Shown: positions 1 to 64,000 of the stretch, one piece after another | Layout of the letters: every line of letters starts with the position of its first letter | Position numbering within the stretch: the stretch's first letter is position 1 | NCBI GenBank assembly: GCA_040285745.1 | Contig: JAUFOR010000007.1 | Span: forward strand, 62,001 to 126,000 | From: Barthelona sp. PCE | Lineage: Eukaryota | DNA: 64,000 bases | Reading direction: 5' to 3' | Program-made: the position numbers and the translations under genes | Notes under the pieces: generated by a model | Databases searched by the model: none | The model's input: the letters and a program-made list of their open reading frames with translations, nothing else | Told to the model about the DNA's origin: nothing

Positions 1-583
1 ATCTGTCGGTTGCAAAGATCTTCTCTATGATTGGCTTGACAGCTGAATCTGTCCCGAACGGCCAGAGACTTGACTCTTGATGGCAAAATAAAATCGAATT
101 GATGATCTCTGCATTCACCCCCAGCTTCTGTGGTATTCTCTCAACGATTTCGCTATTTGGAACTGACTCAACAATTGGTTCCTCGCCTCCCCTACGCTGT
201 TCAAGCCACTTATTGGACTTTGTAGTAAAACTAGTTTTCGTTCCCTCAACCATTTTCTTCACACCAAAGTTTTCTGTCTCATTATGCCCTCTGACATCAA
301 AGTACAGCTCAACACCCGCCTTGATACGAGATGCTGTAGTACTATTAGCGTTAAGAAATAGTCTTGGTTTAGGAAGATCAGGTGGAGTGGCACCTGTACA
401 TGCAAACTTGAGAGATTCAATGAGTGTTGTCTTGCCCGCGCCGTTATCACCCTGGATAATTGTTAACGGCAGGTGAAACTTAATAGACTGAGAATTATGT
501 GGATCTGGGTTGAAACTACGAATTCCATACAGCTTCAGCTCGTCCAAAACAAAGACATAATCAGATGCTGTTGTGCTTTCCAT
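1..583 (-). CDS. RAD50: DNA repair protein Rad50, N-terminal part (runs off the left edge)
   Basis: Manual translation from the ATG at 583 gives MESTTASDYVFVLDELKLYGIRSFNPD...PLTIIQGDNGAGKTTLIESLKFACTGATPP. This has the Rad50 GIRSF motif, Walker A and the following TG-x-x-PP. It is absent from the ORF track. Confidence 0.9.
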   Translation of the reverse strand, partial: MESTTASDYVFVLDELKLYGIRSFNPDPHNSQSIKFHLPLTIIQGDNGAGKTTLIESLKFACTGATPPDLPKPRLFLNANSTTASRIKAGVELYFDVRGHNETENFGVKKMVEGTKTSFTTKSNKWLEQRRGGEEPIVESVPNSEIVERIPQKLGVNAEIINSILFCHQESSLWPFGTDSAVKPIIEKIFATDR

Positions 584-741
584 CTGAACGTAAGAAACGG
601 GTAAGAATTGGAAAAACGAAACTTTTCTGCATAAAAATCATTTTCTTGTTCTTTTCAATTGGAATATGGTCTCCCCAAAGAACAAAAGTACTTTTAAAAT
701 GAATAAAACAAAATAAAATCACTGAAGTTTATTACTGGTTT

Positions 742-1371
742 CTAATTTATAGTATCGCGTTGTAATAAATCATTACAAAGGTTTGCAATTGGACGGAATT
801 CGGATTCATTAATCAGATTATATTCCTTTACGAAGAAAAGAAAATGTTTTAATGTTGAATTGACACTTTGCTCGATATGACAGTGTTCCATTGTCTCATA
901 ATGCTTAGTGTATAAGTGTGCAAAAACCCTAAAGAGTCTTCGGAAACAAGTCTTAACGATAGAATCAAAGTCTGAAGGCCAACTTTCATTAGCATCAGTT
1001 GGAAAACGCTCAATTTGTTGTTTGACATAAGCAAACAACATATAAATATAATCTGGAGCAGGCATGCTTGTGGGCTGAGGGTATTTATCGTTATCGCGCC
1101 ACAAATAACGGTGCTGACTTCCTGCTGTCATTTCTGGACAAGATTCCTTGGTACAATCGTAACTGACAACTTCATAAATCATTGTGAGTATGTTATAGAA
1201 TTCTAGAAGCTGGACAGAGACGAAGTCTTGGTATGTGTCTGATTCAGGAAGCTGTACAAGTAAACGTAAATTTCCGCTACCGATTGTCAAGCGTGAAAAG
1301 GTGGCACGAAGGTTTTCAGCTGCCTGAGATGCAGAATTTCTCACCTCCATTACGGTTGTGCTTGGGGCCAT
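742..1371 (-). CDS. MOB1: MOB kinase activator (Mob1 family)
   Basis: Motifs LVQLP, CTKESCPEMTAG, YLWRD, PAPDYI and RLFRVFAHLYTKH. Start placed at ATG 1371, just downstream of a CCTTTCA motif; the track start is non-ATG. Confidence 0.92.
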   Translation of the reverse strand: MAPSTTVMEVRNSASQAAENLRATFSRLTIGSGNLRLLVQLPESDTYQDFVSVQLLEFYNILTMIYEVVSYDCTKESCPEMTAGSQHRYLWRDNDKYPQPTSMPAPDYIYMLFAYVKQQIERFPTDANESWPSDFDSIVKTCFRRLFRVFAHLYTKHYETMEHCHIEQSVNSTLKHFLFFVKEYNLINESEFRPIANLCNDLLQRDTIN

Positions 1372-1618
1372 TGAGTGTTTTGTGAGTGAAAGGGGATTTT
1401 TTTTGGATGACAGGTTTAGAATATTTTTTGCTGATGAAATAACGCCAATAAGATAATCATGCCACAAATTTGGGTTTACAACGATAAAAATAGAAAAATA
1501 AATTGCTCAAATATTGCCTGAAACTCATACTTCTCAATCATAATGTTCTAAATGAACTTACTGCTGTTTATTGCGTGCGGGGTAGATCTGTGTGGTGCTC
1601 ATTATGTTTGACTACAAT

Positions 1619-1849
1619 TTAAAGGATTTCAAACTGGTTTGAACCGCTAGCAGCCAATAGATGTACGGCTATGAAGAACCAAATCGTAGCCGACACAAAG
1701 CCCAATGAATTAATGAACTCTTTTATGATTTCTAAGATATCACTTTGTGCATCAGATGCTTTCATCCAACTAACACCATAACAAATAATGCTGATGATGA
1801 TAAACAAAATAGAAAAGACTACGTGACGTGCCCTGCTGCTTTTTGCCAT
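1619..1849 (-). CDS. small hypothetical membrane protein (two hydrophobic segments)
   Basis: 76-aa ORF from ATG 1849 (MAKSSRARH...) with two predicted TM helices; no family recognised. Confidence 0.5.
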   Translation of the reverse strand: MAKSSRARHVVFSILFIIISIICYGVSWMKASDAQSDILEIIKEFINSLGFVSATIWFFIAVHLLAASGSNQFEIL

Positions 1850-2035
1850 TTTTGGAAAGGGAATAAAACACAAAAACACTATGTTAGATGATTACAAGTT
1901 TTTAATTCGGCTAATTAGACTAAGTGATGAATGTACACTGTGCAAATATGCAAAAAAACATTGAATTTACTGTTTTCCACATTGAAACCCTAACAACCCT
2001 GCAGTTTTTCTATCGCATATAATTACTTTAAAACT

Positions 2036-2305
2036 ATGCCACGGATTGTTTTTGAACACTTTAGTGCTGAAGAAAAAACTGAAGAACTTATAGCTGAGAA
2101 TGAAGAACTCAAAGCTGGTCAGCAAAGGATGATGGCTGAAATAACTGAACTTCGCAAGCTTCTTGTCGTTGTATCAGCCAAAGCTGATTCACTAGCTACT
2201 CAACTAGACGAAATGAGAGAAAATCATCCTGGTCTAGCTGTTCCGCCAATCTCATCTGAATCAGATGAATCATCAGATTCAGACATGTTTGGTCTGTTTG
2301 GTTAA
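2036..2305 (+). CDS. small coiled-coil protein with a ribosomal P-protein-like acidic/FGLF C-terminus
   Basis: Heptad pattern over roughly residues 10-62; ends SSESDESSDSDMFGLFG. Confidence 0.7.
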   Translation: MPRIVFEHFSAEEKTEELIAENEELKAGQQRMMAEITELRKLLVVVSAKADSLATQLDEMRENHPGLAVPPISSESDESSDSDMFGLFG

Positions 2306-2352
2306 AGTTTTTAATGGTGTTTATTTTTTTAATAAGAAGAAGAAGAAGTTGA

Positions 2353-5300
2353 TCACAAAGCAATGGCACGAACCTGAACTGAACCAGATCGATCTCTAAA
2401 GAAGATTATGTTAATAAAGATTGCAACTAAAATGGCAATGCCAACAATAATAGCGCCATAGACAACGAGCATTTTGAAATCAACCTCATCAGGTGGTGTG
2501 ACATCAATGGTTGGGATAGTAAATGAACGCAGGGTAAGCTCTGATGAGCTCTGAGTCTCGAAATAACGTGCACTGGTCGAGAAACCATTATCTGAAGTGG
2601 CAAGGACGTCGAATATACAAGCTTCAACGAACTCATCTCTGAGCATAGTGTTACCATCAAGATCCTTCAGACCGTTTGCAATACACTCAGCACGTGCGCT
2701 CTCAATATCTACCGCCTCGAAAGAATCGATAGTGGCGGGCTCAAACGCCAGGTCAAGGAACGAGGCCGGGGAGTATCCGTCAGGGTATGTAAAGAGAGAC
2801 TCGTGGCTACCGATAGCCCAATCAAGGAAGAATGCGCGCATAGCAGCATCATTCTTCTGGTCAACAGCAGATCCATCACGCATAGTGAGCTCTGAGCCAG
2901 AAACAGCTCCAGCGACACCCATGAGACCCTCTGAGAGGACGACACTTGCGTCAAGCGCAATGCCAACACCGAAGAAGGCGGTTGATGATGTGGAACGAGA
3001 GGAAATGACAACAGTAGTCTCTCCACACGACACTTCAATATCGGTTCCGCCGTTCCTGACTGCAACATTAGGAACGTCACCATTGATTACCTTAGTACCG
3101 TTCACAAAGATATCTGCACCGTTTAGTCCCGCGCGGATTTCTGTTATCTCACCGTAATGCTTGATTGCAATGGCAGTAACAACGGTACCGACGCCTACGG
3201 GCTCGAAACGTGTCTGGACCTCTGTCTTATCATCCTTTGAGAGGATGAACTCACCAGGAACCTGCATATCATAGATGGAACCAGTGTGTGTGACAATATG
3301 AGGATCACCAAAAGTACCACGAGGAGAAGATGTCGAGACCTCTGTGGGAACAACGGTGAAATAAAGTTGATCAAAGAATGCGTGACCAGATCTGTTGAAG
3401 AAGACAGCGTAGTAATCAATGTGCTTGATTGGCTTACTCACCTCGAACTTGTGCTCACGGTACATCCAGTTGTATGTACCAGTGGGGAAGGTGATGAGCT
3501 GCGACGATAAAACGCTGTCATCCTGGAATGTGATGTCGCATACAATAGCGTATGTTGATGACTCGACACCACTAACACTGTTAGCCTTTGCCCAACCGCT
3601 CATGTAAACAATTTGGTTACCAATGTCCTCTGGCTGATCGAGGATCAGATTTTGGTGGGCACCATACTCTCGTACAGTACAGTTGGGGTTTGCACCCATA
3701 ATAAGAGATGCCTCCTTACCCTTGATCTGGGCGGGGAGCAGCGTGGTTTCACGAGAAACATCATAGGAACATTGTCCCTCACCGGCCCAGAACTGCGAAT
3801 AGCGATGATCATCACGCATCCACTCTGTAATCTCATCAGTCCAATCGTGGACAGTCACGTTGAACTTGAGAGGGAACCACTCATTAATGATGGTGTAATC
3901 CATGGAGGGGTTGAGCAGCAGGTTAGATGTCGGGTGCTCGACGTTGACGGCATCGAAGCAAACCTTTCCACTAACGTTGAAGAACTGCAGCATGACACTG
4001 ACAGATTTCGTCCTCTTCTGAGGAATGACACTTACGACAGCACGCTCATAGGGGTGTGACGCGAGGTGGAAGTTGGCAAAATGCTCAGAAGTTGACTCGT
4101 CCTCGTACTTAACAACAACAATCAATGAATAGGTGGGCATGTAGAACTCGTGCATGTATGGTTCTGTGACGTTTTCTGCCGACGACCATGTGCTGACTGC
4201 AAAAGGAGCTGTTGTGTTGAGGGTCTTTGTCTGCTTCAGATACGACAGAACGTTGAACTCGTTGTGTTCGACACAAGCGGCCTTTACGCCAGTGCGTGTG
4301 TTGTTCTCAACTGCCCAGGGGCCAACAACAGTCCAGTCATCCAGGTCAGACTCAAACGATGGGTTGTCCAATGAAGGCATGACGTGTGCCAGTGTTTTGT
4401 ACATCAAAACATGCTTGTGTTTGAAGTGGGGTACAATACAGCGGCCACGATAACCAGTACGGTGGAAACCACCATCAGTGCTCAATTGGAGCCTGTCATT
4501 GTCGAGGATACGTGCTTCAGACGACCAGGGTACAAGACCCCAGCCAGAAGGCAATGCGTAAGGCTCATCGGACTCGTAGTCAAAGTCAAGAGGGTGCTTT
4601 CCTTCAACGGTAGCATACATATCATCTGAGAGAATGATGGAATGCTCCAAGTGTGTGATTAAGCCGTGCTCGGAAGGAATATCATCAAGCTCAGGAATGT
4701 CACAGCTGGGAACACTATCCACTCTAATAATATCAAAGAGCGAGTGTACAAACAGTGCCTGTGCAGCCATACGGGGCTCATTAGTTGCCCCAACGTCTGT
4801 CTTACAGAACTCAAGGGTTGAACCAGTGAGTCCCATAGTCGTACAGATGTAGTCTGCAGGGGTAATGCTGCTTTCAACCTCGAGGTTCGACGAGTTAAAC
4901 AACAGAGTGCGATAGAAGTGTGTGTACATGTTGACGTCCGTATCAAAGGCAACATCGCTCACAACCAGCTCATCACTGTAATCTAGAGCTGCACTGTCAA
5001 AAGACAGTGTCGTAGCGTTCTTCCACCATGTCATGTTGACTGGCATACCAACAAATGCGGCCATGACCAGTCGATCGTACTCGTTACCGTCCATGTAAAC
5101 CTTATCCTCATGCACTGACCAGAATGCAATCTTGATTGTGGGCGTGTCCGCGCGTGATAAGTTAAGCGTAAGAACGTAATCTTCCTCCAGTACGTGGACA
5201 TCAGTATCCATATCCAGACCCATTGCACTAATTGTACCGTCGATTGTGAACTGGAAATCATCGTTGTCTGCCAACGTGGTAAGTGAGCCGTTGATATAAA

Positions 5301-7917
5301 CATCGTAATCGGCGCTAGCCTTAAGGGCAAACTCGTATGTTGTTGCGTCGCTCTCAATGAGAATGGCTGTTAGACCGACCTTTGGCTCGATACGTGCTGC
5401 GACGTAGCCCTCATCGAAAGTCAGAAGCAAGTGCTCACCGTCAGCTAAGGAAGTGACACTGTCATCGAGACCGATCATACGGTTGGAGTAAACAGCAAAC
5501 CACTCGGCTGGGGGAGCCCAGTACTCGGGTTCGGGGAGAGGGGTGGGGGTAGATAGAAGGATACCGCCATGACATGGATGCACCCAGATATAATTGGTGA
5601 AGTTGTAAACAGTAACATCGGTACAAATCTCGATGTTGTAACATGAATCTTCAATTGACACGTTGCATGTGACGCCAGGTGTGTAGTCAAAAACAGCCTT
5701 GCGTGCAACACCGTCACTGAAGACAAGACACTTTCCACCATAGTATCCTCTTCCGAGGAGCCTTCTGGCGTTCTCATTCCAATCAGCGACGTTATAATCG
5801 GGATGGATCAGGAGAGGAGTAGCTTGGCAAGAAGAGGGGGATACGACGAGCGGGTCCTCATCCTCAAGCGTTGCGAAAGTCTCGTTGTGAATCAAGACAG
5901 TGTACTCGTATTCAGCGACATCAGTGGGCAGGGGATCGGCAACACCGCTGACAATCAGAACACGGGCAGCACACTGTTTGGGCTTGTGGAGAACACGACA
6001 GTTTCCGCCTGAGTAAAGCCAGTCGGTACCACAAGTCGTACCATCTGTTGTTGAGACAGCACGGCCGTTCTCCAGAATGAGACACGTTGTACCAAAGTAG
6101 ACCTCGTTCAAGAGCATAAACAGCTTAGTGTAGATGTCGTCCTCAGCAAGACGCCAGCCCTCGGGGACGGAGTAACCGTTACGAGTACAGCCATCCCAGC
6201 CAGTCATTGGTGTTGCATAAGGATCGTAGTTATCCAGAACAGCAAACTTGAGACCATTGAACTCGATGCTGTTTGTAATGTCGAAGGACCACTTGGGTCT
6301 GTTGACGACAGGCACAGTATCGTTATTGCCGTCTGTTCCGTTAACAGGAGAGTCGGGTGTGGAGATGACCGTGTCGTTCTTAATGATGACCTTTTGCGTC
6401 TCGTTCTTCGGACAAATACCGACAGTAATAATACCGTCACCGTTCGTGTCATTGACAAGAACGTTCTCGTGACACAGTGTACCGTTGGCAGAGAAATAAG
6501 AGTTGCCATCACCGCACACAAGACAGTCGCAACCCCAAGGGAACTGAATGATAATATCAATTGTTTCGTTGTCACATGGGGCGACAACCCATCCGTCTGG
6601 GAGTGTGATGTTCGGCATGTTACCGTTATCAACACGGTCGGGGTTGGTGTTGTCACCGGTTGCATAAGTTCCGTTGTCACCCGGAACAGTCTCGGTCACG
6701 GGAGGCTTATCAATGACGTTACCATCATCGTCAACGGATGGCGTGTTACCAAAATCAAGATCTCCAGAAACTTCGGCGAAGAAAACAAGATCATTGTAGT
6801 CCTTGTCTCCGCCCTTCCAAAGGTCTTCAAAACCAAGGAGGATACGGTCGTCCTGCTCGTCCTTGACGACGGCAACGTGGACAAGACCATCGCCATTGGA
6901 GAAATCCCCCTTGCGCAGAGAGTAGAACTTGTAACCGAAGGGGTAATTCCAACCGTTGGAAATCATAAAGAATCCAATGTTGGTACCCGCCTCGAACGGT
7001 CCGATGGAAATGGTGTGACGGGCGTGGAGACAGTCACTGCGGAATGATGTATCCAGGAAGAGCAACTTCTCCTCGATGAGCTGATGGCTACCATCATACG
7101 TGAAGTAACCGAATGAATTACGGAATCCAGCTCCCTCGAACACAACAGTAAGATTAACATACGAGCTGGTTAGAAGATGAAGGTTAGGATCTAACAAATC
7201 ATCAATAAAGGCTGGTTCAATGACGCTGCTCTCCGGGAACACGTTCTTGACGCGCTGCAAAAAGTCAACGGAGACGTTGTTGTGATCGAACAATTCTCCA
7301 TGCAAAGGTGAACAGCCAACATCATAACCGGGGAAGTCTTCGAAAGCTTCAATACAGTCAACATCTGCTGCCTTCGAAAAGGTAAGCTCGAAGATGTTGC
7401 CCTTGTACTCGGTCTTTGAATTGGTTAATGAGCGAAGAACACCCATAATGTAAACATTCGAATCTTCATAGTCTTGCATCATGTAAAACGAGGGTGTCTC
7501 CCAAACGGAAGCATCCACAATGGAACTGTACTTGTTTTTGTACTTGGAATCATAGTAGAATCCAAGTTTAGTCCCGTTTGAAAACGGTCCAATCGTATAG
7601 ACCGTGTTCTTCTTTGTTTTCTTGGAAAGTTCGTCAATGATCTCCGTCTCTGTGATGTTTCCGTCGTCCTCAACGATATAATAACCGAATCCGGATTTAT
7701 AACCATGAAATGTCTCAAGGTGTTTAACATCAATTGATGTATCGTCAGAAGTAATGTGGATCTCATTTGTAAACATGCGTGGGAAATACGCGAGAGGCAA
7801 ACGCTTTTTGATATGCGTCTTCATTGTTGCAGTAGAAGAAAAAACGCCACCAAACATGCTAATAAGCATTATAGCCAAAAGAATATGCTGTAACGTGAAA
7901 GATCGTTGCATTTTCAT
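2353..7917 (-). CDS. large type-I membrane surface protein: DUF4114-like domains, Cys repeats, carbohydrate-binding-like modules, VWD domain
   Basis: Signal peptide after ATG 7917. EGAGFRNSFGYF...GFEDL..GGDKDYNDLVF (DUF4114-like), NPSFE/NPSMD CBM-like starts, GDPH + GEFIL (VWD), CIFDV motif, C-terminal TM and short tail. Confidence 0.8.
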   Translation of the reverse strand: MKMQRSFTLQHILLAIMLISMFGGVFSSTATMKTHIKKRLPLAYFPRMFTNEIHITSDDTSIDVKHLETFHGYKSGFGYYIVEDDGNITETEIIDELSKKTKKNTVYTIGPFSNGTKLGFYYDSKYKNKYSSIVDASVWETPSFYMMQDYEDSNVYIMGVLRSLTNSKTEYKGNIFELTFSKAADVDCIEAFEDFPGYDVGCSPLHGELFDHNNVSVDFLQRVKNVFPESSVIEPAFIDDLLDPNLHLLTSSYVNLTVVFEGAGFRNSFGYFTYDGSHQLIEEKLLFLDTSFRSDCLHARHTISIGPFEAGTNIGFFMISNGWNYPFGYKFYSLRKGDFSNGDGLVHVAVVKDEQDDRILLGFEDLWKGGDKDYNDLVFFAEVSGDLDFGNTPSVDDDGNVIDKPPVTETVPGDNGTYATGDNTNPDRVDNGNMPNITLPDGWVVAPCDNETIDIIIQFPWGCDCLVCGDGNSYFSANGTLCHENVLVNDTNGDGIITVGICPKNETQKVIIKNDTVISTPDSPVNGTDGNNDTVPVVNRPKWSFDITNSIEFNGLKFAVLDNYDPYATPMTGWDGCTRNGYSVPEGWRLAEDDIYTKLFMLLNEVYFGTTCLILENGRAVSTTDGTTCGTDWLYSGGNCRVLHKPKQCAARVLIVSGVADPLPTDVAEYEYTVLIHNETFATLEDEDPLVVSPSSCQATPLLIHPDYNVADWNENARRLLGRGYYGGKCLVFSDGVARKAVFDYTPGVTCNVSIEDSCYNIEICTDVTVYNFTNYIWVHPCHGGILLSTPTPLPEPEYWAPPAEWFAVYSNRMIGLDDSVTSLADGEHLLLTFDEGYVAARIEPKVGLTAILIESDATTYEFALKASADYDVYINGSLTTLADNDDFQFTIDGTISAMGLDMDTDVHVLEEDYVLTLNLSRADTPTIKIAFWSVHEDKVYMDGNEYDRLVMAAFVGMPVNMTWWKNATTLSFDSAALDYSDELVVSDVAFDTDVNMYTHFYRTLLFNSSNLEVESSITPADYICTTMGLTGSTLEFCKTDVGATNEPRMAAQALFVHSLFDIIRVDSVPSCDIPELDDIPSEHGLITHLEHSIILSDDMYATVEGKHPLDFDYESDEPYALPSGWGLVPWSSEARILDNDRLQLSTDGGFHRTGYRGRCIVPHFKHKHVLMYKTLAHVMPSLDNPSFESDLDDWTVVGPWAVENNTRTGVKAACVEHNEFNVLSYLKQTKTLNTTAPFAVSTWSSAENVTEPYMHEFYMPTYSLIVVVKYEDESTSEHFANFHLASHPYERAVVSVIPQKRTKSVSVMLQFFNVSGKVCFDAVNVEHPTSNLLLNPSMDYTIINEWFPLKFNVTVHDWTDEITEWMRDDHRYSQFWAGEGQCSYDVSRETTLLPAQIKGKEASLIMGANPNCTVREYGAHQNLILDQPEDIGNQIVYMSGWAKANSVSGVESSTYAIVCDITFQDDSVLSSQLITFPTGTYNWMYREHKFEVSKPIKHIDYYAVFFNRSGHAFFDQLYFTVVPTEVSTSSPRGTFGDPHIVTHTGSIYDMQVPGEFILSKDDKTEVQTRFEPVGVGTVVTAIAIKHYGEITEIRAGLNGADIFVNGTKVINGDVPNVAVRNGGTDIEVSCGETTVVISSRSTSSTAFFGVGIALDASVVLSEGLMGVAGAVSGSELTMRDGSAVDQKNDAAMRAFFLDWAIGSHESLFTYPDGYSPASFLDLAFEPATIDSFEAVDIESARAECIANGLKDLDGNTMLRDEFVEACIFDVLATSDNGFSTSARYFETQSSSELTLRSFTIPTIDVTPPDEVDFKMLVVYGAIIVGIAILVAIFINIIFFRDRSGSVQVRAIAL

Positions 7918-8745
7918 GTTAGAATATGTAGAAAAAAGTATAAAAATTAAAAACAATAATATAATCATCGCCTGACACTTCTGTAAACTACTTTGATGGA
8001 TAAAGTTTGATGCTTTTTACTATTGTATCTATTAACCGGATAGAATCCTATGTATATACTTAATGTGTTGTGCTAATAATAAAGTTCTTATCAAACAGCT
8101 CTGCAGCTTTTCTTTCTTGTGGAAGCCACTGCACCATCAATTTTCCCGAACTTGTTAGCTATTACCAACAAAATTGAATGCCTATCTAAAAGCAGCAACC
8201 ATTTTGACTGATTCACTATTTTTCACCTGATATCACTCAAAATAATCGGTATATCTACAAATTTACTTTTTAAATATCTAAAAATCTTTGCAACTTTCAC
8301 AATAGTTAAGCAGGTTTCACAAAATATATAATATCCATAATAAACACAGTAATTCTTATACAAAAATCATAGTTAACGTTTTAAAACAAAAATTGAACCA
8401 AAAAAAAGTTTCTAAACTGCCAAAAAACAGAAATTTCCTCTATATTGCCAAACCACGTATCTTCAATGCCAATGTGCACCAAAACTCTCTACATCCATAT
8501 AGACAAACTTTAAAACTCCAAAAAATGTGCTAAACTGAGATATTCAACAAATCTTGTTCCTTTGCAATATGCATAAAAAGACATCATAAAAATGCTATTT
8601 TAGTAATATTATACCTCAAAGACTATTTAGAATGATTGCAATTCAAACAGAATCAAAGAAAATGAAAACATTAATGACTTATCAATGCCGTTCAACCTTT
8701 TCCCACCTTTTTTATTCCACATAGCTGCTTTTTACCCTTTTTAAA

Positions 8746-10077
8746 ATGAAATTCATTCTACTTTTAGCGCTACTTGTTGCTTGTGTATCCATTGAAGTTA
8801 ATGTTATGCTTCCTCTAACTATGGTTGGTAAAGGAGCTAAACTTAACGTTCCTGAGAGCACTATCGATGGCTGGTTTGATCGCTTACGTAGTGTAGGCAC
8901 AGATGGTGTCATGCTTGATGCTTTTTGGGGTGCTTTATCCACTGATAAATTTAAGTTTGACTTTTCCCCCATCAAGACTATCGTTGACATTGCTCGTAGA
9001 CACGGTCTGAAGGTTCAACTCGTTACCTCCTGGCACCAACTTGGTGGTAATGTTGGTGATCCAGTTTTTATTGGACTTCCTCAGTGGATCCTTGACGTTC
9101 AAAAGCAAGTTGACTACGATATCTTCTACCGCGATCAGTGGGGTCACTCTGATCCTGAATACGTTTCCCTTGGCGTTGCCGATAAGAAAATTTTCTACGG
9201 CAAGAGCATTATTGACATTTACCAAATGTACCTTGAGCAGATGCAGGACCAGATGAAGCTGTACTTCCAGGACGGTACCATTAACGAGTTACAAATCTCA
9301 CTTGGTCCCGCCGGTGAGCTCCGTTATCCCTCTTATATCTCCAAGCTCGGTGATCAACAGCTTTGGGATTTCCCTGGTGTTGGTGCATTTATGGCATGGA
9401 GTGAGCCTATGCTCGATAACCTCCGTTCATATATGAATGAGCTCGGCCACCCTGAGTGGACCACGCCTCCTACTGATGCAGGATGGTGGTCTTCCAAGCC
9501 ATGGGAGACGCTCTTCTTCACCAAGGGTTACAAGAGCGACTACGGACGTTCCTTCCTTTCTTGGTATTCTCAGCAGCTCATTGCATATGGTGATAAGGTG
9601 CTCGGTATGGTCAAAAAGACTATTAAGTACAACACCCAGATTGCTGCAAAGATCTCTGGCATCCACTGGCAATACAACACCGACAGCCACGCTGCTGAAG
9701 TCACCGCGGGTTACTTTAACACCGATGGCCAAGACGGTTACTACCCTATCCTTCAAATGTTCAACAGGCACGGTGTCGTCGTTGACTTCACCTGTCTTGA
9801 GTACCGCAACAATCAGATCGATACCCCTGGCGCCAACTCCAATCCCGAGAACCTCGTCAAGCAAGTTCGTGATGATGCCAAACGTATTGGAATGAGGTTC
9901 AGTGGTGAGAACGCTATTGAGCGTTTTGATCAGGATGCTTTCGATCAAGCCTACTATCAATCCACCCGTAACGGACCCATCCATGCCATCACGTGGTTGC
10001 GTCTTAGCGACAACATGCTCCAGTATGACAACTTCAACCGTTATGCTAACTTTGTTAAACGCATGCACAATGCCTAG
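8746..10077 (+). CDS. secreted beta-amylase (glycoside hydrolase family 14)
   Basis: Signal peptide; DGVMLDAFWG, HQLGGNVGD, LGPAGELRYPSY, KISGIHW, HAAEVTAGY, FTCLE, GENAI. Confidence 0.95.
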   Translation: MKFILLLALLVACVSIEVNVMLPLTMVGKGAKLNVPESTIDGWFDRLRSVGTDGVMLDAFWGALSTDKFKFDFSPIKTIVDIARRHGLKVQLVTSWHQLGGNVGDPVFIGLPQWILDVQKQVDYDIFYRDQWGHSDPEYVSLGVADKKIFYGKSIIDIYQMYLEQMQDQMKLYFQDGTINELQISLGPAGELRYPSYISKLGDQQLWDFPGVGAFMAWSEPMLDNLRSYMNELGHPEWTTPPTDAGWWSSKPWETLFFTKGYKSDYGRSFLSWYSQQLIAYGDKVLGMVKKTIKYNTQIAAKISGIHWQYNTDSHAAEVTAGYFNTDGQDGYYPILQMFNRHGVVVDFTCLEYRNNQIDTPGANSNPENLVKQVRDDAKRIGMRFSGENAIERFDQDAFDQAYYQSTRNGPIHAITWLRLSDNMLQYDNFNRYANFVKRMHNA

Positions 10078-10104
10078 TAAATTGTTTATATAGTTCAGCT
10101 TAAT

Positions 10105-11973
10105 TTACTCGTGACAACTCCCATATGATGAGAAAGAATAAACACTGCAATCAGCCAAAAATTCTTCAATGTCTATGGTGCGTTCCTCCATACAGCATTC
10201 ATTGTCTTCACTGAACGTCAAAGTTGGAATTTTCAGCTGAAAAGCATCTATACGCTTATAAAATCCAGCGGCTACACCCTTCTCTGGAGAATATAATTCA
10301 CCTTCAATGTATGTAACCTTAGACTCACTTTCCACAGTCATATCCTCTGCGTTACACTTGAAAATTTGGTAATTAGTAACCAGCAATCCTCTGTCAATGA
10401 AGCAGTATCCATCATTAAGCATTCTCATATGTATTTCAACCAATCTGAGAGTATCATCTTCACAACACACATAAAAAATCTTTCTACCACAAACAAAGCA
10501 GCATTCAAATGGACAATAAAAATTTGGAACCATGCCCCAAACGTAATCATCACATGTGTGCTCTTTTGTTGAGATTATCTCTCCATCATCGCTTAAAACA
10601 TGAACTGTTAGAATGTTCCCATTACCAATATACCATACATAATTATCAACAAGTGAAAGAAAGTCGACCATCACTTCAAAATTCGAATCATTTATCTGTA
10701 TATTGTATTCTTCATCGATGTCGCAATACGAAGCAACGTAATGAGATCTATTGAACACAATATCATTGTAAACTGCATTCTCAACTTTATCAAAGCAACA
10801 AACTTGCTCATCATCAATCGTGCAACACACATTCTGCTCAGTTTCAGTTACATATCCAATTCGCCACTGTTGTGTTGTACTGTCGTATAGACGATACGCA
10901 GAATGCAGATTGTAATGCTTAAACTCATTTGTTGGGTGCAGAAGTGTGATGTAATTGTGCATGAACGAAAAAATTACTGGACATTTGCTAAGTGATCTGA
11001 TGGTCGGTGAGTACCAATAGGGAACTGCATCTATACCCAGGACAAACAAACAGTTCACGTCCCGACGATTCATCTGATAAAAAACGGTAAGCCCACTCTG
11101 CTTATCATGCTCTGTGCAAAAAACTTTACCGTTGAGCAAAACAAAATTATTATATGGGCTATAAACACTTGGGAACCACTCATTGGAGTATAAAAGTGGA
11201 ACGACACTGTCAAAGATGCGAACAATATCCATTTTGTTTCTTCCTTTCGGTAAAACATACGGAAAAGGAACCGTAACAAATTTGTTGTCAACAAGACGGT
11301 GTGATATCGCCTCGCCTCCTTTTATGGATATCAGCTGATTGTCACCCGGAGTTCTATCCAGTATCTCAACGGCGGAAAGCTCATCAAGAAAAGGATGATG
11401 ATCGACAAATAAAGGTTCACCTTCGTCGGTGAACGAAAACATGGCAACAGCTCTGTTTCCGTTCATGTGATAAGCACACACAAAAACAACTGAACTCTGA
11501 ACAACAAATTTTAAATTTCTACCCGCAATCACCAAACTGTTCTCACAATTCTGGTCAAGGTCATACATATTAAGATGCACTTTCCTCTTTCTTTTCTTGG
11601 ATTTGTACAATAAGAATCTTCTATCCAACATCCTCCCATGATCAAAGTGAAAAGGCAATTCATAGTTCTTCAAGTACGTAAACTCATTATTGTGGAATTC
11701 AAACAGCTCTAATAAGGAGTTGGTGCGACTGATCTTTACGGTACGGTGGAATATTGATGGTTCCAACAAGGTTGGCCTTAACATATCGACTTTCTTGCTC
11801 CCTGATGCTGATACATTTATAGGTGGACCTGAGACAGATTGTTTGTCGTTTATATCAATAATGCACAGCGATCTTTGCTTATTAATGTTCTCATTTGTGC
11901 TCGAAACGATAATATCATTGTTAATGTTAGTGAACGTGAAATTTTCTGTGATTTTGGGCTTAGACCGTGGCAT
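10105..11973 (-). CDS. lineage-specific beta-rich protein, family member 1
   Basis: 622-aa ORF sharing PKITENF, ML(R/K)PTLLEP, LDRTPGDN and the C-terminal I.(E/D)FL..C.V with 20928-22634. Confidence 0.8.
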   Translation of the reverse strand: MPRSKPKITENFTFTNINNDIIVSSTNENINKQRSLCIIDINDKQSVSGPPINVSASGSKKVDMLRPTLLEPSIFHRTVKISRTNSLLELFEFHNNEFTYLKNYELPFHFDHGRMLDRRFLLYKSKKRKRKVHLNMYDLDQNCENSLVIAGRNLKFVVQSSVVFVCAYHMNGNRAVAMFSFTDEGEPLFVDHHPFLDELSAVEILDRTPGDNQLISIKGGEAISHRLVDNKFVTVPFPYVLPKGRNKMDIVRIFDSVVPLLYSNEWFPSVYSPYNNFVLLNGKVFCTEHDKQSGLTVFYQMNRRDVNCLFVLGIDAVPYWYSPTIRSLSKCPVIFSFMHNYITLLHPTNEFKHYNLHSAYRLYDSTTQQWRIGYVTETEQNVCCTIDDEQVCCFDKVENAVYNDIVFNRSHYVASYCDIDEEYNIQINDSNFEVMVDFLSLVDNYVWYIGNGNILTVHVLSDDGEIISTKEHTCDDYVWGMVPNFYCPFECCFVCGRKIFYVCCEDDTLRLVEIHMRMLNDGYCFIDRGLLVTNYQIFKCNAEDMTVESESKVTYIEGELYSPEKGVAAGFYKRIDAFQLKIPTLTFSEDNECCMEERTIDIEEFLADCSVYSFSSYGSCHE

Positions 11974-12111
11974 AGATCAGTAAAAAAGCCCCGTTACCCC
12001 AAAAAAAAAACTTGAAAAGGAACAAAATTAAAAAAACACCATTAAAACTCCTTCAAAAGTGTTTATGATAAATATTTACTGCTAATGTGGGTCATATTGA
12101 TGCTTATGTGG

Positions 12112-12777
12112 TTATTTGATGGGTGGAGGCTTAAAATTAGGTTCCCAAGTGAAACCACAGTTTGTAGCAAAATCTTCAATACTCACCTCCATCTCAGCAT
12201 CAGAGAAAAAGTACATAAAATTCCTGTAAAGTCGTCTCCATCGGCACATCACATCATCCTTTGTTGATAATACCTTCCTAAAACTGGCATCGTCTATATC
12301 AATACCGCTCCTCTTAGATGACAATTCGCTCTTTGCTGTACATAGATGGGCCCGTAGTTCACTGCTTTCCTCAACTATCTCTTCAAATGTTGGTGTACTT
12401 ATCACCGTTGCAAGCTCTACTTTAGCCCTTTTAACTTCTTCTTTCAATTCTTCGGTTTCAGTTTCCATTGCTAATATCTCTTGCTTCATACCATCGATAT
12501 CCTCACGAGAGATTGTCTCCACATTGTCCTGATTTTGCCAAAATATCTTATCGAAATTGCACAAAAATCCAGTTTCTGTTAAATCAACAAGATAACGCTT
12601 CATTACTGTTGCTCCTGCACAACTGCTCAACGCTGCAGCAATGGTTGTGTTTGTGTGGACTCCGTTTGTTGCTTCAAACAATTCTTTAATGTGATTTGTA
12701 AAGTGCTTATCTTTAGCATCTTTTTTGGTCGGTAATTTTTGTCCACAGTGTGAGCAATCCTTTGACTTGGGTGCCAT
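12112..12777 (-). CDS. HOP2: Hop2/TBPIP-like meiotic homologous-pairing protein
   Basis: Winged-helix-like N-terminus, then IFWQNQD...IS.EDI (cf. Hop2 IYFADQD), a coiled coil with STPTFEEI, and a C-terminal WRR helix. Confidence 0.7.
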   Translation of the reverse strand: MAPKSKDCSHCGQKLPTKKDAKDKHFTNHIKELFEATNGVHTNTTIAAALSSCAGATVMKRYLVDLTETGFLCNFDKIFWQNQDNVETISREDIDGMKQEILAMETETEELKEEVKRAKVELATVISTPTFEEIVEESSELRAHLCTAKSELSSKRSGIDIDDASFRKVLSTKDDVMCRWRRLYRNFMYFFSDAEMEVSIEDFATNCGFTWEPNFKPPPIK

Positions 12778-12972
12778 TGTGTTTCAACAAATAAAATATT
12801 GACCCAAAAAAACTGTAAGGGTGGAACAAAGGAAAAACAAGAAAGAAATCGAAACGCTGTTCATTTTGCCTTTTTCGATCCATAATTGATGACAATCGAT
12901 CCACTAGAGACGAAATCTAATGCATGAAGCATATAAACTAAAGATCAGTGAATGAAAAACTAAAATTTACTA

Positions 12973-14613
12973 TTAAATGCGAAGATGGAGATCCAGTCTT
13001 TGCATAGGGAAGTCCCACTCTGCCGGACAACCGTCAAAGGGGAGGTTGGATGAATTAAACTTGAAAGCGGGAAGAACACCGCCGGGGTTACCGATATTAC
13101 GTGTGGGGGATACTTGATAATCAAAACCGTAGTTATCGTTGCTCATGACCATGGCACGGTTAACAACCTTAATGTCATGGGCACCAAAATCGTGAGCGTG
13201 GCCGTATTTGCAGGTGGAAGGACGAAGATCATAACGAGAGCTGAGAGACTGTGCTGGATCACCGTTAGAATAGCTGTAAGGCATACGGAAGTCGTTACGA
13301 CGCATGAGCTTGATGTAATCGTCATAATTTTGGACGCCAGGCATATAGTTCATGAACTGGTTGTAACGTGAGCTGTTATAGTATGTCCAGTAGGTCTCCA
13401 TCCACTTGGGGAGGGTGTGGACGTAGGCTTCGTATCCGGCGAGTCTGTACAGGGTCTTATCGTACGGAACGTTAAAGGAAGGCCAGAATCCGGGCTTGGC
13501 GATAGAGGCTGATGTGATATCATTGACAACAAGGGATGTAACATCTTGTACGTTAGTAAAGCCAGGGATGTACTCTGAGATCCAAACTGCACCAGTCAAA
13601 AGCGTCAGCTTGTTGTTCTGATCGACTGCCTTGTTGTAATCGATGATCATGTACTGGTTGTTGTATGTACCACTGTTATACATAATGATAGCGTTGGCAA
13701 TTGCCTCGGCGTCATTAGGGAACATTGTAACTGCAGAGTAAAGTCTAATAAAGTTTAGGAATGACTCAGGTGTCACGCGTTCATATATGTCATGGTTAAA
13801 TATGTTGAATGAGGTCTCCATGACAACGATATTTGATGAAAGGCGCCAGAAGTCGTCAACGCTGTGGAAGTGTGCAGGGGAGGCGGACACACTGTACCAT
13901 GAACCACCGACACGGTAGCGTTTAGCAATGTGGAAGGGTAAATTCGAGAAAGAATCCCATGTGACGTGACTGACAAACAGGTCGGTTGCGGTGAGACGTA
14001 CCGATGATGAACAGTGCGTGTTGGTCTGATAGAAATCAATATCTTTAACAAGCTTCTTGTTAAGCACGGTCGTGAGATCATCAAAATCTCCAGCAGCCAT
14101 CAGGCTGAACAGTTGATAATCTTTGAGTGTGGGGAGAGCTTCAAGCATACCATCAAATTGTTGAAACCACTGCGAGGCACCCTGTAAGAACTTACCTTGA
14201 CCCTTGATCATGGTACGGGACCACTTGATGTTTTTCTTCATGAAAGATATGACAGCTGGCGGTAAATCGGTGCATGTAGAAGTGCCAAAATCGTCACAAA
14301 GACCCTTTTGGAAAAGATTGTAGCTCGTCAGAATTGTCTTCTTGGTGAGAACGCCTTCCAAAAAGCCAACAGCCTTGAAAACACCAGTATTTCTATTCGG
14401 CAAGTGATTGGACTCAATGACCAATGTTGAGAAGCCAGCATCGGTGAGGCTGTTGTTAAAACTACCAAACGCAAGGCTAGCCGTGTCCAACTTATCGCTA
14501 AACCTTAACTGGTTCTTGTACATGGAAACAGATCCGTATACAACCTCCGCAGAGGCAACATGTGCAGTGATGCCCAAGAGTAATGCAACTACTAGCAGAT
14601 TAAAAGTATTCAT
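12973..14613 (-). CDS. phospholipase B-like (PLBD) Ntn-hydrolase, secreted/lysosomal
   Basis: Signal peptide, GFLEG, HCS autocleavage site, SHVTW, SVDDFW, YNSGTYNNQYMIID, SFNVP, RYDL. Confidence 0.92.
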   Translation of the reverse strand: MNTFNLLVVALLLGITAHVASAEVVYGSVSMYKNQLRFSDKLDTASLAFGSFNNSLTDAGFSTLVIESNHLPNRNTGVFKAVGFLEGVLTKKTILTSYNLFQKGLCDDFGTSTCTDLPPAVISFMKKNIKWSRTMIKGQGKFLQGASQWFQQFDGMLEALPTLKDYQLFSLMAAGDFDDLTTVLNKKLVKDIDFYQTNTHCSSSVRLTATDLFVSHVTWDSFSNLPFHIAKRYRVGGSWYSVSASPAHFHSVDDFWRLSSNIVVMETSFNIFNHDIYERVTPESFLNFIRLYSAVTMFPNDAEAIANAIIMYNSGTYNNQYMIIDYNKAVDQNNKLTLLTGAVWISEYIPGFTNVQDVTSLVVNDITSASIAKPGFWPSFNVPYDKTLYRLAGYEAYVHTLPKWMETYWTYYNSSRYNQFMNYMPGVQNYDDYIKLMRRNDFRMPYSYSNGDPAQSLSSRYDLRPSTCKYGHAHDFGAHDIKVVNRAMVMSNDNYGFDYQVSPTRNIGNPGGVLPAFKFNSSNLPFDGCPAEWDFPMQRLDLHLRI

Positions 14614-14882
14614 TCAATGATAAAACTGAAAATAGTTACTGAACGATTCTATCATATTTTTTGCTGGAATTAGAGTTTTTGTATGCCAATTGATCAATTA
14701 TGCGGAAAATTTTTCACTGAACCACACTTCAAATTCACATTTCTCTACAACTCCAAATGGTAAATGGTAAAGAAAAAGCAGGACGTTATAAAGGATTTAT
14801 AGACCATATACATGATACATACTGATTCTCTGCCATACATTCTATGGTCAAATTCGTAAACTTCATTTCTTCCCTTTTCATA

Positions 14883-16675
14883 ATGCCTCGGTTGAGAACC
14901 ATAACAACAGCCAGTGGTATGGTGCTTCAACCCTTCAAAATGGGCAATTTTACTCTCTTCAGGGTCAAAAAACTAGCAGGGAAGAAAGTTCCTTTTTCGT
15001 TGCTCATAATAAAATTCCTGACATTTTGAGCAGGGAATTGCCGCAGTTGTATGTCTGTAAGTGCTCCCCCGATGCCTGCTTCAGTCAAGATGGGTTAATA
15101 GTGAAGTTTAAAGACAATTCATTTGTCTTGCATAGGTCACATGTGCTTCAGCGCGGAATGGGAAACATGAAGACCATGATTGGTGATAGGTACGTGGTCT
15201 ATGGTGAAGCGAATGTCTATAAGTTTTTCGACATTGAGATAAAGGAAGTGGTTCATAGTATCGATGGTTTTCAGTTTTTGAGAAACATAAACCTCACAAC
15301 ACACCTTGCCTATTTCAAAGTTGAAAATCATCCATCGAACTTCACAGCTGTATACTTGAATGATGCACAAGAAATATGTGAAGGGAAGTTGGCATTCCCA
15401 TCATTTTTTGAGAATGGTGGACAAGTGGTACGTGTAGTTAACCATCCTGAGTACGTTGATGCAATTATTACCCACTCATCGCTTCACTTTATTTCCTTTG
15501 TGAACGGTAACCCTTGCATTTGTGCTGATAGTATTTCAGTCACAATTCCAAAATATCTGGTGCTGTCGTGCATCTATTACATTAACGGGCAATTTTTCTA
15601 CTTTACAAATGAGCAGCAAGTTTATACATTCAATGAAGAAGGATCTGCAGTTTTTGATTCTTCTTTACGTGATACCGGTTGGCACATTCCTTTGAAAGGC
15701 GAGTTACTGTGCAGTGAGTGGAAGTTTAACGCGGTAACCAGGCTCACAATTCACCCGACCAGTGCGTTGTTTGTGTTACAGAGGAATAACGCTTTAAAAA
15801 GCATCAGACACTTTTCCCTGCCTTGTTTACATTCACAGAATCTAATGGTACTTATTTCTCCGTGGAATGGTTACTTAGCTGTTTTTAAGAACCATCTTAA
15901 TGATCATTCAACCATTATGAAAAGCCGTGCTCATCAATTTGTTCGTATGAACACTAACATGGTTGAGGTGGTTGACACTGCAAATGGTGATGTCCTGCGT
16001 AGTTTTGAAATGAGAAATTCAGAGTGGAGACAAATTGATGCAAACCTAAATGGTGTAATTGCCAAAGACCCCGAAGGTAAAGTGTACACTCATCATGGTT
16101 TGTACATGGAGAGGCCTTGTCAGAAGCTTACACTATGCGGTAGTACGGCAGTGATTGAGTTCTATGATTCCCTAATGCTTTTAAGGGTAAGCGATCTTAG
16201 AGAATGCGAAGCTCCTGTGCATGAATACTTGAATGTGACCGTCAACGAATTTGATGTGCACAAGTTCATTGTTGGATGTTATGACAGAGGTTATGTCCAC
16301 TCTGACATTCTTTTATGGGATATTGAAACCAATACAGTGGAGGAAGTACCATATAAACCGGGTATTGACAGTGACATTGCATGGTTTTGGATCGACGAAA
16401 AGCACTTTGTCGATAATGGCAATGTTTTCCGTGTGGACAATACTGTTGTTGACCTGGGATGGTACATTCCTTTCCTGAACACTTCAGGAAGAGATGTCAA
16501 GATATATGTGGTTGGTAAGTGTGATGTATGCGTTCTAAACATACTTATAGATGACTTCAAGGTAATGTATACTCGTTACAGTTTGAATGTGGCAGACTGT
16601 ACCTTTGATGAGCAAGCAGTTGAGGTCAACATTCTTGACTTCGTGGCTTCATGTAATATTAGTGTGTTTTCATAG
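14883..16675 (+). CDS. lineage-specific beta-rich protein, family member 2 (apparent frameshift near the 5' end)
   Basis: The long frame ends VNILDFVASCNISVFS like the other members. The ATG at 14883 (MPRLRTIT, after CCTTTTCA) is in a different frame; one extra A in the A6 run at 14967-14972 would join them. Confidence 0.6.
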
Positions 16676-16716
16676 GTTAAATATCGTTGAACATAATAAT
16701 ATAACTCATCGTTTAC

Positions 16717-19062
16717 TCAATACTCGACCGCCTCAATCAATTTAAACAAATTCTTTAACACATTGCCTAACTCAGTAACATACGCAGCGCAACAATAATT
16801 AGCCGTTTCAAGAGGAAGAACGTGTGAACTCTTGACATACTCCAGTTGTGTAACGGTCAAATCAAGTATGAAGGGTAAATCCTCGTCATTTCTATCCTGA
16901 TTCCTTAAAGAGCTCAGTAATGATGCAATCTTCTGCGCCATGCTCTTTTGGAGAACTGTCTGCTCCTCACCAATCTCGTACAACTCAGGCATCATCGTTT
17001 GCAACTGTTCACGGCATGTCAGTAAACCGTCCACCACGCTGGAGTTGTTCTTCGATTGCAGTTTATACCGACCAATAATGTCCTTCATATCAACCACAGC
17101 CTTCTGGAGGTTGTCACTGCGAGCGTTGGTCTCTGTCATGTATTCCTTCTGAATGGATACAACGTTATCCATGAGGATCTCCACCAGTCCGTTCAGCTCC
17201 AGCAACTCCCGGTTGAACATGTGCTCGCTGTCCTTCTTCTCGATGAGCTTGGTCTTTGTTGCATTGAGCTGATTGGTTTTATCCTCAATATCATTCTGCT
17301 GCTCCTCAATAATTTCAGTATTCTGCATTGCCAGTTTCTTCAGCGAGCCCACCTCGTCAAATACACCGTTGATCGTGTTACTAACAGACTTAAATTCAAT
17401 CTGCATACGTTCCAGAATACCTTCGAGATTGGTCTTCTCCTTGTTCAAAGCAACGGTCTGACGCTTGCGCTCTGCTATTTCTGCCTTCAGCGCGTAGTTT
17501 TCTTCGACGTTCTGCATTTGCAGCTCCTCGAACTCTGTGATGACCTGCTCGAAATCCAGCCGCATATCTTTGCACTTTGATGTGAAGAGCTTCTTCTCTT
17601 CCTCAATAGACTGTAGCTTTTTGTTTTGCTCCTCCAATAAATCGTTTTGTTGGTCTAGCGCCTTGTTTTGTTGTTCAAAACGATCCATAAATTGTTCAAT
17701 CCTGGTGTTAGCATTCCTCAACTCCGCTTCAGCTGCCTCATTCTTTTGGTTCAATAAACTCAGTTCATGGCTATTCTTCTCGCCCTGTCGTGTGAAGTTT
17801 GCGATACTTGCCTTGAGCTCAGTGTTATCATCAATAAACATCTGCAACTCGAAGCATACCTCCTCAAGCTCTTCTTTTGTGTCAGTAATATCACTATTGA
17901 GCGACTTAATGATCATATCCTTTTCCTGAACTGCTCCCATGAGCTCCGAGATGCGCACATCCAGTACGTTACCGCGCTCGCTGCTCTTGTCAGACAAGCT
18001 CTTATACTCCTTCTCCATTGTCTTAATACGTTCATTAAGAGTCGCAATTATATCCTTCAGCTCATGTACTTCTGCCTCTCGTTCATCCAAAACACGACGG
18101 CTCTCACCGGTTTCAGCAGATAAACTCTGAAATTCCCCTTCTTTCGCATCAATTCGCTTCTGTAAAGCAGAAATTGTATCTTCAAGCTCGTTCTTAATAG
18201 TGTTGCGTTCGTCACGAACGCTTGCCAGCTCAAGTTCATGTACTTCCTTGGTAGACTTCAACTCATCTAAAACGTTCACCGCATCTGCCTTCAGCTCATC
18301 AATTGTGTCATCTCTCTTTGCGATTACTTCGCGCTGCCTCTCAATTGATGCGTTCAGATCATCAATTAGAGACTCCTTCTCCTTCACCAGCGTTGAAGAG
18401 TCATTCAGTGAATCCTGAAGTTCACCCATACGTTCGCTGTTTCGCTCCAAACCTTCAATTACTTCAGATAGGAAGCCAACCTGCTGCTTGTAGTCAGCAA
18501 GCTCTGACTTAACGCCGGATATCTCCTCGTCCTTACTCTTGATTTCGGTTGACAAATTACCAACCTCGACTTTTGCATCGTTCAAAGACGTTGTTTTGTG
18601 TTGTATCTGATCACGGAAGTCCTCAAACAGCCTGTTATACTCGTCTATCTCGTCTGCGTGGCGCTTCTTCAAGGAACGACACTCAGATACCTTATCATCA
18701 TATTTTCGACGATATACTTCAGCCTGATCCTCCAACTCGTCATATTTTGAGTGTTCTTTGTCCATCTCCTCTTCCAACTGCTTCCGTAAGTGTCGGATGT
18801 CAAGGCGCAGCTCTGTATTTTCCGCTTCAAAAGCATCGCGCTGAGTTGTGATTTCTGAATTCACAATATTTAAGCGGTCAATTACCAACTCCTTATCATG
18901 CAGATCCCCTTCCAAGATGGTTATGCGCTCTTTATGCTGTGAAAGTTTCTGTGACTGATTCTTAAAAAGCGCTCGAACTTGCGGGGTATGTTGCGGAGTA
19001 TTGGGTATTGTCCCTGTAGCGCCCTGCCCATTTTTGATCGGTGTTACTGGTACTTCACTCAT
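16717..19062 (-). CDS. long coiled-coil protein (781 aa), function unknown
   Basis: E/K/L/Q-rich heptads over nearly the whole length; N-terminal TP motifs. Confidence 0.85.
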   Translation of the reverse strand: MSEVPVTPIKNGQGATGTIPNTPQHTPQVRALFKNQSQKLSQHKERITILEGDLHDKELVIDRLNIVNSEITTQRDAFEAENTELRLDIRHLRKQLEEEMDKEHSKYDELEDQAEVYRRKYDDKVSECRSLKKRHADEIDEYNRLFEDFRDQIQHKTTSLNDAKVEVGNLSTEIKSKDEEISGVKSELADYKQQVGFLSEVIEGLERNSERMGELQDSLNDSSTLVKEKESLIDDLNASIERQREVIAKRDDTIDELKADAVNVLDELKSTKEVHELELASVRDERNTIKNELEDTISALQKRIDAKEGEFQSLSAETGESRRVLDEREAEVHELKDIIATLNERIKTMEKEYKSLSDKSSERGNVLDVRISELMGAVQEKDMIIKSLNSDITDTKEELEEVCFELQMFIDDNTELKASIANFTRQGEKNSHELSLLNQKNEAAEAELRNANTRIEQFMDRFEQQNKALDQQNDLLEEQNKKLQSIEEEKKLFTSKCKDMRLDFEQVITEFEELQMQNVEENYALKAEIAERKRQTVALNKEKTNLEGILERMQIEFKSVSNTINGVFDEVGSLKKLAMQNTEIIEEQQNDIEDKTNQLNATKTKLIEKKDSEHMFNRELLELNGLVEILMDNVVSIQKEYMTETNARSDNLQKAVVDMKDIIGRYKLQSKNNSSVVDGLLTCREQLQTMMPELYEIGEEQTVLQKSMAQKIASLLSSLRNQDRNDEDLPFILDLTVTQLEYVKSSHVLPLETANYCCAAYVTELGNVLKNLFKLIEAVEY

Positions 19063-19734
19063 GTGAAGATTGCCTTGTGTCTGAAATAGTAGAAATAGAT
19101 GAAAACAGGAGCTGTACTTGATAATAGATGTTGCATCTGACTTTTCACCATTTCCTGCGTAAAAATATGGAGGTGTGGGACATAATATCCATATAAATAC
19201 GTTAAAAACAATTCTGGTCTTTTAACACTCTATTAACATATTCATAACATTTTTACCGCTATGTAGCTACTATTATATGTTTATCTTTCTGCTTTTCAGT
19301 CATTGTATCGAGTAAAAACACAATAAATATGAAATCAAAAAACGAAACCCTCACTGCAACAAAGTTGTGGTATGTACATGGATTTTTCCTTTTCTTTTCA
19401 CATTTGTATACTTGTGACACAGTGTCACTATGATAAAACAGCAAACACAAACAATAAAAGAAATATTTGAACAAGGACAGATCCGAATGATTTAGAAACT
19501 GTTATCAAACACACAAACCTCCCTAACCCCTCAAATATATTTTGAAAATACAATATTTACTGTCCTACAAAAAATCTTTGGATTCGTTCAACACACACAA
19601 CTTTCTCAGTGATTTCACACCGCGAAACACTCACCATACAGACAATCTCACTTATGACAGATGAGATGTTAAAGCAAGGACCAAAAGAACATCATAGTAG
19701 GTTTTATTCACCTTTTCATTCCCTTTTCTCACAA

Positions 19735-20888
19735 ATGTTAGTTTCTGGAGCTGCTCTTTTCAAGGCTGCCAAGGCCGGCAAGTTCGGTATCGGTGGTATG
19801 TTAATATAGCAAAAGTTTCATTGCCTAATCGTACAGTGTATTATTATGGTTCATTTTACGAAATATCTGGGCAATGTGTAACGCTTAGTACCTTTATAGT
19901 ACATTACTAATACCTAGGTTTCAACATCAACAACTTGGAGAACGTCCAAGCCATTGTCGCTGCTGCCGCTGAAGTCAACGCCCCTGTTATCTTCCAAGCT
20001 TCCAAGGGTGCCATTGCTTACTCTGACATTCGTTATCTTTCCTCTATGATGACCGCTTGTTCTGAGCTTCACCCCGAGATCCCTATTGCTCTTCACCTTG
20101 ATCACGGTAACATTGCTACCTGCAACCTCATCCTCGACAAGTACGAGGCTCTTGTTAACGCTGGTGTTTCTCTTGATGATGCTGTCAAGGAGGTTGGTTT
20201 CACTTCCCTCATGATTGATCTCTCCCACGAGGACCTCGAGGTCAACATCTCAGAGACCAAGAAGATCGTTGATCGCGCCCACCTCTACGGTATCTCTGTT
20301 GAGGCCGAGATTGGTGTTCTTGCCGGTGTCGAAGAAGATGTCACTGCTGAGAAGTCCAACTACACTGACCCCGTTGAGGCTGTCAGAATCTGCACAGAGT
20401 CCAACCTTGATGCCCTTGCTATCAGCTGTGGTACCGAGCACGGTGCTTACAAGTCCATTGCCGGCAACAAGGACGGTCTCCAGTACGATTTGATTCAGGA
20501 AATCTCCAACGTCACCAACAAGCCTCTCGTCTTGCACGGTGCCTCTTCTGTTCCCCCAGAGCTTGTCAAGCTCTGCAACGATCACGGTGCTGACTTGAAG
20601 AACGCCGGTGGTACCCCTATGGAGGGTATTGTCGAGGCTGTTACCAGAGGTATTGCCAAGATCAACGTTGACAGTGATTTCCGTCTCGGTGTTTGCGGTA
20701 CCATCCGTAAGTACATGGCTGAGCACCCCGCTGTCTTTGATCCCCGTAAGTTCCTCGGTGCTGCCCGTGATTTCCAGAAGGAGCTCGTCAAGGAGAAGAT
20801 GATTGCATTCGGTCAGGCCGGTAAGATCTGCCCTGAGATGTTTGTCACCCTTAGCCAGCAGGCCGAGATCTACGCCAACGAACAGTAA
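19735..20888 (+). CDS. FBA: class II fructose-1,6-bisphosphate aldolase (exons 19735-19795 and 19918-20888)
   Basis: The spliced product reads MLVSGAALFKAAKAGKFGIG-GFNINNLE. Motifs ALHLDHG, GFTSLMID, VEAEIG, GTEHGAYK, LVLHGAS, KINVDSD, FDPRKFL. Confidence 0.95.
19796..19917 (+). other. spliceosomal intron, 122 nt (phase 1)
   Basis: GTATGT...TACTAATACCTAG; removal restores the conserved aldolase G-x-F-N motif in frame. Confidence 0.93.
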
Positions 20889-20927
20889 ATAATCATTGTA
20901 TATTTACACTATGCACACATTTACAAA

Positions 20928-22634
20928 TTAACTTGAGTAGTGATCGAAAAACGAAAAAACACACGTTACATTACAGCTGGATAAGAAATCGTAAATTTCA
21001 ACAGTCTTTGATTCAACACGAAAATCACACTCACAATCATCGTAAGTTAAGATGCCTACTGATAATTTCATGTTATTTAAGCGGGAATAATGAACTGCAA
21101 CCCCCCTCCTTGGTGACTGCAAGCTCTTTCTAAAAAACGAAACATCAAATACACGCTGAATTCCGCTAGAATTAAACACATACGCTCTTTCACCATAAAG
21201 TACGATTCCTTGATCAATAAATAACGGAAAAGATTTCCCACAAAACTCAACGCTAAAAGTTTTAAAAGTTTGCGTGTCTGTATCAAATAATATAATTTGG
21301 GCTTCACTGGTTCCACGAATAAAACACTCATTTTGGCAATAACTGTTGCAAGTCAATTGCTTAATCCTCTCATAATGATTATAAAATTTTGAAACAACAC
21401 TCGATTCCTCAGTACTCAATAAAAGTAATACAATCTTGTAATTGTTTTCGAGAAGCCAAACATTATGTCCTACAAGACTTGGATATCTCAAAAGATCAAA
21501 ATCCCCCCCAGTTAATGTGCCATTAACAAAGAACTCACTTCCACCCTCAACTGCAAAAGATGCAATGCAATGATGTCTATTAAACGATATATTGGTAAGC
21601 TTACGTGCGTTTGTGGGCTTTTCTATCCTTGCAACCTCATCATTATTGCTATAACAAAAAAAACTTTCATCATTTTGATCAGATGATACATGTGTAAGAG
21701 CAATTGTGTTAGCATATAAATCAAGTATCACAGGATGTTTCTCTAACGATTCAGCATTTCTTGATAGCTGAGTAGGCTCCAATAAAATAAAATCCCACAA
21801 CTCGCACTTACACATTGGAAATGGTTTATCCTCGTTCGAATGTACGAAGGTGTTTAAGACATACGCATATTCAATGTGATCAAACGTATTGTTGAAGGGC
21901 AAATCAAAATCAATCGGGATCAATTGAAACTCGTAATCATCACTGTTGGATGTACATAGCTCACCGTTCGATTCAAAAATAAAACAATTGTCCCCAGGAG
22001 TTCGATCCAGTGTGAAAATGTGCATCTGCCTCAATGGAAATTCTTCAAATACCGTGGGAACACCTTCATCTGAAATTGTAATCTTTCCGATGATTCGGTA
22101 ATGAAATTCATGACAGCAAACCATGTATACATTCCCATACTGAACCAAATACGTCCACCACTTTAATGGTGCGTATGTAAGCGAGGAAGCAAAAGTGTAT
22201 GAATACTCCAAAGTACAGGTATCCCCCTCTAAAACTAAGAAATCAAGGGATATATTGTGATGTTTAAACTTTTCACGCACCAAATACCTTCTATTCAGCA
22301 AAAAACCCCTGAAATAATAAGGAAAAACATGTACTCCAATGGAGGAAAACTGGCCATCATTAAATTCAAACAATTCTACTCTTGTCTCAGTGAGGTAATT
22401 CCGAGCTACTCGGGAAAAAACAGTAGGCTCAAGCAGTGTTGGTTTTAGCATCTCATAGCTGCTAAATTCACCGTGAAGCGAAGAATCAGGACCATAAATC
22501 ACAGTGGACTCGTTTTTTTCAATGAACCGCAACGGTAATGTGTTACATTTCTCATCAATACTACTTACAATAAATTTATCATTGTGAAGTGTTAGGATGA
22601 AGTTCTCCGTGATCTTTGGGCTGACAATGGGCAT
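20928..22634 (-). CDS. lineage-specific beta-rich protein, family member 3
   Basis: Start at ATG 22634 (MPIVSPKITENF) chosen by homology to 10105-11973; shares the motifs listed there. Confidence 0.8.
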   Translation of the reverse strand: MPIVSPKITENFILTLHNDKFIVSSIDEKCNTLPLRFIEKNESTVIYGPDSSLHGEFSSYEMLKPTLLEPTVFSRVARNYLTETRVELFEFNDGQFSSIGVHVFPYYFRGFLLNRRYLVREKFKHHNISLDFLVLEGDTCTLEYSYTFASSLTYAPLKWWTYLVQYGNVYMVCCHEFHYRIIGKITISDEGVPTVFEEFPLRQMHIFTLDRTPGDNCFIFESNGELCTSNSDDYEFQLIPIDFDLPFNNTFDHIEYAYVLNTFVHSNEDKPFPMCKCELWDFILLEPTQLSRNAESLEKHPVILDLYANTIALTHVSSDQNDESFFCYSNNDEVARIEKPTNARKLTNISFNRHHCIASFAVEGGSEFFVNGTLTGGDFDLLRYPSLVGHNVWLLENNYKIVLLLLSTEESSVVSKFYNHYERIKQLTCNSYCQNECFIRGTSEAQIILFDTDTQTFKTFSVEFCGKSFPLFIDQGIVLYGERAYVFNSSGIQRVFDVSFFRKSLQSPRRGVAVHYSRLNNMKLSVGILTYDDCECDFRVESKTVEIYDFLSSCNVTCVFSFFDHYSS

Positions 22635-23175
22635 TATTTTTAGATTTTTGAACCTTTCGCCACAATTAAGTGCTTGAAATTGGAAAAATTTGGAAAAACA
22701 GGCGATATGTTGGAGCAGGCTTTTAAACTTCATATTTGAAGCAGTAAAACTGTGAAGATGAACTAAGAGAACTTTCTGAATGTGAGCAGTATTTAGGAAC
22801 AAAGAATTGATTTTTTCACTTCCTCAAAAGAAAAGAGAACAATTCTCAGCACAAATGCACGACTTTGAAGTTAATTTACATCATTTTACGATCTAATTAA
22901 TAAATTTTTTTGATCAGGGTAAGCTACAAAGTTATTCATGATACTTCAATATAACTATAATTAACTCATTTATTCCAAAAGATTAGGATCAATTTCTGCG
23001 TAATTAGCGTTTTTTACTGCACAAAAACTGTTTTAACCCATAAATAGCACTATATTTACCTTTTTAGCAGAAAAAAAAAATTTTTTAGAAATGCAACCGA
23101 TCCTCAAGATCCCAGATTGATGAACAATTAGAGAATGGAACACGAAGCAGGGTTGAATTTGCTTAGTTCACTAAT

Positions 23176-23299
23176 ATCAAGGTTGCCTGTTTTCTTTTGC
23201 ATATTTTATACCTATTTATTTATCGAGGGTCGGATTTGTGGACTTCCGCACACCGACCCCGGTGACCCCTTCGTGGCACCATACCCAAACTTAGATCTC
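23176..23299. repeat. ~125-bp direct repeat, copy 1
   Basis: Aligns to 28048-28173 with 9 substitutions (all transitions) and one 2-nt indel. Confidence 0.95.
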
Positions 23300-23740
23300 T
23301 GTAAATCATCAAAGTTTCAGGCTTTACTACCGCTGCATAAGGGAAGGAACTATGGTGAATCATTTATTGTATTATTTAATGGAAATACTACTATGTTTCA
23401 GATGTATGGACTTCCAAACTCTGAAGAAGGTAGCCCGTATGCGGCACCATGTTCTCTGTAAAGAATATGTTTACTCTCCTTTATTACCCGTTAACATGGA
23501 TGAGACTTTGGAAGAAGATTATGTCATACCCGTCAGCCACGTGTTCAATCGCGTTGAAATTTCTTTCAATTGATAATTCTTAAAATGAGTTATATCACAA
23601 ATTGAATAGCATTCTGAATATCAATGGCATCTGTGAACGGCTCTGTCACATTGATACTTTGATTTTGGATATTTGAAAATCATCCTATTTAGTTGTAAAA
23701 ATTCTCAATACTTTTTCTGGGAATTTATAATTAATCTGAC

Positions 23741-26700
23741 ATGGTTAAAGCACTTAAAACAGAAGATGGACGTGCTTATGTGAAGTGGGTTGATGAAAAA
23801 CAGATCGTAGATGTGGTATTATCTGATGAACCTTACACAGGTGTATCTTGGACATCTAAGGATGAGCGAGTGTTGGCCACGGTGCACACTAGTTACATCC
23901 GCGTGTTCAGTATTCCGTCATTGGAGGAAATTTACGCCGTACCTACCAATTCAATGGTTAAGTATGGTTGTTTGAGTTTTGACGGACAATTTCTGGCATT
24001 CAGGGTCGGTGATGACTACCATGTACATTGCATAAGCTCGCAAAGTTTAATCTCGAATGTTACTTTTACAAAAGGAAGCAATTGCTGGGTCAATTCTGAG
24101 GCTATCTTTGTTCAAGAGAGTGTTGACTATGTGTACAAGTTTATTCATGGTTCAAGCGAGGCAGCCATGAAGTTTGATGGTCTTTTTGCTGTTGAGCAGA
24201 GTGATGGAGAAATGTTTTTTTTAAGAAATGTTTTGTCTGATTGGAGAACAAAATACACGTTCAGTTTAATAGATTGTGGAAATGATGTTTTAGCAATGAG
24301 GCATTATAACAATCACATAGATTCAATTTCAGCAGACATTTCAGCAGACATTTCATCGAATTATCTGATGTTTAGTGATCCAGATAAGATATGGGTGCTT
24401 AACCGATCAACATTAGCTTTTGTGTGGTCAAAAAGAAGAATTGATAAGGGTGAAGAAGTTGAAGCAGTATACATTGCACTAGATGAAGAGCACTTCACAG
24501 TTGTTACAAGTTCTGGAATTGGGTATATTTGTAATGTTCAAGGCGAAATAGTTGCCACCGTTCCATCGCATTGCACAGGACCAACTGTTTCGTATGATAT
24601 TGTTGAAGATTATTTTATTAAGGCTAACACTCCACTTGGCTCGTTCTTTTGTTGTGGATCATTCAGTACTTGTGAAGAAAACTACTTTGTCAAAAGAGTT
24701 GAAAATGGCTTTCTTTTTTTTTTTTCATCGAAAATTACTCACATATCTAAGTCTAAGGAGAACTACATTACTAAGAAACATGACCCTCACAACGGAGTTA
24801 TTGTCAATGTCACAAGAGATGCTGACTCAGTGTTCCATGTTGAATTGGATGATGGCACGTTTATGCTTGTTGAGTGGACCAAAGATGATGGGTTTGGCCG
24901 TATTTTGAAGTGCAACAGTGATAGAATCAACTATGGTAACGCTATAGATATTGAGATTGAGATTAGTGAATTGTACTCCAGAATCAGTGAACAGAAGTTG
25001 GAATTGGACACAAAGTTTGAAAGGCAGAAATCTGAGATGCAGATGAATTTTGAGAGTCAGAAGTCAGAGATAGAAATGAAGTTGCAGAAGCAGAAGAAGG
25101 ATATGGAAGACCAAAAATCGGAGATGGATACAAAATTACAGGTTGTTTTCGATACATTGAATCAACTGACGCCTAATTCGGGTAACAGTGAGTACAGTGC
25201 GCTGACGGAGCATGTTAACGGTTGCGCTGCCGCCGTTCGTCAGCTTGAGATGCCACCTGACTCATTTTTTGATTTAATATCTTCTAACTCCAATGTGAAT
25301 ACGTTGGAACAGCATATGAATGAACTAGAGCAGGCTATTAACTTTATTAATTCACTGAAAAACATCATTTTGGATTTTGAATTAGAAGATACCTTATCCA
25401 TCACTTTCAGCTCCAAGTTTTCGGATTTGGTAGCACAGTTTCCCATTGCTAAGTTGCTGAACGAGCATTCCTACGCTGCTAAACTTACCGAACTGCAGAG
25501 TTTGGATGTTTACTTCAAGGTTTTTGATAAGTATGACAAGCTTCACTTGGCTGAGGTGCACTCAGCGCTCATACATTTCAGCGACAAGAGTAAGGCTTTG
25601 GACGGCATCGTTCAACAAGTTGGAGAGATCACACAACGCGCTACGGAGTTCAGGGAAGCTCTTTCGAAAGATGAAGACACAACTGATCTGCTGGATTTTA
25701 ACTTAATCTATTTTCTGCACAAGCAAATGGGGCGTCATCGTTCAGACATGACAGCGTGTGCATACGTACACTTTAAGCAGGAAAAGAAGCATCTTCTTGA
25801 AGTTATTGATTACAGTGCTGAACAGTTGAAGGATATCATTGCTGAGTTTTCCCTTGCACTTGATCTGACAGCCACTCTAAAAGAGCTGAATCTCTCTGGC
25901 TTCAGACTACCAATAACCCCAAAAATCATCGATTATGACAGTTATTTGAACGGTGAGCTTGCTGATGCAGGTTTGCAGAATGATATAGTAGAGGGAGATG
26001 ATCTGCTAATTAAGTGTGTTTGTGTGTCCAAAAAGTTTAGAGGTGATCTTAACCAAAATATTAAATCTTTACAAACGGAATTACGTGTTTTATCAAAGTT
26101 TCAACCTTTTGTTGTTGCACTAAAGAATATTGTGCTGGTTCCAGAGATGCGAAGAGGCCGTATCTCTGTTAAGTTCGTGTGTATAGAGCTCGAGCGCGCA
26201 TCATACGATCTTGAACAGTATCTGAGCACATTCCCTCTAGAATTAGCAACCAAAAATGATTTGGCTCACCAGCTTGTCAAGGCTGTGTTCGTGATGCACG
26301 CTAACGGTATCATATTGCGTGATCTCAGACCTCGGAATGTTCTTATTTATTGCAGTGAAGATGGTTCCAACCCCAGGGTCAAATTATGTGATTTTGGAAT
26401 AAGTATTGATGGTTCACACATTTTGGGTGCGGCTATGGTGTCACGCAGCAATGTCCAAAAGACACATAAAGTTTCCAAGACCATTGAATCATTGGGAAGA
26501 GCTATCGCATGCATTTATGCTCAAGATAGATCAAACGCTTCTAAACTTGTTTTGCCAAATAACTGTGCACACTCTGTAATCATCGAACGATGCCAAGCCT
26601 ATAATATGAGTGTTAGACCAACTATCTACGAATTGAGCTGCTATGAGTGGCAGCATACTATGAATTCAGATAGCCTAGAGCTCATCCGTCAGCAGATTAA

Positions 26701-27982
26701 CCAGTTTATTGTCAGCAAACAAATGCTATTGTGTGATACTGAGGTGGCAGAAAGAACAGCGAAATTTGTTCAGATGGAGCAGACATTTGACGAATTCTTC
26801 GTGCGGGTGTTCAGAAATACTGGCGTGTTTATGAGTGGTGATGGACATTTCGGTGCTTCCATTACATTGAACGGCATGGAGCAGCTCTCAATTCCACAGT
26901 TCGTGGACCACATCTTCGAGCATCGAGCATTGCCCCGCTTCGATACCACGGCATCTGAAGACCGTGTCGAGGCGATGTGTGGGTTCCTGTACTGCTGTTT
27001 CGTGTTCCAGACACCGGTTGACGACGTGCAGGTCGGTCAATTCTTGCTAAACGCGCTCAGTGAAGATTATGACAAGCTTTCTGAGGCAGTTGTCTTCGAC
27101 AGAGTATTCCCAGCCGAGTCGGCGTACATCCTTAACATGTTGGATCAAGAGGGTCTGAACTTCAACTTCTTGGGAGGTGAGGACAAGTTGGTTACAGCTG
27201 ATAATATTGATGAATTCCTACAGTTCGCCCGTGAATCCGCATCCGAACCATGGGCGGAGCTGTCAAAGAGGGTAAACGCCACGTTTAACTTCCATGAACT
27301 GACATCGCAGCTGGGAGTCACACTCACGTTCGCTGAAGTCAAGGCGATGATGTGCGGCCCCCCTCGTTTCACCACCGAGCAGGTTCTTGCTACCCTGGTA
27401 TTCGACGATAGTGTACCCACCAACCTACGCGACGCAGTAGCAGAAATATTACAGGGATTCAACTCTCTTGATTTGTTGCAGTTCGTGTACTGGCTCAACG
27501 GCTCGCCCGAACTGAACTTGTTCACCGTCATTCTACAACCCGTCGACGACATGCTACCGTCTGTCGCCCTTTGCGATCAAACGTTGAGGCTCCCGAACAG
27601 CGTTTTGCGCTTGCGCGAAGGAATCCCTCTCGCCATCCGCGGCATCCTCCCAAATGAGTTCAAGCTCTTTATCACGCAGCGCCTCTCGCAATGGACGCAG
27701 GACGACGTAGACAAGCTCAACAACCGTTTGCATAACGCAACCTTGATTACTATTGAGTTTAACAACATTCCAGGTGTGCTGTCTGTGCGCGTATGTCCGA
27801 ATTGCCTGACACCCATAGAGCACGGTGGAGCGTGTAAGAGCATGAAGTGCTTCACGTGCGCTCGCGAGTTCTGCTTCTCGTGCCTCTCATCTAACTGCGG
27901 ACACTACGTTCAGTGCAACGTTGCCCCGGTACAAATTGTCACCCTCGAGCAGGTGCAGGAACGCATTCAGCAGTTCCAATAG
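23741..27982 (+). CDS. gene A: beta-propeller-like / coiled coil / degenerate kinase / HECT E3 / RBR-type Rcat domain (1413 aa)
   Basis: Kinase motifs LLIK, ELRVL, ILRDLRPRN, CDFG, with no APE. HECT motifs GGEDKLVTADN, EVKAMMCG, LLQFVYWLNGS, LPSVALCDQTLRLP. Rcat CPNCLTPIEHGGACKSMKCFTCAREFCFSC. Confidence 0.85.
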   Translation: MVKALKTEDGRAYVKWVDEKQIVDVVLSDEPYTGVSWTSKDERVLATVHTSYIRVFSIPSLEEIYAVPTNSMVKYGCLSFDGQFLAFRVGDDYHVHCISSQSLISNVTFTKGSNCWVNSEAIFVQESVDYVYKFIHGSSEAAMKFDGLFAVEQSDGEMFFLRNVLSDWRTKYTFSLIDCGNDVLAMRHYNNHIDSISADISADISSNYLMFSDPDKIWVLNRSTLAFVWSKRRIDKGEEVEAVYIALDEEHFTVVTSSGIGYICNVQGEIVATVPSHCTGPTVSYDIVEDYFIKANTPLGSFFCCGSFSTCEENYFVKRVENGFLFFFSSKITHISKSKENYITKKHDPHNGVIVNVTRDADSVFHVELDDGTFMLVEWTKDDGFGRILKCNSDRINYGNAIDIEIEISELYSRISEQKLELDTKFERQKSEMQMNFESQKSEIEMKLQKQKKDMEDQKSEMDTKLQVVFDTLNQLTPNSGNSEYSALTEHVNGCAAAVRQLEMPPDSFFDLISSNSNVNTLEQHMNELEQAINFINSLKNIILDFELEDTLSITFSSKFSDLVAQFPIAKLLNEHSYAAKLTELQSLDVYFKVFDKYDKLHLAEVHSALIHFSDKSKALDGIVQQVGEITQRATEFREALSKDEDTTDLLDFNLIYFLHKQMGRHRSDMTACAYVHFKQEKKHLLEVIDYSAEQLKDIIAEFSLALDLTATLKELNLSGFRLPITPKIIDYDSYLNGELADAGLQNDIVEGDDLLIKCVCVSKKFRGDLNQNIKSLQTELRVLSKFQPFVVALKNIVLVPEMRRGRISVKFVCIELERASYDLEQYLSTFPLELATKNDLAHQLVKAVFVMHANGIILRDLRPRNVLIYCSEDGSNPRVKLCDFGISIDGSHILGAAMVSRSNVQKTHKVSKTIESLGRAIACIYAQDRSNASKLVLPNNCAHSVIIERCQAYNMSVRPTIYELSCYEWQHTMNSDSLELIRQQINQFIVSKQMLLCDTEVAERTAKFVQMEQTFDEFFVRVFRNTGVFMSGDGHFGASITLNGMEQLSIPQFVDHIFEHRALPRFDTTASEDRVEAMCGFLYCCFVFQTPVDDVQVGQFLLNALSEDYDKLSEAVVFDRVFPAESAYILNMLDQEGLNFNFLGGEDKLVTADNIDEFLQFARESASEPWAELSKRVNATFNFHELTSQLGVTLTFAEVKAMMCGPPRFTTEQVLATLVFDDSVPTNLRDAVAEILQGFNSLDLLQFVYWLNGSPELNLFTVILQPVDDMLPSVALCDQTLRLPNSVLRLREGIPLAIRGILPNEFKLFITQRLSQWTQDDVDKLNNRLHNATLITIEFNNIPGVLSVRVCPNCLTPIEHGGACKSMKCFTCAREFCFSCLSSNCGHYVQCNVAPVQIVTLEQVQERIQQFQ

Positions 27983-28047
27983 ACTGATGGTAGATATTTG
28001 TAGCTGTTAAACTGTGTGTAAATATATTGTGTAAAATAATGTGTAAC

Positions 28048-28173
28048 ATCAAGGTTACCTATTTTCTTTTATATATTTTATACCTATTTATTAGTATCGA
28101 GAGTCGGATTTGTGGACTTCTGCACACCGACCTCGGTGACCCCTCCGCGGCACCATACCCAAACTTAGATCTC
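28048..28173. repeat. ~125-bp direct repeat, copy 2
   Basis: Same orientation as 23176-23299; lies between the stop codons of genes A and B. Confidence 0.95.
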
Positions 28174-28209
28174 ATTGCTGCCAACATGAATTTATACGTT
28201 TCTACACAT

Positions 28210-31200
28210 TTATTGCTGAATAGTAACTGATCGCTTAATAATACCCATTCTAGTACGCCTGGGACAGCTGGATACGCGCAACACGCGCCCGCTGAACCCA
28301 AGAGAAACGCCAAGTGAGGGATCTGATTGCAGTACTACACTAATGCTATGCGTTTTGTTATAGCTGCCAAACAACCAGCTGATAATGTTTGTCAGGTGAT
28401 CACTACGCATGTCAGCCAGAACATCTCTGAGACTCTCTCTTATCCGGTCAGAAACGTCCGGTTTAAACGTGAAGCAACTAAAAACATCATCAGAGCAAAT
28501 GTGTGGCTCTCGACACAAGATACTTTTAATTTCATGGAATGACAACTCAGAAAGGTGCTGTTCCGCTGCGAATTTACCTGAATGAAATATTCTGTGGATT
28601 TGGGAGGACATCATACTCACATTCATATTTTCGGTTAAATCCATCTCTTCAATGTCAAAACTGGCATATTCTGAAGGAAAAATCCTTGAAAACACTCTTT
28701 CAGAAAGCAAATCATCATGATCTCTGCTGATTGCATTCAAAAGTACATTTCCCACAAGTATATCATTGATTGGGACTCCGAAGATGAGGCAGCAGTATGT
28801 AAACACTGCAAGTGCAGTTGAAGTCTGTTCAGAAAGCAGTGGAACCATTCCACTAGTTTGGATGTCATCCGCAAATTCTTCAAAAGTCAACAACATAGAA
28901 TTGCGAGATATGCGGAATCCTATCTCATTGTCAGATCCCATGCATGATGCGTAGTTCTCAAAAACATGAACAAAATCAGATTCGCTATCAATTGTGCATT
29001 CAAAAGGCGGTGAGCAAATCTTCGATAACATGTATCGGTTTGAGAGGGAACGTATGCTTTCGTCCTTTGGTGAGAAATACACATACAGATCGAATATTGA
29101 AGGGCGATCCAGCGGATTTGGTGAGAGACACTTGCTCAAAACGTCAGAGTGCGCATCGTTCTGACCATACACGTATCTTAGCGTCTCTCCAAGTGAATAT
29201 ATATCGCTCATGAATGTGTGTGGATGACCAGGTTCACGCACCTCTGGAGCCATGAAATTAATTGTGCCAACGGTTGTTGTACTGATCAAAGTCTGCGTGG
29301 TATCGATACTTACGCCAAAGTCACACATTTTCAGAGAAAGACCAGTATCATGGCAGAATATAAGGAAATTTTGAGGTTTAATATCTCGTATGATAATTCC
29401 ACTGGATCGCATATAGGAGACACAACTTATCATTTGCTGGGCCAATGAGTTGCGAGTTTTTAAGCACAAGTCTGGGTTCTCAATCAGGTACTTATCGAGG
29501 TCCATAAATGCAAGTTCTAGCTCCAAACATACGAATTCAACATACAATTCTTCATCTTCCTCCACCGCGACAAACACAATGTTTTTGAGGGCTACGATGT
29601 GCTTACTCTTGCGAGATAGAACACGAAGCTCCCTCCTCAACGCTTTTATATTGTCATCACGAGTATCACAATCATCACAAATGCAAAAACACTTTATGAA
29701 CTTATTATCGAGGGCAATCTTGCAATTATCGAGCGATTCATTGTCTAAAGCACCGTTTAAATATAATTCAGAGCTCATTGAAGTGATTTCGCATGGTAAA
29801 GGTAAATCATCCACTTTTATCTTTTCTAACTGCGTTTTTAAGTTCAGATTCAAAGTTATTGATTCGGTTAGTTTATCTAACTTGGTTTTCCAAGTCATGT
29901 ACTCGTATTTGAGCTCACGGCTGATTGTAGTAAATCTTGAATCAACGATACACTCCAGATCTTCCAAACAGCGCTGTATTAGAACGTTTAGCTCATTTAG
30001 CATGTTGACATCGAAATGTGTGTCCTTTTTCTTCCTTATGCGACGACGTCGTTTTGTGGGTTTCTCTTCCTGTAATTGATTCCACAACTCACTGTATGCG
30101 TCTGATATGACAGGTATTCTGCTGTATGTATCATTGAGTAACTGACACTCGTTAAATGCAACTGCAAAATCAAAGTTACTGCACTCTTCCAAGAAAACGA
30201 AATGTTGGTCAAAATCTCTCGCTTTCTCCAATAATCTGTGACAAACATGCTCGTAGATGATGCGTGTGGCCGTGTTTTGGGGTTCAAAGTCACTTATTCT
30301 GTTCTGTATTGAAGCAGCCAAAGTGTAGTTCAAATCAAATTTGTGTATTGCATTATCCATCAGTTCACTGAACATCACACACTCACTCATACCAGCTGAA
30401 AGAGTAGGAAGCATATCCACCGTGATAGCTTCTTCCAACATCCTTAGCGTTTCTCCTGAAGGGAGAATTATGTTTGAAAACTCTGTAAAGCACTGTTCGG
30501 CATATTTTTGCAGTTCTTCAATGCATTTTGAATCTTCTTTGCTGTCCAGGATCACAGATATCGCTGCATCCATTTTAAAGTTAATTTCCTGCAACTTCAT
30601 ATCAGCCTCTTTCAACTTCCTTTCCAACATCTCTTGTTTTCCTGAGGCAGCGGCCATCGCATCAGCGTGCTGCTTCTCAATCATACTGATTTTCTGATCG
30701 AAAGATGTACTCAACCTCAGCTCCACATCCTCAAGACTGTTCTTCAACAGATGTTCTGTCAGTTGTAACATTGATCTGTTTAAAAAAACTTCCTGTCCCA
30801 GCGAAAGCATGTCTTCACCGGAAGATGCGATCTTGTGATCAACAAACTCAGTTCCGTTCCACAACTGCTGGAAAGTGGTACCGGTTTCAGTTGTTAATTG
30901 GAACATGTTCGGATAAACATCGTTCGTGGCTGCCCTAACAACATTTCCATCGAGATGGTGCAATTGAATGTGCTTGTATGAAAATGCATGTTTTTTTTGC
31001 CGCCAGCCAGTCGAAAACACCACACACCATTTATCAGTGAAAATAAAACCCTTTCCTTCATGTTCAATGCAATCACAAATAGTTTTAAATGGTCGGTAAT
31101 CCATAAGATCACCAAAGCTAAAAAGACAGTAATGGTCTATACATCGCACAAAATAGCACAAATTCAGAACGAAAATATCGTTGATTGGGAGTTCTTTAAC

Positions 31201-32067
31201 TAAACGTTGTAGATTAGAAGATGGTGTGTCGTTGATTGCATGGCCAGTTTTAATGCACCAAATGCCTTTAGATATGACATATCTTTCATTAGGCGAAATA
31301 TAAACATAATTGGGGTCGAAATCTGCATTTGTGATTGTTAGATAAGGTTTTGCAATATTGCCATTCACTCTAAACACCAAAATAACGTTGTTTCTCAGCG
31401 TTGCTACTGCGTAATTCGATGAACCATAACATTGTACACAATCATTTGGATGCAGGTAATAACTACCATCTCTGCAGGTGGTTGTGTGCAACGTGCTTAT
31501 ATCACGATGCTCCATCTCAAAATACCCACGTTCGTTGCCAAAAAATGTGACGCATGTTCCGAAATAATTGACTGTTGGTCGAACATAATTACAAGTAAAC
31601 AGATTGGAAGCATCATTGTTCACACACAAAATGCTGTGAGAAACAGCTCCATTCCTTTGCAATGTGATTAGGAAACGGTTGTTGCACAGTGATTTGATTT
31701 CAGTTATGTCAAGATCTCCAAAATTTGGAGCTTGAATCGGTAACTTCTCTGAAATATTCCAAAGCGTTAATTTTCCCTCTGTTGGTTCTTTGATAGCTAA
31801 AATATTACCGTCATCAGAGATACAGCACAGATTGCGATTGGGAAACAGGGCACAAAAAATTCGTTTTAGGTCAGATTCAATGGAATAGGCAGCTACTCGA
31901 TTATCGTCTAAAATACACGATATATACTTCCAATTGCAAGACATAGATGCATATGTGATCGCGGTGTCACATTCAATTTGATGCACTATATTATATCTAA
32001 GCGCATCTTGATTAAAATGCTTTTGAGTCACATTTATCTTTCCATTAACAATTCTGAGCTGTATCAT
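28210..32067 (-). CDS. gene B: beta-propeller-like / coiled coil / protein kinase / degenerate HECT (1285 aa), paralog of gene A
   Basis: Kinase motifs FIK, ELRVL, IIRDIKPQN, CDFG, GTINFMAPE, SDIYSLG, RPS. Shares YLNG.L, YCC..F..P.(N/D)D..VG..LLNA.S and VF.R.FP.E with gene A. Confidence 0.85.
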   Translation of the reverse strand: MIQLRIVNGKINVTQKHFNQDALRYNIVHQIECDTAITYASMSCNWKYISCILDDNRVAAYSIESDLKRIFCALFPNRNLCCISDDGNILAIKEPTEGKLTLWNISEKLPIQAPNFGDLDITEIKSLCNNRFLITLQRNGAVSHSILCVNNDASNLFTCNYVRPTVNYFGTCVTFFGNERGYFEMEHRDISTLHTTTCRDGSYYLHPNDCVQCYGSSNYAVATLRNNVILVFRVNGNIAKPYLTITNADFDPNYVYISPNERYVISKGIWCIKTGHAINDTPSSNLQRLVKELPINDIFVLNLCYFVRCIDHYCLFSFGDLMDYRPFKTICDCIEHEGKGFIFTDKWCVVFSTGWRQKKHAFSYKHIQLHHLDGNVVRAATNDVYPNMFQLTTETGTTFQQLWNGTEFVDHKIASSGEDMLSLGQEVFLNRSMLQLTEHLLKNSLEDVELRLSTSFDQKISMIEKQHADAMAAASGKQEMLERKLKEADMKLQEINFKMDAAISVILDSKEDSKCIEELQKYAEQCFTEFSNIILPSGETLRMLEEAITVDMLPTLSAGMSECVMFSELMDNAIHKFDLNYTLAASIQNRISDFEPQNTATRIIYEHVCHRLLEKARDFDQHFVFLEECSNFDFAVAFNECQLLNDTYSRIPVISDAYSELWNQLQEEKPTKRRRRIRKKKDTHFDVNMLNELNVLIQRCLEDLECIVDSRFTTISRELKYEYMTWKTKLDKLTESITLNLNLKTQLEKIKVDDLPLPCEITSMSSELYLNGALDNESLDNCKIALDNKFIKCFCICDDCDTRDDNIKALRRELRVLSRKSKHIVALKNIVFVAVEEDEELYVEFVCLELELAFMDLDKYLIENPDLCLKTRNSLAQQMISCVSYMRSSGIIIRDIKPQNFLIFCHDTGLSLKMCDFGVSIDTTQTLISTTTVGTINFMAPEVREPGHPHTFMSDIYSLGETLRYVYGQNDAHSDVLSKCLSPNPLDRPSIFDLYVYFSPKDESIRSLSNRYMLSKICSPPFECTIDSESDFVHVFENYASCMGSDNEIGFRISRNSMLLTFEEFADDIQTSGMVPLLSEQTSTALAVFTYCCLIFGVPINDILVGNVLLNAISRDHDDLLSERVFSRIFPSEYASFDIEEMDLTENMNVSMMSSQIHRIFHSGKFAAEQHLSELSFHEIKSILCREPHICSDDVFSCFTFKPDVSDRIRESLRDVLADMRSDHLTNIISWLFGSYNKTHSISVVLQSDPSLGVSLGFSGRVLRVSSCPRRTRMGIIKRSVTIQQ

Positions 32068-32582
32068 GCACTAAATTATGCGCCATATAAGACTTGAACA
32101 AGATCGAAATAGGCTGAAAGAGGTGAAGAAATTAATATCGTGATATGTTTATTGTTATGGTTGGGTTGATCGGTGATAGGCTGTTAACATTGTAGTGTAA
32201 GCTTCGCTAATAGGAGATAAATATCATAAATCAAAAGAGAGACAGAAAAAAAAAGCAAAACCTGTCAATTTTGTGTTTTTTGTCACGCTTTAAAGTGCTT
32301 AGGTGAAATTTAAACCAACAAAGATTGCTCCATGAACTATTATTGAGAATAAAGCGGTTGTAAACAGGTTTATTTATTGATTATTTAATGTTATGTAAGC
32401 GGAAGAGGAAAAGCATTTTTAAACAATTTTTTGAGGTATACCTTAATCTTATGTCGCTTGGAAGCATGTAAAACTTATACTAACGAGATATAATTATGTA
32501 GAAGCTTGTTAGAAGAAAGATTTTCTTGTTTTATATTTATAGACCCTTTCTTCGAATTTGTTTATTTTAATTAATTTGCAAC

Positions 32583-35500
32583 ATGTTAAACCTAGGGTTT
32601 AAAAGGCAGTTACTGCTTTTGACTGTTTTGTTCTTAGCACATACGGCAGCCTTAACATTCCACGAGAAGTATAACGGATACGAGTATGAGGCACCAAGTT
32701 CCACCTCGGATTCATCTCGTTATTTTATATTTGAGAGGAGTTTCTCTGAGTCTTGGCCATTGATTATGAATTTCAAGCTTTTGCACGGTGGAGTAACAAC
32801 AACATTAACAACAGACTGTAAGAAGGAGCTGGATGAGGAGTTCTTCCGAGTCTATCAGTGTTTGATTCCTGCACGAACAGCAAGCAATGAATTTTCATAT
32901 GTTTTAAAGGTTAGAAATCTGACTGAAACACACATTAGTGTTTATAAGGAGTACGAAAAACCCGTTGGAGGGCTGATTGTTTCTTCCATGCATGCGTGGA
33001 ACTTCACCTTTAACTTCACGCTTTACCTCAAAAATACTATAGGAAATGATACGGTTCAGATGTGTTACGGTGCTGACTGTGGTGGTTCTATTGTATACCA
33101 TGATATGTTCCTCTCTGATGGTGGTTTGTGGGAGATTTCTCTTTCCACCTTGAGCGTTCCCAACCATTTGGATTTGCTTACTAAACAGGATTTTAACGTA
33201 CAAATTGGAGATAAAACAATACCACGCTCAGAATTTACGATTATGACGTTCACAGAATCTGAATCATATCCGCAGCAAATATTCTCGAATCAACGGGATT
33301 ACGGAGACATCCTGCACGTAATGGCTGAAGAGCAGGACCTCGACATAAACTCCATTCAGCTCGGTGGGCCTGTGAAAATATGTCTTGGAACAGAAGCAAA
33401 CCCCAGCGTCGCGTGCACATATGAGAACCCCAACTATCAGTACAGAGTTGGTGATGCCATCGAGTTCATCGAGGAGAGCTTTTTTGATATGTATCAGTAT
33501 ATAGATCCCGACACAGGGTTCACTCGTTCCATGCTACGAACATACATCAACACCACTTGGGAAACAGAAGCAGGTGTTCCTGACGGTCTCTACTTTGTTG
33601 TTGACGGAACTGAACTTCAGTTTAAGATATTGGATCTGGCAGTTTACGATGTCAAGGATGGGTTCCCGCACGTAGAGGAGATGTCACCTAAGTTCATTGA
33701 GTTCGACGTTGCGTCAGACCCGATTGAAATATCTGCAACAATCACCAATCACATGAATTCATTCCATTCATACTACGATCAGACTCCTGTTGATCTGGGC
33801 GACGGAAACTACACGTACGTGAAGCGTCTTGCGTTCGGCACTGATGGGGGCGGTCCGCTGGCTGAAATCGATGCTTGTCTGGGAGTTTCTCCTTGCGATT
33901 TTTCACTGAATATTGATAAGCAGATGTTTTATGAGGGTGAAGGCGAAGAGTCTCAAGCAACGTTCACGCTGGTTAAGAACACGATCGCAGCCCCCATCAC
34001 ATGGACAATTGGCAAAAGAGTAACGATCCCTGCTGCTGTGGACATTCAAGGAGGAGACTCAAACTTTACTATCTGGAGAACACCCACAGCCTCTGCTATT
34101 TCAGCGAATACATTTGCGTGCAACTCAATGGTGTCACTTGAACTGTATTATGATCCATACGTTGTGCCGGATTTACGTAAGAACAGCAACAATGGTCTTA
34201 TCATAGTTCAAGACCTATTCGGCAACCTTGTCACTAACTTCACAGTTGACCTGAACTTTGCCCAGCTTGACAGTGAGAAGCTGCAGACATTTATCTTGGC
34301 GTTTGAGCTTGACCTCTCGGATCAGGGTTATGATTCGTTTGTGGAGCTTAACGTCTTGGTGTCCTGGGATGGCGTGACCACACCGCTGTCGTCGACCAGC
34401 ACAAAGATCACCTGCTTCAATTTGAATGAGATCACAAGTGTCACACCCAATCAAATTGGTTACAATGCTGAAGAAGTATACATCACGCTAGCATCATCAA
34501 AGGACTTTGTTGTTATGCCTGGCCGTTCACCAAAGTTGCGTGTGATTCCGATTGGGCTCGAATCCGCTCAGGTTGACATTGATAGCGATGATTTTACTGT
34601 TAATGGGGCTGAGATTACGGCTGAAGCACCTTCATTTTCATTCAGCGAGGATGCTACTGTTGAGATTTTGTACTCGCCCAATGGAGAGTTCTTTGCCACA
34701 CCAGACTACACTGATACGCGCAACCAATTGAATTACATTAGTTCGATCGACGTTGAAGTTGCTGGGTTTTCTCAGTACATTTTGACAGATTTTTGCACTG
34801 CAGTAGGTAACAGCGAGGTTGTCGATCTCACAATTACACTTGTTGATTCGCTGCCCGAGAAGGAGAACGTACCTATGGTGTACGTAGAGGTTATGAACGC
34901 CAATGGTGCAGTATTGTACACACAGCAGGTTCTAGAAAGTGATATCGACTCGGAGTATAAGGTCTTCACAGTCACATTCGATATTAATGCTGCATGTGGG
35001 TCAGTCACAACGCCGGGCATCTATAAGATTGCGCTTTCGGCAAACGTTAGTCCAATCTATTACTTTATGCAGACCGAGGTCGTCTTTACTGGTGAGTCAA
35101 CAGTGTTTTCTGAGTTCCGTTTCAATAACACGTTGAAGAACTCCTTTTACCAGTACGGTGGTGTTAAATTTAATCTGTTAGGCAGCGGTTTTTCACCATT
35201 CGTTGGCTTGTCCGGAAATGAAGGACCCAAGCTAAAGTTTACAGGTGCGCTAAGCACATCAGTAGCTGACGAGACGACTGATCTTATCTTTTTGAACGAC
35301 ACACATGCTGAATTCACCCTACCTTCGTTCAGGTATGCAGTGGAGACGACGTTAATGGTTTCTTATATCAAAGACACGTTCCAAAGCATTGATGGACTCA
35401 CATTTTCGTTTGAGAAATGCGAACTCGGCTGGTATCAAACCACATTTTTGGATGTATGCAACGAGTGTCCGCTGGGAACATATGGCTCCGAGCGCGGAAT

Positions 35501-37568
35501 TTCCCAATGTACATCAGCTGATGAAGGTTACTATGTTGATCAGCTAGCTTCTACTTCAGCATCAGTGTGCCCTGAGTTTGCTCTTTCTGGTGTCGGTGCA
35601 ACTGACATCCTCGAATGCTATTGTCGTGACGACTATTATGGTGAACGCGGTCTGAATTGTACAGCGTGCCCAACCGGAGGAGAGTGCATTTTCCCCAATA
35701 ATGTCTGGCCTGTCGCTAGCGCTGGCTATTATGCAAACGAGACTAACCCTGAGGTCATCAGCGAGTGCATTCCCGCCATTGCTTGCGTTGGTGTACAGGC
35801 TGCGAACTGCTCTTCTCTAAGCGATTGTAACCAGTGCGCTACAGGCTATGCTGGAGACCGCTGTGCATCATGCGATACTAATTATTACAAGAGCAACGAG
35901 TTGTGCAAGGAGTGTCCTTCAACAGACTATGCACAGGTTGGAATCCTTTCTGTGCTTGGTGTATTTGCCGTTTACGTAGGAATCATTGTGCAGTCCGCTG
36001 CAAGCGAACTGACCGACGATGTCAATGATTTCCTCGAGCTGATTCAATCCGACCAGATGGTAAAAATGGGTAAAGAAGCGTTTAAAACAGCAAAGTCAAT
36101 GTTCAAGCAACTTCGTCTCACAAAGCTTGGTATTTTCGTCAACTTTGCGCAGGTTTTCAGTGTTTTCCCAGATTTCAACATCTCACTGGGTCCGTTAGAG
36201 GAGTGGTTTGAGAAAATCTTCGAGTGGTTCTCGTTGCTCAAGTTCGATTTCCTCACGATCTCTCCTCCCGAGTGCTACACACCTCTCTCGTTCTACGACT
36301 ACTATAAGCTGAAGATGTTGATTGTACCTGTCTCGTACATCTCGTTGGTATTGGTTGGTTTTCTGATATGGCTCATCCCTCGTATCCTTGGATGCTTCAA
36401 TGGGTGCCATCGCCGTCAGAAGACTATCACAGACATTCACGATAAGGTTATGTCATTGTTCATTATTATTCTCATTTATACGTACACATACATATCCGAC
36501 TCTGTAATCTCGTATGCGAACTGCACAACAACGAGTGATGTTTCAACACAGAAGGTTATTGCTAAATCTCCAGAAACCGTGTGCTACACGGACGAGTACA
36601 ACGACTTTGCGCCAATGTATTACCTTGGTCTAATCCTGTACGTGGTTGGTATCCCTGTATCTCTCATGGTGATTCTGCGCCAGCTCAAGAAGAGGGATTC
36701 CCTCGGCAAACCGCGTGCAAAGGCATGGCTTGGTATTATGTACGAGCACTACAGACCCCACCGCTATTTATATGAGCCTCTTATTATGGTCAAGAAGTTG
36801 CTTATTGTTCTGTCCACAGTTATATTTACTGATAAGTACGAAGGCACGTTGGTTGGTTGCTTCTTTTTGTTCCTCTATTTGTTGATGCAGGTGCGAATGA
36901 TGCCATATGCGGAGAGCAAGGATAACGTACTGGAGTTCCTGAGTCTGCTCACGAACTTCTATTTGCTGCTTTCACTTCTACTCATGAATTCGAACCTGAG
37001 CACCCGTGCCAAGACATGGCTGTCAACTCTGGACTTTATTTTGATCGGTCTCAACACACTGTTCTTCGCCATGCTGTTTATCACACAGATCCGTGATCTG
37101 TGCAAACCTAACGACGAGAAAGACGTCGAAGAGGAGGCTGATGTTGATTTTACTATGTACTCGATAAACGGTGAAATGGTTCCGCTTTCCGGTGAGGCGG
37201 CCAAAAAGGCAAGTGAGTTTATCAGACAGCTCAGCAGAAAGCAGGGACACAGACGTATGTCGGTGGTTGATGCCGCAAAACGCTTTTCGGCTGCTCGTCG
37301 TAATTCTATGCCTCCTCCAATGGAGGGCGAGTATGAGATGCAACCGCTGGGCGTTGAGCCATTTGCTGGTGTGCAACTACAGGCACCGGGCATGATCTCA
37401 GCACCAGTACCAGTGATGCCTTCTGATAACAGCGAGGCACACATTGAGGAAGTGCTTAACTTTGACACCAACTCTGCGTTGGACGATTCAGACGAGGATT
37501 ACGAGCTCCCAGCTCCCAATATGCCTTCTCTGACTGAAGAAGAAGATCATGGCATGCACATTGTGTAA
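32583..37568 (+). CDS. large receptor-like membrane protein: signal peptide, Ig/IPT-like ectodomain, Cys-rich ephrin-receptor-like repeats, multi-pass TM domain
   Basis: CNECPLGTY, C.CRDDYYG, CTACPTGGEC and CATGYAGDRCASC repeats; FVNFAQV, LYVVGIP, LGIMYEHYR and QVRMMPY...DNVLE in the TM region. Confidence 0.85.
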   Translation: MLNLGFKRQLLLLTVLFLAHTAALTFHEKYNGYEYEAPSSTSDSSRYFIFERSFSESWPLIMNFKLLHGGVTTTLTTDCKKELDEEFFRVYQCLIPARTASNEFSYVLKVRNLTETHISVYKEYEKPVGGLIVSSMHAWNFTFNFTLYLKNTIGNDTVQMCYGADCGGSIVYHDMFLSDGGLWEISLSTLSVPNHLDLLTKQDFNVQIGDKTIPRSEFTIMTFTESESYPQQIFSNQRDYGDILHVMAEEQDLDINSIQLGGPVKICLGTEANPSVACTYENPNYQYRVGDAIEFIEESFFDMYQYIDPDTGFTRSMLRTYINTTWETEAGVPDGLYFVVDGTELQFKILDLAVYDVKDGFPHVEEMSPKFIEFDVASDPIEISATITNHMNSFHSYYDQTPVDLGDGNYTYVKRLAFGTDGGGPLAEIDACLGVSPCDFSLNIDKQMFYEGEGEESQATFTLVKNTIAAPITWTIGKRVTIPAAVDIQGGDSNFTIWRTPTASAISANTFACNSMVSLELYYDPYVVPDLRKNSNNGLIIVQDLFGNLVTNFTVDLNFAQLDSEKLQTFILAFELDLSDQGYDSFVELNVLVSWDGVTTPLSSTSTKITCFNLNEITSVTPNQIGYNAEEVYITLASSKDFVVMPGRSPKLRVIPIGLESAQVDIDSDDFTVNGAEITAEAPSFSFSEDATVEILYSPNGEFFATPDYTDTRNQLNYISSIDVEVAGFSQYILTDFCTAVGNSEVVDLTITLVDSLPEKENVPMVYVEVMNANGAVLYTQQVLESDIDSEYKVFTVTFDINAACGSVTTPGIYKIALSANVSPIYYFMQTEVVFTGESTVFSEFRFNNTLKNSFYQYGGVKFNLLGSGFSPFVGLSGNEGPKLKFTGALSTSVADETTDLIFLNDTHAEFTLPSFRYAVETTLMVSYIKDTFQSIDGLTFSFEKCELGWYQTTFLDVCNECPLGTYGSERGISQCTSADEGYYVDQLASTSASVCPEFALSGVGATDILECYCRDDYYGERGLNCTACPTGGECIFPNNVWPVASAGYYANETNPEVISECIPAIACVGVQAANCSSLSDCNQCATGYAGDRCASCDTNYYKSNELCKECPSTDYAQVGILSVLGVFAVYVGIIVQSAASELTDDVNDFLELIQSDQMVKMGKEAFKTAKSMFKQLRLTKLGIFVNFAQVFSVFPDFNISLGPLEEWFEKIFEWFSLLKFDFLTISPPECYTPLSFYDYYKLKMLIVPVSYISLVLVGFLIWLIPRILGCFNGCHRRQKTITDIHDKVMSLFIIILIYTYTYISDSVISYANCTTTSDVSTQKVIAKSPETVCYTDEYNDFAPMYYLGLILYVVGIPVSLMVILRQLKKRDSLGKPRAKAWLGIMYEHYRPHRYLYEPLIMVKKLLIVLSTVIFTDKYEGTLVGCFFLFLYLLMQVRMMPYAESKDNVLEFLSLLTNFYLLLSLLLMNSNLSTRAKTWLSTLDFILIGLNTLFFAMLFITQIRDLCKPNDEKDVEEEADVDFTMYSINGEMVPLSGEAAKKASEFIRQLSRKQGHRRMSVVDAAKRFSAARRNSMPPPMEGEYEMQPLGVEPFAGVQLQAPGMISAPVPVMPSDNSEAHIEEVLNFDTNSALDDSDEDYELPAPNMPSLTEEEDHGMHIV

Positions 37569-37569
37569 T

Positions 37570-38292
37570 TTATTCAGTTTCTGGTACTTCAATACCCTCA
37601 ATGTCCACCCGTTCGATATCGACAGCATCCTCGACTCTGCGGACAACCATCATCTCCCTACTGTAAAACTCTTCTGGAATAGTCGCATCTTCTTTTAGCA
37701 AGTCCATAATCCTCTTCATCTCGACAACTGCAGTGTCTACGTCGATGTCAGCAAGGTTCAAGCGCTCGAGCTCTGTCTTGGCAAGTTGCCTTCCATCTCC
37801 TGCAGCGTTTGCAAAGTAACCCAGGTTTGCACCACTGGGGTTGATGCAGTAAAGTTCAGGCTTTCCTTTGTAGACACCAGCGATGAAAACTACGCTTCCA
37901 TAGGGACGGTATACGCCGTGAAGTGTGTGAGAGTGGACTTCCATAGCTACTTTGTCCGCAATTGCACGAATGCCAGGCTCAACTTCGCTTTGTGCACGGT
38001 GATTGGAGCATTCTTCTCTGGCACGTGCGACAAGGGCCTTACCATCGAATAGAAGACCAGCACAACCCATAATGATGTGATCATCAACAAGGAAGAGACG
38101 ATGATGAGTACCTTCAACAACATGCTTTGTGGGTAGGCGGATTTCTGATGCTAAAACGATACCATCTGAGCATCGGATACCAAGAACTGTTTCTTGATCA
38201 TCAACCGCTTTAGAGGCATATTCTACCTGATAAATACGACCATCGGTAGACAATATACCGCACGATAAATCAAAACCTCCACCAGATGACAT
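37570..38292 (-). CDS. PSMA3: 20S proteasome subunit alpha type-3 (alpha7)
   Basis: GFDLS...STDGRIYQVEYASKAV, GIRCSDGIVLA, RPYG, AKTELERL. Confidence 0.92.
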   Translation of the reverse strand: MSSGGGFDLSCGILSTDGRIYQVEYASKAVDDQETVLGIRCSDGIVLASEIRLPTKHVVEGTHHRLFLVDDHIIMGCAGLLFDGKALVARAREECSNHRAQSEVEPGIRAIADKVAMEVHSHTLHGVYRPYGSVVFIAGVYKGKPELYCINPSGANLGYFANAAGDGRQLAKTELERLNLADIDVDTAVVEMKRIMDLLKEDATIPEEFYSREMMVVRRVEDAVDIERVDIEGIEVPETE

Positions 38293-38828
38293 ATTGCGAG
38301 TGAAAAGGGAAAAATTTGTGTATTCGTTGTAGAACGCTGTCTTATCGTTATTTGCCTGCTGAGTGGTGTTTATTCAATAAATTCTTGGATTTTATGCGTT
38401 GAATGTACTTGTTGAAGCGCTATGGAATGCTTGTGAGCCACTTTTTTTTGTAAGTCATATCTTTTTTTGCTGGATTCTAAGCAGGCAAAATATATAGATG
38501 TAACTACAATATTTAATCTATATATATAAACGTATCTATTTTGTTCTTATTTTTGTAATATCACTTTTAACTTAAATTGTGGTATGTTTGTGATTATTAT
38601 GAATGTACTATGATGTTGAAAACGGATTCCACACGAATAAATGCGATTTATTAAGAAGGATGTTGTGTGTGAGTATGATCGTCGTATATGAAGTAAAATG
38701 ATTCACACTATTCACACAGTAAGTGTAAATAGTATGATTTGCATCTTTGTAATGTTCCAATACTCTTTTAAAGGATCTAAATTTTGTTTTTCCTTTTTAT
38801 TTCCTTTTGCGTTGTTTTTCTTTATTTA

Positions 38829-39639
38829 ATGAATCACTTTGATGTATGGGTCTAGCGGTAACCGGAGTATGTGTTGTTTAAAACATGTGGGTACGATCAC
38901 AGTGAGCAGATTCATCAGATATTTGCAAATATTTGTAGAATGACAGCTATGAGGGATAAAAACGCATTAAAGGCACATACTGGTTCGGAACGAAGAATAA
39001 CCTAATATTTAGAACTATCATCAATCGTTTAACAGCACCCAGGGTGAAATTTCTCAACTTATCTCTGAGATCGAACGGTCATCAAACGATCAGGCAGTTG
39101 CCCGCAACACCAGGGATATCCACCAGGGTATTGAGTCACTCAAGAACAACCTGCGTTCCATGGAGATGGAGCTCTCTGGTCTTGGTGCCCTTGTTCGCTC
39201 ACGCTATGAATCGCAAGTGAACCAGTGCAAGAGTCAGGTGCAAACACTCGAGAGGCGTTTTGCTCAGGCTAAGGATTCCTCAAGACGTAACATTGAGCGT
39301 GAGAACTTGTTTGGTGGAACATCAGCTACCACAACAATGGCTCACGATTCTTTGACAACTGCCACACGCGATCTCGACCGTCTGAAGGGTGCCAGTAGAA
39401 CCACTAACGATTTGGTAAATCTGGGTGGTGAGATGCTGGGTCGTCTTCACGAACAGGGTCAGCGACTTGAGAACACAGAACGTACCCTCGACCGCGGTCA
39501 TGCAGAGGTCGATAGGGGTGAGAGTCTCATCTCTACGATGCGTAGACGTGTTACAACCAACAAGTGCATTCAGTACTGCATTATTTTTGTACTCATTGCC
39601 TTAATAGCATTCCTCTTGTTCATCCTAATTACGAGATAG
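38829..39639 (+). CDS. VTI1: Vti1-family Qb-SNARE (exons 38829-38843 and 39013-39639)
   Basis: The spliced N-terminus MNHFD-NYHQSF is in frame with the 39160 ORF. MEMEL Habc motif, RENL, SNARE heptads (L.EQ..RL), MRRR and a C-terminal TM anchor. Confidence 0.85.
38844..39012 (+). other. spliceosomal intron, 169 nt (phase 0)
   Basis: GTATGG...CCTAATATTTAG; removal supplies an ATG to an otherwise start-less 49-codon open extension. Confidence 0.82.
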
Positions 39640-39958
39640 ACAGTAAATTGTGCATATATTTGGATAGCTTGTGGTATTAGTATTGTGAAAAAAAGAGATT
39701 TTTTCAACTTCATGCAATGTGAATTTTTTCATTCAAATATGTCGTTTAGGTAGTATTTGACGGTGTGTAGCAAGTTGAAAGAGTTACTATCAAGATTGAA
39801 TAGCGCAGGTTTTTCCAAAGGAGGTTAATTCAAATTTTGACACCTTCACAGCGATACAATAGATATGGTAAAGCATGTTGATAATATTAGAAAAAGATAA
39901 TAATCTTTAGGAATGTTGTATATCTCTATTTTCCCTCTTTTCCAGTTTTTCCAGTCTT

Positions 39959-40444
39959 ATGTCGTCTGAAGTGGTGCAAGAGACTAGTTTACCCGCTCCC
40001 ATGTTTACCACACCCTTCAAATCGAAGAACACCATTTCAAATGCGAAACCCATTTCAGGTGCTAGCAAGCCTCCAATGCTGTCCCCCCTGTTCTCACTAA
40101 ACAGTTCAAGGCCGAAAATTGTACATTCTACCACACACATTGATGCAAAAAAAAATTCTCAGTTATTTGGAGCTGATATTAGTAATGAAATGGTATACAC
40201 ATCTACAGCACTCACATGTTGCTCAAAATGTGATAGATTTCCATGTATTGATGCATTTTCTAGTGATATAGGAAATGTAGTTTGTGGAAAGTGCAAAGAA
40301 GCGTTTGATCACGGCAAAGAAGAGTATCATCGGATCAGAACTCGTTTGCCAAAGTGGTTTTTAAAAATGATAGTTGAGCAGGGTTCTGTTAAAGAGGCCG
40401 ACGTACTTTCTGTGATTGCATATACTCAAAGATCTGCTTGTTAA
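39959..40444 (+). CDS. hypothetical protein with a C-x2-C-x17-C-x2-C putative zinc finger
   Basis: 161-aa ORF, S/T/P-rich N-terminus, CSKC...CGKC. Confidence 0.65.
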   Translation: MSSEVVQETSLPAPMFTTPFKSKNTISNAKPISGASKPPMLSPLFSLNSSRPKIVHSTTHIDAKKNSQLFGADISNEMVYTSTALTCCSKCDRFPCIDAFSSDIGNVVCGKCKEAFDHGKEEYHRIRTRLPKWFLKMIVEQGSVKEADVLSVIAYTQRSAC

Positions 40445-40642
40445 CGTGCTCAATTAATTTAGAGCAGTAAAGAATCAGTTTTGAACATGTGAAATTTTTA
40501 TGCATTAATTTTTATTGTTTTGTGGACACTGTCACCCATAGACAATTTTTCGTACGAATAAACATCATTGAATCAATTTTTATGCACTGAGATACAAAAA
40601 AAGAAGAGAAGCCCAAATTCTCTTCCTTTTCACTTCACCAAC

Positions 40643-42175
40643 ATGTCTTTTTTGGAGCGTCTTCGAATTGGAACTTCAACAAAGAAGAATAATAGGTTCG
40701 ATCATATCTTGGAAGCCGCGAAAGAGCGAACCAGGGATAAATTAACTACAGACCTTGCTCTTTTCAAAGAAGAACAAGAGCAAGAGGGGCAAGACTTGTC
40801 AGCCGAAGAGCTACGCAAGAAGTTTAAGATCAACTGTATCGGTAAAGATGTCACCGATCCAATTCTAAGTTTCGGTGATCTTCCACTCCCTAAATGGCTT
40901 GAAAGAAACCTAGAGGCCGCCAATTTTGCAGATCCAACGCCTGTGCAGATGCAAACGATTCCATGCATCTTGGATGGTCGCGATATGCTTGGTTGCTCTC
41001 AGACTGGTTCAGGTAAGACCCTTGCTTACACGCTTCCGCTGTTAGTGCACCTGTTCCGCAACGATTCAAGATCACAAACAGTCAGGAGCATCATTCTAGC
41101 ACCTACACAGGAGTTGGCTCGTCAGGTTTTTTCAGACGTGAAGCTTCTCGCCCGAGGCTCAAAATATCGTATTCTCCGATTGGCTAAGAACAATGCCAAT
41201 AAGAACACGTTTGCCACTGCAGTTGACATCCTTGTGGCTACCCCAATGGGACTTCTAAAGAGTGTGGATGAAGAATTCCTGGATGTTGGTGGTGTTGAAA
41301 TGCTCGTTTTGGACGAAATGGACAGCCTGCTCAACCCGCAGTTCCTTCCGCAGCTGGATAAGTTGATGTCATACTGCACACGTAACAACACTACAAGAGT
41401 GCAGAAAGTCATGTTTTCAGCATCGTTGATGCACAACATCGAGTCTCTGGCAGCAACAGTTCTCAACAACCATATCAAGGTGTTTATCAACCACCGTAAT
41501 AGCATTCCGGAAACGGTAGAGCAGCGGGTGTTATTTGCTGGTGATGAAGCATCGAAGTACGTTACAATGCACCAGGCAATTCGTGAAGGCGTTCTCTTCC
41601 CGCTGCTTGTCTTTGTACAGACCAAGGATAGAGCCGACAAGCTTTACAAGGAGATGCGTCTCGACTACCACCAGATCGATGTAATCCATGCTGATAGGTC
41701 TTCGGCCGCACGATCACGTGCGTTGGAGAATCTTCGTAGTGGGAAGGTTAACGTCCTGATCGCAACTAATCTGTTGGGCAGAGGTGTCGATGTTCCTTTC
41801 ATTGGTACTGTTATCAATTTTGATCTACCCAACTCTGCTGTTGACTACATTCATCGAATCGGTCGTACAGGACGTCTTGGCAATCAGGGTCTGGCGATTA
41901 CGCTCTTTACACGGTCGGATATAGAAATTATGGGCCCCATCATCAACATTATGCACCAGTCAAAGGCGGATATTCCGGAATATCTTCTGAAGCACAAGAA
42001 AATGAGCAGGCAGAAGAAGAGACAGATCCAGAAGCATGGCGTTAAACGAGAGGACTTTGCAGCAAAGGCACCTGTTTTAAAAAGGAAAAAAAGGAGGAAA
42101 CAAGGAAAGGGTCTTGACAAGAAAATTCAAAAAACAACCTCTCCAAAAAAAGCAGAAGAATCAAAAGACGAATAA
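40643..42175 (+). CDS. DDX52: DEAD-box RNA helicase ROK1/DDX52
   Basis: PTPVQMQ, TGSGKT, PTQELA, DEMD, FSAS, PLLVFVQTKDRA..L, IDVIHADR, HRIGRTGR; start at ATG 40643. Confidence 0.85.
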   Translation: MSFLERLRIGTSTKKNNRFDHILEAAKERTRDKLTTDLALFKEEQEQEGQDLSAEELRKKFKINCIGKDVTDPILSFGDLPLPKWLERNLEAANFADPTPVQMQTIPCILDGRDMLGCSQTGSGKTLAYTLPLLVHLFRNDSRSQTVRSIILAPTQELARQVFSDVKLLARGSKYRILRLAKNNANKNTFATAVDILVATPMGLLKSVDEEFLDVGGVEMLVLDEMDSLLNPQFLPQLDKLMSYCTRNNTTRVQKVMFSASLMHNIESLAATVLNNHIKVFINHRNSIPETVEQRVLFAGDEASKYVTMHQAIREGVLFPLLVFVQTKDRADKLYKEMRLDYHQIDVIHADRSSAARSRALENLRSGKVNVLIATNLLGRGVDVPFIGTVINFDLPNSAVDYIHRIGRTGRLGNQGLAITLFTRSDIEIMGPIINIMHQSKADIPEYLLKHKKMSRQKKRQIQKHGVKREDFAAKAPVLKRKKRRKQGKGLDKKIQKTTSPKKAEESKDE

Positions 42176-42182
42176 ACACGTA

Positions 42183-43682
42183 TTAAGAGTCAAAAAGTAC
42201 ATCTTCCAGTTCAGCAGCCGTGAGTTCTCTCTTATTCGCATTCTTCTCAGCAAGATACTCTTGATACTGTCTCTCTTGCTCTTCTACTATTTTGTTATCG
42301 ACAAGGGATGGTAGGTCATCAAGCGACACTGAATGTCTTTCAGCAACCATGCCTCCATAACTGGCAAGCATTTCAGATTGCGTGTGCATTAACCTGTAGT
42401 CCTGCTGACGTTTCTCAACGTGTTTCATCCATTCAAGATTGCGCTTAGAGATCTCTTCTCGTTCAGCTTTGCGGTTTTGGAACGATTCTAACCCATGAGC
42501 GTATTTATCCTTTAAAACTTGAGGAATGTTCTCAAGCTTCGGTTCAACAAAGAAAACTTCTTGTCCTTTTTGTAAATGACGCAAAATAGGCATTTTTTTC
42601 ATCGTGTTCTCGTTTAGATATACCATTCTACAACTTTCAATTGTTGTAGTGAAGTAATTGGGAACTCCAAATCCTTCCATGATTATTCGCGCAAAAACTG
42701 GCTCAATGAATATAACCTGTCCGTTCAGCGTTTGGTAGAAGTAGTTCTCAAGCCCAAACCTGATTGGGTGCAAGAGCTCTTGGCTGTTTAATAATCTGTT
42801 TATAAACAGAGCTGTTATCTCATCACCCATATTCTTGATCTTGTCAACTAGGCTCCTCTTCTCCTGCCACGTCACCAGCTCTTCTATGCTAAACTCAAAT
42901 GATGATGGTATTGAATCAAGTGCCTGCACTAAAAGATCTTCAGTAACAACTCCCATGCATCCATAGTCATCGTTCCAATCGCTCATGCCTTGGCACTGTG
43001 CCATAGACGAGCACGAGGGGAGGTCTTGCAGTATACCGCACCGCACAAAAACAATATCATCTTCGGAATTTTCAACATCTATAGCCTGTCGTTCAACGAC
43101 AAAACACGGTTTTATCGAGTGTTGGAGAGAGATCTTATACGAGCACACGGGGCAAACACACGTCGAGCGCATTTTCACATCGCCATTATGCTTCCACAAG
43201 TGGTATCGCAATAAACAGCGAAGACAAAATACATGAGAACAACGAGAGATGACTGGGCAGACGGGCGCACCGCAGCATATGGGGCACTGGTGCATCGACG
43301 AATTGGTCTCTACATAGTGTTTGATCAAGACAACGCGGTCAAAATCAATGTTGACATAGCTGTTCTTTGCAGTCTCTGACAGATATTTCTGGTCTACAAT
43401 GAGCTGGCATGATATTTTCAAGGCCTCATCTATGGATAACTCGTATGGATGATAATGCTGAATCAGGGGTTCATGAGCAATGTTCTCAAGATTCAGATAC
43501 TCAAAAGAATCCTCGATTTTGAGGTTTTCGCTTTCAGTTGCCTGCAGCTGAGGACTTTCAGCAGCCAATTGCAAGTTCCTTTCACGTTTTCTTCTGCGCT
43601 TCTTCGCTTTCTTACCGACAGCCCTATTTTCGTCCTCATAACGGGAGCCCTTTGGTGTTACTCGTCCCTTGAGCTTGACCAT
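42183..43682 (-). CDS. RNF10: RING finger protein RNF10/Mag2-like
   Basis: C3HC4 ring CPICC..PVCP.ISRCSHVFCLRCLLRY...CPVC; YFYQ..NGQ.IFI.P and LRHL...V.FVE motifs. Confidence 0.8.
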   Translation of the reverse strand: MVKLKGRVTPKGSRYEDENRAVGKKAKKRRRKRERNLQLAAESPQLQATESENLKIEDSFEYLNLENIAHEPLIQHYHPYELSIDEALKISCQLIVDQKYLSETAKNSYVNIDFDRVVLIKHYVETNSSMHQCPICCGAPVCPVISRCSHVFCLRCLLRYHLWKHNGDVKMRSTCVCPVCSYKISLQHSIKPCFVVERQAIDVENSEDDIVFVRCGILQDLPSCSSMAQCQGMSDWNDDYGCMGVVTEDLLVQALDSIPSSFEFSIEELVTWQEKRSLVDKIKNMGDEITALFINRLLNSQELLHPIRFGLENYFYQTLNGQVIFIEPVFARIIMEGFGVPNYFTTTIESCRMVYLNENTMKKMPILRHLQKGQEVFFVEPKLENIPQVLKDKYAHGLESFQNRKAEREEISKRNLEWMKHVEKRQQDYRLMHTQSEMLASYGGMVAERHSVSLDDLPSLVDNKIVEEQERQYQEYLAEKNANKRELTAAELEDVLFDS

Positions 43683-43751
43683 TATATGTGAAAGGATAGA
43701 AAAGGAAAAATGGTCCTGTGAGCTGAATGTATATCATTCGAAATAAACTGT

Positions 43752-45137
43752 TTATTCTCTCAGGACTTCGATCACCTGGCCCAGGGCACACCACTTCTTG
43801 ATTTCTGTAACCTTAACACGTACCTTACTTCCAGCTTTTGTTTGATCTGTCTTGTTGATGATAACCTGGAGTCCGTTCTTCATATGTGTAAGTGCCTGGT
43901 TCTCAAATCTCGCAGGCTGGGGTGAAACGTAGCACACCACCTCTTGATCTAAAAGATGAGCGCATGGTGACATGTTGTACTGATATTGATGTAATCGCCT
44001 GCTTCTTGCCTTTCGTGTGCGACCATGCAACATCTTCAGTTCAGCCGCCTCAGTGTGAGGACGGGGGAAGTATCTTGCAAGGTTAAAGAACTCAACGTTC
44101 GATTCAACCACTGCTTTGTATGTTTCCTCAAAGTCTTCTTCGGTTTCAGTAGGATACGCCACAATAATGTCTGTTAGAACAGCAGCTCCTTGTTCATGGA
44201 GACCATCCACACACTCCCTCCACTGTTCAACAGTGTATCCGCGCTTCATATGACGCAGCACAGAGTTCGAACCAGCCTGCAGAGGAAGATGCATAAAGTT
44301 GAAGAAGCAAGGGCGGAGAAGAATCTCGAGGATCGCGTCCTTGTGCTTGTACATGTAAGGGGGGTTAAAGTGTCCCATCTTAAAAAGCAAGCGGTCGTCG
44401 GTGTAGGTTGCTGATATTTCCTCTAAAAGATCCACGATTGTAAGGCCTTTATCGATGCCATACGCACCAACGTCTTCACCAACAAGCCAAACCTCTGTAC
44501 AGCCTCTCTTTTGACACTCATCGATCTTTGCCATCACAACGTTAAGCGGAAATGATCTCAGACTGCCGCGTGCCAGACGTGTCTGGCAGTACGTGCACTT
44601 CATTTGGCACCCGATAGAGATGGGTACAATACCGATGCCCTCGTAGTAAGACACAGAAGTATTTGAAGAATCAAGCTCAGCGTCATCGATTGTGTCAATA
44701 TAGTGGAGCGGGTTGCCAGCAATAGCAGAGTCAACCACCTCGTGTGCCTTGGAGATTTGATCTGTGCCAATAATTCCCACTGAATCAAAGCGTGCGTCAC
44801 CATGATACACCTGTGACACGCAACCTGCGGCAATAACAATCTGGTTAAGCTCCTTGCCATCTTCAATGGCCTTGAAGAACTTTTCCTCACTTGGCCCTTT
44901 GACTGTGCAGCCATTCACAATGCGAATGTCACAATTTGCTGGATCCTCAGACTTGCTGTATCCGTTCGTTAGACAGGCAGTCATGATTCGTTCACTGTCG
45001 TTTTGGTTGTGTGCACAGCCGTACGTAATGACTGCAACTTTAAGAGAGTCTGAGGTGATCTCTTCTTGGGTGCCCACGTGAATAGGAAGCGTTGAAGGTG
45101 CCTGTGATACCGATTCCTCAATGTCAACAAGAGACAT
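43752..45137 (-). CDS. CDKAL1: tRNA t6A methylthiotransferase (eukaryotic/archaeal MtaB type)
   Basis: TYGCAHNQNDSE, NGCTVKGPSE, AGCV, radical-SAM GCQMKCTYCQTRLARG, C-terminal TRAM domain; start at ATG 45137. Confidence 0.9.
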   Translation of the reverse strand: MSLVDIEESVSQAPSTLPIHVGTQEEITSDSLKVAVITYGCAHNQNDSERIMTACLTNGYSKSEDPANCDIRIVNGCTVKGPSEEKFFKAIEDGKELNQIVIAAGCVSQVYHGDARFDSVGIIGTDQISKAHEVVDSAIAGNPLHYIDTIDDAELDSSNTSVSYYEGIGIVPISIGCQMKCTYCQTRLARGSLRSFPLNVVMAKIDECQKRGCTEVWLVGEDVGAYGIDKGLTIVDLLEEISATYTDDRLLFKMGHFNPPYMYKHKDAILEILLRPCFFNFMHLPLQAGSNSVLRHMKRGYTVEQWRECVDGLHEQGAAVLTDIIVAYPTETEEDFEETYKAVVESNVEFFNLARYFPRPHTEAAELKMLHGRTRKARSRRLHQYQYNMSPCAHLLDQEVVCYVSPQPARFENQALTHMKNGLQVIINKTDQTKAGSKVRVKVTEIKKWCALGQVIEVLRE

Positions 45138-45464
45138 TGTGTGTGATATTCTAGAAAGGGTTAAATAGTTGTAAGTGAGTGGAGAAAGATAGATGTTAAT
45201 TAGAATCATACATACTATGTGTTTCTTCGGGCATTCAGAACTTTGAAAATCATCATATACCATGTAATTTATATGTAAACTGAAGTGTTACCCACAACGA
45301 AAATCAGGGTTCATCTCTTTTTTGCACGGATCATTATATGTCATATAGTGGAATTTAACCGTGCAAATGTAGTCAATGAAAGAGTATTTGTACCAAAAAA
45401 AGTGGTTCTTTATAGTTCACCTTTTCACTTTGCTTTTCTCGCTTTTTATAAGCCATTGCAATAT

Positions 45465-46424
45465 ATGCCATTACCTAAATTCAATTCGAAATTCAGCAAG
45501 GGGAAGTCAGAATCCGGAAGCAAATTAAAGAAACTGAGTTTAGGCAAAAAGGACAATAGCTCTTCGAGTGCGCTCTCACGAAGCACTGTGGAGAGCATGT
45601 CTATTTCACACATCATGAATCTACCTATTGAGGATGCCCTTGCATTGTTGAGTCAGGCATTAACGCCCGCTGAGGAAGTTGGTGTTTTCAAGACGATTGT
45701 ATACGATGCAAAGACGTCTTCATCATCAGGAATCAAGAGTCCACTTAAGAAATCTGGTTTAAGAAGTCCAAGCAGACTTTCTTTGGGTAAATCCAAATTT
45801 TCTTCAAAACTCAAGGGGAAATCGAGCGGGTTGGACCCACGCCTTGAGAACAGGGCAAAGCGCGACAACCCAGATCCAGAAAACCTTGCAGCGGTTCAAA
45901 TCAACAACGTAGCGGATCTTCTTAACCGTATTGAAGCGAAGAAGGCAAGCATTGAGAAACAGAAGAATGATATTCAGCACTTTGTGCAGCAGACAAAGGA
46001 TTCCCTGGCAGGGTTCAACAAGGATGTCGGAAACAGACTGTTAAAGATAGATGAAACTTTTAAGTCACAAAAGAAGAGATTGCTTAATTTAAGAAGTAGG
46101 ATCCAGCTTCAATTGACAACCAGTAGGCCGTTCGGACAGGAGGAGCTCAATTTCCGATTTATGTTAGAGCAATTGGAGACAAAATTGAAGGGTCCTCAGG
46201 GATTGAACTCGCAGATAAGTGAGTTACAGAGGAGCGTTGCTTTTTATTCCCCAGAGGAAAGAATGCAGCACATTACACTCTTCAAGGGTGAGGATGATCC
46301 AGAGCGCAAGAAGCTTAACAACATTCTTAGAAACCAGCAAGAGATGCTTGAGACCTTAATTAGTGATGCCAGAATGCTTGGACGTGTGGCAGACAGTGTG
46401 TTGGCAGTCAAGGCTCGCGAATAA
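45465..46424 (+). CDS. NUP54: nucleoporin Nup54/Nup57-like, lacking FG repeats
   Basis: AKRDNPDPENLAAVQINNVADLLNRI resembles Nup54 AKVDNPD..KLIPV...F.EL..R; EE...LEQLE..L.GP..LNSQISEL resembles the Nup54 helical region. Confidence 0.75.
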   Translation: MPLPKFNSKFSKGKSESGSKLKKLSLGKKDNSSSSALSRSTVESMSISHIMNLPIEDALALLSQALTPAEEVGVFKTIVYDAKTSSSSGIKSPLKKSGLRSPSRLSLGKSKFSSKLKGKSSGLDPRLENRAKRDNPDPENLAAVQINNVADLLNRIEAKKASIEKQKNDIQHFVQQTKDSLAGFNKDVGNRLLKIDETFKSQKKRLLNLRSRIQLQLTTSRPFGQEELNFRFMLEQLETKLKGPQGLNSQISELQRSVAFYSPEERMQHITLFKGEDDPERKKLNNILRNQQEMLETLISDARMLGRVADSVLAVKARE

Positions 46425-46443
46425 ATAAGTAAATAAAGGTTCT

Positions 46444-47331
46444 TTACAATGCGTTCTCGTAATCGTCGTTGAGCTCGGTCTTTGCTGTGATATCTTCCTC
46501 TTCTGACTCCATCTCTTCTTCATCAGAATACTCATCATCGGACTCACTGCCACGGGGAGCAAGGTAGTAACTGATTTTGCCCAATCCATCACCAAACTCG
46601 TAGCTGATAATGATGGGTGCAGCATCAGTCATTGTAATGCTCACCTTTGAGTTGAGCGGCGTGGCCTTTGTAAAATCTCTGAAGTATCTGAGTGGGAATG
46701 CAAGGCTCACGGGCTGCCTAAGATCAATCTCGACGTTATTGGCATCGTTGGCACTTTCGGCTGCATGCAAAGTGATTGAACCCTCAACGTTACCGTCTCC
46801 TTTAACGGAGAAGGTGACAGACTCCTTCTCGATGTCGAGATGGATAGACTCAGAGTCGAAAGCACTGAAGTCACGAACGATACGTTGAAATTCTTGAGAT
46901 GACATTGTGACATTGGCGTCATAATCGCTTTCTGCAATGGCAGTGCGGTCGCTGTCAACGAGAACAAGCTTCAGAACAAATGTTGAAACTCTTGATTCAC
47001 TAGGGTTAGCAATACGAATGTTGAGAACATCAGCAACGTTCTCACTGTTTTCAGTCTTGGCAGAAAGGAAACAAGTGTAGTCATTACCTGCTGTCTTCAG
47101 GATTTTGCCAAGAGCTTCGAAATCGATTCCCAAACTCATGGCTTCATCACATCGAAAATCATCTAATCGAGAAGGACGAAGGTACAGTGAGACAAGGGCA
47201 ATATGGGTGCCATCCATAGCTTGGAGATCCATCATTTCAGAGTTGACATCGAGATTACCAGTTTTAACGATAACTTGAAGAGCATCAACAATTTTCTTCA
47301 GAATAGCAACGTTGAAAGTACACTCAAACAT
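46444..47331 (-). CDS. PCNA: proliferating cell nuclear antigen with acidic tail
   Basis: MFE...LKKIVDAL, LQAMDGTHIALVSL, FRCD, FTKATPL, YYLAPR. Confidence 0.95.
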   Translation of the reverse strand: MFECTFNVAILKKIVDALQVIVKTGNLDVNSEMMDLQAMDGTHIALVSLYLRPSRLDDFRCDEAMSLGIDFEALGKILKTAGNDYTCFLSAKTENSENVADVLNIRIANPSESRVSTFVLKLVLVDSDRTAIAESDYDANVTMSSQEFQRIVRDFSAFDSESIHLDIEKESVTFSVKGDGNVEGSITLHAAESANDANNVEIDLRQPVSLAFPLRYFRDFTKATPLNSKVSITMTDAAPIIISYEFGDGLGKISYYLAPRGSESDDEYSDEEEMESEEEDITAKTELNDDYENAL

Positions 47332-47553
47332 CTTTTGAACTGTATAATAAAAAAAAAAAGGATGAAAAGGGTTGAGAAAGATATTATAGGCAATTCACAT
47401 CACTTTCGGTCATGTTGTATAATTTCTAACAATGCAGGAAGGTTGTATTCACCATAAACGAGACTTAGCGTGTTTCACAGGATTGAAAAATGCGTTTCGA
47501 AACACATTGACAATTAAATCTTCATTCATGTCATAGCATCAAGTTTTTTGGAA

Positions 47554-50500
47554 ATGTATAACTGTGTTAAATCCAGCTTACCCCCAGCAACTTCTTTCTT
47601 TGCAAAGAAAAGGGCGTTCGATTTAGAGAAATTGAATCCCATTTCTTTTCGACGCTACACACTATTAAGGCGTATGTCCTGGGTTTTTTTATCGATAATC
47701 ACATTGGGCATTGTTAACCTTCTTGGATATTGGTTTCCAACGATAAGATTTATAATTTCTGGTAAAAGATGCACTGAATCAACAGAATTTAACCCTTCAC
47801 ACGTTAAATACCGAGATGAGCAGGGAGAAATAGTTGTAGAACAGCTGTTTTATAACATTGAAGATCAAAATTTTTTCCTCAATCACAGATTTCGAAAATA
47901 CTTTTATAACAGCGAGACCAATGAGTTTTTGCTTGAAGTATACGATTATTTCACAAGCGATACACCCACCAGTCTCGATGAAGGGCTTTCTCCATCGTTA
48001 CGAAAGATGCACGCCTTGTATTTCGGAACTAACTCTTTTCATTTGCAGCCACCTGGCTTCTTGCGAATGCTCATCACAGAGATCCTGACTCCGTTCTACG
48101 TGTTTCAGATTCTCGCATGCGTGCTTTGGGCTGTCGATGAGTACCTTTTTTACGCTTGTTGTATTCTATTGCTCGCTCTTTTTTCGGTGGGAACAGCGAT
48201 GTACAGCGAGTTTTCATTGCATAAGAAGCTGAAGGACTTGATTTCACCATGCCCTGACGTTGAAATTCTGTCAAAGAAACAGTGGGCACAAGTTGCTGCT
48301 GATGAGATTGTTGCCGGCGACGTTGTCAGGCTGAGCAAGGGCACAGTGCCAGCGGACATTATAATCATGAGGGGGTCTCTTGTCGTCAACGAGGCTGTCT
48401 TGACGGGTGAGGGTTTTCCAATCAGGAAGGTGTACAAGAAGGATAATCCGACTCGTATATTTGCTGGAACGGACATACTAACGCTGAGTGACGATTTCCT
48501 GGGCATAGTCGAGCGCACTGGCTTCCGAACAATGAAGGGGAGAATGTTGCTGACGCTACGATTCCAGTCAATCACAAACAAGAGGTTCTTCAACGAGAGC
48601 CTGAAATTTTTCATCGGTCTTGGTCTCATTGCTATTGCAGGAGCCGTGGTAGCATACTCTTTGCTGGATGGTTTGAGTCCAGTGGTTCTATTCATCAGAT
48701 GCGCTGATCTGTTCACAATAGTGATGCCACCTTCCCTCCCCTCTGTGCTGACAGTGGGAACATCAATTGCTATATCGCGTCTCAAGAAGAAGGGGGTTCT
48801 CGTACTGAGACCGTCGAAGCTGAACGAGACGGGATTCGTGTCATCCATATTCTTCGACAAGACAGGTACGCTGACCGAGGACGAGCTCAAGTTCTCGGGC
48901 TGGTCTGTTGGAGGCATATCATCAGCGGACTTCTCAAACATCCCACACAACATGCGAGTTATCAGCGGTCTGTGTCACTCACTGTATTCGCTCGATGGAA
49001 CACTGGGCGGGGACTTTATTGATATTAAGATGTTTGAAAAGTCTGGATTTAGGTTGCTTGGCAGCGAAGGAAGTCAGGAGCTTTACGATACAGTCAAGAA
49101 AGAGAAGTTTATTACTCTTCGCAATTTCGACTTCACGTCAGAGAACGCCAGACATTTGGGTGTTTTCTACAACGTAACAAAGCGCATGGTCGTCATTGTG
49201 CTCAAGGGGGCGCCTGAGCGTCTCGCCGAAGTTATATGTGAGCGGTCTATTCCAGTGAGCTTTGAGGAATACCTCACAACACATTCGTTCCACTCACGCG
49301 TCCTGGGAGCAGCCACTGCTTCATTCCACGTGGAAAACATAGATGATGCGTGGGAGTATGTGGACATACCGCGCGAAGAATTGGAGGCCAAGTGCCATTT
49401 TGCAGGTTTCATGCTTTTTGCAAACGCGCTCAAGCCATCATCAATGAATACGGTGATCCAGCTGAAAAGACATGGGTTTGTCCCTTCCATGATCACAGGC
49501 GATGCAGCAGCGACAGCAGTCACGACAGCAGTCTCACTTGGCATGATTGAACGTGGGAAACTTTTCTGCTCCAGGCTTGAGCCTGACAACAAGGTGCTAT
49601 TTTACAATATGAAGGCACCGTCAGAGGTCATAGAGTGGGGAGATGTCATCGATGCAGGTCATAACTGTGTAATCACAGGCAATTGCGTTGATTTTGCAAA
49701 TGAAAGTATCATGCGATACTCCCGAGTGTTTGCCCGCTGTTCCCCAGAGCAGAAGCAGGCCATTGTTATGCGTCACAGAGAATGCTGCTTTGTCGGTGAC
49801 GGCGCTAACGATTGCTTAGCGTTGAACGCAGCTTCAATTGGTATTAGTGTTTCCCAGGTTGATAGCTCAGCAGCAGCAACATTCACAACCACAGGCTCAG
49901 ACCCACAGTCGGTACTCACTATTCTGAGGGAGGGCCAATGTTCGTTAGTAACGAGTATTGCTGCTTTCAAGTTCTTGATTCTATATTCTCTTTTTCAGTT
50001 CATGACTGTATGCTTTTCGTATTACAGAAATGAGTTATGCACGAATTTTATGTTCTTGTTTGTTGATCTTGGTCTAGCTATCCCTATTTCATTAATTAGC
50101 AATTACACGCACCCATCAGATCATCTTTCAGATGACAGGCCACCTTCCTCTTTGTTGAGCAAGTCTATATTCCTCAGTCTTTTCGGTCACGCACTGATCG
50201 CTGTTGGCAGCATGACCTTTGCTTATTTTAGTGTTAGCAAGGAAGTAGCACTCACCACTGCGTTTTATCATTGCTGTTTTATGTGTTGGGCACTTGCACT
50301 TGCTTTAAATCATTCACAGTCATTCAGAAAACCATTTTATACAAACGACAGTTTGGTCTTCTTGATGATTATTGAGCTCGTTATGATCTGTTTACTTGTT
50401 TTTAATGTGTTCACAGATGCAAATATTCTTTTTAAGTTAAGTATTTTGGATATGAGTGAGAAACTTTTATTATGCGTAACTGCATTTGTTGCTTCAGTCC

Positions 50501-50556
50501 TTATGATTGTATTTGAGCGTGTTGTTGTTCAAAAAGTCCATAAAAATTCACTATAG
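47554..50556 (+). CDS. P5B-type P-ATPase (ATP13A2/Ypk9-like)
   Basis: PFYVFQI, DEY..YA, LTGE, PPSLP (P5B-type), FDKTGTLTED, KGAPE, MITGD, FAR.SPEQK, VGDGANDC.AL. Confidence 0.92.
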   Translation: MYNCVKSSLPPATSFFAKKRAFDLEKLNPISFRRYTLLRRMSWVFLSIITLGIVNLLGYWFPTIRFIISGKRCTESTEFNPSHVKYRDEQGEIVVEQLFYNIEDQNFFLNHRFRKYFYNSETNEFLLEVYDYFTSDTPTSLDEGLSPSLRKMHALYFGTNSFHLQPPGFLRMLITEILTPFYVFQILACVLWAVDEYLFYACCILLLALFSVGTAMYSEFSLHKKLKDLISPCPDVEILSKKQWAQVAADEIVAGDVVRLSKGTVPADIIIMRGSLVVNEAVLTGEGFPIRKVYKKDNPTRIFAGTDILTLSDDFLGIVERTGFRTMKGRMLLTLRFQSITNKRFFNESLKFFIGLGLIAIAGAVVAYSLLDGLSPVVLFIRCADLFTIVMPPSLPSVLTVGTSIAISRLKKKGVLVLRPSKLNETGFVSSIFFDKTGTLTEDELKFSGWSVGGISSADFSNIPHNMRVISGLCHSLYSLDGTLGGDFIDIKMFEKSGFRLLGSEGSQELYDTVKKEKFITLRNFDFTSENARHLGVFYNVTKRMVVIVLKGAPERLAEVICERSIPVSFEEYLTTHSFHSRVLGAATASFHVENIDDAWEYVDIPREELEAKCHFAGFMLFANALKPSSMNTVIQLKRHGFVPSMITGDAAATAVTTAVSLGMIERGKLFCSRLEPDNKVLFYNMKAPSEVIEWGDVIDAGHNCVITGNCVDFANESIMRYSRVFARCSPEQKQAIVMRHRECCFVGDGANDCLALNAASIGISVSQVDSSAAATFTTTGSDPQSVLTILREGQCSLVTSIAAFKFLILYSLFQFMTVCFSYYRNELCTNFMFLFVDLGLAIPISLISNYTHPSDHLSDDRPPSSLLSKSIFLSLFGHALIAVGSMTFAYFSVSKEVALTTAFYHCCFMCWALALALNHSQSFRKPFYTNDSLVFLMIIELVMICLLVFNVFTDANILFKLSILDMSEKLLLCVTAFVASVLMIVFERVVVQKVHKNSL

Positions 50557-50720
50557 TAAACAAAAAACTAGTTTGTTTCATTTTTATAATTTTTCATCAA
50601 TTTTTTTGGTTTCATACACTTATTAGCCGGTAAAAGATGAGCGTGTTATACTTGAAATCATGGATGCAATTGTTTCACTTTTTTCATCCTTTTCAATTCA
50701 TTTTTTTGGGGTTTAAAGTA

Positions 50721-51864
50721 ATGGACGAATTCACTGACTTCATGAAAGAAGAGGTATGTTATTTTGATGAGTTGCAAGACAACTAACCTTTAGATGAGGG
50801 AGTTAGCCGAGAAAGAAGCGGTTCTCGCTGATTTTGACAACAATGAGGATGTGCGCTTGGCAATGCGGATGCGCGATCTGCTGGAAGAGAACTCTACGCT
50901 TCTGAGTAAGCTCAAGGTTTCTCAATCGGAAATTAACAGGCTGAAGAGTTCTAAAAAGACTCCTCAAACATATTTACATGAAGTCAAGGCACTTGAGTCA
51001 CAGACATCATATCTTGAGCGTGAATTAGACGTTTTAAAGGAAAACAATCACACATTGGAGCAAACATTGCAGTTGAAGGAAATTGCGCTTAATAACATGG
51101 AGAGCAAACTTTCAAATCAATCAGAGTTCCCAGAAGAGGAAGTTATTCGACTCAAAAATGCATTGAAACAAAAGGAAAGTGAGCTTAAGATGCAAATTAA
51201 GGAAAACAACACTTTGAAGCGTATTCAAGATCGCAAGGATAAAACTATCTTGGAATTGAATGCAGCTCTTGAAAGTGAGGATGGTCCACGCAGTGTCAAA
51301 CATTTTGAGAACGAGAAGCGTGTTTTAACTGCTGAAATTGACCGTTTAAAAACAGCTTTGAAGCAGATCCGTAGCACTCAGAACCATGCCTTGCACAGAG
51401 AAGGTCTTTTACAATCTAAAATGGATGCACTAGGACTCGCTATCAATGATATTAAGGGATGCCGAGACATTCAAACAGTTTTCAAGTCGATCAAGAAAAC
51501 AGCAAACGTCAGCGAGATCGATGTCGAATTCCCAGGTCCCAAGTTGCCGTTACCCGTGTTTGATCTTCTTGTCTGCGAACTTGAAAAGCAAAAGAGCCTC
51601 AACAAGGAAAGGGAGGACGAGATCATGATGGGCCTCGAGACCATTGAAAGATTGGAGAAAAGCGTTGATGTCCTAGAAGCAAAGATCAGAACTGACAAGC
51701 GCACAACCAAGCTGAAGATCAACAAGCAAACTAATACAATTCAGAAACTCGAACAGGAAATCGAAAACCGTGACACTCTGTACAAGAACAATGAAAACGT
51801 ATTAAAATCCGAAATCTTCCATTTAAGGGAGCAAATTGGTAAGTTACAACAACGTTTACGTTAA
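50721..51864 (+). CDS. coiled-coil protein (exons 50721-50753 and 50794-51864)
   Basis: Exon 1 MDEFTDFMKEE joins the 50794 ORF in phase 0; heptad-rich. Confidence 0.78.
50754..50793 (+). other. spliceosomal intron, 40 nt (phase 0)
   Basis: GTATGT...AACTAACCTTTAG, same signal spacing as the other two introns. Confidence 0.85.
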
Positions 51865-52533
51865 AATAAATATTTTTTGTTCCTTATAGTCAAAGTTAAA
51901 GGTGAAAAAGAATAAAATTAGATGAAACATAAAAAGATACTCACATATTACCCCAAAACTGAGCCAGAACTTGGCAAGAGATGGGTTTGATGTGTGGAAT
52001 ATGAGGTCTATGAGACTTCCAACCAAAAATCCAAACAGACAGTATAGATAACTAATGAGGTTAAACACACGAAACTTAAACAGGCGCATAGATGAGAATG
52101 GAATTGTGTCGCATTTGTGCGAATGAAATTCGAGGCGAGTGAATACAATCATCTGAACTATGAGACATAACCAATGGCAGTTAGCGAGAATCATGTGAAT
52201 TATGAGATTTATGGGACTAACAACTATACCTAGTCCAGCTAAAAAGGCGCCGGCCAATACTCCAGACCTTAAAAATAGAATTATTGACTTCTTCTTTGAC
52301 TTATCCTCGATTACTGAGAAAAGAAAGATGCTGTAGAAGTATGTCAGGTGAGAGATAACGTACCCTCCAACAACGCATCCGACAAGGAATACCCCGTAGC
52401 CATATCCTTCAGAACCCATTTCTGAAACGGTAAATGGAAATGGATGATCGTCTATGTTCAGCAAAGCGCTTAAAAACAGGTATAGCGGTGTCCATATTAG
52501 AACAAAAACTGCAAGGAACCTTGGATAATTCAT
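51856..52533 (-). CDS. Frag1/DRAM/Sfk1-like multi-pass membrane protein
   Basis: About six hydrophobic helices; PFTVSEMG after TM1, IHMILA, and CEY near the C-terminus. Confidence 0.65.
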   Translation of the reverse strand: MNYPRFLAVFVLIWTPLYLFLSALLNIDDHPFPFTVSEMGSEGYGYGVFLVGCVVGGYVISHLTYFYSIFLFSVIEDKSKKKSIILFLRSGVLAGAFLAGLGIVVSPINLIIHMILANCHWLCLIVQMIVFTRLEFHSHKCDTIPFSSMRLFKFRVFNLISYLYCLFGFLVGSLIDLIFHTSNPSLAKFWLSFGVICEYLFMFHLILFFFTFNFDYKEQKIFILT

Positions 52534-52724
52534 TGCAGCTGAAATGGAGGAAAGAAAACAAGAAAACAGTTGCAAACTTTACTTAAAGTTTTTTTATCAG
52601 GCTTAACATGCATTTAAAAGATCAATATTTATCCAAAACGTATTAAAGTATTAATAAAAAGATTTTAAACTTAAAACAGGTAATTGCCAGTTTATCTATC
52701 TCAACATAGGCACAAAAAATAATG

Positions 52725-54308
52725 TTATTCTACACATATTGGGTTCATCTGGGAACCTAGAGGTGAAAAAAGGAAGGAATCCTGAGTCATGGAGTAAGTC
52801 TGAGCAGGTGAGGGCGACCATCTGGGTGAAGTTTGAGATGTGGGAGACATTATAGGAGACATCACTGGTGATGTCTGGGTGTCCTGTGTGGGTGAAATCA
52901 TATCAAACGTCAGTAAACTAGGTTGCTCCTGACTGCGACTCTTTCTCCTCTTCTTCTTCTTCTTCTTCTGAGGGCTCACGCACTGTGAAAAGGAAGGGTA
53001 ATCGTGTAAAGTGTGCTGGGAACGGGGCTTCTTGGATCCAATTTCCCGGTGCAATGGAGTTCCGAAAAGTTGTGTGCAAATGCTACTGTCGCGTTCGAGG
53101 TATAGCGACTGTGACTGTGTGTAAGGGCTTTGCGACATACTGACGGGCCTCTTTCTGGTAACGGAGAGGGAAGGCGTTACGAATCTAGAAAGATTCTTCA
53201 CATTGTTGCTTGAATACGGTCGCTCAGCTTTGAAATTGAAAGGCTTTGGCTCCTCCAACAAATCAAACATTAGGGGCACCTCGTACAGCAAATCCGCAGG
53301 AATGACAATACTGCACTCATACCCGTTGGTGCGAATTCCGCGATCATCGTTCCCGAGAGCGCTGATGCTGAGGTTGTGCGACCCAACCATAATGTATTTA
53401 AGCACACCGCCCGTGAACAGATAGAATACCTTAGCGTGGCTCATAGTTCCCTTTTTAAAAGGCATGAAACGGCACAGCACTCCAGACTCTTCTGCAGCAT
53501 CTATTGAGGGCTGGAAAAAACACTTCCCCTGCTCCTCTATACCGTTATTGACGCAATACTGAAGCGAAGGCCAGTACACAAAAACATTCTGCTTGTGATT
53601 GACATCCTTGACATGCAAAGTCTCTTTTAACTGGTCAATGAAGCTATCGTGCAGCGATCCTATGCTGGACACTGATATGTGGACCTCATCTATGATACAT
53701 TCGCCGCCAATATCGACGATTGGGCTGGCTTGATTAGGTACGGTTGTGAGAAGCCGTATCCTATCATCTAGGAAAGAAAAATCAAAGCCGAGGATGACCT
53801 CAGACGGTATACCGCAGTCCTGTAGGAACGCATAAAGGTCATTTCTGAATGTATTACTTGCATATCTGTTCTTACTAACGCGACCAATCTTTGCAGGGAG
53901 ATCTTTATACCAAAAAGCATTTACGCTTCTTTGGAAGTCGCCAATCACCAGGTTAGCGCTTGTTATGACCAAACGCATCGAGTTATCTGGAAAGAAAATC
54001 ATCCAAATCTTTGGATGAAAACACTCCGTAGCACAAGTTTCCACTTCATGAATTGTTGTATTGTTGATTGTATACACGTCCCGCGGACAAAAATCATCCT
54101 GCGGATGTGAATAAATAGTTATTGGACAAGAAATTGTAAGAGATGCAAGAATTTCTGCAAGAGAATGATCGTATCGGTATGACGTCAGTATGCACGACGA
54201 TGGGAGTAGTATTTGTGAATCAGACACCTTCTTAAAGATGCTCTTGACTTGTTTCAACCCATTGTCTCCATTGGAAAAGAAAACGTGCTCATTCAGTTCT
54301 ATATTCAT
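52725..54308 (-). CDS. TDP1: tyrosyl-DNA phosphodiesterase 1
   Basis: Two HxK...N motifs: HPK...RLVITSANL and HAK...GSHNLS.SALG...YE; also SSIGSL and WPS. Confidence 0.88.
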   Translation of the reverse strand: MNIELNEHVFFSNGDNGLKQVKSIFKKVSDSQILLPSSCILTSYRYDHSLAEILASLTISCPITIYSHPQDDFCPRDVYTINNTTIHEVETCATECFHPKIWMIFFPDNSMRLVITSANLVIGDFQRSVNAFWYKDLPAKIGRVSKNRYASNTFRNDLYAFLQDCGIPSEVILGFDFSFLDDRIRLLTTVPNQASPIVDIGGECIIDEVHISVSSIGSLHDSFIDQLKETLHVKDVNHKQNVFVYWPSLQYCVNNGIEEQGKCFFQPSIDAAEESGVLCRFMPFKKGTMSHAKVFYLFTGGVLKYIMVGSHNLSISALGNDDRGIRTNGYECSIVIPADLLYEVPLMFDLLEEPKPFNFKAERPYSSNNVKNLSRFVTPSLSVTRKRPVSMSQSPYTQSQSLYLERDSSICTQLFGTPLHREIGSKKPRSQHTLHDYPSFSQCVSPQKKKKKKRRKSRSQEQPSLLTFDMISPTQDTQTSPVMSPIMSPTSQTSPRWSPSPAQTYSMTQDSFLFSPLGSQMNPICVE

Positions 54309-54402
54309 TGTATTTGCATTGAAAGAATATAGTTATTGAAAAGGCGCAAAAATTATATAACAAAAAATTCTCAGAATCAACGTTTTCATTTAATGTTTGT
54401 GT

Positions 54403-55614
54403 TTATTTCTTGTTAAAGACACCAGAAAATCTCTTAATGAAGTCATATGATGTGTTGGGGATCACATAAAAGATTGGGAAATAGGGAACCATATAGCGAT
54501 CATGCGTAACCATACTGTGAAGTGTTTTGTTTTTTGGAATCTTAACCAATCGCGTTGATTTCTCCACCATAGGTACCAATTCAAGGTTCTCAATACTTTT
54601 ATCTTCGACAGAAACATCGTCATTGAAGTATTTGCAAATGGGAAGTGTCCAGTTCGTTTTGAAATAGAAATCAACAGAGTCAACTGTGTATCTTCCGTCC
54701 TTGTCCCACGTCGCCGGTGGTGCGCTTGGGCCAAATATTGTGTTAGCAAGCTCATGGAACGTCACGCTGGCCTCAACGTTGTGCAAGTAATCATTTTGCT
54801 CTGTTTCGGGATAGAGAAGCATCAACGGGAACGAGTATGTGCCCTCCTTTTCGTTGATGATAAACTCCGACTGGGGCAGTGTAGTTTGCATGGGAAGCAT
54901 GGGGAGACCAAGTGTAACACCAATGCGCTTCAATGGTTCATAATAGTCGTACTTCTGTAGTGTCTGCTCCGACTCCGTCTTCTGTTTAAGCAATAATTCG
55001 ATCTGAGCAGCGAGCTTCTTGAACGGCACGTTGTCGGGCTGATGGTCTATGGCCATGTTAACATATGAGTGCGCCTCTTCAAGCTTTGACAGCTGGATGC
55101 ACGCCTTGGCAGCACGGAACATACTCTTAAAATGCTCAGCATCAATTCTTAAAGCAAGTTGACTCGATTCAAGGGAAGAACGCCAGTTTTCCATGTATAG
55201 ATATGCCTGAGCACGGTTAGAAAGCAGGGCTACCCGCAGTTTATCATTGTCGAAATCTTCCTGAAGACCTTTGGTATAATGATGACAGGCATTCATGATC
55301 ATTTGACGTGTTCTCACTCGTAGATATGTGTGTAAACAGTCATTACCGGACTTCTTGCACTGCTCTGCCCTATCCTCAGGTGTAGAATCGGAATACATGA
55401 TAGATTGCAATGCTTCCATACCTTGTGCAAGGTTTGGATTATCTTTCGCATCGTTGGGGTTTGCAAATAGAGGCATGTCCTCAATTGGAGCAACTCCCTG
55501 CATTGGATCAGTACCCTGGGGCAAAACAGATCGATCAAGCCCTTCATGAGGTACAAATTCTGTTTTTTCTGGTTCTGGAGCAACCATAACCTTGAGTTCC
55601 TTTCCCTCAGTCAT
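54403..55614 (-). CDS. TTC4: TPR co-chaperone TTC4/Cns1
   Basis: PLF...EALQSIMY, AEQCKKSGN, SNRAQA...NWR, FRAAKA, FPLMLLYPE..QND, WDKDGRY. Confidence 0.88.
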   Translation of the reverse strand: MTEGKELKVMVAPEPEKTEFVPHEGLDRSVLPQGTDPMQGVAPIEDMPLFANPNDAKDNPNLAQGMEALQSIMYSDSTPEDRAEQCKKSGNDCLHTYLRVRTRQMIMNACHHYTKGLQEDFDNDKLRVALLSNRAQAYLYMENWRSSLESSQLALRIDAEHFKSMFRAAKACIQLSKLEEAHSYVNMAIDHQPDNVPFKKLAAQIELLLKQKTESEQTLQKYDYYEPLKRIGVTLGLPMLPMQTTLPQSEFIINEKEGTYSFPLMLLYPETEQNDYLHNVEASVTFHELANTIFGPSAPPATWDKDGRYTVDSVDFYFKTNWTLPICKYFNDDVSVEDKSIENLELVPMVEKSTRLVKIPKNKTLHSMVTHDRYMVPYFPIFYVIPNTSYDFIKRFSGVFNKK

Positions 55615-55694
55615 TAAAAAAGTTGTTAATTGTGATGAACAAAAGAAAAAGTAGTAAATCGATTACCAATAAATGATATTTACAAACGTAGTTC

Positions 55695-58160
55695 TCAAGC
55701 TCCAACAAAGCAGTCAATGAAGGAAACAACATCATGTTTGAAAGAAGGAAGCAGATCGAGTAAATTCAATACATAATCTCTGAAAAGAACAATTGTGTCG
55801 CGGATGTTTGAATTGTGAATGGTGTTGTACAGTTCGGAATCAACCTCACTGTAATTCTTATATTGCTTGAAAGCATCCAACAGCTCATTGTATTGCTCAT
55901 CAGTTACACTGGCAAACTCCAAAATGTTTTTGTGAATGGTGTCCAGACTACGATCATCAATATTAGCGTTCCAGATAGAGTCTGGACTGCGTGCAAACTT
56001 GCGCAACGAGAGCTCTTTGACAGAACAAGTACCAAACGCAAGGAAGGGAGCAAGAATATCACGTACAACCATGAAGTCCAGGTTTTCATCGTTAAACATA
56101 GTGGGACTAGCAAAGTAGTCTGTGTAACAGTGAGAGATAATATCACGTGCCTCAGTGGTTGTGAGCTTCTCGGTGCCCTTAAAGTCAAGCTCCAAACCAA
56201 AGTCGAAGGAGTAAATCTCCTTCATCGTTGCCATTGCTTCAGCCATAACGATCAAGATAATACTGCTATCATGCGCGCGGTACACAAGATCGCGGACAAA
56301 GCCTTTCATGTCTGGGTTGTAACCTGATCTTTCATCGTAACCGATGAGCGATTCAACATCGGTAAGTACGAGGACTGCTCTGTCGCAACCAGTCGCCATG
56401 CTGAAATGTGCTGAGATCTTGGCCATTCGGTCGCGCGGGGCCTCCTGGCGATAATCCTTGCCATCGATGAGCTTCACAAAGTTTGGTCGCAGGTCCTTGA
56501 GAACCTTGAACATAAAGTTGCGGGCGTCTGTCCTGCGTGTGTCACCTGTGAGTAGGATCGAAGCACCCTCATTGTAATCGAGCTGAACTGAGACGTACTC
56601 CTCGAACTGTTGTTTGTATGACGTGAGAAGATCAGAATATGGCTTGAACGTGACCTTATCTGCCTCATCAAAGAACTTCTGGGCACCGTGTGTGGATGAT
56701 ACCAACTGTAATGCGTTTAACAGATGCTCTTGTCTTACCACGAACAAATCATCACCGTAATCCCTCTCCATTGATGCAGCTAGAGTACGTGCATCCTGGA
56801 ACGCAAGCATCTGTGCCTGGGTACAAACAGAACGGATGTCTGCGCCTGAATAGTTGGGTGTTCTTCTCGCCATCTCAACCAGGTCGACGTCTTCAGCAAA
56901 GTAGGGAGTCAGTCTCTGTGAGTGAATTGCAAAAATGTTTTGACGCCCATTAAAGTCGGGGAGCGGAATCTCGAGCTGAATTTCGAAACGACCGGGTCTC
57001 AACAGAGCCTCATCGATGAGATCTCTTCTGTTTGTCATACCAATGACGATGAAGTTGTCGAACAGCTCAACACCCTCCATGATTGCCAACAACTGGTTGA
57101 TGATACCGTCTGTGTTGGCGCCTGAACCTGACATGTTACGCTGTCGAGTGATGGCATCAATCTCATCGAGTATAATGAGGTGGAGGTCTGCAAACTCTCC
57201 ATTCTCATCAAAATCCTTCTTCGCTTCTGCAAACAGGTTACGGATATTCTCCTCAGCCTGACCAACGTATTTGTTGAGAATCTCGGTTGCCGCCTTAATG
57301 ACGGGCTTACGCGTCTTGAGTATCTCACCAATAGTACGTGCCAGGAGGGTCTTTCCATTACCAGGAGGACCGTACAGCAGGAGGCCGATGGGAGGGCGAT
57401 ACCGTTCATCCTTGAGAGAGGCAGGTGTCATTCGTGGGTATAGCAGGGATGTGATGATTCGCTTAAACATGTTGTCCATGCCACCGATACCCTTCTGCTG
57501 AAGAATAGAGCCCATGTCGTCAACGATTTTCTGAATGTTTCGATTTTCTTTGAAGTTGACACCGTCAGAGCCATCGTACACGATAGTGCACTTTTCTACG
57601 TTGGAGGGGAGCCTGCCGATAGTTTCCTCGTGAATGCATTTCATTTCGCTTACAGTTGCTATCAAGTTGTTACCTTGGTACTGAAAAAGAATGTTTGACC
57701 CTAAATCAATTGGAGCACCATCCAGAGCTTCCAATACCGCTGCCTCGAATACCTCCATGGTCTCCCTTGTGATAACAATGTTATCATGCTTCTTAGCAAG
57801 ATGTGCAATTGTAAAAGTTACATTGCTGATGCGTCCGATTTGATCATCGGATACTGGTTCGAGAATCATGTTCTGTCCGTCGAGACTGCTTCCTCCACGA
57901 ACACGAATTGTGATTCCCAATGAAGTACGTTGGGGACCGCTCATATAAACCTTTCCATCAACACCCTCGCATACTTCAAACTTAAAAATGTGCTTATGCT
58001 CAGGTTTGTTAACGTTAGTGAGGAAACCAAAACCGTGCGGAGGTAAAATTCGTGTGGGATCGGAATTGACATACATACGATGTTTATATGCCAATGATGT
58101 GCTTGAATGAGTACCCACACCGTAAATGATGGGCGATGCTTCACTTTTTGGATCGGACAT
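55695..58160 (-). CDS. NSF: vesicle-fusing ATPase NSF/Sec18
   Basis: GIGGMD..F..I, LLYGPPGNGKTLLARTIG, EILNKYVGQAEENIRNLF, LHLIILDEIDAI, IGMTNRRDLIDEALLRPGRFE; start at ATG 58160. Confidence 0.93.
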   Translation of the reverse strand: MSDPKSEASPIIYGVGTHSSTSLAYKHRMYVNSDPTRILPPHGFGFLTNVNKPEHKHIFKFEVCEGVDGKVYMSGPQRTSLGITIRVRGGSSLDGQNMILEPVSDDQIGRISNVTFTIAHLAKKHDNIVITRETMEVFEAAVLEALDGAPIDLGSNILFQYQGNNLIATVSEMKCIHEETIGRLPSNVEKCTIVYDGSDGVNFKENRNIQKIVDDMGSILQQKGIGGMDNMFKRIITSLLYPRMTPASLKDERYRPPIGLLLYGPPGNGKTLLARTIGEILKTRKPVIKAATEILNKYVGQAEENIRNLFAEAKKDFDENGEFADLHLIILDEIDAITRQRNMSGSGANTDGIINQLLAIMEGVELFDNFIVIGMTNRRDLIDEALLRPGRFEIQLEIPLPDFNGRQNIFAIHSQRLTPYFAEDVDLVEMARRTPNYSGADIRSVCTQAQMLAFQDARTLAASMERDYGDDLFVVRQEHLLNALQLVSSTHGAQKFFDEADKVTFKPYSDLLTSYKQQFEEYVSVQLDYNEGASILLTGDTRRTDARNFMFKVLKDLRPNFVKLIDGKDYRQEAPRDRMAKISAHFSMATGCDRAVLVLTDVESLIGYDERSGYNPDMKGFVRDLVYRAHDSSIILIVMAEAMATMKEIYSFDFGLELDFKGTEKLTTTEARDIISHCYTDYFASPTMFNDENLDFMVVRDILAPFLAFGTCSVKELSLRKFARSPDSIWNANIDDRSLDTIHKNILEFASVTDEQYNELLDAFKQYKNYSEVDSELYNTIHNSNIRDTIVLFRDYVLNLLDLLPSFKHDVVSFIDCFVGA

Positions 58161-58350
58161 TAAAAATGTGTAGCGAAATGGCAAAAGAAATGTTATACAA
58201 GCAGCTTGACGCTTCTGTTCTGGTTTTAGCAGCTTCAAGTTTCAGCTAGTCGTGTTGAGATACTTTAGAAAATTAAAAACAAAGGTTCTTGACCATAATT
58301 GTTGTAACATATTTTTCTTTGCATATCAGCCATATGTTTTAATTTAATTG

Positions 58351-60144
58351 ATGAATTTTACTCCAATGGTAGAGGACAGTGAAGGGGGCACACCAGGAGC
58401 GGCTACTAGCACTTTTCTCACAGATCTTATTATAGATAACGACGCAGAAGCTACAGAATTTGAAATCCCAGAGATGAGGGATGGGGGAAACGCACCTTAC
58501 ATTGAACTCCCAGATGAAATTAGGCTTTTAGATGTAATACATAGTATTATTCATCAGCGACAGATTCAAGATCCATATATTTGTGGAATTCTTGTTACAG
58601 ATCTTCTGTTGGAGTATTTTGCGTCGCTGTACTGGTTTTTTATGTTCGATGCGTTTGAGGACACATACATTGATGTACTATTAAACAAAAAGGAGTCTAC
58701 AGCACACAGTCCGTTGCTGGAGTTACGCGTCAACGAACAATATACGCGCCAAAAGCGCATGATGAAGCGAAGCGTCCGTAACATAGGTATGCTCATGATG
58801 AGTGTCAGCGAGCTTTTATTAACGAGCGTTCGTCCTTTTGTACCAAAGGCGCTGGACGTCATTGACTTCTCCCGTGTGTCAACTGCAAAACAGACAACGA
58901 CACCTAAGGATGAGGAGAAGGAACCACGCAGCATAATACACACAGTGTTGCACAGTCACCGCACACATCGTGTGATCCAGCAGCATAATATAATATTTAA
59001 CAAGAACCACAAGCCCCCGATCACGTATGTAACTCGTTCAGTGAAGCGATTAGGATCGAAGGATATTCAGGTTATCTTCGACAACTTCTTTGCTCTCCTG
59101 CCGGATATCAGTGCAGAGGTTGTCTTTACCCTGCTTGTTATAGCGCACCCGTACCAACGTGAGGCCTTGCAACAGCGCAGTTATGTTGTTACTTTACAGG
59201 AACAGCTGGGAGTTTTGTTAAGCGGTGTGAATAAGAGCGACAGTTATTATGAAAAAGCCATGGGGAGATGGAACAACGTCTTCCTCATCAACTTCTTCAA
59301 GAACTTTGATAAGCTGAATCTGATCAAAAACATGAAACACCGCATTGTAGAGAAGAACATCCAAAAATTGTTAAAAAGGTTGAAAAGAAAGAAATTTAAT
59401 CTACCCAATGAGCTAGAGGAGCTCAAAAATGAAATGCGAGGTATCAAAAACCGAAAGAAGAACTTCAAAAAAATCATGAACAATTTGAATGCAAAGGATT
59501 TCTATGAGTTGCGCAACGATAACGCTCTTGATACATATATGAAGGAGCGTTACGAGAACATATCACGGTACATTGAGGACAGCGTGTCATTGAAACGGAA
59601 TCAGCTCAGAAAGCTGAAAGTGTACAATCCAGAAGTTTCAACACGAGTACCCTCAAAGGAAACCCCAGTTCCAGTGGTGCCGACAATTAACCTTAAGAAG
59701 CTGAAGAAGGAACCAATTTTTGTGAGGAAAACAAATCGTTTCGATCTTAAAGGTACAACCAGGCTTGTTGACGCTCTTCTGACAAACAGAAATGTGAAAC
59801 GCAAGAAACCTTCTTCCGGTAAGGCTACCCGTATATTCTCTGCAGCTCCAAAGACCGAGCGTATTCAACGCGTGGAGAAAGGTTACAATAACACAGTTGT
59901 CCTAAACAATACACAACTGATACACAGGGACTATTCTTCGATAGCAGCTGCTCCTGAGTTGGATAAGGTGCGTAGTATAGTTACTAAATCAAAGAAGCGT
60001 GTGCAGACAGAGTTGAAGTTGCTCAGGAAAAGTACGGAAGAGCATTCAAAGGAGCTTAGTGATACGTTCAGCCGCATGACTTATATGGAAAGGAAGCAAT
60101 TAGCAGACCAATTGGCGGGTTTTAGGCAACCGTTTGAGGAGTAA
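58351..60144 (+). CDS. hypothetical protein, possibly FAM227/FWWh-domain
   Basis: LYWFFMF and FFALLPDISAEVVF....AHP resemble FAM227 motifs; long basic C-terminus. The family call is tentative. Confidence 0.5.
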   Translation: MNFTPMVEDSEGGTPGAATSTFLTDLIIDNDAEATEFEIPEMRDGGNAPYIELPDEIRLLDVIHSIIHQRQIQDPYICGILVTDLLLEYFASLYWFFMFDAFEDTYIDVLLNKKESTAHSPLLELRVNEQYTRQKRMMKRSVRNIGMLMMSVSELLLTSVRPFVPKALDVIDFSRVSTAKQTTTPKDEEKEPRSIIHTVLHSHRTHRVIQQHNIIFNKNHKPPITYVTRSVKRLGSKDIQVIFDNFFALLPDISAEVVFTLLVIAHPYQREALQQRSYVVTLQEQLGVLLSGVNKSDSYYEKAMGRWNNVFLINFFKNFDKLNLIKNMKHRIVEKNIQKLLKRLKRKKFNLPNELEELKNEMRGIKNRKKNFKKIMNNLNAKDFYELRNDNALDTYMKERYENISRYIEDSVSLKRNQLRKLKVYNPEVSTRVPSKETPVPVVPTINLKKLKKEPIFVRKTNRFDLKGTTRLVDALLTNRNVKRKKPSSGKATRIFSAAPKTERIQRVEKGYNNTVVLNNTQLIHRDYSSIAAAPELDKVRSIVTKSKKRVQTELKLLRKSTEEHSKELSDTFSRMTYMERKQLADQLAGFRQPFEE

Positions 60145-60175
60145 ACAATATTTTCACATTTTTTTATTCTATGTT

Positions 60176-61033
60176 TTAGACCAGCTCCAAAACGCGTTCG
60201 TCAAGGTATTGTTTAATCTCGTGTGCCTCTGCGAACTTACCACTCCTGTATAAAGCCACATACAAATTTTGCCAAATGGCAGGAGATCTTTCGCCAACAG
60301 TTACAAGTTTGCACACACGCTCTGCCTCTTCAGCGTCACCTATTGTGATGTACAATCCTGCACAAATCTCAACAAGAAGCATTGTGTTTTCGTATCTGAG
60401 CATTAGCGCATCAATATCCCTAATTGAATCAACCACCTTGGCGCTAGGGTCTTCCTTAAGGTGGACGTTGTGTAAGTTAAGGGACCCGGAATTGGAGCCC
60501 TGATAGTGAGGATGATTCGCAGCAACAAGGTTAATCATGGCAAGAAGAAGCTTGACAATGGGGTTGAACTGAGCTCTAACGCTCTCTTCAACTTCGTCCA
60601 ATATCTTGTAGGCCTTTGCAACCTGGCGCATCTGTAACAGAGATTGTACGGCATAAAAAACAACATCAATGATTGTGTTTGGGAAATCAGTTGCAATGTA
60701 CAGTTCTAGTGCTTCGTTGAACCTACCAAGCTTTGTATATATGTACATGAGCGCGATTTTATCCTGCAACGATTCCTGATTCTGAAGAAGGATGTTGAGC
60801 TTTTCAAGAGAAAATTCTAGCTCAATATCTGCAACGTAGTATACGCAGTCCTTATCAGACTCATATTTCTCAAGGTATTTCTCTGCCCCGTCCAGTTTTA
60901 ACTCAGACCACTTCGAATAGAATAACAAATCTTCTGTTTCTTTAGCATTCTGTGCAATATCCAAAGCAGATGCATAGTTTTGGAGGTAACAATAAGAGAT
61001 AACGTCCCTCAGTTGGGTATCCTGGTAATCCAT
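60176..61033 (-). CDS. COPE: coatomer epsilon-like TPR protein
   Basis: LRDV....YLQNY..A N-terminus, VQSLLQMRQV..A.K.L, about 285 aa and all helical. Confidence 0.65.
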   Translation of the reverse strand: MDYQDTQLRDVISYCYLQNYASALDIAQNAKETEDLLFYSKWSELKLDGAEKYLEKYESDKDCVYYVADIELEFSLEKLNILLQNQESLQDKIALMYIYTKLGRFNEALELYIATDFPNTIIDVVFYAVQSLLQMRQVAKAYKILDEVEESVRAQFNPIVKLLLAMINLVAANHPHYQGSNSGSLNLHNVHLKEDPSAKVVDSIRDIDALMLRYENTMLLVEICAGLYITIGDAEEAERVCKLVTVGERSPAIWQNLYVALYRSGKFAEAHEIKQYLDERVLELV

Positions 61034-61304
61034 GCTTAAAGAGATGGGAAAAAAACTATAACAACGTTTAAGCTGAATTTATCCGATAGTAAATTTCACA
61101 AACTGGCTTAATATACATGTAAGTTGAGATTTTTACCTTGAAAATACTAAAAACTCAATATACTTCATGCCCTGCAGAAATTCTTTTCAAAGCTGTATGT
61201 GACATGCATGTGGGAGAATTGTGAGTTTTGTGGGGAAATTCAAATCCACAAAATTGTCATTCAAGGTATGTAATCGTTTCCTTTTTTTTTACTTTCTTCA
61301 AAGA

Positions 61305-62594
61305 ATGCTTGAGAAATTCAAGGCGATTTTGAAGCCTTTTGGAGGGGCAGCGGTATCTTCCAGTAAGATTTTTGACAATCTGTATGGTGAGAAGAAAACG
61401 GATATTAAATCATCCATTAAACGTGGTGACTGGGTAGGTTTTGATGATCTTATCTCGCTTGAGCCTTCGACCATCATAGATGTGGTCAAAGACTCAGGAA
61501 TTCGTGGACGTGGAGGAGCAGGGTTCTCAACAGGTTTAAAATGGTCTTTTATGCCTAAAGATGATGGAAAGAAACACTTTCTTGTTGTTAATGGTGATGA
61601 AGGTGAGCCAGGTACTTCAAAAGATAGATACATTATGTTGAATGAACCGCATAAGTTAGTTGAGGGTTGTGTTTTAGCAGGTCGCGCTCTTGGAGCAACT
61701 GAAGGTGTCATTTACATCCGTGGTGAGTTCATTGATGAGATGGCTTCTGTCCAAAAAGCTATTGATGAGTGTTACGACAAGGGTTTGCTGGGGAACATTC
61801 TGAACAAAGACAACTTCACTTTTGATCTCCGCATCCATCCTGGTGCCGGAGCTTATGTGTGTGGTGAAGAAACAGCTCTTATAGAGTCCATTGAGGGCAA
61901 ACCAGGTCGTCCGCGCAACAAACCGCCGTATCCAGCTCAGGCAGGACTTTATGGGTTGCCCACAATGGTTAACAACGTTGAGACGATCTCATCAATCCCC
62001 ACAATCTTAAGAAAGGGTTCAGATTGGTTCAGCGTCAAAGGTACCGAGAATTCTAAGGGAACGAAACTTTTCACCGTTTCTGGTGACGTGCACAAACCTT
62101 GTGTTGTTGAAGAGGATATGGGTATCGCCATGACAGAGCTCTTGAGTCTTGCGGGTGGCGTCGATGGAAAGCTTCAGGCTCTTCAACCTGGAGGTTCTTC
62201 TACAGGGTTCCTGTTACCTGAGGAAGTGAACACTGCACTTTGTGATTATGATTCGTTGTCATCTTATGGTTCTGCGCTTGGAACGGGAGCAACAATCGTG
62301 CTCAATGAAAAACGCGATATGATCGACTATCTTACTCGTCTTGCTCGCTTTTATGCACATGAGAGCTGCGGTCAGTGTTTGCCTTGTCGAATGGGTATGC
62401 CCAGAATCTATGAGCTTATGAAGAAATTCAGCAGCAGAAGAGCCTCCAAAAAAGATTTAAGGGAGCTTGAAACATTGGTTAATCACATCCCGGGAAAGAC
62501 AATATGCGCATTAGGTGAGGCTGGTTGCGAGCCCATTAGATCAGTCCTCGAAAAAATGCCTCACTTATTCCATAGCATAATTGAAGTTTACTAA
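61305..62594 (+). CDS. nuoF: NADH dehydrogenase 51-kDa flavoprotein subunit (NuoF)
   Basis: SGIRGRGGAGFSTGLKW, NGDEGEPGTSKDR, GAGAYVCGEETALIESIEG, HESCGQCLPCRMG...TICALG; start at ATG 61305. Confidence 0.95.
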   Translation: MLEKFKAILKPFGGAAVSSSKIFDNLYGEKKTDIKSSIKRGDWVGFDDLISLEPSTIIDVVKDSGIRGRGGAGFSTGLKWSFMPKDDGKKHFLVVNGDEGEPGTSKDRYIMLNEPHKLVEGCVLAGRALGATEGVIYIRGEFIDEMASVQKAIDECYDKGLLGNILNKDNFTFDLRIHPGAGAYVCGEETALIESIEGKPGRPRNKPPYPAQAGLYGLPTMVNNVETISSIPTILRKGSDWFSVKGTENSKGTKLFTVSGDVHKPCVVEEDMGIAMTELLSLAGGVDGKLQALQPGGSSTGFLLPEEVNTALCDYDSLSSYGSALGTGATIVLNEKRDMIDYLTRLARFYAHESCGQCLPCRMGMPRIYELMKKFSSRRASKKDLRELETLVNHIPGKTICALGEAGCEPIRSVLEKMPHLFHSIIEVY

Positions 62595-62681
62595 CAGTTA
62601 TAGACTATCCCATCACACATCTTGTATGAAAACCTTCACATCATATTACATTGCAATAAACATTGTATGTTAAGCTGAGAA

Positions 62682-63026
62682 TTATTCAACAACCTCCTCC
62701 TGTGTCTGATTTTCTTCTTCATCTACATCTTCTTCGTTACAGTGTTGCATGTAGGGGTTCTCGATCTCTGCGAAACCTTCTGCTGGCATGAGAGTGAGGA
62801 TAGCGAGTGAACGAAGAATAGTTGTGTTAAGAGCAGTTCTAGTTTCGATTATTTCACCGTCAATGATTTCGCTCTCAATCTTGTCGGTGTCTTTAAGTAC
62901 ACAATTCTGAATAGGATCGTAAGAAACAAGTTTTCCCTCTAACATGTCTCCATTTTTGAGATTTACGACAACTTTCTGTTGCATATAGGGTTCTAGATCG
63001 ATGATATTCCTGGATATGGCTTGCAT
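62682..63026 (-). CDS. LSM7: Sm-like protein LSm7
   Basis: IIDL..Y..., G.L.SYD...N.VL (Sm1), and P.EG..EIENPY C-terminal motif. Confidence 0.8.
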   Translation of the reverse strand: MQAISRNIIDLEPYMQQKVVVNLKNGDMLEGKLVSYDPIQNCVLKDTDKIESEIIDGEIIETRTALNTTILRSLAILTLMPAEGFAEIENPYMQHCNEEDVDEEENQTQEEVVE

Positions 63027-63111
63027 TTGTTATTTAGGAAATGAAATGGGATGGAAATTTCTAAACAAAAATTTTGTGATGAAAAAGCATTTAAAAATTA
63101 AAATTAGCTAT

Positions 63112-64000
63112 TTATTCGTGCTTCTGGCAGCATGCCTTGGCCTTTTCACAACACCTAAAAGAGCAATCATCAAAGTTTAATGTTACACCTTCTTGCAGTT
63201 GAACAAACTCGGGTTGTAGAGTCGTTGAGTGAACCCCCACATCGTGAAGCATCCTCTTCGCAACAGTGGCAACGCTATTCCAATCAGCTGAATCAACAAC
63301 TGTAACATGTGCAGAGCATACTATTGTGGAACGCACAAGACTCCAAATGTGCAAATCGTGCACTCCAACAATATCAGGAATCTCCATCAACTTCTCCTTG
63401 ATCTTCTTAGAATCGATGCTAGTGGGAGTGCTCTGCAACAGGATAGCAATCGCCTTCTTCACCATTGGTGTTGCTGAGAAAACCATAAAAATCGCAATCA
63501 TAAGCGAAGCGATGGGATCGGCAAGGTGTTTGTACTTCCAGTCTGTCCAATAGATGATAGCACCAGAAATAAGCACTGCGATAGAACCCAGTAGATCACC
63601 TATGATGTGAAGCAAAGCACCCATGGCGTTCAGGTCAACGTCATCCTTGTTCTTCTCACTATTACCGTGGTCATGGTTACACTTTTCTCCGTGTCCATGA
63701 CTGTGAGAGTGTCCACCGTGACTGTGATCGCAGTCCTGATGAATTTCCCCGTGGAAGAGCTTAATTCCAATTATATTAATGAAAAGGCCAATGGTGGCCA
63801 CAGTCATGAGTGGGATACCAACCTCAGTACCGTGCTCGTCACCTCCCAATATCTTTTCAAAGCTCTCCAACGTAATGAAGAATGACAGTGTGAGCATGAC
63901 GACACCGTTGCACAGGCCACCAATGACTTCCCCTCTTTGAAATCCGTATGTGTTTGAACTGCTTCTTGGTCGAAGAGATATTTTCTTAAAACTGAGTGCA
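63112..64000 (-). CDS. CDF-family zinc transporter (ZnT1/Zrc1-like), 5' end beyond the right edge
   Basis: The frame is open to the window end (TYGFQRGEVIG...NG). His-rich loop, LN..GALLHIIGDLLGS, ADP, VHDLHIWSL, HSTTLQPEF. Confidence 0.92.
   Translation of the reverse strand, partial: ALSFKKISLRPRSSSNTYGFQRGEVIGGLCNGVVMLTLSFFITLESFEKILGGDEHGTEVGIPLMTVATIGLFINIIGIKLFHGEIHQDCDHSHGGHSHSHGHGEKCNHDHGNSEKNKDDVDLNAMGALLHIIGDLLGSIAVLISGAIIYWTDWKYKHLADPIASLMIAIFMVFSATPMVKKAIAILLQSTPTSIDSKKIKEKLMEIPDIVGVHDLHIWSLVRSTIVCSAHVTVVDSADWNSVATVAKRMLHDVGVHSTTLQPEFVQLQEGVTLNFDDCSFRCCEKAKACCQKHE

Follow-up and report, generated by a model that had tools for sequence, protein, structure and literature searches.

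Among E3s, the HECT and RBR enzymes form the two classic classes whose mechanism involves a covalent E3~ubiquitin intermediate, and to our knowledge each has always been regarded as a solution of its own. The locus described here raises the question of whether both can be built into one polypeptide and which of the two cysteines would then be catalytic. It lies in a window of 64,000 nucleotides (the whole stretch of DNA that was analysed) from Barthelona sp. PCE, for which a preliminary description had proposed a protein combining a kinase fold, a HECT domain and an RBR-type Rcat.

Domain organization of P0001

A single intact open reading frame on the forward strand (23741..27982; all features of the protein given below lie on this strand) encodes P0001, a protein of 1413 residues plus stop with no internal stop codon, and a tblastn search of the window with P0001 recovered this frame at 100%. 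The motifs on which the preliminary description relied, namely GGEDKLVTADN (residues 1145–1155), EVKAMMCG (residues 1199–1206), LLQFVYWLNGS (residues 1245–1255), LPSVALCDQTLRLP (residues 1272–1285) and CPNCLTPIEHGGACKSMKC (residues 1352–1370), are all found where it had placed them, as are both cysteine codons. Its central claim, that one polypeptide carries a HECT domain and then an RBR-type Rcat, also stands, the HECT part on fold matches and the Rcat part on sequence matches, and we regard this architecture of HECT plus appended Rcat as very probably real.

A complete HECT domain

The HECT region and the tail were modeled together with AF2 (residues 960–1413, pLDDT 83; adding 959 to a model residue number gives the protein residue number). 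A Foldseek search with this model retrieved 104 PDB chains at E ≤ 1e-3, with HECT folds as matches (best E 5.2e-11, probability 1.00), and VIA-align gave 115 chains with Z ≥ 8, the whole-HECT match spanning model residues 17..344 with a Z of 13.7. The N-lobe (residues ~976–1206; 26666..27358) was delimited by VIA-align against E6AP, model residues 8..247 superimposing on E6AP residues 465..761 (Z 11.9, rmsd 4.3 Å, 229 residues). The C-lobe (residues ~1209–1303; 27365..27649), which includes the LPSVALC loop, superimposes more closely on that of E6AP (Z 12.8, rmsd 2.1 Å, 94 residues, 20% identity), and the C-lobes of UBR5 and HUWE1 match it similarly. Cys1278 (codon TGC, 27572..27574), in ...DMLPSVALCDQTLRLPN, aligns with the cysteine of HECTD3 ...DALPESSTCSSTLFLPH, which we take to be the catalytic C823. 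The HECT identity proposed earlier is thus borne out by a complete bilobed fold in the structure model and by the position of Cys1278 in the canonical C-lobe loop in the HECTD3 alignment.

The domain is far less visible to sequence profiles. Pfam HECT (PF00632) gives no match in P0001 at E ≤ 1, and the sequence match with HECTD3 has an E of 0.02. Among the 14 family members scanned, one is matched by Pfam HECT at E ≤ 0.01; in the paralog P0007 the score is 28.5 bits (E 1.5e-6; cut-off 23.9), and P0014, with 23.3 bits, falls slightly under that cut-off. With canonical HECTs (HECTD3, NEDD4, E6AP, UBR5 and HUWE1), P0001 shares the bilobed N-lobe/C-lobe fold, a cysteine in an LP....C..L.LP loop some 30 residues ahead of the domain end and a phenylalanine, Phe1307, where HECTs have their −4 Phe, but its sequence is very divergent and the domain is not C-terminal: the chain continues for ~110 residues past the C-lobe, into a second ligase module. 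The junction consists of a PNEF motif and two linker helices (residues 1304–1333; 27650..27739), as judged from DSSP of the models and from the end of the paralog P0011. Phe1307 is immediately preceded by Glu1306; in HECT aminolysis, according to a published review (PMC13196369), an acidic side chain can substitute for the C-terminal carboxylate.

An Rcat module in the tail

The tail contains an Rcat-type zinc module (residues 1349–1392; 27785..27916), as indicated by Pfam, alignments with RBR Rcats, column counts and a model of the tail. The candidate zinc ligands are C1352, C1355, C1370 and C1373 on the one hand and C1378, C1381, C1386 and C1392 on the other, the eighth ligand thus probably being Cys1392 instead of a histidine. 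Cys1365 (codon TGT, 27833..27835) occupies the Rcat catalytic position in alignments with the GGC cysteine of ARIH2 and parkin, and a C-terminal helix (residues 1402–1412; 27944..27976; H99–109 of the tail model) lies beyond a conserved VAPxQ motif. The best PDB sequence matches of the last 110 residues are the Rcats of parkin, ARIH2, ARIH1 and CUL9, with Cys1365 on the catalytic cysteine (phmmer E 5.8e-4 for parkin RING2 and 5e-3 for ARIH2), and a search of 1.84 billion representatives with the tail gave 98 Rcat-only matches at E ≤ 1e-3. Pfam IBR/IBR_1 matches P0001 with an E of 0.0025 (18.3 bits, under the cut-off of 24.3) and is matched in 10 of 14 family members, with a best E of 4.6e-6.

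In an alignment of 48 tail sequences, 14 from Barthelona and 34 from outside relatives, six cysteine ligands are invariant. The position of Cys1365, which is not a ligand, is a cysteine in 13 of the 14 Barthelona tails and in 33 of the 34 outside relatives. The +2 position, Ser1367 in P0001, is a serine in 11 of the Barthelona tails and a histidine in none of the 14, histidine being found in 16 of the 34 outside relatives. The aligned zinc ligands and the alignment of Cys1365 with the RBR catalytic cysteine support the Rcat assignment of the preliminary description, including the replacement of histidine by Ser1367. The tail model is confident (pLDDT 94.6), and its fold agrees with an Rcat although the structural scores of so small a module are weak: 41 of the 42 Foldseek matches listed for it are RBR proteins, with no match at E ≤ 1e-3; with VIA-align the maximum Z is 4.2, and some of the top matches are IBR domains, not Rcats.

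The rest of an RBR unit was looked for in P0001. No RING-type family appears among its Pfam matches at E ≤ 1, Cys/His clusters are confined to residues 1352–1392, in the tail, and the protein contains one IBR-type stretch only (residues 1349–1385), directly after the HECT domain and two helices, in agreement with the RING1–IBR absence noted earlier. In all studied RBRs that we know of, RING1 and IBR deliver E2~Ub to the Rcat. Compared to parkin, ARIH1/HHARI, ARIH2, HOIP, HOIL-1, RNF216 and CUL9, with which it has in common the zinc pattern and the position of the cysteine in GGxC...C, the P0001 tail lacks RING1 and IBR, has a serine at +2 and is placed after a HECT domain.

The nearest relatives of the tail outside the family, at 35–49% identity across it, are short proteins of eukaryotes that carry a 'CK..C / VAPxQ' Rcat at the C-terminus; those of oysters and scallops bear the names RNF217-like or ariadne-like, and others come from foraminifera, MMETSP and metagenomes. 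They share with P0001 the pattern VPSxRxCPNC..IEH...CKxMxC..C...FCFxCL...C.VAPxQ and the preceding helix but are only 66–380 residues long, some carrying an N-terminal ubiquitin-like domain, and neither a HECT nor a kinase domain was found in any of the 27 that were scanned.

Kinase-like and N-terminal regions

Upstream of the HECT domain lies a protein-kinase-like domain (residues ~731–975; 25931..26665), identified from Pfam, CDKL5/CDK4 alignments and the family alignment. Pfam Pkinase (PF00069), which is matched in all 14 family members scanned, covers residues 762–888 of P0001 with 45 bits (cut-off 31.7), a match that spans only positions 34–145 of the 263 of the profile. Lys758, Glu780, Asp861, Asn866 and the DFG motif (residues 884–886) are kept; LRD stands in place of HRD, an arginine replaces the catalytic-loop lysine and no Gly-rich loop is seen in the domain. 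In P0001 and P0002, a segment shorter by 8 residues takes the place of the GTxGYMAPE motif of most paralogs, a change for which a simple frameshift was ruled out as the source. P0001 is therefore without the complete kinase motif set (Gly-rich loop, VAIK Lys, αC Glu, HRD, DFG, APE) and its kinase-like domain looks degenerate: the kinase fold proposed earlier is retained, the Pkinase score being above cut-off, but with a partly covered profile and a degenerate activation segment and APE.

The propeller-like N-terminus of the preliminary description (residues 1–400; 23741..24940) is weakly backed. β-propeller families are matched in two of 14 paralogs (Beta-prop_EML_2, best E 1.1e-7), whereas P0001 itself has only sub-threshold Pfam matches there, to ANAPC4_WD40 (E 0.014) and an Aladin propeller (E 0.04), so that a β-propeller is possible. 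It is followed by a charged heptad-like stretch (residues ~405–470; 24953..25150), with weak Pfam matches to HIP1_clath_bdg and Remorin_C, which likely forms a coiled coil.

A lineage-specific family

P0001 belongs to a family of large multidomain ubiquitin ligases that is specific to one lineage, a barthelonid metamonad. The family so far comprises 19 proteins, encoded by 19 genes of about 1100–1600 codons each, and those that are named all come from Barthelona sp. PCE; when 1.84 billion representatives were searched exhaustively, no relative of the HECT-like part turned up outside it. The HECT domain and the tail are its most conserved regions (57–77% and 65–94% identity, respectively, between P0001 and most paralogs) and the N-terminus diverges fastest (15–35%). 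P0001 and P0002 are 91% identical overall and 94% in the tail. A cysteine at the HECT active-site position, together with the LPxxxxC..LRLPN loop, is found in 13 of 18 aligned members, and catalytic residues are lost in P0016, P0017, P0018 and P0021.

Two paralogs keep a single site. P0011 retains the HECT cysteine, has no tail and ends in ...GFNAL, with a phenylalanine at −4; it is nested among paralogs with the tail. P0014 has a valine at the HECT cysteine position and keeps the Rcat cysteine. The neighbor of P0001 in the window, P0018 (28210..32067, reverse strand, convergent; 1285 residues; identified from BLASTP, alignment and Pfam Pkinase), is also a paralog (25% identity over 997 columns, E 9e-75 with BLASTP), with a kinase and a HECT-like region, a serine at the HECT cysteine position and no Rcat tail.

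Which cysteines are catalytic?

Our preferred reading, to which we give a rough probability of 0.45, is that Cys1278 and Cys1365 are both catalytic. The N-terminal region, with its probable propeller and coiled coil, would be the recognition or assembly part. The HECT N-lobe would dock E2~ubiquitin and Cys1278 would be charged; Cys1365 would be the second thioester site, and its ubiquitin would come from Cys1278 or straight from the E2 on the N-lobe; in the latter case the N-lobe would replace RING1 as the E2 holder. The tail would then be a helix–Rcat–helix module of RBR origin appended to a HECT domain, and the second thioester site could confer a second ligation chemistry or specificity. 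The presence of the HECT site alone in P0011 and of the Rcat site alone in P0014 suggests, from two paralogs, that the active sites are separately viable; these paralogs argue against an obligate HECT-to-Rcat relay, a relay having been put forward in the preliminary description as a possibility, within a putative sensor-coupled hybrid E3, and lead us to favor two separately competent, cooperating sites. The AF2 model (pTM 0.55) leaves the relative placement of Cys1278 and Cys1365 undefined.

[quoted passage not shown] The missing +2 histidine, the absence of a RING1/IBR unit to load the Rcat, the canonical HECT end of the tail-less P0011 and the inability of the structure searches to tell an Rcat from a non-catalytic IBR all point this way. 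However, Cys1365 is nearly invariant inside and outside Barthelona even though it binds no zinc, the best sequence matches of the tail are the Rcats of ARIH1/2, parkin and CUL9 and not their IBRs, and the +2 position varies in the nearest outside subfamily too; we hold this explanation to be somewhat doubtful. The converse arrangement, in which the HECT domain acts as a scaffold, or as a pseudo-ligase, that only docks the E2, with its N-lobe in the role of RING1–IBR, while the Rcat cysteine does the chemistry, would fit a HECT domain that is too divergent for Pfam and not C-terminal, as well as P0014; it also has a precedent in G2E3, where, according to PMC3673628, active RING/PHD-like fingers coexist with a non-functional HECT. 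The retention of Cys1278 and its loop in most members, the high conservation of the HECT domain and the survival of a HECT site alone, with its canonical Phe end, in P0011 make it quite improbable.

Decay is harder still to reconcile with the data. If P0001 were a decaying copy within an expanded family, without enzymatic role, its degenerate activation segment, shared with P0002, and the losses of catalytic residues in four paralogs would be expected company; yet its 1413 codons are free of stops, both cysteines and all zinc ligands are kept, the near identity to P0002 extends through the tail and the host genome is reported in PMC11316075 as only 10.2 Mbp, which leaves this explanation very little probability. 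The most ambitious reading would make the family an E3 class with a new mechanism. The N-lobe, in the role of RING1–IBR, would recruit E2~Ub, ubiquitin would move from Cys1278 to Cys1365, the Ser-for-His Rcat would bring a different acceptor chemistry or linkage and a quickly diversifying propeller would select the targets, as might be expected if the family served conflict or surveillance in a protist that feeds on bacteria and has a minimal genome. As a whole, we consider this unlikely.

Precedents and implications

The HECT-then-Rcat combination appears to be undescribed: the literature searched, including the available parts of PMC3673628, PMC4327156 and PMC11316075, yielded no published description of it. 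The preliminary claim of novelty holds to that extent but not for automatic annotation, since Pkinase, HECT and IBR all exceed their Pfam cut-offs in P0007 and the architecture is thus already catalogued by machine. Two ligase modules, or a kinase with a divergent HECT, have been seen in one protein before: CUL9 combines a cullin-RING and an RBR (PMC11257990), and G2E3 and the kinase–HECT proteins of Naegleria and Ectocarpus (GL-Bikonta) are further cases (PMC3673628). None of these combines HECT and Rcat, and the search of 1.84 billion representatives recovered none of them as a sequence relative of the HECT-like part.

With respect to function, two cysteines of one polypeptide reportedly pass ubiquitin between them in the RING-Cys-relay of MYCBP2/PHR1, the kind of relay that the preliminary description had suggested. 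The comparison with P0001 is of the works-like kind only: MYCBP2/PHR1 recruits its E2 through a RING and has an unrelated fold, a tandem-cysteine domain.

HECT domains are described in PMC4327156 as tied to the C-terminus, with no room for domain shuffling on that side, a rule to which the complete HECT domain and following orphan Rcat of P0001 are an exception. P0001 also indicates that an Rcat can persist without RING1–IBR. It offers a system for asking about ubiquitin handover between HECT and Rcat cysteines and about Rcat loading without a RING, with the single-site paralogs as natural controls. Finally, 19 genes in a genome of 10.2 Mbp represent a notable family expansion, and the association of variable N-termini with a conserved ligase end suggests a diversified target recognition.

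A complete, very divergent HECT domain

P0001 is encoded by a single open reading frame of 1413 codons (window 23741..27982, plus strand) with no internal stop, and its translation contains every motif quoted in the preliminary description, each in its place. The Pfam scan of P0001 detected no HECT domain even at E ≤ 1, and by sequence alone its HECT part matched one protein of the PDB, HECTD3 (E 0.021). This alignment sets P0001 ...DMLPSVALCDQTLRLPN on HECTD3 ...DALPESSTCSSTLFLPH, so that Cys1278 (codon TGC, 27572-27574, plus strand) lies over a cysteine that we take to be the catalytic one of HECTD3. The Pfam HECT profile scores 28.5 bits in the paralog P0007, above the curated cut-off of 23.9, and 23.3 bits, just under it, in the paralog P0014. 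We built an AlphaFold2 model of residues 960–1413 from 18 family sequences (mean pLDDT 83.1, pTM 0.55). In a Foldseek comparison of this model with the PDB, the top matches were HECT domains only (among them UBR5, SMURF2, WWP1/2, HUWE1, ITCH, AREL1, Tom1, E6AP and NEDD4), with a best E of 5.2e-11 and 104 chains at E ≤ 1e-3. VIA-align superposed model residues 17..344 (numbered from residue 960) on the NEDD4 HECT with a Z of 13.7; the E6AP C-lobe was matched with a Z of 12.8 (rmsd 2.1 Å over 94 residues, 20% identity) and the E6AP N-lobe with a Z of 11.9 (4.3 Å over 229 residues). A rotation of the lobes would produce the high rmsd of the whole-domain HECT matches. Given the structural matches, the HECTD3 alignment and the Pfam hit in P0007, residues ~976–1303 of P0001 form a HECT domain that is complete, if very divergent, and has its cysteine in the canonical loop, as the preliminary description had proposed.

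This HECT is not C-terminal. According to passages of PMC13196369, the carboxylate needed for HECT aminolysis can be an acidic side chain rather than the C-terminus; since Glu1306-Phe1307 occupy a fitting position for such a side chain, the extended HECT of P0001 may still be able to ligate.

The tail carries an Rcat module

A search of PDB sequences with the last 454 residues of P0001 retrieved parkin RING2 (E 5.8e-4) and ARIH2 (5e-3), as well as ARIH1 and the CUL9 Rcat. The cysteine of the P0001 'GGAC' motif, Cys1365 (codon TGT, 27833-27835, plus strand), is aligned with that of 'GGC' in parkin and ARIH2. Pfam IBR/IBR_1 remains below cut-off on P0001 (E 0.0025); IBR is detected in 10 of the 14 family members scanned (best 4.6e-6), above cut-off in P0007.

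The last 110 residues, modeled from 48 sequences, gave a pLDDT of 94.6. This small module alone produced no Foldseek match at E ≤ 1e-3; RBR proteins made up 41 of the 42 rows listed, and the model superposed locally on the Rcat of parkin, HHARI and HOIP at 0.8–1.6 Å, over 32–39 columns with 28–42% identity. VIA-align of the same model against 48,161 chains yielded no Z ≥ 5, and its best 10 rows were all RBR proteins (Z 2.8–4.2), some of them IBR domains, not Rcat. The ranking points to RBR modules at weak structural scores and, since its rows mix Rcat and IBR domains, the predicted fold reads as an IBR/Rcat-type zinc module, which the sequence, through the parkin RING2 match and its aligned cysteine, identifies as an Rcat. 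The Rcat assignment made in the preliminary description is thereby sustained, and so is the absence of RING1-IBR: neither a RING-type domain nor a second IBR-type stretch was found in P0001 by the Pfam scan and from the Cys/His positions.

C1352, C1355, C1370, C1373, C1378 and C1381 are invariant in the 48 aligned tail sequences, and C1386 and C1392 almost so. Outside Barthelona, His1388 is present in 3 of 34 sequences and therefore not conserved, so that the eighth zinc ligand is probably Cys1392.

Relatives and origin of the tail

HMMER, run exhaustively with residues 1000–1413 against 1.84 billion cluster representatives, returned 112 matches at E ≤ 1e-3; the ESM Atlas gave no usable match. 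The HECT-like part is covered by 14 of these matches, corresponding to 13 named proteins from the anaerobic metamonad Barthelona sp. PCE, which is free-living, and to an unnamed neighbor gene in the window; all named relatives of P0001 are annotated 'hypothetical protein PCE1_...'. The other 98 are matched through the tail only: those with names are short proteins of oysters and scallops labeled RNF217-like or ariadne-like, and further ones belong to foraminifera and MMETSP protists or stem from metagenomes. What aligns with them exceeds the generic Rcat pattern and comprises a preceding helix, VPSxRxCPNC, IEH, CKxMxC, FCFxCL and a C-terminal C.VAPxQ. No HECT domain was detected in the 27 of the 98 tail-only matches that were scanned, that is, 14 long enough for one (at least 406 aa) and 13 shorter. 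With these extra motifs shared, and no HECT in the 27 relatives scanned, the tail looks as if a particular RBR subfamily had contributed its catalytic end, placed behind a HECT domain.

The short eukaryotic relatives (molluscs, foraminifera, other protists) form a widespread subfamily with a C-terminal Rcat and a CK..C / C.VAPxQ signature. Pfam sees a single IBR-type stretch in most of them, and several outside relatives (P0041, P0046, P0073 and P0092) have N-terminal ubiquitin-like domains.

Evolution of the family

We collected 19 family members (P0001–P0018 and P0021), the C-terminus being alignable in 18. The HECT cysteine is present in 13 of these, the Rcat cysteine in 13 and both in 12. 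P0018 (1285 aa, 28210-32067, minus strand), which lies tail-to-tail with P0001 across a gap of 227 bp, combines a kinase with a HECT-like region in which Ser stands in for the HECT Cys, and it lacks the Rcat tail; it clusters with P0016, which shows identical losses (no HECT Cys, no tail at all). In P0017 and P0021, the HECT Cys is missing and the tail is degenerate; in P0014, Val takes the place of the HECT Cys and the Rcat Cys is intact. P0011 retains the HECT Cys and terminates in ...GFNAL, four residues past the Phe aligned with Phe1307, which is the canonical HECT ending; in a quick maximum-likelihood tree, it is nested among tail-bearing paralogs. Because tail-bearing members fall on either side of the deepest splits that have support in the tree, this phylogeny places the HECT–tail fusion in the ancestor of the family and makes the losses secondary, with a minimum of two changes for the HECT Cys and three for the Rcat Cys.

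Identity of most paralogs to P0001 rises from 15–35% in the N-terminal 400 residues to 28–43% in the coiled-coil/helical part, 44–59% in the kinase, 57–77% in the HECT and 65–94% in the tail; such a steep gradient suggests diversifying N-termini. P0004 is 30% identical to P0001 in the N-terminus and 90% in the tail; for P0003 the figures are 82% (N-terminus), 59% (kinase) and 94% (tail). Such mosaic identities hint at recombination or gene conversion between paralogs.

Two possible active sites in one protein

Two modules homologous to thioester-forming ligase domains, both of which retain their cysteine, make up a strongly constrained unit at the C-terminus of P0001. The HECT N-lobe would recruit E2~Ub, whereupon Cys1278 would be charged; Cys1365 might then receive ubiquitin from Cys1278 or directly from the E2 bound to the N-lobe, or might never be charged. 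The paralogs P0011 and P0014, each of which keeps one site, suggest that either active site can survive without the other, and we therefore favor two separately competent, possibly cooperating sites in P0001 (probability roughly 0.45). The preliminary description had proposed that ubiquitin may be relayed from HECT to Rcat. The boldest version, an obligate relay, seems unlikely with the two sites found apart in these paralogs; as for co-loss of the two cysteines, the tree offers only two independent pairs, so that significance is unattainable.

A non-catalytic tail is the more serious rival, albeit a doubtful one: Ser1367, two residues after Cys1365, occupies the position of the usual His, while Cys1365, which is not a zinc ligand, is retained by 13 of the 14 Barthelona tails and by 33 of the 34 outside relatives. 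A pseudo-HECT acting as a scaffold has a parallel in G2E3, whose HECT is described as inactive in passages of PMC3673628, and P0014 has lost the HECT Cys but not the Rcat Cys; with Cys1278 in place in P0001, we hold it to be improbable. Decay, for which the degenerate tails of some paralogs might speak, is very improbable for P0001 with its uninterrupted frame and constrained C-terminus.

As read from the sequence, P0001 joins known domains in an order at odds with the rule, stated in PMC4327156, of a C-terminal HECT. In line with the preliminary description, full-text searches of the literature yielded no description of a HECT/Rcat hybrid or of a HECT+IBR+kinase, HECT-RBR, HECT-IBR or HECT-RING2 fusion. 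The main text of a HECT survey of eukaryotes (PMC3673628) nowhere uses the word IBR; passages of this survey report that Naegleria and Ectocarpus have divergent HECTs fused to kinase domains. However, Pkinase, HECT and IBR are already visible in the automatic annotation of P0007, so that a database architecture query might list the combination.

The kinase-like domain and the N-terminus

The Pfam kinase match in P0001 passes the cut-off, which supports the kinase fold announced earlier, but only from the N-lobe to DFG (profile positions 34–145 of 263). Lys758, Glu780, Asp861, Asn866 and DFG are present; LRD replaces HRD, Arg replaces the catalytic-loop Lys and a Gly-rich loop is absent. Where most paralogs have a GTxGYMAPE segment, P0001 (window 26387-26500, residues ~883–920) and P0002, its 91%-identical twin, have an unrelated sequence that is eight residues shorter. 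The kinase-like domain is thus probably a pseudokinase or an atypical kinase. A compensated frameshift in the activation segment was considered and rejected: both alternative frames are interrupted by stops and contain nothing resembling APE, so that divergence with an eight-residue deletion is preferred. Upstream, the sequence reads as a likely coiled coil. The proposed propeller N-terminus finds weak support, with sub-threshold matches in P0001 and clear beta-propeller matches in 2 of 14 paralogs.

Genomic context

The window is eukaryotic, with few introns, and GC is 0.39 in 24001-26000 versus 0.47 in 26001-28000. A promoter/terminator scan based on bacterial models, which has no bearing on a eukaryote, gave no signals above shuffles. 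PMC11316075 reports a genome of 10.2 Mbp for Barthelona sp. PCE, the smallest known among free-living eukaryotes; its main text mentions neither HECT nor ubiquitin nor kinase. Neighboring genes code for a proteasome alpha subunit, Nup54, a P5-type ATPase, beta-amylase, a class-II aldolase and a NuoF-like protein, among others. Two other very long ORFs, both unrelated to P0001 by tblastn, encode a DUF4114 protein of 1871 aa that also shows a sub-threshold match to RGM_C (2353-7968, minus strand) and one of 1661 aa devoid of Pfam matches at E ≤ 1e-3 (32583-37568, plus strand). The NuoF-like protein (61221-62594, plus strand) combines Complex1_51K, SLBB and NADH_4Fe-4S, in an anaerobe with reduced mitochondrion-related organelles.
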